Below are positions 1-64,000 of a stretch of 64,000 bases of DNA, piece by piece. Below the pieces are notes generated by a model. It searched no databases. It worked only from the letters and a program-made list of their open reading frames with translations, and had not been told where the DNA came from. Every line of letters starts with the position of its first letter. Within the stretch, counting starts at the first letter, position 1. The position numbers and the translations under genes were made by a program. This DNA is from Hormiphora californensis (Eukaryota; Animalia; Ctenophora). The DNA lies in contig CM035359.1 of assembly GCA_020137815.1 (NCBI GenBank), positions 7,626,001 through 7,690,000 of the forward strand, written 5' to 3'.

Positions 1-551
1 CAGAGAATGCTGATGATGATGATGATGCCGAGGATGTCCTGGACTTGAATGGTGCGCATGAAGATGAATACAGCGATGATGATTGTGCCGGAGATGATGG
101 AGAAGATAGCACCATGGTGAAGACAAGTTTGGGAAAAATGAACATTAAAAGGGCAGAAAGAATTTTTCTAAACCAAGGTGGTTTTAAAGCCACGGCAAAG
201 GGCCGATCAGGGCGGATCAAAGGAAAAAAACATGTTTTTTCAGACAATCTTTTGATAAACTTTTCTAAAACCAAGCCGTGTTGTTTAACGACTTCCGTAA
301 AGCTGGGCGAGCAAGGGACCTTTAGACAGTTTAGCAAGAAGGGAAATGGTCCTCGTGTAACTGGAGAAGTCGCTTTCTTGACAGAAGATCTGTCACCGAG
401 GAGATTTGTGTGCTCAAAACATCATCCAGGTGCTACTATCTGGGTGTGGGCTAAGAAACAATATATTCGTTGCGTTTTTTTGGTAAAATCAGCGGGTAAA
501 AGGAAGGTTGGAACTAGTGGAGGAAGTGTCATCAAGAAAGGGAAAATCTGA
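1..551 (+). CDS. 3' end of an ORF entering from the left edge; probable DNA-transposon protein (acidic tract, then basic Cys-containing tail)
   Basis: The frame is open upstream of the ORF-track start (ENADDDDDAEDVLDLNG...) and stops at 551. It is intronless and is followed about 400 bp later by subterminal repeat arrays and a terminal C-run. Family not recognisable from this fragment. Confidence 0.45.
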   Translation, partial: ENADDDDDAEDVLDLNGAHEDEYSDDDCAGDDGEDSTMVKTSLGKMNIKRAERIFLNQGGFKATAKGRSGRIKGKKHVFSDNLLINFSKTKPCCLTTSVKLGEQGTFRQFSKKGNGPRVTGEVAFLTEDLSPRRFVCSKHHPGATIWVWAKKQYIRCVFLVKSAGKRKVGTSGGSVIKKGKI

Positions 552-899
552 ACAATCGTGTAACTTTTTGATCTTTTAATCAATTTTTACAATTAATATA
601 CTATTTTGGAAAGTATTGCGTCCTTTGCATGAGTTTTAACAGTTCCATGTTTTCACTTTCTAACACCACATATCATTTATGTAGATCATATGGCTATAGT
701 GATAAGGATCTTGATTTGATGTGATAAGATCAATTGTAATCGGCTTGATGTGGGCCTGCGATGAGAACCTTGTACCGGTGAACCAAGAAGTTAGGCAACT
801 AACTACTCACTAACTAAATTTCCTCCAGAACAAATTATTAAAAATGTATGCATGTCAACAGGATATCAATGAAAACAACCCGATAACACCGATAACACA

Positions 900-1063
900 T
901 GCTAAACAAATTTGTTATGTTTTTCATACTTTCAAATTTTTGCCCACTTTTTGCCCACTTTTTGCCCACTTTGCCCACATTATACCTGTTTTTTGGGATT
1001 TTTTTTTGCCTATGTGGGCAAATGTGGGCAAATGTGGGCAAAAAAAAAGGTGACGTCCCCCCC
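900..1063. mobile_element. Right terminus of a DNA transposon: subterminal (TTTGCCCAC)n and inverted (GTGGGCAAA)n arrays ending in GGTGACGTCCCCCCC
   Basis: Four tttgcccac units at about 939-979, three inverted gtgggcaaa units at about 1014-1042, an A-run, then ggtgacgt plus C7 ending at 1063. The other end lies outside the window. Confidence 0.6.
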
Positions 1064-1274
1064 GTACTTCTACTATTATAGACGAGAGACATCTGTACTG
1101 ACAAACACATTACAACGAAAATGCCGACATTTGTTTCTTGAGAATAACCTAACAAGTTAAAGCTTAGAAATAATTATTGGATTATATAAACGTGGATAGT
1201 TAAAGGAACGCCAGGTGGCCCCTAGTCAACAGGATAGTGCTTGAGGACGGATATAGAGAGAAAGATATAGAGAT

Positions 1275-1364
<90 letters not shown>

Positions 1365-1691
1365 GATGAATTAGAAGTCATAATATGTTGGATGCATGAG
1401 CGACTTCCCTAAAAGATGAATACACGAATTGATTTAACTTGCTAATATTTATCTTGTGCTACTTGGAAGGAATCAGCTATTTATAGGCCTTAAATCTATA
1501 TATATAGGCCCTATAGTTCTACTAATTTATAGGCCCTAGTTCTATAGATCACCGAAACTATCCAATGAAGTATATGGCCGATAGTACATCCATGGTATCG
1601 TGTATAAAGACATATTGATATTGTGCCTTACAGAACAGAAACAGAACAGAAACAGAACGAAAAACAGGGCCGGACACATGGATACACGTAC

Positions 1692-1976
1692 CTTTCTTAG
1701 AGGGACATGGTCTGGTCGAGTGGTTGTTATGGCAACAGGAGGTATCTCATCACACCCACCATCATCTGAGTCCGGCTTCATGGTTCTCTGATGGTTCAGT
1801 GGTATATCTTCCTTCTTCTCGTTACCATGGTGATGGTTGTTAGGGACGAGGTTGAATGCGGTGAGGAGGCTGCTCTTCTCCGGGGAAGGTTCCCGTATCA
1901 CTTTATAGTTATCACCACGATGTGGGGGAAGTGGAGAGCGGGCTGCCATTACCCGGGACATTCCAACCCCCTTCAT
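1692..1976 (-). CDS. Putative first coding exon (MKGVGMSR...DHVPLRK) of a minus-strand gene continuing off the left edge
   Basis: ATG at 1976, 95 disorder-like codons, then donor AAG|GTACGT at 1692/1691. No recognisable domain. Confidence 0.4.
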
Positions 1977-2385
1977 GTTACAGCTCCTTATTCAGCAGCT
2001 GGGGGTTACTTTATTCTTTCTCCTTTGCACTCTATAGAACTGCTGCAATGTCCTTTGTCTTTAGAATTAGATGATATTTCCTAAATATTGGATATTTTGA
2101 ATCATGATTCTCCTTCTTTCAAAAAAATCAAATTTGTCAACACAAAACAAAGCAGAAGCAGCTAAAATTATGGATTGAAAACTAAAGCTGGATTGGAAAG
2201 AAAAGCTTAGCCACGTGAGAAGCAAATATAATATGGCTGTCAGAAAGAGGGGAAATACTTGTGAAAATAGCGAAAAACACAAACTTGCATCGAAACCTCA
2301 TTTTGGGGTCTACTAATCCTATTACACGCGTCCCCCACCTCAACATGTGACTATGCCGACATTTCTCTCTCTCTCTCTCTATCTC

Positions 2386-2478
<93 letters not shown>

Positions 2479-4315
2479 ATCTCTCATTTTTGCACATACA
2501 CACCACGCAAGCACTCCTTTCCCTCCCCAATTTTGACACCTCTACTGGTGGTACACATGACAGTGTACATATGGGGCATGGGCGCGAGATAACTTTTCAT
2601 GTGGATTTTCTAATATTTTCAATAATTTTACCATATCATGTGACCAAATTCCAATAACAGTATGTTACCAGAGACGATACCAGCTTCGTAATATGGGTCC
2701 AATAATTTTAATTGATTTAAAATCAGTGATATAAATTGTGGAATGGTCGCTTCTCTCCCTGGTTCTAGTAGACATTGACCAAGATAGCTAATGTGGCCAT
2801 TTTGGCCTTCAGGTGAGTAAATTGGGTCCGTGTTGTGAATCAAATGAAGTTCAAAACACTAAAGTTATACAGTGATTTAGGGTTTATAGTTAGGGGGACC
2901 TATTTGATTCAATAGTAATTAATTAATTAACAACTCACTTGAACGTTTCTATCTGTGCTCCAGTGAGCATGTCCTCCCCACTTGTATTTAGTTCCCCCGT
3001 CGTGAAGATAGATAACTTGGTGAAATTACCACCCTGCGGGGAGGGGGAGGATTTCTGGGTTGGGGTTAGAAACATTGGAATAATATTGGGATTGGCCCGG
3101 GTGCTATTTTTAATCCCAGGTCTCAAGTGGTGAAATTACCACTAGACTCTAGAAGTGGAGAGGGAGTAACTAACTCGGTTGGGGTGAGATAATGTGACCA
3201 ATAAGGTAGATATAGTGGAGAATGAATAATTCTACCATTGGTCAAGTAAATTTAACTACTCGAGCATGACAAATTATCAGGTTATTGCCAATATGAGTCT
3301 ACACAATATTGTGCCACCTTGTGTCCAATGTCCCACACCGTACACGAATTGGTAAAGAGATCTGATTTCATTACAATTCTGACACCCACACACACACACA
3401 GTTTACATGTTTGTCGTTTGTCTGGTGTTAGCCTTGTTACCATGGTAACATACTGCTGTCTTGTTAACTTCTCTTCCAATCACTTTTATGATCTCGAGAA
3501 AATGGAGATCACCTGATCACGTTCTGATTCTCTAAACAGTATCGAAATTCAGATACACACTGTTGCATGATCTGAAGTTTACAATAATCTTGTGCATCTA
3601 TCACACTCATATCTCGATGCAAGAGAGAGAGAGAGAGATAGAGTGAGATTGAGATTGAGATTGAGAGGGAGAGACTGATATAAATATAGATTGAGAAAAG
3701 CAGGAAAAGTTTTATGCTTAAGAGTTATTTTTTATTTGTCTCCCTATAGTCATAGTTCTTTCAACCTCCCTCACTCTCTTTCGCTTCTCGTTTTCATTAA
3801 ATGTTAACAGTAATCGCTAAAACGAGTTTTTAAATCCGGCCTCTTTTTCAGCCGCCTGATTCATTGAACCTCTTTGGTTGAACTAAGATGCCGCACATTT
3901 TCTGTTTCTATCAATATCTCTCCCTCCCTCTCTTTCTCTCACTTTCTCTCTATCTATACCGGTGCGTGCGTGTACACAGAGTACATTGCACAGATTACTG
4001 TACACCTTGTTACGCGTCCTACTAACAAACTTTCTGTCTGCCCCATCTCTCGCTCTCTCGCTCTCTCTCTTTGTTCCTTTGTTGGCGTATTTAGTATGTA
4101 ACATAGTTGGGTTTCTATGATGCTAAAGTGTTGTCTGTTGTCTGTGTATCATTACCAGTATAGTAGGTTCATTTATTGACGAGTAGGAGAGATAAACAGG
4201 GAATATATATGGGAAATAAGATGTAGCAGATAGTGAGGAGAGATGCTATTGCTGCTTGTTCAAAAAACCAATCAGTTAGTGCAATGGCCAATATGAGACA
4301 CGTTGCGAAGACAGC

Positions 4316-4622
<307 letters not shown>

Positions 4623-4852
4623 AGCAATGATGAACTTTTTTACATCTCCTAGCCAATTTGATTGCAAAGTGTTTTTTGCCGCCGCTTATCACTAAAACCA
4701 TGACGACTCTCCTACTTTCTGTGATATATCCCAATTGAATATACCCGCTGTCTATAATCCTACAACAATTTGATTTGCACTGACCTGTACTGGCATACTG
4801 TCTGTTTTCAGATTTGATTTTTATTTCACAGTCATTTTGCTCTGAAGACCAT

Positions 4853-4988
4853 CTCCATCTTTGAATTGACAACTATTCTCAAGTCTATGATATCAACTCC
4901 ATCTTTTAATTGACAACTATTCTCAAGTCTATGATATCAACTCCATCTTTTAATTGACAACTATTCTCAAGTCTATGATATCAACTCC
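4853..4988. repeat. 44-bp tandem repeat, three copies (CTCCATCTTTTAATTGACAACTATTCTCAAGTCTATGATATCAA)
   Basis: Near-identical units at 4853-4896, 4897-4940 and 4941-4984. Confidence 0.9.
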
Positions 4989-5283
4989 GGATGATCACAG
5001 CTGTAGCACGGACCACCACCTTCACCCGCCTCCCTCTTCCTCCGCTAAGTTACCACGGTTGACGGTTAAAATCAGGGAGGATACGGTCAGCAGAGGAGGC
5101 AATGGAGACACCAAAAAAGTAACGGTAAGAATCATATTTAGAATCGTGTCAATTTTTTACTTTCACTTGAGTTCAGACTGAACTGTTTAGTCATCTTCAA
5201 CCGACATGCAATTGCCCTTAAACGCTCCGTTGATCTTTTATGCGTATAAAATTATTCCGCAAGCATGACAATCAAAGATGCAT

Positions 5284-5356
<73 letters not shown>

Positions 5357-6771
5357 TGGAGTGAGAAAATGAGAGAAAGGGTATTATTTAAACAAATCCT
5401 TGTCGCGTCAACGTTTGATCTTCGGTTCACCTCTTATTGTACTTTGACACACGCTATTTTATCTAACCGCCAAGACTGGTAGTTACAAGAAGAGAGGGTC
5501 CCTACAGTCCCAGATAAGGTCTCTATAACAGCAATTAACGTTTTTCAGCCTTCCTCATTTCTCAAGGAATTGTTCCCACGATCGGCCTGAGAAATGGGAT
5601 TTTTCCCACGGTCACTGTCGGGGGGATTTTGGCGGCAACACCCGCGCGCACAGATCATTCGTCTTTGCCCCTTTTATGTCACTGCGCGTTCCACCAACCA
5701 CTTCCACCGATAGTGTGACCGAAACGAGTTTCTGATGTGCCACATACACACAACCAAAAAACATGACTATCATATTTTAGTAGTGCAGGAATCTGCAGAA
5801 CCAGATCACAAATACTATTTGACGCTAGCAGTCGAGTAAACAAAGGAAAAGCGTAAGGTTTCAAAAATGCTAGTAGATTATATCTTTCTCATCATCCTAT
5901 CTCTCTTCCCTCTATCTATCAACATCACTCTCTATCTTTATCTATCTCTCTATCTCTTTATATATCCCCCCTCTCTCTCTCACTTGAATCCTTCAGGTAA
6001 GAGTTCCAAGGATCTCATTTTCCAGTGAAATGTCATCCTTTGCCACAACCGAAAAGACCTATAAGAACTACCCCAAAATTGCACTTTCAAGAAAACCAGA
6101 AACACCAATATCTCTCTTTGGTAAGTGATAATAATCAGTTGACAGTTCAGTTTTTGTTTTTTGTCATTGTATTTGGAAGTTTTGCCAAACTCCGTTTACC
6201 CCACAACAAACTAACCCCGGATCCAGTAGATCGATCCCGGTCCGCTCCCCCTACAGGCTTACCCAAGAACCAAGTTGAGACACTGACACTTTTCGAACGA
6301 TACCAAATGAAACGGGCTGAATCCTCCTGTAGCCTCCCTAAAAAACGAGGCACCATATTCTGCGGTACCACAATACCAGATGGACTTCACCCCAACTTCC
6401 ACAAACTACCCAGACACCTTCTAGTTGCGAGATATCAGAACAGAGTGAACAGGATTAACCGAGTAGATAGGACTCATAGGCAGGGTGGTGATCAGAAAGC
6501 TCCTGGTCTAGCTAGACATACAATGAGATTTCTAAATGGGGATTTCCTCTTAAAATCAAACACTAACACAGACGGTGGGACAAGCGAGCTATTTGGGTCG
6601 CTTGCAGAACTCAAGGGGAGTCTAAATAAAATGGACTTGGGGAAACCAGTAGCTTTGAGCTCGGGTCGGACTGATCCCAAGAAGTTGAGTTACTCGAGAA
6701 TGTTGGGAAAGGTGCAGAGTACACGACAAACCTCACCAGATGCACCTCCCAATAGTCGAGTAGAACAATAG
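4975..6771 (+). CDS. Putative 3-exon gene, uncharacterised basic Ser/Pro/Lys/Arg-rich protein
   Basis: Exon 4975-5124 (MISTPDD...KKVT|GTAAG, phase 0); exon 5997-6120 (TTCAG|VRVPRISF...ISLF G|GTAAGT, phase 1); last exon about 6176-6771 in the 248-aa ORF frame. The phase-correct acceptor reads TG rather than AG, so the last junction is uncertain. Confidence 0.4.
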
Positions 6772-8073
6772 TACCTGTGTTTTTAGTCAGAAAATATGTT
6801 GTCGTTCCGATATTGTCACGAAAATATTTGTTTTAGAAAACTCCTGATTTATACAATTGTCATTATGATGTCCTAAAGTTTTGTGTGAAATTAGCTTACC
6901 ATAATTGTGGACCGGAGACTAGAAAACAACGTACCCATAGCAACGATTGACGAGAAATGACGAGAGGGAGAGAGAAAGGAGAAATAAAATATTGGGGATA
7001 AATGCAGGTGCAATCATAGTGACAGGTGTTACACAAAAAACCTGCTCAGACTATAACTAAGCCATCGGAGAGGTCAGAGAGAGAGGGGGGTACTAAATAG
7101 ACGATCAGTCGGGGCAATCTTGACACACAGTGTGTCGAAACTTATCGACACCTGCCCTATGACGTCTTAGTGGTTGGGACTCAGCTGTGTGATCTGACAG
7201 TGTTGTTTAGGTGGTAAAGTATTGTCCATTGTGCAAAGAGCATCATAGTACACCCTAACTCCTAAGGGCCTAGCTAGTACTATTCACAGTCTAATTTGGT
7301 GCTGGGAAGACACTTTCAGGCAAACTAAAATCCCACAGAAAAACGATTTCTACTCACCACCGGACTAATGCAGAGTTGATCTGGTGAGGTGATGGCGTTA
7401 CTATCGTGGTGACACCCCTTCGTTAGAGGTCTCTTCTGACTGCCCGTTGGTGACCTAGCGGAGAGGGGGAATATGTGTTAAATAAGGATAGATATAAGAA
7501 TCGTATTCCCCACCCACTAAAACCAAATCCCAGCAACCAGCTTTTTTATGAGATTGCAATAGTTATAATCACGTTTGGGCACGAAAAAAAAAACTAACGA
7601 CAAAATAAAACCAACTAGCACATGTCTTAAATCATCAAAAAAAAAGAGTAAAGGATTAGAAAAACAAGTAAATAAGATGTTCTTGCAGTCGCTGCAAACC
7701 CAAGTTAGTAAAGAACAGTCACCGAAAAATAATCCAAGTTAGTACAGGGCTGCAACACACTCTGCAGTATTAGTGAACAGTTTAGCAAACATGTGCTAAG
7801 TGGGGTTGTTCCCATTTATAAAGGGGGGATCGCTCTCTCCCAAAACAACAGAGATAGTTCGTTTTATTAATGAAAGAACTTGTTGTTGTTTCACCCTTAT
7901 TTCTGAGTAGTTATATAGCTCTTCAAGAAGAGTAAAACAAGACTTCTAAACAACAGAGGTGTAACAAGATGAAATATATTCAGGTAATGAAGCCCCTGCC
8001 TCTTTCTGTTCTTATCTCTAACAATGTCGAGGACGGATATCGCTCCTCCAAGTTTTACTAGGATGGTGTGTGG

Positions 8074-8131
<58 letters not shown>

Positions 8132-9816
8132 ATCTCAAGCAAGGCTAATATTGGATATAACTATGGTTCATCTGTTTTCACACAGACACGTGTTACAGCA
8201 TGAGTAATGGGCAGGGTCAATACGTCATGATTCAGTACAAGAGATATATGATGACTCACTGATCCGATTCAAGATACAATTATTATACACGTGGTAATGG
8301 TGTGTACTTTTGTGTTTTTTACGCAACGTCACAACATTCAATAATACCGGAAAACTCTTTCTCTTTTTTGTCTATCACTCTCCGTTTAATTCATGTCTAT
8401 CTTTTTCCATTGCATATGTCGCTTATTTTCCATACATCCCTTATTCCGCTCCTTCTCTCTCGCTTTCTATAGAATACATCTCTCCCGCACAATCACGTCC
8501 CCTTAATTACCACTCAATTACAGCTAAACCACCTTGGAACCCATGCGAAAGTTTAATTAGTGGAAAATTAAGGAAACGGAATGAATAACTAGAAGACAGC
8601 TCCTATGCTGTTAATTAAATGGCTGCCAGTTAAACTTTTGTGAGTGCAACTATGTTCATGCATTCTTCCGTTCAATATCCGTGTTCTAATTTTCCAACCT
8701 CTACAGCACCCGTGTAATAATATACACATGATGCAGTAACCGGTTCTAGCTGTGAAACCAGATCAAAATGACGTGTCGACTATCAACAAGTTAGAATGTA
8801 CCAAAACAACATAACAAGTATGTGGGAAGCAGAAAATACTCCATCTTCACAATTATCAAGGGTAGATAGGTGCAGTAGCTAATTTATATATCGGAAAATC
8901 ATACCATTCTTCTTGTTTTAAACACCAAAAACAAACCCACACACACAAACCCACACACAAAACCACTTACCGCGGACAGGTTTTGGGACTGGACAGGGGT
9001 GATACCCTGTTATTCAGGTTGGGCTTCATGGTACTATTATACCTTGAGAAGGAATGGAATGAAGTCTGGGAAACAATATCTAGATATAATAGAGAGAAGA
9101 TGTGGAGATATAATAGAGAATTAAGACTGACATAAGATGGGGAGAAATGATAGAATCGACTAAGTAGATTAGAAAGGCAAAACAATATTTATGTTGGCTC
9201 AAAGATCGGTTCTCTATTATTCCGCGTCAGCTAATTGCGGATAAGAACAGGATGATTAAATAGTAAATTCAGTGAATTCGTCTAATAGCATAGCTTGTTT
9301 AGTATGAAACAACCTGCTGGGAGAAAGGGCAGAGAGTCATGTGTGTGATTAGAAATAATACACAAGATTTATAGCAACATAGTGTCTGTTATAATCACGA
9401 TAGATGGTAGGATGTCTAGAATTATTATAGGAATTAATAAGAACAAGAAGCGCTGAATGTGAAGACGATTAAGTAATTAATCGGAACTATAAAGCAAAAC
9501 CACTGGTAGTTGAAATATAACTACTACTCAGAAGTATCTTAATTAATTAACTGATCAGAAGTTAGATCTGACATGAAGCATCTTCTGTAGATTACAACTG
9601 ACAGCAGCTTAAAACAACGTACATAGGCCACGTAGCAAATTGTTTTTTATTGGCCACGATATTATGATGCGTGTATATTATGTAAGTAATCTGAAAAAAT
9701 TCAATAGAACATATTATTCAGAATTTGATAATCATCTGTTGAAAATTAATAGTGGTTAAAAAATATCGTGTCATTATAGGGGATAAACGAGAGAAAGATA
9801 TAGAAATATATGAAGG

Positions 9817-9939
<123 letters not shown>

Positions 9940-9942
9940 AGA

Positions 9943-10034
<92 letters not shown>

Positions 10035-11157
10035 GAGAAGGCCATCATAATATAAGTTGTTGCATTAAACTGTTAGTGTTTCAAGATGATCAAGACACAA
10101 ACAAGAACTCGAGTAGTAAAGAGATGGAGAGATGAAAATAATATATTGTACGAATGAACTGAGAAGTGAGCACGATCATCTTCATTTTAAAGTTCCATCT
10201 CTCTTCCTCTTCATCCCCAGCTAACTACCATCCTTATTTACCGCTACTTCTTACGTTCCAGTAAACCCACGTACGCAGAGAGTATCATACTAGTATGCCA
10301 GAGCGTTTACTGTTTAGCGACCAAACTAAAGATTTCTATCTAACTTTCTCTTTGTCTTCTTTTCATTTAGGGATGCAATTCGGAGTGAGAAGTTATCAAA
10401 TGTTAAGCATAAATTACACTTTGCAGGCAATCAAAGATCATCCAAAGTTGGATGGCGATGTTAGATGTGACGCTAACTGTGGATGGTTGTTATAATATTG
10501 GTATTTGCGATTCATACCACGCTCTAGATCATATAATCAATCAATTTTCGAAAGATATTATAAATCAGCTAGATCAAGAGTTAGAGAATCTCTCCCCATC
10601 TCATCGCGACATAATTCATCAACTGCGTAGCTTCTAGCTTGTATGTGCTTTTATAGACTGTTCACCTCAATTAATTCTTGGTATGCTCTAGCAGCTCTAA
10701 CTCTGTCTTCTACTTTCTGAGAACTTCCAATCTCTCTAACTAGGGCACCAGAAAAACAATAGTGCATGGGGTTAACAATTATTTGGACAGTTGACAAAGC
10801 AGCACATCTTCCGAAATTAATATCAGCAGTTCGAAGTCGCAAAAACCACGAACGCAGTTTCTACATCTGTTACAAAATGAAAGGGACACGTCATCCATAC
10901 AACAACAAAAAATCAAAGGTGTTGACAACGTAGCAAATTTCAATGTTGCAATATCGAAATATCTTAATTAGGGCCAAATTTGTCAATTATGACTAAAAGG
11001 TAAACACACTACACCAATACAAGGAAAAACTTGTCCAGAGCAACTATAGAGATCCAAGGTCGGTTCGGTCGCCACTTCACGTCGGTGTATGGCTTCTTGC
11101 ATTTTTAGTTTTTGACACAAACAATTCGGAAGTGCCGACCATTGTTCGTCCTGGTAT

Positions 11158-11292
<135 letters not shown>

Positions 11293-11646
11293 AAAAGACA
11301 AATGAGAGAGAGAAAACGATGTGGTAGGAAAAATTGATTTCAACAACCTATCGCTACGTCACACGTATATGACTAAATACGTATAGCCGTGAAGGAAGTT
11401 GTAGCAGGAAATGATGGCTTATAAACAGATCAAATAGAAAGTCTATCTGCAACCGATGTTAGCATATAATAGGTCACATTAACGATACTCAAAAGTAGGT
11501 TCCTGAATTATAGAGAAAGAAACAGACGTTTACTCGAGAACAAATATTATACACGCTACTATTCATCTATTCGTTTATATATACCGTCCAGAAGAAGCTG
11601 GGAGAAAGATCAGGGAGAAAGATCAGGGAGAGAGATCAATTATTCC

Positions 11647-14600
11647 ATGACAGTAGACCTCCAGGCTTGGGAACGTAGCCTCCTTACTGGGCCGGGACAG
11701 CCAGTAGCCTCGACGAAGAAGAAACACATGAAGATATTTCTGTCTGATAGTTAATTTGATTGGTCTAATTCTCATGATACATGATTCTTTTATCCTAAAT
11801 ATTCCTAGGGTTTGACCATTTATCCTGATCGTTGTATCTTTGCCCCTCTTATCTTCCCCTTATTGATTGTTGCATGTCATAGGGGAAGAGGCACATAGGT
11901 CCGATGCTGAGTAATGACAGAACACCTAGGGGTGGTTAACCACGAGTCCTAAAAAGACTGGCTGTATTTTATGTACGGTGGCAAACGTGGGCTAAAGTGT
12001 GTAGTGAACCACTGAGCATGCACCACTCTGCCTTCTATAGGCTCAGTGGAACAAACCAGTGGTAAATTATGCACTCAGAGTCCTTCAGTTCAACTCCTAT
12101 TATATGTTGTCCTGGCTAACTCTAGAGAGATCCAGCCGTCCCGGAGTGGTGATCCGGACGGGGTAACCGCAACCAAAGAAAAACAATATGAACAAAGTTA
12201 TACACAGAACACGCATAGGCACTTTCAACTGCAGAACACTCCGAACAGCTGACAAAGTCAGCGAGCTGGCTTATCAATTCTCTAAACATGGTATTGGTCT
12301 TTTGGGTATTCAGGAGCACCGAATTGTCCATCCAGAGACTGTTAAGAGAACCCAGGCTGGGCCAGGACTCAATCCTATTAACATCGACAGCCTGGCGGAA
12401 TAGTATGGGAGCGTCTGTAGGAGGGGTCGGAATCTTAATGGGGACCAATGCATCGAAGCTCATTGTTGAGACAAGAGTGGTTTCTAATCGGATCCTGGCC
12501 GTTACCTTCGCCGGCAATCCCAAGCTGACGCTTGTTTCCGTTTACTCCCCGACAGAGGGTGCCGAATTTGATGAAGTTGAACAGTTCCATAACGAGCTAA
12601 GAGAATACCTACACGAAGTGCCTGCTCACAATCTCCTGATCGTTTGCGGTGACTTCAACGCTCGCCTTGGTTGGGAAGGAACTGCCTCTGGATGGTACTA
12701 TCACCGTACCACCAGCCGTAACGGTGTCCTTCTGAAGGAAACTATGGAGGAAACCAACTTGGAGGCCTCTAACATTAGATTCCGGAAGAAGAAGAGTCGT
12801 TTATGGACATTCCTGTCGGACGGGACACAGCGGAAAGCTACCCTTGACTATATACTTATCAGGAGAAAGTGGAGGAACAGTATTAAGGACACCACGACGT
12901 CCGAGGCGCTAAGCTCCCTTGGATCAGATCACCGGTTGCTGATTGCCAAGGTCAAACTCACTCTACGAAAGAGGAAGACCTTGCCAGGAAGAACGAATCT
13001 TGATTTTGGCCCCCTCAGAACCGACCCGGATCTGAGGGATCGTTTTACTGTTGAGGTTCAAAACCGATTTTCCTGCCTAACATCTGATGCTGAAGATGAA
13101 CCAACTACTAACTATGGTCACTTCATTAAAGCAATACAGGAAACGAGTAAAGCTCTCCTTGGGAAGAAGCGGAAACGTCTGAAGGACGTTGTGGCAGAGG
13201 ACTATAGAGTCAAGCGAGTGAGAACAGAGTTGGAGTGTGCCAGTAAGGAGTACCACGATGCACCAGACGAGGAGACGAGGACTAGAGTAAATAGGGCGAA
13301 GGAAGAGTTATCGGGGGCCTATGGACAAGTTGAGTCGGAGATTATTGAGGGTAAGATTAGGAGGGTAGAGGATGCTGCTAGGAATGCTAAGTCACGAGAA
13401 GTTTGGAGGATAGTAAACGAGGTCTCTGGTAGAAATCTGAGGACAGCTAGTCAGTTGGAGGGGGGCTCGCCGGAAGAGAGGAATGATATATGGTTGAATC
13501 ACTTCCGAACCCTACTAGGGTCTGCACCATCAGGGTCATCAGACACGGAAGTCGAACAGCTCTTCCCCCCGGCGGATATCTTCACTGGCAGCTTCACTCT
13601 TGAGGAATATCAGAGGGCCAAGAAGAGGATTAAGGAGGGGAAGGCTTATGGGGATGACAGCATCTCTCCTGAGGTTCTAAAGAGGTGTGATCTGGATGAG
13701 ATAGTGCTGGGTTTTTGTAATGGTGCATTAGAAGGTAAGGGTATCCCAGAACAATGGACAGTCAGTAACATCATCCCTGTCCCGAAGAAAGGTGATCTTT
13801 CCAAGCCTGGGAACTACCGTGGTATTGCACTGACTTCAATCGTCGCAAAGACATTGAACAGGATGCTACTACATCGCATCCGGCCCTATGTCGAGACAAA
13901 ACTTCTCGACTCCCAGAACGGATTCCGGGAGGGGCGCTCAACCACCAGTCACATCCTGACGCTGAGGAGGATACTAGAAGGTGCGAGGAGGAAACAGCTT
14001 CCGGTAGCCATGGCTTTCATCGACTTCGTTAAAGCATTTGATAGTATCAACCGATCAAGCCTGATGAAGATCCTGAGAGCATATGGTATACCGGATGCTA
14101 TCGTAGACCTTATCCAATGGATTTACACTAACACTAAAGCACAGGTCTTAACAGCTGACGGCCTCACTGCTATCTTTGAGATCGTGGCTGGTGTCTTACA
14201 AGGCGACACTTTAGCCCCATATCTCTTTATCATAGTACTGGATTACTGTCTACGGATAGCACTCAGCAGACACCCGGAGATCGGTTTTACTCTGAGACCT
14301 GCTAGGAGTAGAAGAGTTGGGGCATCTAAAATTACAGACACTGGCTTTGCGGACGATGTGGCCCTGCTGGCAAACTCGGTTGAGGAGTTAGGAGTAGTAC
14401 TACGTGAGGTTGAGACGGTGTGTAAGGAGGTTGGTCTGGCTATTAACCAGAACAAAACGGAGCTCATAGTGGAGAACATCCCTGATCCAGAGCCGCTCCT
14501 TACCTGTGACGGACACACGATCAAAAGAGCAGATGACTTCAAATATCTTGGATCGTGGATCAGAGATTCCAATAAGGACATCAAGAACCGGAAGAGCAAA

Positions 14601-15392
14601 GCATGGGTTGCCTGCCACGGATTGAAGAAAGTCTGGAACTCAGATCTGAACGACGAACTAAAGTGCAGGTTATTTGTTGCTACTGTCGAAACCGTCCTCC
14701 TCTATGGCTGTGAAACATGGTCCCTCACCAAGCAAATGGAGAAGAGCCTTAATGGAACCTACACTAGGATGCTGAGAATGGCGCTCAACAAGAACCAGTG
14801 GCAACTCCGTATGACCAATGGAACGTTGTACGGTATTGGAGGGTTACCAATTCTCAGCACTAAAATAGCAGAACGCAGACTACGTCTAGCCGGTCATGCC
14901 CAACGCCATCCTGAGCTGACCCTCCACAAAGTCCTTCTTTGGGAACCGCTCCATGGTCAAGCCAAACGTGGCAGGCCTACGAAAACCTTTGTGGACGTTT
15001 TACGGCGAGATACGGGTCTGGGTGACGTGAAGGAGATAGCCTCAGTGATGGAAGAACGTGATGCGTGGAGAAAACTTGTTCAAGGCGTTCGGGAATTCCA
15101 CCCGCCTTAAGTCAAGTAAGTCAAGTTGTATCTTACCCTTCTTCTTATTACTCTACATCTTTCTATTTCTATCTCTACCTCTAACTCTCTCTATCTCTCT
15201 ATCTATCTATCTCTATATCTCTCGCTCTCGTTTTCTAAGTGCTTTAATTCAGGCTATTGCACGATGATGCATCCCCACAGATCGAGATTGCTACTTCACA
15301 GATTGCTTCAGAAGTGTGTTGAATTCAATAAACACATGGTTCGAGATTATGGAAACAACTTATTGGTAATCGACTACTATACCAAGTTCTAA
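11647..15392 (+). CDS. Putative spliced fragment resembling the N-terminus of NWD1/NWD2 (DUF4062-like); RTE copy 1 lies in its intron
   Basis: Exon 11647-11749 (MTVDLQAWERSLLTG...MKIFLSD, phase 1, donor GTTAAT) joins in phase to the exon from 15253 (TTCAG|...RDYGNNLLVIDYY). Similarity to the NWD-type IFIS...ENYGLEFQVIDLYWG motif was judged by eye only. Confidence 0.3.
11841..15125 (+). mobile_element. RTE-clade non-LTR retrotransposon, apparently full length (copy 1)
   Basis: Single APE+RT ORF, short 3' tail TAAGTCAAGTAAGTCAAG, and a 9-bp target-site duplication TTGTATCTT at 11832-11840 and 15126-15134. Confidence 0.9.
12188..15110 (+). pseudogene. RTE endonuclease/reverse transcriptase ORF (973 aa if repaired) with a +1 frameshift near 12365
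   Basis: APE motifs GTFNCRT, GIQE, GDFNA, LDYI, SDH; RT motifs QNGFR, IDFVKAFDS, GVLQGDTLAP, FADD, FKYLG. Copy 1 has gccaggactc where copy 2 has gccagactc (one extra G). Confidence 0.9.
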
Positions 15393-15526
15393 AGAATGAT
15401 GGTCGGGTCGTACAAATTCAGTTTAATAAGAACTATGGAGTATTAGAAATCAAATAAAAGAGAGTGGCTGTAGAATGATAAGAATGAAGTATTCTGTTTA
15501 TCAATCTCATTCACAAGTACACACTT

Positions 15527-15609
<83 letters not shown>

Positions 15610-15654
15610 AAGAGAGAGATAGAGATAGAGAGAGAGAAAGATAGAGAGAGGGGA

Positions 15655-15759
<105 letters not shown>

Positions 15760-16173
15760 AGAGATAGAAACTCAAACAGAGAGACGAAGGGGAACAGAGA
15801 AAGAGCCAGAAAAATATCAGAGTAGAGGTTCATAAAATATTCATTCAATTTATTGGATATTATATGCAGCGTATACTTGATACAAAGACGACAACTTTTA
15901 GCAAAAAACAAGCATTTCAAGCAACATTCTCCAAATTGCTCGACAAGAGTTAAGAACAAAAAAGAAAAAAAAACAGATGAAAGTAAACCCACTCTACCAT
16001 ACTGTTTGAACTGTCTCCTAGTTTCAAGCAGCAAAGACATGGCCACAATTATCAACGAATTCAACGTCTAAACTTAAGTCTGTTCCCAGGTAAAAATTTA
16101 AAAAAATTCTAAACAACAAAATGGACAAGTTGAAAACGAAGCAAATCATGTTTCCATCATGCAAAATAAGTAC

Positions 16174-19100
16174 CCTGCAGGTAGCTGTGCTGTGTTCTCT
16201 GATGTGACAGGATTTGCAATGACACTTCCCTCCCCTACTTGATCAGATGATGGAGAACTGAGCTGGTTGAATAACGGGTTGAGAAGTGCCGGACACAGAC
16301 TACCAAGGTTGGCATGTTCGGTCAGCGAGCTGGAGTGCTCCCTGGAGAGAGATGGAATGAAAACTTGGTAACTGTGTTATCTAAAGGGATTACCAATGAC
16401 TAACAATTGTTACCTCTTAGGCATTAGTGACAGCAGGGTGGATGGAGCAGTGTTTTTCTTCTCGGGTAATGGCGGCAGTTTTCCTCCCCGAGACTGCCTC
16501 CTAATTGGCGGGGGTTTATCGGCTGATCCGTCCAGGTTTAGGTTACGAGAGATGTTAGCAAGGGAAATTCGACGACCCGTTCTACCCGGCATTATCCAGA
16601 ATATATCGTTATATTATCCCGCTACTACTCGAGATGATTCAAAGAGCAAAGACAAAGGTGAAATGTCAGAGAAACGAGGAGCAAAGTAAACAAAAATCTG
16701 GATGGGACTCTCCTTCTTCTTATAAGATGTATCAGGGACCGACCTCGCTCCATATATGGGCATCAGCTTTTCCATATTAGGAAGTTGATATCCGTGACCT
16801 CCACAATTCTGACTGGTAATGACCTTAGATGCTTCTGTAGCATGTCATGTGCTTCCAGCTCCTGATTCATACCCATGAATATTATCTTCCTTCTTCTCTT
16901 TTACAGCTTATGACTGCCAATGAATGAGGCCATAAACATCGGTATAATTTTAGCACCTAATAAAAACTGAAGTTCAAGAAAAGCCTATACCCAAGGAACT
17001 AGGGCGGGAATAATAATGTTGAAAGGTTTGTTACTAAGCTTTGTAGAACAATATTGCGGTGCCTCTTCAGTTCATGCATAGCTGAAGACACAGGAAGAGA
17101 ATATATTTATTCAAAAGTTCCAATTAGAAACTTGCCGCATTTGGAACTTTGTAAAAGAGCTACATTTCTATATTGAGAGCTGCTACTAAAGTACTTATTA
17201 TTGTGAGGTCACTATCATGACTTTAAACGTTACTATCCTGTGCAGCTCTTCTCTCGAAAACTAAAAGCAAAAACAGTTAAAGTAGTAGGAAAGGTGTTAG
17301 AAATTACTTCTCTCTTATAGCTTAAATTAGTTTAGAAGAGGCAATATAGTACAGTAGAAAGAAGTTAAGTCGAAAATCACATAATCACTTAATGATGAAA
17401 TCTCTTGAAACATTACGAGGTATAAAACTCACATTCCGGTCAAATTAAGGAGGAGGATACGCCTCAATAAAAACTACAATTACTACACCTGATACTATCC
17501 TACTCTGCTACTGATACTATCTTGCTCTGTTAACAAAGCTGTGTGAGGCTGATACTATCTTGCAAATACAGCTGAAGCAGCAGGGGTGGACAGAAAATTA
17601 AAACTGTGACGTGCCACAATTTAGAAGAATTCAGTACTTTCCTGCAGAAATTGGAAATAGAACGAGATACAACGTACGGGAGGACCGGAGACAGTGGGCG
17701 TCAACCGTCATAGTTGCAGGAACCGGTGTATTGTGTGGTGGGACTGGATAATTGAGTTTAGAGGGGAGACGACAGCAGAGCACACGTTCAGAGCTATAAC
17801 TCATATACTGTCACTAATTTGTATGTCGGCAGACACCCCACCACAAGTCCTGAGAAAACTAGTATACTTTTGGGAGCTCAGTAGTGGCCCTGAATCGGGG
17901 TCATAGAGGATGGACTGAATCGTTTTTAGAAAGCGTTTAGTGTCTTTAGTAACGCCTTGTCAATAGTAAGACCTTAGAAAGGGTGGAACAAAAACGCGAA
18001 AAGGCCAGTACTGAGTAGCTTGAATTGTGTGAGACATAAAAAGTTCTGTCAGCACCAATTTTATGCAGTATTATAGGTCAACCATGGTCAGAGTGAGAAA
18101 CGTTTTTATAGTGTGTCAAAGTGAGATAAACGTCACACCAAGCAGTTTGATACGCAATATATTATTCAACTGGATACAAATTTCTAGATTTGTATGTAGC
18201 TCAATTCGAGCGTGATTAGATCAACTGCTACTCGACCATCTCTCTCACTAGGATTCATTTCATCTAGGTAATTGATCAGCATAAAACTGCTATATTACTT
18301 AAAAGCTACGACAAACTAGACCAATATAATATCCGACCAACGTCTAATTGAAACTGCATCTGAAGATCACTCTTGACAAAAACACACTCTTGACTACTGA
18401 TATAGCTTTGACTACAGCTGATATAGTTGACTACTGATATAGTTGACTACTGATAAAGTTATACACAGAACACGCATAGGCACTTTCAACTGCAGAACAC
18501 TCCGAACAGCTGACAAAGTCAGCGAGCTGGCTTATCAATTCTCTAAACATGGTATTGGTCTTTTGGGTATTCAGGAGCACCGAATTGTCCATCCAGAGAC
18601 TGTTAAGAGAACCCAGGCTGGGCCAGACTCAATCCTATTAACATCGACAGCCTGGCGGAATAGTAATGGAGCGTCTGTTGGAGGGGTCGGAATCTTAATG
18701 GGGACCAATGCATCGAAGCTCATTGTTGAGACAAGAGTGGTTTCTAATCGGATCCTGGCCGTCACCTTCGCCGGCAATCCCAAGCTAACGCTTGTTACCG
18801 TATACTCACCGACAGAGGGTGCCGAATTTGATGAAGTAGAACAGTTCCATAACGAGCTAAGAGAATATCTACACGAAGTACCTGCTCACAATCTCCTGAT
18901 TGTTTGTGGCGACTTCAACGCTCGCCTTGGTTGGGAAGGAACTAGTTCTGGATGGTACTATCATCGTACCACCAGCCGTAACGGTGTCCTTCTGAAGGAA
19001 ACTATGGAGGAAACCAACTTGGAGGCCACCAACATTAGATTCCGGAAGAAGAAGAGTCGTTTGTGGACATTCCTGTCGGACGGGACACAGCGGAAGGCCA

Positions 19101-22100
19101 CCCTGGATTATATACTAATAAGGAAGAAATGGAGGAATAGTATTAAGGACACCACGACGTCCGAGGCGTTAAGCTCCCTTGGATCTGATCATCGGTTGCT
19201 TATCGCCAAGGTCAAACTCACCCTACGGAAGAGGAAGACTCTGCCAGGAAGACCGAATCTCGACTATGGTCCTCTCAGAACCGACCCGGACCTGAGGGAT
19301 CGTTTCTCTGTTGAGGTTCACAACCGATTTTCCTGTCTAGCATCTACTGCTGAAGACGACCCAACTACGAACTATGGTCACTTCATTAGCGCAGTACAGG
19401 AAACGAGTAAAGCTCTCCTTGGGAAGAAGCGAAAACGTCTGAAAGACGTTGTGGCAGAGGATTATAGAGTTAAGCGAGTGAGGACAGAGTTGGAGTGCGC
19501 CAGTAAGGAGTATCACGAAGCACCAGACGAGAGGACGAGGACCAGAGTAAATAGGGCGAAGGAGGGGCTATCGGGGGCCTATGGAGAGGTTGAGTCGGAG
19601 ATTATTGAGGGTAAGATTAGGAGGGTAGAGGATGCTGCTAGGAATGCTAAGTCACGAGAAGTTTGGAGGATAGTTAACGAGGTCTCTGGTAGAAACCTGA
19701 GGACAGCTAGTCAGTTGGAGGGGGGCTCACCGGAAGAGAGGAATGATATATGGTTGAATCACTTCCGAACCCTACTAGGGTCTACACCATCAGGGTCATC
19801 AGACACGGAAGTCGAACAGCTCTTCCCCCCGGCGGACATCTTCACTGGCAGCTTCACTCTTGAGGAATATCAGAGGGCCAAGAAGAGGATTAAGGAGGGG
19901 AAGGCTTATGGGGATGACAGCATCCCTCCTGAGGTTCTGAAAAGGTGTGATCTGGATGAGATAGTGTTGGGGTTTTGTAACGGTGCTTTAGAAGGTAAAG
20001 GTATTCCAGAACAATGGACAGTGAGTAACATCATTCCTGTCCCGAAGAAGGGCGACCTGTCCAAGCCTGGGAACTACCGTGGTATTGCACTGACTTCAAT
20101 AGTTGCTAAAACGTTGAACAGGATGCTACTACATCGCATCCGGCCCTACATTGAGACTAAACTCCTTGACTCCCAGAACGGATTCCGAGAGGGACGCTCA
20201 ACCACCAGTCACATCTTAACACTGAGGAGGATACTGGAGGGTGCGAGGAGGAAACAACTCCCGGTAGCCATGGCTTTCATCGACTTTGTTAAAGCGTTTG
20301 ATAGTATCAACCGTTCCAGCCTGATCAAAATCTTAAGGGCATACGGCATACCAGATGCGATCGTCGATCTTATCCAATGGCTCTACACTAACACCAAAGC
20401 GCAAATCCTTACAGCTGACGGCGTTACTGCTATATTTGAGATCGTGGCTGGTGTCTTACAAGGCGACACATTGGCCCCGTATCTCTTTATCATAGTGCTG
20501 GACTATTGCTTACGGATAGCACTCAGTAGACACCCGGAGATCGGTTTCACTCTGAGACCTGCTAGGAGTAGGAGAGTTGGGGCATCCAGAGTTACTGACA
20601 CTGGCTTCGCGGACGACGTGGCCCTGCTGGCAAACTCGGTTGAGGAGTTAGGGGTTTTACTTCGTGAGGTTGAAACGGTATGTAAGGAGGTTGGTCTGGC
20701 TATTAACCAGAACAAAACGGAGCTCATAGTGGAGAACATCCCAGATCCAGAGCTGACACTCCACAAAGTCCTCCTTTGGGAGCCTACTCACGGTCAATGT
20801 AAACGTGGCAGGCCCTCGAAAACCTTTGTAGATGTTCTACGGCAAGATACGGGTCTGAGAGACGTGAAGGAGATAGCTTCAGTTATGGAGGAACGTGATG
20901 CGTGGAGAAAACTTGTTCAAGGCGTTCGGGAATTCCACCCGCCTTAAGTCAAGTAAGTAAGTAAGTCAAGACTGATATGGCTGACTACTGATATAGTTGA
21001 CTACTGATATAGTTGACTACTGATATATAGTTGACTACTGATATAGTTGACTACTGATATAGTTGACTACTGATATAGTTGACTACTGATGACAAAACAG
21101 GCCATTTCACAGGTGGTCACGCACAGCAATAATTGACACGGGGGCAGGTTGTTGTATCATGTGTCCTAATCACGTTTATTGTCAGAGAGTGAGTCGTGTG
21201 ACGTGCAATATCTCCTCTATTATGGCCCTGTTTGACTGGGTGGCTAATGAGTCGGCGTAAAAGTGTCAAAGTGATGATATATATATATATGCACTGAATA
21301 ACTGTATCAGAATGACAAAACCTAATGTGACATTATACGTTGCAAGTTGTGTCGATGACAGCGATCAGAATATTAGGACACGGAATACGTAATGAAAATC
21401 AATTAAACTCCACACTTAGCACTTCACCACCAGAGCTGCACACAATTAGGACCAGAGCTGTGGGAAAAGGATCATAATGCACTGACTCCATTATAACATG
21501 TATAACAAATCTGTGTTGACATCATTCGACGATTTGATCTAGTATTCATGATAATTATGTTGTTCTTACTCTATAACTAAGAAACATACGACTGGGTACT
21601 GACGTGGGTTTATTAAAAGATTGGTGTCAATCAGTCTCTGTGAAGGAGTTAATAGTTCACTAAATTAGGATATATCAGAGACCTATATAGGTTCCCTAAC
21701 AATGGCCCTAGATCAAAAGATCTTGAGCTATTGGTCTACACGAGGGTTCGAGACGAAAAGTTAATTTAGCCGGAAATGGGAGATTACAACAAATTATAGG
21801 CCACAATTATTGGCCACATTAAATGATCTTATATTAAATATCGCGGACAAATTATATGATCGGTTCTCCATAGACATGCACACATACTTTCCCAGAATCT
21901 CAGCTGTGAAGTGAAAAAGAAGTTAGAAGAGCAATGTAGGTACAATGGTACCAAGGTTAAACCCCTAAAATGGGGGGGGCCAACGCTCATTTTTTATATA
22001 TTTTTATATATTTTATATACCTTTTTTTTGGGAAAAAAAAACATAATTTTTTATATATATAAAATATATAAAAATATATAAAAATACATATGAATATATA

Positions 22101-23994
22101 AAAATATATAAAAAATATATAAAAAATATATAAAAATATATAAAAAATTGTGCCGAAAGTGTGAAAACAGAAAGCTGTTTTTCGCCATAGCGGGATCAAA
22201 TATCATTCAATTGATCTCAAACTTGGTCAGCATCTTCATCTAGATAATCCTGATGATTTTCCGTCATCAATGTGACGTTTGTAACATCGTGACGTCGCGT
22301 CAATAACGTCATGACGTCAAAATGACGTCAAAAATGATTTGTTTTTTTAGTTTCGCGATCCCAACCTCTCTTCACCAGTTCTAGTACAGTCGGACCCCGA
22401 TTTAGGGGCCCCCGATTTAGGGGCACCCCGATTTAGGGACAGGATTTTTTTCCCCCAAAAATTTTTTGAATTTTTTTTGTGAAATTTTTTGTGAAATTTT
22501 TTTGAAAATTTTTCAAAAAGATACCAGCCACGTCCGAATCGTGTTTCGAATCAGTGAATCTTATCGCATGTCCTGCTGCTAATTAGACGGTTGTCGCTTC
22601 GGAACGAACTGATACGTGATCCACATGGGGCCATTGAATCACAAGTTCACCAAGCGTCAAAATTTCGATTCGATGGGGATCACGTTTCGATTCGTTCCGA
22701 ACCGTCTAATTAGCAGCAGGAGATGCGATAAGATGCACCGATTCGATACGCGATTCGGACGTGGCTGGCATACCTTTAAAAAATTTTAAAATATTTTTGC
22801 AAAATTTTACAGTACGATTGTCAATGCTTTGATCGGTGCTCCCCATAAATTTTGAGAGAAAAAGTTATTTTGAAATTTTGATACTTCCTCACCCGCTTAG
22901 GGTGCCCCGATTCGGCATGGTATCACGTATCGGTTCGTTTGGAATCCACTAATTAGACAGGACATCCAGTAAGCTGCACCGATTCGAAACACAAATCGGA
23001 CGGGCTGGTATAACTTAGAAAATTTTTAACATTTTTTTGAAAAAAAACTATTTTATATTTTTCTATTTCTAATCAGAAATGATGATGTCATCAATACATG
23101 AATATTGCATATAACAGTTAGAGGTGTCTTTAGTCTTAATAATATAGCATTTTGGGCATAAAATAGGTTTTTATGGGCTAAATATGGCTCACCCCGATTT
23201 AGTGGACACCCCGATTTAGTGGACAAGACCCTTTCCCCCGAGGGTGTCCCTAAATCGGGGTCCGACTGTACATCTGCACGGATCAACATACAAAAAATGA
23301 TTGAAATCACACCAAAACTGGTAGATATTATTAGGCCGGAACCTCTCTTCACCAGTTCTACTTTTGACAGTGCATAATTCACTTTTGAACACATTCTCAA
23401 TTATGTAAAACAGCTATCACCCTCTCAAACACTTAAATTAACTCTATGAAACATATTCAAGTGAACAATAGATGAAAATAATCCCCTTTTTTGAAAGTAA
23501 AAGGGGTGAAAAAAGGGTTTATTTTATATATTTTTATATATTTTTTATATAACTTTATATATTTTTATATATTTTATATATTTTTATATATTTTTATATA
23601 TATATAAAAAATTCCAAAATTAAGGAAATATATAAAAAATTCGTTGGCCCCCCCCCCTAAAATCCCCCTAATACCTGTGTGGTGGTTCGGGCGGTGGAAG
23701 TTTTAAGGGGGGTGGCCGTTTCCGCTGTTTCCGTTTTCCTTTTTTCTTCTTCTTGGGACTGGGAAGATATCCCTGGGATTCAGAGTGACCTACTGTCCAA
23801 TCCATGTTGGCGAGGGATACCCGACGAGTCATTATTATATCGACTTAAAACATGTGTTAGGTGAAAAGCCAAGAAACTAGAAAATTTATAAAGAAATGGC
23901 CGAGATTGAGATTGAGAGTAAGAGAGGGAGAGTAAGAGAGGGAGAGTAAGAAAGGGAAAGTAAGAGAGTGAGAGTAAGAGAGAGAGAGAGAGAG

Positions 23995-24039
<45 letters not shown>

Positions 24040-27000
24040 AGAGAGGAGAGAGATGAGAGAAGAGGCTATGCTAGCAGTGACACGCTAGAGCAGAGCTACG
24101 ATGAGAGAAATAAAAAGAGACCAGACGACTAAGACGCGAGTAAGACGTCGTCCCTAAGGATGAGCTTAGCTTCCGATGGAGCGGTCCGCCGGCGGCTGCT
24201 CCAGCGCCGCTTCTCTCGTGCTCTCGTCGCCCTTCTCTCCCTCTCTCTCTATCTTATATCCCGCCTGACTCTCTCCCCTCTCTATCTTGCTTTGCGCCCT
24301 CTTCTCCTCTCTCCTCTGCTCTCTCCTCTGCTCGATCGAGGAGAGAGAGAGATAAAGATATCAAATAAGACCACATTTTTTATTTGATTGTGGTCGGAAG
24401 CGGAAAGCATGGCGGTCGGAAGTCTCTACTAGAAACATCCCATCTGTGGTTTATCAAAAGAACACGTCACATACCAACAGTAGACTACAATTCAAAAACT
24501 AGTTAACAAGGCAAACAAAACCTTAGCTCATTTAAAATGAGTTAAATGAGTCATTTTATAGCAAACGTCTTAGAGTTGCCTTACTCGACCCTGTTTTACA
24601 AATTTAAAGGAGAACGTAACAAAGGCAGAGAGGAGCGGCACAGTCAGTAAGAACGACAACCAGTTATATAAAGTTCTCAGCTTATTGCTACTAATCGATT
24701 TAACCTATACACACTTTTCTGAGGAATTAAGTTATTCAAAGGAGGCCGCTAAAGTGCTCAACCCCAATTTAACACCCAACCAACCACCACACCCTAACTG
24801 TTACCCACCCGTTACTTACATGATAATGTCAGCAGTGTGGAATGAGTCATTGGTTGCCAGGGACAACGCATCTTCGGCCGCAGCAACGAGAACTTGTTTA
24901 GCCCGGTACCCCAACAGGAGGGATAGTAGCCGCTCTTTTCCCGCCTGAAATAGGAAGTGTGAGATGAAATGCGTTAAAGATGAATGACGCCGACTATTTT
25001 AGTTCTAGCTACAATTATTGTAAAAATGTGCAGAAGATTTACCGCAATAAGTAGAGCACGGTTTTCGATAATAGTTTGAATGATGTTTCCAGGCATTTTG
25101 AAGGCTTTTATCGAATTGTTCAGAGTCTCAGACAATTCATAACTATGCAAATAAAGCTTGAAAAGGTTTGAAACAAATCAGGGCAATCTTTATGAGGAGA
25201 TATAGTGCGGGTATGTGTTGTAGCTAGTAAAACCTAACAAATAACATAATATAATATTCGGATGACGGGGCATCTACTCTGCAACTACAACTCTCAGAAC
25301 AAATATATAGGTTCTCACATTTAATACCAGAAATAGCCTATATATTGGATGAACCACAGTTAACTAACGGAAGAGCCCAATGGAAATGGTAAGCTTTACA
25401 TATTGCCGAGAATAGGAGAGAGCATTCGAGCTATGAGTGGAAAGAGAGAGAGATGAGTAGACAGAGAGAATTGGATAGACAGAGAGACCTGGTTAGAAAG
25501 AGAGTAATGGTTAGACAAAGATGATTAGGGAGACAGAAACGACATATAAGGAATGACTCCAAAAAAGAAAGATGCGAGACCCGTACAATAACTGTCCACA
25601 TGCTATGACATAATTTATATACCACTTATCAGCTCGTTATGAAGGACTTGGTACTTAGAGTTTACACAGTACCCCGACACACCTACTACATCTGAAAGTA
25701 CTTAAATCATCATGGCACAAACACTGTCATGAAACGGACATCATTGATCATCTTGCAATTCGGTGCAGAAAAAATAGTGGAAGAAAGGCCTGGAAATATG
25801 CATGTCCACACGATAAAAAAGGTACTAAAAGGGGTACTATAATAAAAAGTGATGTATAGCTGTGATGTACCCTAAGATGAGATTTCTTGGTGGGAGTAAA
25901 GACATCAGGTGTGTAAACTGGCGTACTGCAAGTAGACCCCGGGTCCTCCTCAAGTGGGGCATTGTGTCCCCGCAATAGCGGGCCAATGTATCTTGGAGGT
26001 GATTCGGGTGTCCCGGAAGAGAAGGAAGGGGAGGATGAAAGGGGGAACAACTCCGGGGAATCAAATGGTGAGCCAGTTTGGTGTTTTGGTGGTTCTGGTC
26101 TCGTTAGAGTTTTAACTTTTATTGGCTGGGAGGGGAGGGTAGAGGCGGGTGTGGGTCGAGGTGGGCCTTCTTTTAATGTTTGCAACTCCGAAGACGCATC
26201 TCTCTTGTTTTCGTTTTTGTGTTCGTATTTACTACTGCAGCTGCTATTGTTTGTCCCAGTCTGCTGAACATCATCATTGTTGCTAGAACTCCCCTCCGTG
26301 GCTCTCTTACTATCCCCGAACCCAAGATGTTCCTTCAAGAAGTGTAGTGGTACAGTTATAACGTTCAGGGAATCCCGCTTCATCCTGTATAGTAGTGCAG
26401 AACTTCCCCTGTGTCCCTCTTCCACGGGCTGGATTCCAACTGCAAATCTGTCAGAGGTTATTGGACCGGTAGGAATTTCAATTTCAGGTGTGGGGGTGAA
26501 CACAACTGGTCGGGAGGGTGCGTGAAGGATGGAGTGAAGATGGAGTCGTGGCGGGGGTTGCGGAGGAATTTCAATCATCTCCATAGCAACCCCTTCTATG
26601 GGAGGTGCAGATGGAATGACACCAGGAACATAAAACTCAGCCCGAATCTTAGCCAGATCCTCATTCAACTGATTCAAATCTTTCTGATATTGTTCGCTAT
26701 CCCCACTACTCGTTATATCTGCCTCTACAATCGTATCATCATAACTGTCCTCATCAAATCCGGAGAGAGTGATAACCGGAGACAATTCATCCTCGGAATC
26801 CTCCTGAACGAACTCTAAAACCTCCTCTAGATTCCCCTCTTTACTGTCTAGTCCCCGGAATCTAACCCGCCGCTTTTTGGTGACATTGAAGAATTGAGCT
26901 TTCCTCCGGGTCGGTTGTTTTATAATGCTACCGGGTGATTTTAGTAGTGGGGCCATGGTAACGGCAGATTCAGACGGTGACGTAATAGCAACACCACCTG

Positions 27001-29091
27001 GTGACGTCATAGCAACGTCAGATACAGGTGTTTCAGCGCTAACAACAGTTTCCATGGTTTCATTAGACTCTAAAGTGGCAACACTCTCTTTAGACTGGCT
27101 GAGTTGTGAGGTAGCTGCTAGAGGTATTATACAAGGTATAAGATCTGATCCTACTCCAGGCACAATACTATCTTGAACTGTCACTATGTTTCTCAGATTG
27201 TCGGGTAGCATGTCAGACCCAACTCTATCTGAGCTAATGCCCTCTATTATTACAGGTTCTGCAGATTCTGGTTCCACAGAGGCCACCCTTCCGATCCTCA
27301 CCCCTCCTTTAGTGGTCACATCAACGTAACACAATCCCATTGAGGGTGATTCAGCAGGGATATCTGGAGATATAGAATCCTCATCTGACGATGTTAGGAT
27401 GTTGCTGGATACTTCATCCAGAGTTGTGGGAGACGTCTCATCGGGTGGAGGGGTGTCAACCCGAGGTGAGGTGGGAGGGTCTGAGATACTGGCAACGGTG
27501 ACTATCTTAATCCCTTGATTTATCAGAAACTCAACCGATCTCTCTGCGGGTGATGTTGCTCCTTCATCAATAATTTCATCATTCTCTGGAGTTACTATTA
27601 GGGAGTATTTACCGGGCATCTTGTAAAGAGGACTCTGCGCACTACTCCGTCCATTAGTATCAATCACTAAGACATGATCATTAGGGAGTTCCAAGGTGCC
27701 GGGCGGTGGTTTGATTGTAGGATCTGATTCAGAGGAGCTAATCTCCAGACTGACTTGACAGATTCCACTTTTAGCGATAACCACAACTCCTGCTTTCTTG
27801 CTCGTATCATTGAAATCTTTTATTGGACTAGTACTCTGGTCCACTACAGTGATATTCTTCACCTTTACCTCCCGTCTCATATCATCCACCTCTCGGCAAA
27901 TGTAGTTAGCGTAGTAGTTAACTGGGCTATCCCTGGTCAGCTCCACTTGTCTCTCTATCCTGTCCCGGTGAAGTTGGAGAGAAACCTCACGGAGATTCTG
28001 GTATCGGTCCAGGAGGGGCGAGAGTTGGGGTTCCGCTCGGTGAATGGGTGGAAGGCGGATTTCGTGTTCCGAGGGTAGTTGTGAAACGTCGAACCTTTGA
28101 AAAATAGAATAGTACATGTGGTTGGTTTTTCTGTGCAAATTAGAAATTTATGATGAAGTCCTACTAATTCCAAACATTTAATAAATTTGAAGCTTTTTTA
28201 CCTTGATATTCTGCACCGGCCACTGTTGGGACTATGTACTACTCGGTATTTTGACAGAATGTACGCCTCCCTTTCAACAATCCTACTAACTCGGGATAGC
28301 TCGGCAACAAACTCTGGTTCAACTGTGACCCTCCTGGGAGAGTTATTGGGACCTCTTGTTCTTGGGACACTCTTCTCTAACCTGCCAAGAGATTATCATG
28401 CTGACTACAAACTTTGTCAAACTCTAGAAATTATGCAACAATAATATTATATGGATTGGTGTTTGAAAATGGGTTGTTTTGTTCAAACCCATACGGTGCG
28501 TGGGGAAACAGGGTCGAGCATGTAGTTACTAGTAATATGCACTACTAGTTGGTGTGGATTATTCTGCTGCTCAAAAGTGTTCTAATTATAATGGAATAGT
28601 GGTTCTTTCTCCAGTGTTGGATCAACCACTAATTACCTCAGATGTCTATAAAGATTTGGCGAACACCCATCTGGTCGAACAGATGCACTAGATGGTACTA
28701 CCTCCATAAAGTGTAACTTCTCCCCTCTGTTATCATACACTCTAACCTGGGCAAGATGATTTCAGTAATTTTCTAGACATTCCTCAGCTTGCACGTATCT
28801 AAGTTTCTCTCTTTCATCAATCAATAGGACTTAGAATCGCAAGAATCATATTCAAATCACACGGTACCTGTTCAAAATTTTCTTCATCCCACGTGACGAT
28901 TTTCTTGTCAAGATCAGGTGTAAAATCGCGGGCACTGTGATATTCCGACTGATCAGATCTCCTAAAAATATTTGTGAATAGTCCATAATAAAAAAGTATT
29001 TGAAAGACTGAGAAAATCCGAGGACTTACGTTGATGCAGAGCTCTGTGAGCGCCGGAAAGGTACAATCCATGAAGTAACCCATGACGACAT
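16174..29091 (-). CDS. Large multi-exon gene, 5' part, unknown product (long Pro/Ser/acidic disordered exon); continues leftward
   Basis: Phase-consistent GT-AG chain 29091-29030 (ATG), 28961-28868, 28746-28637, 28381-28202, 28094 to about 25871. Further exons 25142-25043, 24944-24820 and 16341-16174 are phase-consistent with each other. The link between 25871 and 25142 is unresolved (phase mismatch, probably a missed exon). Confidence 0.6.
16414..16592 (-). CDS. Putative alternative first exon (MPGRTGRRISLAN...MPKR)
   Basis: ATG-initiated; phase-2 donor AG|GTAAC is compatible with the acceptor at 16341 across a 72-nt intron. Confidence 0.5.
18390..21090. repeat. 16-bp minisatellite (ACTGATATAGTTGACT)n split by RTE copy 2
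   Basis: Units at about 18390-18454 and 20971-21090, on both sides of the LINE. Confidence 0.85.
18455..20970 (+). mobile_element. RTE-clade LINE copy 2: 5'-truncated, with a 423-bp in-frame internal deletion
   Basis: Collinear with copy 1 from its third codon. Protein reads ENIPDPE|LTLHKV, lacking copy-1 bases about 14494-14916 (FKYLG and thumb). 3' tail TAAGTCAAGTAAGTAAGTAAGTCAAG. Confidence 0.92.
21972..23655. mobile_element. Non-autonomous DNA transposon with GGGGGGGGCCAACG termini, (TTTTTATATA)n subterminal arrays and an 8-bp TSD
   Basis: TIRs at 21972-21985 and 23642-23655; CCTAAAAT duplicated at 21964-21971 and 23656-23663 (boundary slightly ambiguous within the C-run). Confidence 0.8.
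22387..23268. mobile_element. Tc1/mariner-type MITE nested in the element above
   Basis: TIR CAGTCGGACCCCGATTTAGGG and its reverse complement, TA at 22385-22386 and 23269-23270, repeated CCCCGATTTAG subterminal motifs, internal inverted repeat about 22520-22775. Confidence 0.9.
23675..23832 (-). CDS. Putative alternative first exon (MTRRVSLANMDW...KKKKKGKRKQRKR...PPHR)
   Basis: Open frame from ATG to phase-2 donor AG|GTATT; shares RR(V/I)SLAN with the 16414-16592 exon and fits the 16341 acceptor. Confidence 0.4.
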
Positions 29092-29422
29092 GACACTGGT
29101 TACCCCTAGTTACAGCACTGGTTACCCTTAGTTACGGGTTAACTTCCTTCCCACACCCATCAGAAAATCAAGTATTTCCTCATATATCCATGCTACAACG
29201 AAATGTATTAGGTTAGTTATCAAAATTTTATTTCAGAGTTTTTTTTCAAGTTTCCAACGATTTTATTTATTCAACTAACTTTCTTAGAACTTTATTTCCA
29301 GAAATTAAGGGCACCGAAGTGTCTCCAAGCTGCAGGATCTAATGGAACTTATGATGACGATGAATTAAGAATTGTCACCTACGATAAATAAAAAGAGAAA
29401 GAGAAAGAAAGAGAGAGGGAGA

Positions 29423-29561
<139 letters not shown>

Positions 29562-29931
29562 CATATATATATAGAGAGAGATGTATAGAGAGAGAGGAAG
29601 AAAGAGAGATGAGCGAGAGGGGAAGGGAGGGACAGGGAGAAGTAGAGAGGGAGAGAAAGGGCAGAGAGAGAGAGAGGGAGAGAGAGCGAGAGAGGGAGTG
29701 AGAGAGATAAAAAGAGGGAGATAGAGAGAGAATGAGGGAAAGAGGGGGAGAGATAGAGAAAGATAGAGATAGATAAAGACACTGAGAAAGAGTGGACGAA
29801 AGTGAACGTCGAAACGAACGAAAATGAGAAATATAAGAGAGAATTGGAAAAACTACTACTACTTGTAAATAATTTCTGCTAAGAGATTGGGAGGGGCATG
29901 CAACAGAAAATCCTTTTAATGTCCCGTCGCA

Positions 29932-29955
29932 GCCCCGCCCAGTGATATATATAAG
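29932..29955 (+). promoter_or_regulatory. GC box and TATA box upstream of the secreted-protein gene
   Basis: GCCCCGCCC at 29932-29940; TATATATAAG at 29946-29955, about 70 bp before the ATG at 30022. Confidence 0.55.
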
Positions 29956-30021
29956 AGGTGCATCTGATCAGCACATCTGCATTATCTCCAACTTGAAACC
30001 TCCAACTCCACAACTCAAACC

Positions 30022-30771
30022 ATGATCCATATTGTTTTCCTGAGTCTTGTCTCTGCTGTCCTGGGGGACTGTAAGGTGCACCTCGGTTCCCTGGTTACAT
30101 TGGAAAAAGAAGTCATGGACTCATTCATCTCCCTTGTAATCGCTTCCGGATATGAGTAAGTCTCCCCATTCTAAACGATAAATTGATGATTAATTTTGGT
30201 TGCTTTGTTCTTGTCTGTACATGCAGATCATCTTTGATAGATGTTATTATTTCAAATCATGCTAACACAGATCCTCCCCAGGAACCTAGCTGTCTCATCA
30301 GTGGAGTCTCAGTACATGTTCAGTAAGCTGACTCCCATGTCGAAGCAATCCGTTGAGATTGAAGTCATCAGGCACGGACTTGATATCGTCAGACTTGGCG
30401 CATCTGGTAAGTTTAATTGCATGATATCTACCTTATGATGTCCTTATGATCCATCTTGATGCTTCAACTGTTTCCAAATATAGTTGACTCATTCCTCTGA
30501 CTAACACACTCATCGCCCCCCCTCAGCAGATAGTCCCTTGAAAGACCTCACTCTCCCCGCATCTCGGGTGTCGGTCTACGGAACCTTCAAGACCCATGTG
30601 GTCCAGCTGAAGGAGACAGTGGACGACCTTGCCAAGTGTGCTGGAGTTACCCACGACCCCATCTCCATCAGTCGGATGAACCCCAAGGCTGTCCTGGTAA
30701 TGATCATGGATAAGATGATCAGGTTGAGGATAGCTACCACTGAGCTCCTTCTCAGGCAGGATGGCTGTTAG
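30022..30771 (+). CDS. Complete 3-exon gene for a 167-aa secreted, predicted all-alpha protein (four-helix cytokine-like candidate)
   Basis: Exons 30022-30155, 30282-30406, 30527-30771 total 504 nt in frame. Both donors are GTAAGT and both introns have CTAAC plus a pyrimidine tract and CAG. Signal peptide MIHIVFLSLVSAVLG; Cys at 17, 124 and 167. The gene model is well supported; the fold is inference. Confidence 0.8.
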
Positions 30772-31558
30772 ATATCCTCTCATTCAGATCGGAATGTCCT
30801 CACTGAGGATTCCTCCTCCAGCAAGACAGCTGTTGATAGTGGAAACTGGACAGTTGTGTGTTCGGAGAGTCGTGTATATATTAGATTCTCCAAGGGCTCA
30901 AGCGACTTTTAGGAGCTTGCTAGAGCTTTGGAGCTAAATGTACACTGAACCGTACGGTGGTTAGGTCAGGTGCACATGAGCTAACCACCGTGCGAATAGA
31001 TAGTTGGAGATAAGTGTTATTTGACATAAATTATAAAAATTAGGGCTTAATTTATTAATTATTTGAACCAGTGATATTTATGTTTAGGTGTACTTACTTG
31101 TTTATTTGCTTATTTGTGTGTATTTGAACAAACATACTTGCGTGACACTGTTTTAATTTATTTGTTTATTGTTATTTGTTTATTGTAGTTAGTTATTTAA
31201 ATTTTTCACCCAACCAACGTGTCTCAATCAGGGGTGGACCCAGGTCGAAATAAGTTGCGGTAAGGAGATTCAGTTGTCTTACATAACTCGGGAGTTAAGA
31301 TACCGATTACCGACCTCATTATAGAAACTCGATTACCTTTCACTATAAACAACAAAATCATGATTCATTTTGAGAAACCAATATTCATTCAAACGAGAAA
31401 CAGATTTATGCAGACTACGGGCTTGAGCTACAATCTAGACTAACAACAAAAATCGAGTCATGAGCTTACGGTGATTCCATATCAGCTGATGGGCTTACTT
31501 TAACCATACATTTCACTGTTCTTGACATCAAAACGATCCGATCTCACTTGTCAGTGTT

Positions 31559-31624
<66 letters not shown>

Positions 31625-31866
31625 CTCTCTCTCTTTTCTGGGAAGCATGTTTGGCTTTGTTTCTGGTTTTACCTTGTTGTATCCTTAGCAAATAATTATG
31701 TCTATTCGGGATTCCATATTTTATCATTTTAAACTGTCACAACTACAATATATTTGTACTTCTTTTCGACAGGAATTATCGCCAATTGCATTTTCCATGA
31801 TTTTGAACCCATACACCAGTAAAGTTGACTGGGTAAACTGAGTAAACGATTTAGGAAGGTGACAAC

Positions 31867-33269
31867 ATGGTAGGTCTATTATATGCTCTCTACTAGTGAA
31901 TTCATGTTCGCACTAGTTCTCACTCAGGGCTTTTTTATGTCGGGCTGAGGGTGTTTACTGTCACCCCTTCGTGTGACACATAATAATATCTCAGGCAGGA
32001 TCCCGATCGGATAGTGAAAATGGGGATCTTATGGATGAGGATTTCGATATTGCCCTGGAGCACCACTCCTCCAGTAAACTGCTAGAAATAGTGGACATGG
32101 TCGATGTACCGGTGACACCTGACATCCTTGACATAAACAGGTAGTAACGAGACTTTTTGTATCACCTAGAGTCTCTAGACCAAGCATCTGCCTTTTTAAT
32201 TGTATAGATGGAGATATTTGTAATGAATGTATCTCTCCCCAGCCTATCCCCGACCTACTCCAACTCAACATACACCAACACCATGGACGGCTCCATTACC
32301 ACGGCAACCTCACTTGGCTACTATGACGAATTCTCAGACGATGGCTCAAACGTTTTCCGTCTCAACACCCCCGAACAACTTATAAAAGATCCAAAAGCAA
32401 AAGCAAAGACAAAACCGCCAAAACCTGAACCACCAAACAAACTAAACTTCAGTTTGAAATGGTCAAAGAAGACCAAGTCGAAAGCACCAAAGGGATTTAG
32501 CCCTATAATAGAAGCGAAACAACCACCTGGAGGGAACACTGGTAAAGTGTCAGATCACAGTTCGAAGAGTTCCAGTTCCCAGGAGGTGATGCAGATGGAT
32601 GATGGGTATCAGGGCACTCCTTCCCCTGACCAGCCAGAGAAACACACCCCAGGTATGAGGTAATTCATGGTAGATATACATAATGTTGATTCCTTATATC
32701 GGGGGAAGTTTATCCTTCAGGTAAATCGGGGTTCCGGTAATTGGTAAATCGGGGCCCGGTACATCGGGATCCGACTGTACCAACCGACTAACCGATTTGT
32801 AACTGAACAACTTGTTACTAAACAAAATATTCAACTTTCATTCAGAATTGTTTGGATCATGGCCCCTGAACGTAATTAAAACGAAGCTAATTAGACGTAA
32901 TAAGAATCAAGTGGAGGAGACAGAGGAACCCGTATATATAAATACTGTACCCATCGAACCAATACAGCCCAAAAAACAACGTATGTCATTGCGAGAACCA
33001 GATATAAGCAACAATTATATTGGTTATAATTGGGTCGCTTTTGGTTTGATCAACCCATTCATTTTACAGCGGTTAAAAAGAGTTACATTTATGCTCTATA
33101 TTCTGACTTCGTTACCCGGCCGAACGCTCCCACGCCGATGCATGATTTTATGAAGGAGCAGTTTAGGGCAGCCGATGATGTTGATACACCGACGTTGTGG
33201 CAGAATGTGGCGGAGGTCTATGTTTTCTGGAGAAGATTAGTTGGCCTAAGAAGAAAACGACTATTTAAG
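31867..33269 (+). CDS. 5' exons of a possible Ephexin/SGEF-type RhoGEF; DH-PH-SH3 exons not found in the window
   Basis: Phase-consistent exons 31867-31869 (ATG), 31995-32140, 32243-32652, 32846-32980, 33070-33215 or 33269. LYSDF...PTLWQNVAEV resembles the LYQEY...LWQ(D/E)xPEV segment that precedes the DH domain in Ephexins. The gene model is better supported than the family call. Confidence 0.55.
32690..32780. mobile_element. Short MITE remnant related to 22387-23268, inside an intron
   Basis: Repeated TAAATCGGGG motifs ending in ATCGGGATCCGACTGTA. Confidence 0.6.
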
Positions 33270-33929
33270 GTAAACTTATTGGATCACTAATGTGGTACAG
33301 AAATTAACGAATGCATAGCAGAGTAAATACACACGCACATTGAGCAAGCTCAATTTTACAATTTAGCTAATCACCGGTGGGGCTTGCTCAATGTTGTTTA
33401 CTCATCATTTCACGCTCCAACCCCCTCTACGAATGCATAGTTTTTAGTGAACACATGACTAATTGTCACCCGTCAATATTTGTTTAAACAATACGTCATG
33501 TAGTTAGTAAAAAGCATTATAAACTGCTAAGTCGGATGAGCAATCGGACAATTGAAATTTAGCATTGAAATTCATGCAAATTAAATTGCAATTCAACTGT
33601 TTATTAAAGATGCAAACATGCACTTACTACACATTTTCGACTTTCAAAAGTGGTACACTGCACTTAAACTTCAGCAAACAACTTTCAAAAGTGGTTAATT
33701 CCAGTGGAATTAAACATGTTAAACGGCAATCCAATAGAAACTCCAACTATTTTCTGCAAGGCGTCACCAGACCCCGTTTTGATCTCTCATATCGGTTCGG
33801 CCAACCAGATAGGACTTTTTGGCTTGGGCACCCCCCCCCCCCCATACGCAGCCAACTTTTTGGCATATATGCTTCAGACCCATTAACAGGTTTTTTTCAA
33901 CAGGAACCTCGATAATACAGCACCTTTCA

Positions 33930-34870
33930 ACAACTTTTCCAAAAACTTTTCTAAAAACTTTTTTAAAAACTGTGAAAAACTGCACCTTTTCTGTGGGGAC
34001 GTTACGATCTGGGTGTTTGGTGGCCTGTTTACAGGTGCACGCTGCCAAAAAAGTTGATTCACTAAAATGGCTCTAACCGCCAAACCACTCAACCGTTTTG
34101 GCTAATTCAAAGTTTATCTGCTAGGAAATGTCAAAGCCTAACAGTCCGTCATGGCGCATCTGCACGTGTGGTTCTTCCAGATAGAAATTCCATATATAAA
34201 TTCCAGATAAAAATTCCAAATAGAAATGTGTATGACGCCGTGTAACCCCAACCCAAACCACAGCCCTAACCCTAAACCCACTTTAGCCCTAACCCTAAAA
34301 AACCGTTTGTCAGCACTCACCAAAGGAAAACGTTAAAATCTGGGTGCCTTTCATTGCTAACAATTCGTAGTTTTGGCGAGCGCGACGGGTTAGGGCTATC
34401 CGTTAGGGTCTGGTTAGGGTTTGGATTGGGGTTATCGGTTAGGGCTATCCGCTATCGATTCTCTACCAGTTACCGTTTAGTTTAATCAAATTGGCCATGT
34501 GGTTGCGTGGCTATAGAAGTTTGAAAAAAGTCGGTCTAGGTGTACTCTTTTGGTAGCGCGCACCTGTAAACAGGCCGCAAGGCACCCAGATTATAATAGC
34601 GCCCCTCACCAAACACCCAGATTTTAACGCTGGCTCTTTTCTGCGGGCGCCGTTACGATCTGGGTGTTTGGAGGCCTGTTTACAGGTGCGCGCTGCCAAA
34701 AAAGTTGATTCACTAAAATGGCTCTAACCGCCAAACCACTCAACCGTTTTGGCTGATTCAAAGTTTATCTGGTAAGGAATGTCAAGGCCTAACCACAACC
34801 CAAACCCCAACCCTAACCCTAACCCTACTTTAGCCCTAACCCTAACGCTGGCCCTTTTCTGCACCTTTTC
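33930..34870. repeat. Composite repeat: about 140-bp direct duplication, inverted partial copy, and degenerate CCCTAA/TTAGGG arrays (Helitron/Helentron-like)
   Basis: Direct copies about 34001-34141 and 34652-34793; inverted copy about 34552-34623; (AACCCT)n at about 34243-34298 and 34788-34846; (TTAGGG)-like tract at 34387-34445. Confidence 0.6.
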
Positions 34871-35167
34871 TGGAAAATGTGAATAAAAAAGTGAATAAAA
34901 TATTGTCAGCGCGTCGCTTATTTAACGTAACGCGCGAAAGTAATATTTAAAACTTTGCGCGGCGTAAAATATTGAATCGCGCGCGTTGAATTTTATGAGT
35001 TGCATCAACTTTTTGGAGTTGTTTGCGGAGGAAGCGAACCCGGAGCCGTCCTCTGCTCACAGTCATTTTACTTGTCTACTGCACTGCCGACTCCTCTCTT
35101 GGTTTGTTACGTGCTGAGTCGGAGGTTTTGATATTTTAATTGTTTAGCTTCAAGTCCTAACGTCACT

Positions 35168-53225
<18,058 letters not shown>

Positions 53226-55104
53226 ATTTCCATTCCCCCTCCCCTCTCTCTATCCTATATGAGCACCAAGAGATTGACAAACCAAGAAGGAAGAGAAGAA
53301 AGAGAGAGAGGGTGACAAACGAACGAAAGAGAGAGATCATTATTATTATTACCCATTTCATTTACCACTCGACCACTCAACAAGGTTAATTGATTTTACC
53401 AAGATATGATCCGACACTGACACACTCATTATATTACACTGAAAGAGAGAGCAATGTATTTACACAAAAACAACCACTCATAATGGACTCTGGAAAAGAC
53501 ATTTTAGCAAGATATTATATTCAAAATAAAGCACGTGTGGGAAGCACTGGGTATATATATGTGATATCACGACTTGCTGATGTTAGATTTGTTATTGTTA
53601 CATTGGAAGAGTGTGAAGTAGTAACTGGGTTAGGACTAATTGGGTTAGTTAATTGGATAATTGGGTATATTATTATTGTAAATCTAGGGGGAGTAATGCA
53701 GTGAACTGGGATTAGAAGACATGTTAAACAAGTTTTAGGAGAGAATATAATACATTTCTATCCCCCACTTATTTCCCTGCCTTGATCTATTTTGGTGTTG
53801 CCACCCTAGGCCGTTGTGATATTATTAAGTTTTCCGTATCAGGTACGTCTCTATTTTTCTATCCCGCTTATATCCCACTAATTTATTACCGTGACTATTA
53901 CTGAGAGATATTATTATGAAGCACCATGCGATTATCATCATATACCACCGACGCCTCCCTCTGTGACACCCTGTATATGAGATATTACCATATATGGGCA
54001 TATCACGTGACAGGGTGTGACCATTATTTCACCATGGTTACACAGAGAGAAGTAACAACACACACCATATCATAGAAACCGAGAGAGAGTTTGTTGTGTT
54101 TTTGAAGTGTAGTAGTAGATGTGTGTGTCCTGAATAGGGCAGTGTTGTTTCTATGTCCTCGACCATGTTATGAGCCGTTATACTCCCCTAATAAATTTAA
54201 ACAACTCGTTTGATTTTGCAACAATTTAGTCCTAATCGGGCTGTCAGAATAAGTACAATGCTCTGGCAGAAAAGGGGTCTCGGTAGTAGTTACGCCGATA
54301 GCACAAGCAGAGAGGTTTGATATATCCAGCCGCATTGTCCGATTATCGGATAATTTCCCGGCCAAGAAATACCGTGCTTGGTAGAGCAATTCAAATTGGA
54401 TCGATTCTCGATCGTCAATTTGGCGTCCATGACAGCTTCGGTACAGCTTCACATCACCGCGCGCAGTAAACACATTGCACACTGTGCGCGGTGAAATGCA
54501 CTCTGCTGACAATTTGTACTTTCATCATACAAAGTGCTCGTGTCAAGCCTGAAACTGAGTTTTAGGCGCGCAATTTGTGACCGGTCATCAAATGTTATGG
54601 GTTTGCAGTTCTAGCCAAAACCCAAAACGAGGAATATCCCTGACTTGTAAAACTTAAACACGATATTTTGAGATGTTCACAAGTAAGAGGTACAACATAA
54701 TAAGTCAATTAAAAATCGATTCTCGGGTATTTTTGACACATATCATTTTCTGCTAAATAAAAAGCCATGCACAAAGTTTTGGTACAAGTAAGGCAATCAC
54801 ATGAACACATTCAGCGTCCCAAGCTTCTTCTACCAATAGTCCAGCACAAATAGCCGCTTCACAAATACCCCCTCCCAACCCCGACCCATAATTAGCCCAT
54901 AATAATGTCTTGATGGGTAATTCTCATTTCTCGCACAGCAAGTGTCTCTTCATATATCAACAATAATAACACCATCGCCGCCAGCTGCTTCATCCTCTCG
55001 TTTATCTCTCATCTCTCTGTCAGATCTGAAATGAGCGTGAAATTGTGTGAGTATTTTGTTTACATCTTGAATGACTGAGAGAGGCAGACAGTAAGTGAGA
55101 GAGG

Positions 55105-55202
<98 letters not shown>

Positions 55203-55439
55203 TGAAAGCTAATATAACAACACAGAATAACGAAGACTCAGCACATTATACACCACAAGCTTGAAGCTATGACAACATTATCAACTAGGAAAAAGGGGCA
55301 ATTATAGAGAATAGGCACGTTTCTCGGGAAAAATCATAATGAGAAGGGGGAGAAAAAAAGAGGAAATATAGGGACCATTCCGAGAAATTAATGATTGATT
55401 CTACATCGGCGACTAAAGTGGAGAAACTGACTCTCATTG

Positions 55440-58400
55440 TCATTGAAGTAGTGGCGGAGTGGGTAGATCACCCTCCAGACGCTGCAATGACAAACAAACA
55501 AGCTATGACTGCTTTCGAACATTTCGAACTCACACTAGACCAGTTGGTTTGTAGGTTGGCGGGTACAAATTCATTCTCCGTGTAATCATTGTTCTCAAGG
55601 AACTGCAGCCCACTCATAGCACGAGTATAACCCATATTCAGTCTGGGGAGGTTATTAGTTTAGTGTTAATGTACTGCCATTAATCGTTATCATCATGGTT
55701 ATAAAAGCCGAGATTTTTACGTATTGGCACTTGAAATTGCCTAACAAAGTATAGTTCCGACAACGGTCAACGGGTGGAAATTAAGCCCAGAGGATAATTA
55801 AAACATGGTACTCACTCCAAAGCGATGCTAAAATGTTGGTGAGCCTTCTCGTGTTGTCGCAAGGAAAGGTAACACTCTCCTGCACTAGTATGCGCCCTGT
55901 ATGTCGAGTTGTGTTCCAAAAATGTCTTGACGTACTCTAATCCATCCTTTGCTTTTCCCTCCCTAGACGGTAATTGGTTTAGCTTGGGGGTTGGAATATA
56001 TATCTCTCTAATCACCAAACTAGACAACTCTGTTGTAATAATATGGACAAATTGAGACTCGTTGGATTTCAGGATCAATAATTACTACGGGAATTAGACA
56101 ATTACCTAATGAAGATATTACACACATTGCATACTGCTTCCTCGCAAGACGGATCAAGGGACAGCGCTTTGAGGTAGAAATCCTGGTGGGGGAGGCGTGT
56201 TTATATCTTTGAAGTTTGACTATTAGATTAGGTCTGATATGCCCTAAAAGTTGTCAAATATTGCCCCACACAGTACACAACCTCCGTATCTACCTTGGCA
56301 CGCTCCCGTAGTTTCCCATTTTCCTCTGGATATCGACTAGTAGCATGTGCAATAAGCAGGAAGGTCCTGCTTTGTCCTGGACACTGTTTCACACTCTCTT
56401 TTGCAGCTATTACCGCCTCTTTAAACCTCTCCACCTTTAACAAGGCTATCACCATACCTGGAAGGGTATAATAGAGAATAGAGATAATGATTGATAAGAC
56501 GAGAGGTGGCACTTCTGAGGGGTGATAAAACCTATAATTTTACCTTTGTGCGCCTCGAAACAGTTTGGTCGAATACTCAGTATACTCCTAAAGGTGACCA
56601 TGGAGGCTGTAGTATTGAGTCCCATAATCTCAGAACACCCTTTAGCAACCAGGGCTGGGATGTAACGGGGTGACATGTGGCAGGCCCGGTCTGACAAGGC
56701 TTGGGCAGTATGGAAATCTTCCTGGGGGGATAGAGTGGATTAGAGAAGAGTAGTACACTTCGAGAGATTAGAAACAGGCACAGGATTAGAGGATGGAAAT
56801 AGAGGGAAAGTATTTAAAATATAATGAAAGGTAGACAGGGAAACACAATAGAAGCGGAGAGCGAAAAAGAGGGAGAGTAAAAGAAGGAAAGAAAGAAAGA
56901 AGGAGAGAGAAAAGAAAACGGAAAATAGCCAACAACGGATGCCCAATGTTGCCCTAACCTTGTTCAGTAACTATTCAATTAGAACATAAAATACAGACAC
57001 TGCACCATTAGAAAATGCGTACTACTGCAGCACAGACAACCAATAACAAGTCTCCTGCTCCTTCTAAATAATGTAAATTGTAAACAAAACCCAATTCCCA
57101 ATTCCTTATTTCAGAAAGAGAGAGAAAGAGGGGAGCGTATAATAATAATAAGGGACTCACCTTGACGATAGCAAGATAACAGTGTGCAATATAACTCTCC
57201 ACACTCTCCGTCTCACTCAAACTGACACACAACTGCTCCAGTGCGGGGGTGTTGTTCTGTTGTGCTAGAAGGGAGGCGTAGGTGCCAACGTGTTCCCGAT
57301 AGGAGTGGTTCAGGATGTACGCCTGCTCAAAGGATTGACATGCCCTTCTGTACTGACCTGGGGGAGAAAGATAGATTTAACCAGTGCGAGACCTGAGTTA
57401 AGTATAAAATTTTCATACTGGTAACCTTTTATAGCAGCACAATTAATTGTAATTATATTTTACCTATAGCATAGTAGGAGGTAGCTATTTTAACATGTAG
57501 ATAGGGGCTGGGTCCATTGCAGGATAGCAGTCTCTGGAACCTCGCAATAGCCCGATTGTGCTCACTACGTGCACTGTACGCACACCCCTCGACCCAGTCC
57601 AGTAACCAGTCAAACCTGGTACCAGCCGAGTCTGTTATCAAGCTGAAATGAAATTACAGAGTGTTATAAACAAACTGGACATGGTCTCTGCCTGGGTTTA
57701 ATACACAATCTAGATTCTTCTTCACGAATTCTACCAATATATCTCACCTTGTTATCTCCTTGTTGATTTGACCAAGTTGTACCAGCCCTTCAATGGCTTC
57801 CAGTGCCAGAGGATACGTCTTCAGCACCTCCTTGTAACATGTGACTGCTGACCTTTCAATACCTAGAATACAAGGTTCAGGATTATTTGGTTGAGGTGAA
57901 TTGAATACAGGAAGACAGACAAACAGGGGTATAGAACTGAAGCAGTGCTAAAATACACACCCAGTTGCCGGTAGAGGTTTCCCAATGCCATATAGAACCT
58001 GGCTGTCCGTGATTTAGGGCTGATTGACTCTAGTGCCCCTAGAGCACTGTCATAGTCAAATATAGCCAAGTAGCACTGGTACATTAACCACCTGATAAAC
58101 ACAGAACAAAGATAGAGAGCAATAGAGAGAAACAATTAACTAAACTCCAATTAATGATAAACATAAGGACATGATGATACCTTATTTCACACTCCGTAAC
58201 TGCAGAGGCTTGTCTGTCTTTCTCGACCAGAAGTAATGCTTGGTGCAGCTTATCCTACAGTAGAGGATTTGTTAGAAAATACCAAAACAATGTTTCAAAG
58301 AATTATTAACTGAATCTCAGAAACATTACTAGCTAAATTCTTACCAGTGCTTGGTTGTATTGTTTAAGCTGGTAGAGTGCGTCTGAGAGGTAAAAAAGAG

Positions 58401-58671
58401 TGCTCGCACTCATCGTCTGCTTGTGAGGCATGATAAAACCTGGAAGAAATACTCTTTTAGTGGACATCTTTAGAGATGAGATATACAAATTCAAATGCCT
58501 ATTCAAATACCGATCGCTTTGTAAACATCACGCATTGTTCTGAGTCTAGTAAAGACTTCACCATATTCTAGAAAATGATTATTTACCTAACAACTCAGCA
58601 CTTCTGTATAGGCCGGCATCATACAAGTTCTGTACTTGATCTCGCGTAGGTTTGATACAAAGCATTGGCAT
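55440..58671 (-). CDS. ANAPC7: Anaphase-promoting complex subunit 7 (TPR protein), about 530 aa
   Basis: 13 phase-consistent exons: 58671-58587, 58439-58345, 58254-58181, 58091-57961, 57862-57748, 57642-57464, 57357-57161, 56721-56544, 56457-56294, 56182-56106, 55962-55816, 55642-55534, 55481-55440 (1593 nt). LESISPKSRTARFYMALGNLY...ERSAVTCYKEVLKTYPLALEAIEGL matches the APC7 signature. The last exon is least certain. Confidence 0.85.
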
Positions 58672-58806
58672 AGATCCTGTAGGTATCGTTCATGAATTAT
58701 ACTGTACAAACTATTATTGATGATAATATGTAATAATAATTAAGTATTAACAACTACAACACAAGTGTTACACAACAAAAAACTCCAAATTTTAGTCCGC
58801 TTTGGA

Positions 58807-58845
<39 letters not shown>

Positions 58846-59431
58846 TCGAACATTTATATCCCGCTATCATGCGTTAAATATGATAGTCCACTACTCGTAT
58901 TACTCGAACTAATAGATATAACTAAAAGAACACCGAGATTATCGTTAAGACTCTCACCGCGTCTATAGCGGCCATCTCAAAGCCAGAGTAAAGCCATAAA
59001 TAATGCTTACTATGATTAAATTGATTAAAGATAAATAATTAGAGTAAAAAGATGATTAGATAATGAAATAAGTTGATTGGTATAAAATAGATGTAAATAA
59101 AAAGGGCTAAGTGAGGGACAATGTGCATGCTAACAGTTTGAACTAAATAAAATATAAAAAGGGGGGATGGTGTGAAAATGCGGTAAAGATAAGAAGGAGT
59201 TATAGAATAAATAAGACGCCCGTAGGACTGGGTGCATGAGTCAGGTTGAGATGATACAGTTAAAAAATAAAAATAAAAAGCATAGAAAATTGATTAAAAA
59301 ATTATTAAATTGATTGATTGATTGAGATTAAAATAGTATTATGATAACATAATATAGTGTGGTGATTATGGATGATGCCTTGTCTTTGGGTCTTGCCTTT
59401 GGGTCTTGTCTTTAGATTCAGTTTAGGAGCA

Positions 59432-62400
59432 TTATGGACAGGAAGGGTTTAGAATTCTAGTTTTCGTCCTCGGTGTTCCAGGCGCCTTTTTACAATCAGG
59501 ATAGGCGATTGCGAAAAGGTAAGACTTCAACATTGTCTTGAACATTTCGAGAGATGTCGCTTCTCTTAGATTCCTGGGCAGCTTGTTCCATATCTTAGGA
59601 GCACATACACTGAAAGCCTTCTGTGTACTAAGATATTTGTGGTCATGGCGTCTTTCCAATAGGGTCAGGTCCTCATCAAGACGAACTTTTCTGGTCTTTG
59701 GTTGTCTGCGTGTAATCATTTCTGAGAGATACTCAGGCATAAGTCCATGAAGACATTTGTAGACCAAGAGGCAGATTTTGAACTCGATTCTTTGCTCAAC
59801 TGGCAAGAAGTGGAGTTTCATCCTCATCTCAGTAACACCACGTCTACCTTTTGAGCCATAGATGAATCTGGTAGCACTGTTCTGCACCTTTTGCAGTCTT
59901 TGTAGATCACGCTTTGAGAGTCCTACTAACAATGCATTACCAAAATCAAGCCTGGAATGGACAAGTGAATGAACAAGCTGAGTTTTTAGTTCCACAGAGA
60001 GTCCCTTCCTAATCCTCCACAGGTTCGCCAGCTGACTCCAACAAGACTGTATAACTCGGGATACGTGTGATGACATGGAGAGGGTTTGATCAAACCAGAT
60101 TCCCAAATTACGAGCTTCTGTGGATGGTTCAGTCGGCTGATCATCGTTCTCTTGAAGAAGGATAGACATAGGGTTCGGTGTCTTATCAGCCTTGTTGTTG
60201 ATAAAAAGCACCTCAGTTTTACCTGCATTCAGTTTCAGGTAGTTCGTCTTCATCCACCATTTAATGTGTTGCAGGCATTTTTGGACGTTCTCAAAGATAC
60301 TGTCTTGGTCCTTTCTGTTGAAGCTAACATAGAGTTGGGTATCATCAGCATACATGTGAACTTGTAGGCCATATATACCTGCAATATCCTGGAGCTCTCG
60401 AGTATACATAATAAACAAGATCGGTCCGAGGATAGACCCTTGTGGCACTCCAATATCAATTTCGATTGATGGAGAGTTCTCTTCCCCAATATTTACAGAT
60501 GTCATTCTACCTGAAAGATAGGATCGAAACCATTCCAACGCAGTCAGTTTGATGCCATAGTTAATACGTAGTTTATCTAACAGGGTGGAATGCTTGACGG
60601 TGTCAAAGGCCGCAGATAGGTCAAGCAGCAGAAGAATAACCTTTGATTTACTGTCCATAAGGAGAAGGATATCGTTGAATATCTTCAGCGTTGCTGTTTC
60701 ACAGGAATGGTACCTCCGGTATGCTGATTGCTTAGCTGGTAGGAGCTTGTTTTCCTCTAGGTATTCGATCAGCTGTATTGATACACACTTTTCAACAATT
60801 TTCGAGACAAAACTAAGGTTGCTTATTGGCCGGTAGCTGTTTAACTGTTCAGAGTCCAGATCTTTACCTTTAAACGATGGTCGAATAATGGCTTCTTTAA
60901 AGTCTTTTGGAAAAACACCTTTAGTGAGGCTATCGTTTACAATCCGAGACAGTGCAGGAATAAGCTCAGGAAGCGCCTCACTTACCATACTTGAAGGCAT
61001 TGGGTCCAGTGAACAGTGTTTCTTATTCATGTCACGGATAACTCTGACCAACTCCTCATCAGTTACTGGCCTGAACTTAGTAAGCGAAGATGTGCAAGCT
61101 GTTGGTGTAGGATGGGTGCTGGGCATCGGCACGTCTTCAGCTTCAATCTCAGAGTAAATTTTTGTTACCTTCGATTTAAAGAACTCGTTAAATCTGGTTG
61201 ATAGTGGTATAGCATCCTTGTTTGATGGTAACGTTGACGGGGTCTTTTCCTTTCCAAGCAAGCTATTGACTACTCGATTCGTGGTTTTTGGATCACCTTT
61301 AAGTCCGTCAAGTTTTTTGCTAAAGAAGGTGACTCTGGCAGTTGCGAAGTACCTTAGAATGCGAACTTACCGGTACTTTTCCAGCAGTGGAATTTCGTTG
61401 TAAGCTTCTTGGGGTCGGTCTTCTTTAATCGGGCAGATTTCCAGCGTCTCTCTGCTCCTCTCCTTTTTCGGCGAGCATGTTGGCATTCTCGTGTTCGTAT
61501 CCATTGAGGTTGGTCAGGATTCTTAATCTTCTTTTCTTCTTCAGGTGCAACATCATCCATAATTGATCGAAGAGTTGTGTTATACAACTTAACACATTTA
61601 TCTTGGTCAGTTGGTAGGATTTTAGCAAGTTTGGATGTTCGTATGAGGTCACGTAGATCCATTGGGTCAACTGCTTTGATATTCCTGCATTTTATCACCT
61701 GTTCATCTTCCTTCCTTTTTAGTGGTATACCTGCCATACATGTCACTAGATAATGGTCTGGTGCAGGAGGGACAGGATATGAATCTATGTCAGTAATTTC
61801 AATACCATCAGGAAGTCCCAGAAACATACTTGGTACCTGTTCCTCTGCCGATTCTTCAAGTCGGCTACAGAATGGGGTATTTATCAGATGAGCGGATGGA
61901 CATATTTCCTTTTCTTGGGTAAGGATCAGGTCCAGCGTCCCTCCTTTAACATGAGTCGGGCCTGTTATCTGATTTTTCCAACCAAACTGGTTCAGAAGTT
62001 CCTTGAATTTCCGGGCTTGGGGGTCCGTATCATTCTCAACATGGATGTTAAAATCTCCACATATCAGGCATCGTTCTTTTCTTTCCGCTAACTTCAGAAA
62101 CAGGTCCTCTAGTTCGTCTAAAAACATAGTAAACTGGCCTGAAGTCCCAGGACGATAAACAACAACTATTCGAGTGTTAGTGGGTTCCTTGAGCAGAACC
62201 TCCAGACATTCGAACTGTTTGAATTTGTGTGAGTATTTGCTCGTTTTTGTCCTCTTTCTGGTAATGATAGCTACACCACCTCCTCTGCCTTTGCGTGGCT
62301 GCGACACGATGTTGAAGCCTGCATCTTTGACAAGAGCACAGAGGGCACCATCATCTTTTTTCATCCACGTTTCAGTAAGAGCAAAAATTTCCAAGTCTTC

Positions 62401-62523
62401 ATCCACTGCAAGTTCCAAGACATCAATTGCTTTGTTTCTTAGAGAGAAGCAGTTGAGTAGACCAAACTTCAGCCTTTTGGACACAGTTAGTTTTTTGATA
62501 GGTACTGGAGACGGATTGGGCAA
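59432..62523 (-). pseudogene. LINE ORF2 endonuclease/reverse transcriptase, disrupted at about 61360-61420
   Basis: APE motifs LTETW, GDFNIH, LDLI, PDH in 61354-62523; RT motifs QSAYR, LDLSAAFDTV, GVPQGSILGP, YADD and L2-like SRLDFGN in 59432-61261. The two parts are in different frames, and the RT frame has a TAA at 61367-61369. Confidence 0.9.
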
Positions 62524-63665
62524 TGTGGGGCGGCGGCGTTGTGATCATGTGAACCTGCTTGAATGGATGGGTTAGATGATTTAGCACAGTTAGAACATTT
62601 GAAGCAAGATCTATCGCTCTTACTAGGGCACTCTTTTCCAATATGATTCTCAGAACACCGGAAACATGTTGGTTCACTCTCTCGACAATCAGCTGCTAAG
62701 TGTCCATAACGCTGACACTTATAACATTGCTTTACAAACACTCTCTCTTCTACATGGCAGTTATAACTGCCAACATGAATGGAACCCCTACTAAGAATCA
62801 GGTCGCCAAGGGGCTTACTGACCTTCAACCCAATAGTGGCTTCATTCACATTACGGTTATGTCTCTGAAACGAAACTACGGACATCTCTTCGCCATTTCC
62901 CATCATCTCGGCAATCATTGGGTTCAAATCAACTATCGAATCTAAAATCATTGTATCTGTCTCATCTCTATCGGTCACATGTACAGGGATAAACGATACA
63001 TCTGCTCCTCTAACAGAGAGTTTTGGTGCATGGACAAACTTCGTCACTCCAATATTCTCCGCTTTTACTTTCTCAGCTGCACTGTTCATTTCATTAGCAC
63101 TTTTGAACCAGTATTGTACAGATCCGTCACTTTGTTGTTTCCTATACTCTGTTGGGATCTTCTTGAAAATAGAGCTGGCCGTTTCGGTATCTTCTTCAGC
63201 GATTGTAAGCCTAGCTGGTGCTAGGTTCTTTTTTGCGACTTGGGAATAACTCACGTTTGGCTGTGCATCAGTAGCAGGCTTCGAATTAGGCTTCATTTGT
63301 TTGGAGATTTCTGCTGCAACCGTCACGGAAACGGTGGCCAGAATTTCATCTTGGAATTTCTTCAGGCGATCATCGAGAGTGGGCTCTAGTGCTAGGTTAC
63401 ACTGCTCTACTTCTTGGTAGCATCGGGGACACAACCAACACATTCCCCTTTTACTCACAGCTACTGTTTCGTCATCGGGATCTTCGGCTTTACATCTTAG
63501 GCACGTCACCTTCACTGCTGCATCTTGAACGGACTGGGCCATAGCTTCTTCTGTTCTCCTTGCTTCAGATCTCGTCAGCGGTCCGAGGGGGGTCATTGAG
63601 TCATGCTTCCTGAAACTCAAATTAATTTGAGTGTGCTGTGTGGGACGATCCCACGTCTGTCTCAT
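62487..63665 (-). CDS. LINE ORF1, gag-like nucleic-acid-binding protein
   Basis: N-terminal CxxC...CxxC and three C-terminal knuckles (CYKCQRYGHLAADC, CFRCSENHIGKEC, CSNC...HNAAAPHC); its end overlaps the start of the ORF2 frame. Confidence 0.88.
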   Translation of the reverse strand: MRQTWDRPTQHTQINLSFRKHDSMTPLGPLTRSEARRTEEAMAQSVQDAAVKVTCLRCKAEDPDDETVAVSKRGMCWLCPRCYQEVEQCNLALEPTLDDRLKKFQDEILATVSVTVAAEISKQMKPNSKPATDAQPNVSYSQVAKKNLAPARLTIAEEDTETASSIFKKIPTEYRKQQSDGSVQYWFKSANEMNSAAEKVKAENIGVTKFVHAPKLSVRGADVSFIPVHVTDRDETDTMILDSIVDLNPMIAEMMGNGEEMSVVSFQRHNRNVNEATIGLKVSKPLGDLILSRGSIHVGSYNCHVEERVFVKQCYKCQRYGHLAADCRESEPTCFRCSENHIGKECPSKSDRSCFKCSNCAKSSNPSIQAGSHDHNAAAPHCPIRLQYLSKN

Positions 63666-63840
63666 GACATTTAAACAAAACTATTGTATAGTTAGTTTAC
63701 ACACTTATGTCTTCTGCTTGAAAAGGCTTGCTTGAAGAGGCTTTTTGAACAAGGTAGCTGTTGGAAAATGGAAAGTGGAAACAAACAAGGAAAAAACTAA
63801 AAAAATTAGCAAAACTTTTATTTGTAGTGGAAGCTCTTAC

Positions 63841-64000
63841 GGTAATTCCCACGCCCCGTGGGAAAGTTTTTGACCGTGGGAAAGTTTTCAAAGCGTGGGA
63901 AAAGAGAGATACATACAAAAAATAAATTGTTTTTTATTAGTTATTGTATGTATCTCTCTTTTCCCACGCTTTGAAAACTTTCCCACGGTCGAAAACTTTC
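63841..64000. mobile_element. Palindromic (foldback) MITE, possibly Merlin-like, cut by the window edge
   Basis: Begins GGTAATTCCCACG with repeated CGTGGGAAA; about 63861-63918 is mirrored by 63944-64000. GGTAA fits Merlin-type termini; TSD cannot be checked. Confidence 0.6.

What the first reader, a model, noticed from the sequence alone, without database searches (positions are those of the whole stretch)
29798..31200. Orphan secreted protein resembling a long-chain four-helix cytokine, with cytokine-like regulatory signatures
Seen: splicing three exons, which the ORF track shows only as fragments, gives MIHIVFLSLVSAVLG/DCKVHLGSLVTLEKEVMDSFISLVIASGYENLAVSSVESQYMFSKLTPMSKQSVEIEVIRHGLDIVRLGASADSPLKDLTLPASRVSVYGTFKTHVVQLKETVDDLAKCAGVTHDPISISRMNPKAVLVMIMDKMIRLRIATTELLLRQDGC (167 aa). 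It has a signal peptide, four amphipathic segments of about 20-25 aa (about 19-42, 64-86, 98-125, 139-164), and Cys as both the second mature residue and the last residue. Also seen: a TATA box, GAAA repeats (GAAAGTGAAC, GAAACGAACGAAAATGAGAAA at 29798-29831) and four ATTTA pentamers downstream (31050, 31076, 31156, 31195). Known: erythropoietin and thrombopoietin tie their N- and C-terminal helices with a disulfide; helix B of IL-6-family cytokines often carries an IxxGL motif (here IRHGL); IRFs bind GAAA repeats; AU-rich elements destabilise cytokine mRNAs. Inference: an inducible cytokine- or hormone-like ligand in what appears to be a non-bilaterian animal, where such ligands are hard to find by sequence.
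Basis: partly seen in the sequence, partly recalled or inferred. Interest (0 to 1): 0.8.

Follow-up and report, generated by a model that had tools for sequence, protein, structure and literature searches.

The report
Comb-jelly secreted cytokine-shaped orphan protein
A sea-gooseberry comb jelly carries a compact three-exon gene for a small, likely secreted protein with no detectable relatives outside the genus, whose low-confidence partial models suggest the cross-over helix layout of cytokines, so it may be a cell-to-cell signal, but neither the whole fold nor expression, induction or a receptor was shown.

Summary
The gene model is real in the DNA: exons 30022-30155, 30282-30406 and 30527-30771 give 167 residues with GTAAGT donors, a likely 15-residue signal peptide and a GC-box/TATA promoter. 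There are three Cys (17, 124, 167), not two. The host is a Pleurobrachia comb jelly: a P. bachei gene model matches exons 2-3 at 106 of 109 residues. No credible relative exists outside the genus in 1.84 billion representatives. Helix A was not modelled and no fold match was significant. Against family membership: both introns split codons, the IL-6 signature is absent, and papers place JAK and class I receptors later than ctenophores. The GAAA and ATTTA clusters are only borderline above shuffles (P 0.04-0.11), and the ATTTAs may lie past the poly(A) site. Verdict: a real secreted orphan with a plausible but unproven cytokine-like fold. A paracrine ligand is my best single reading (about 0.33).

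The parts
29798..29831 (+). GAAA-rich tract with one IRF-element-like 9-mer (GAAAGTGAA) at the end of a 400-nt GA/purine tract; possible IRF site, not shown
   Evidence: Only + strand copy of that 9-mer in the window, one more on -; local shuffles P=0.04-0.07; IRF consensus recalled
29933..29954 (+). Core promoter-like: GC box (29933-29940) then TATATAA (29948-29954), about 70 nt before the ATG
   Evidence: The only CCCCGCCC in the window and the only GC-box-plus-TATA pair on either strand; TATATAA alone occurs 16 times on +
30022..30155 (+). Coding exon 1: likely signal peptide (codons 1-15, 30022-30066), Cys17, putative helix A (not modelled)
   Evidence: not covered by the P. bachei model
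30156..30281 (+). Intron 1, 126 nt, phase 2, GTAAGT...CAG
   Evidence: GC 0.35 against 0.46-0.54 in exons; 6 in-frame stops
30282..30406 (+). Coding exon 2: A-B linker and predicted helix B (residues 66-85, holds IRHGL)
   Evidence: last 30 residues identical in the P. bachei model
30407..30526 (+). Intron 2, 120 nt, phase 1, GTAAGT...CAGCAG tandem acceptor (30526 or 30529)
   Evidence: the P. bachei model uses the same donor and the 30529 acceptor; 4 in-frame stops
30527..30771 (+). Coding exon 3: B-C linker, predicted helix C (103-124, ends in Cys124), 14-residue linker, predicted helix D (139-165), Cys167, TAG
   Evidence: an independent metagenome fragment P0004 has the same Cys-stop end
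30951..30994 (+). 44-nt hairpin in the likely 3' UTR
   Evidence: -31 kcal/mol, z -5.3, 0 of 200 shuffles as stable; no Rfam family near its threshold
31025..31037 (+). Variant poly(A) signal candidates CATAAA and TATAAA
   Evidence: no AATAAA in 30760-31500
31040..31210 (+). T/GT-rich stretch with four ATTTA (31050, 31076, 31156, 31195): AU-rich element or downstream element of the cleavage site
   Evidence: T fraction 0.52, P=0.04 for this tightest window and 0.08-0.11 for wider ones; GT-rich bins

Best explanation
This is a compact three-exon Pleurobrachia gene for a 167-residue protein that is likely secreted, is predicted to fold as a four-helix bundle with long cross-over linkers, and likely acts as a diffusible cell-to-cell ligand through a receptor that would not be a JAK-coupled class I cytokine receptor. 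Steps: (shown in the DNA) exon-intron structure, promoter-like GC box and TATA, hydrophobic N-terminus, three Cys, no dibasic sites. (Predicted, low confidence) helices B, C and D, with B antiparallel to C and C parallel to D through a 14-residue overhand linker. (Inferred) helix A from exon 1 completes an up-up-down-down bundle, which would put Cys17, Cys124 and Cys167 at one end, allowing one internal disulfide and leaving one Cys for a dimer. (Inferred, weakest) the folded domain is released whole, binds a surface receptor, and its mRNA is switched on from the TATA promoter, possibly by the ctenophore IRF.
Confidence: 0.33

Rival explanations
1. A lineage-restricted secreted effector or matrix protein (gland, tentacle, mucus or gamete-surface product) with a helical fold that works by bulk binding to membranes, lipids or partner proteins rather than as a signal.
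For: Ctenophore tentacle and colloblast gene sets are enriched for novel signal-peptide proteins (PMC6278862, passages). TATA promoters and compact genes also mark highly expressed effector genes (general knowledge). Segments A and D are more hydrophobic than amphipathic (11-residue hydropathy 2.05 at 31-41). Clustered substitutions also fit a gamete-recognition protein.
Against: No repeats, low-complexity tracts, basic charge (mature pI 6.5), N-glycosylation sequon or catalytic motif. Single copy in the window. The inferred cross-over topology is characteristic of cytokines and uncommon elsewhere (recalled).
Confidence: 0.3
2. A true homologue of the class I helical cytokines (erythropoietin, thrombopoietin, IL-6 group), signalling through a cytokine-type FN3 receptor.
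For: Size 152 mature residues with a signal peptide; helix positions and inferred B-C-D order; terminal Cys pair; IxxGL in helix B. Helical cytokines are known to be undetectable by sequence, 5-15% identity between families (PMC2654155, passages).
Against: Introns in phase 2 and 1, three exons, against the five-exon phase-0 layout described for IL-10-family, IL3, IL21 and IFNL1 genes (PMC2654155). No Pfam cytokine family matched any exon or P0007, and the recalled IL-6 signature is absent. CRLF3 was not found in ctenophores, and JAK and cytokine receptors are suggested to be bilaterian additions (PMC6797617, passages, which cites others for the second point).
Confidence: 0.12
3. The three-exon model is wrong or silent: exons 2-3 belong to a longer gene, as in the 366-residue P. 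bachei model, or the locus is not transcribed.
For: The P. bachei model starts at an internal Met, lacks exon 1 and runs on into exons at 31485-32651. Exon 1 has no independent database record.
Against: The P. bachei extension passes through a translated CT microsatellite and uses a donor inside the last Cys codon, which is typical of a fused prediction. Exon 1 has a promoter, ATG, signal-like start and a GTAAGT donor in the matching phase. A second individual's fragment keeps the Cys-stop (P0004).
Confidence: 0.1
4. Exon 3 is a degenerate LysM (peptidoglycan- or chitin-binding) module, making this a secreted glycan sensor.
For: ESM Atlas first hits are LysM-tinged clusters (score 0.90, 137 of 256 features, LysM on 12% of members). 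phmmer gave a 15-repeat LysM protein at E=5e-4. A profile of those repeats scores exon 3 at 11.6 bits, above all 1000 shuffles (best 8.4).
Against: The match covers only 15 residues (10.8 bits), while the true repeats score 46-108 bits left-one-out, and the profile came from the best of 1.84 billion proteins. 137 shared features is under the 170 typical of true family hits. The signal is gone with exons 2-3 (best 0.76). Pfam LysM did not match. The Asn that would be LysM's conserved Asn is Ser in P. bachei. AlphaFold2 makes this stretch one helix.
Confidence: 0.04

Closest known systems
Class I long-chain helical cytokines (erythropoietin, thrombopoietin, G-CSF/IL-6/IL-23p19 group)
   Same: Signal peptide, about 150 mature residues, helices of 20-27 residues, inferred parallel C and D with an overhand linker, Cys near both termini, IxxGL in helix B (family features recalled).
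   Different: Short C-D and long B-C linker relative to these (recalled); introns split codons; no Pfam or signature match; receptor and JAK reported or suggested absent from ctenophores; no sequence similarity.
Short-chain helical cytokines (IL-4, GM-CSF; SCF, CSF-1, Flt3L)
   Same: A 14-residue C-D linker and a linker of about 21-23 residues between A and B resemble IL-4; a Cys at the start of A and one at the end of C resembles the SCF/CSF-1/Flt3L disulfide, and these use receptor tyrosine kinases rather than JAK (all recalled, not tested).
   Different: Predicted helices C and D are longer; no strand was predicted in the linkers; no sequence or significant structural match.
Ctenophore-specific secreted proteins (tentacle/colloblast candidates, PMC6278862; neuropeptide precursors, bioRxiv 10.1101/2021.03.31.437758)
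   Same: Signal peptide, no homologue outside ctenophores, short gene.
   Different: No dibasic processing sites, repeats or low-complexity tracts; looks like one folded domain. Whether it is in those papers' supplementary gene lists was not checked.
Pleurobrachia bachei gene model sb|3465883| (EukProt, 366 residues)
   Same: Exons 2-3, 106 of 109 residues identical; same intron 2 donor.
   Different: Lacks exon 1 and the signal peptide, uses the acceptor 3 nt downstream, and is fused to downstream exons, so the secreted protein is hidden in that annotation.

Membership tests
Class I helical cytokines | Secreted protein of about 140-200 residues with a signal peptide | tested here: met
   167 residues; hydrophobic residues 1-15 with Val at -3 and Gly at -1; no later transmembrane segment. 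Rule of thumb only; SignalP was not available.
Class I helical cytokines | Four amphipathic helices A-D | tested here: inconclusive
   Three helices predicted (66-85, 103-124, 139-165, pTM 0.41); A not modelled; moment above shuffles in 1 of 8 segment tests.
Class I helical cytokines | Up-up-down-down topology with overhand A-B and C-D linkers | tested here: inconclusive
   Alignment ranges imply C parallel to D and B antiparallel to C, but from low-confidence fragment models without coordinates; A-B untested; handedness unknown.
Class I helical cytokines | Structural superposition on solved cytokines | tested here: inconclusive
Class I helical cytokines | Sequence family signature (Pfam cytokine families; IL-6/G-CSF pattern C-x9-C-x6-G-L-x2-[FY]-x3-L, recalled) | tested here: not met
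   No cytokine Pfam family at E up to 1 for the three exons or up to 10 for P0007; neither the pattern nor its relaxed second half is present. Distant members often fail this too.
Class I helical cytokines | Introns between codons (phase 0) at helix boundaries, as in IL-10-family, IL3, IL21 and IFNL1 genes | tested here: not met
   Phases 2 and 1, in the A-B and B-C linkers; feature from PMC2654155 passages, described for mammalian genes.
Class I helical cytokines | Disulfide joining N- and C-terminal helices (erythropoietin/thrombopoietin subgroup, recalled) | not testable with these tools
   Cys17 and Cys167 were never in one model; Cys124 is a third candidate; both bundle topologies bring the termini together.
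Class I helical cytokines | Cognate WSXWS/FN3 receptor with JAK-STAT in the same genome | not testable with these tools
   No genome is held for this window. PMC6797617 passages: CRLF3 not found in Ctenophora; JAK and cytokine receptors suggested to be bilaterian.
Class I helical cytokines | Inducible, short-lived mRNA | not testable with these tools
   Motif counts borderline; no expression data could be used.
LysM domain (PF01476) | Beta-alpha-alpha-beta module of about 45 residues matching the profile over its length, with a conserved Asn | tested here: not met
   15-residue match of 10.8 bits against 46-108 for true repeats; no Pfam hit; Asn138 is Ser in P. bachei; predicted all-helix.
Ctenophore linear neuropeptide precursors | Signal peptide plus basic, mostly dibasic, cleavage sites | tested here: not met
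   No KR, RR, KK or RK; feature from bioRxiv 10.1101/2021.03.31.437758 passages, which allow other sites.

The most novel reading that the evidence does not exclude
A ctenophore encodes an IRF-inducible ligand with the up-up-down-down cytokine fold. The helical cytokine fold would then be older than JAK and class I receptors, dating to the root of animals (or reinvented there), and would signal through an unknown receptor.
Probability: 0.2. Interest if true: 0.85.

Novelty: new member of a known kind. Interest (0 to 1): 0.42.

Why it matters
Helical cytokines cannot be traced by sequence, and their ligands in invertebrates are mostly unknown. None of my ten paper searches (listings, plus passages of nine papers) showed one from a comb jelly; I did not search for the gene identifier. 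[quoted passage not shown] If the fold is something else, this is one of many ctenophore secreted orphans, useful only as a correction to a fused P. bachei gene model. One whole-chain model and one RNA-seq look-up would sort the two.

Full report
Observation. The region holds a clean three-exon reading frame. It starts at ATG 30022, with exons 30022-30155, 30282-30406 and 30527-30771. Introns are 126 and 120 nt, both with GTAAGT donors, pyrimidine tracts, CAG acceptors and branch-like motifs; intron GC is 0.35-0.40 against 0.46-0.54 in exons. The product has 167 residues and Cys at 17, 124 and 167. Both introns are multiples of three long but carry 6 and 4 in-frame stops, so they are not coding. 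The coding frame has the best codon-usage score of six and GC3 of 0.62. Residues 1-15 fit a signal peptide by the -3/-1 rule, and no later segment is hydrophobic enough to span a membrane. A GC box at 29933 followed by TATATAA at 29948 is the only such pair in the 64 kb.

Host and relatives. A full HMMER scan with exon 3 gave 3 hits among 1.84 billion representatives. The best, P0004, is a 67-residue fragment with the same Cys-stop end. Its cluster has two members, the other being a Pleurobrachia bachei gene model, P0007. That model matches exons 2-3 at 106 of 109 residues, shares the intron 2 donor and uses the acceptor 3 nt downstream. It lacks exon 1 and runs on through a translated microsatellite into downstream exons, which I read as a fused prediction. 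The window is therefore a Pleurobrachia comb jelly (Ctenophora), close to but not identical with the P. bachei reference. All three differences sit in residues 138-144 (P=0.007 if uniform), which could be one mutational event or a variable surface patch. The other two hits were rejected (see rivals and Tried and rejected).

Regulatory motifs. The GAAA tract holds the only + strand GAAAGTGAA in the window and ties for the highest GAA[AC] density. It lies at the end of a long GA tract, 11 loci have 4 or more GAAA in 40 nt, and local shuffles give P=0.04-0.07. An IRF is reported in P. bachei (PMC11359984, review passages), so an IRF site is possible. The four ATTTA are one of two such clusters on the + strand and four on both strands counted by start, with P=0.04-0.11. 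The only poly(A)-like hexamers nearby lie upstream of all four, and the stretch is T/GT-rich, so it may be the downstream element of the cleavage site and not part of the mRNA.

Mechanism. My best single reading is a secreted four-helix protein released as an intact domain that acts as a paracrine ligand (0.33). The gene structure and the lack of dibasic sites are shown; secretion and three helices are predicted; the fourth helix, the disulfides, induction and receptor binding are inferred. A non-signalling secreted effector is nearly as likely (0.30), since ctenophores have many novel secreted proteins (PMC6278862, passages). True membership in the class I cytokines is less likely (0.12). The introns split codons, unlike the phase-0 layout described for several helical cytokine genes (PMC2654155, passages). 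The IL-6 signature (recalled) is absent. CRLF3 was not found in ctenophores, and JAK and cytokine receptors are suggested to be bilaterian (PMC6797617, passages). These points lower 'it is a class I cytokine' more than 'it works like one': SCF, CSF-1 and Flt3L use the same fold with receptor tyrosine kinases (recalled). A wrong or silent model is 0.10 and LysM 0.04; the rest goes to folds and roles not considered.

Novelty and verdict. The secreted form is not in the protein collections searched and is hidden in a fused P. bachei model. As it stands it is a new member of a known kind, the ctenophore-restricted secreted orphans. The bold reading, a cytokine-fold ligand older than JAK and class I receptors, is not excluded and gained some support from the cross-over linker. 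I put it at 0.2, with interest 0.85 if true. Overall interest 0.42. Papers were seen as search listings or passages only; no supplements were read.

Noticed in passing
window 30951-30994 (+): Single-copy 44-nt hairpin (14 + 3 base pairs around a 1x1 mismatch, 8-nt loop; -31 kcal/mol, z -5.3) in the likely 3' UTR; no Rfam family. Could be a regulatory stem or the relic of a small palindromic element.
   Followed up: partly
window 30156-30281 and 30407-30526: Both introns are multiples of three long (126, 120 nt), so the three exons lie in one genomic frame separated by stop-containing introns; intron 2 ends in a CAGCAG tandem acceptor (plus or minus one Ala).
   Followed up: partly
window about 30680-30702 (residues 138-144): All three amino-acid differences from P. 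bachei and from fragment P0004 fall within seven residues at the start of predicted helix D (P=0.007 if uniform).
   Followed up: partly
window 31980-32660 (+): Exons of a separate, likely intracellular low-complexity protein (acidic, Ser/Pro/Lys-rich, no Pfam match) that the P. bachei model fuses to this gene; 94-98% identical to it.
   Followed up: partly
window 25748-28147 (-): 799-codon open frame, Ser/Pro/acidic-rich with an RRRVRF (PP1-docking-like, recalled) motif, no Pfam match; divergent from the cytokine-like gene.
   Followed up: no
window about 35170-53100 (+): Multi-exon P-type cation ATPase, Na/K-ATPase alpha-like by inspection; one exon matched Cation_ATPase_C and hydrolase families.
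   Followed up: partly
window 12219-15110 (+), 18443-20947 (+), 59432-63680 (-): LINE retroelements with endonuclease and reverse transcriptase domains: two near-identical copies, the second with an internal deletion near its end, and a third element with a zinc-knuckle ORF1.
   Followed up: partly
window 22494-22798, 34544-34705, 63862-64000: Long inverted repeats (arms 99, 61 and 64 nt), likely miniature transposons; degenerate telomere-like CCCTAA tracts near 34260-34440 and 34790-34845.
   Followed up: no
window 56228-57376 (-): Exons with weak TPR-like Pfam hits below threshold, probably a TPR protein gene.
   Followed up: no
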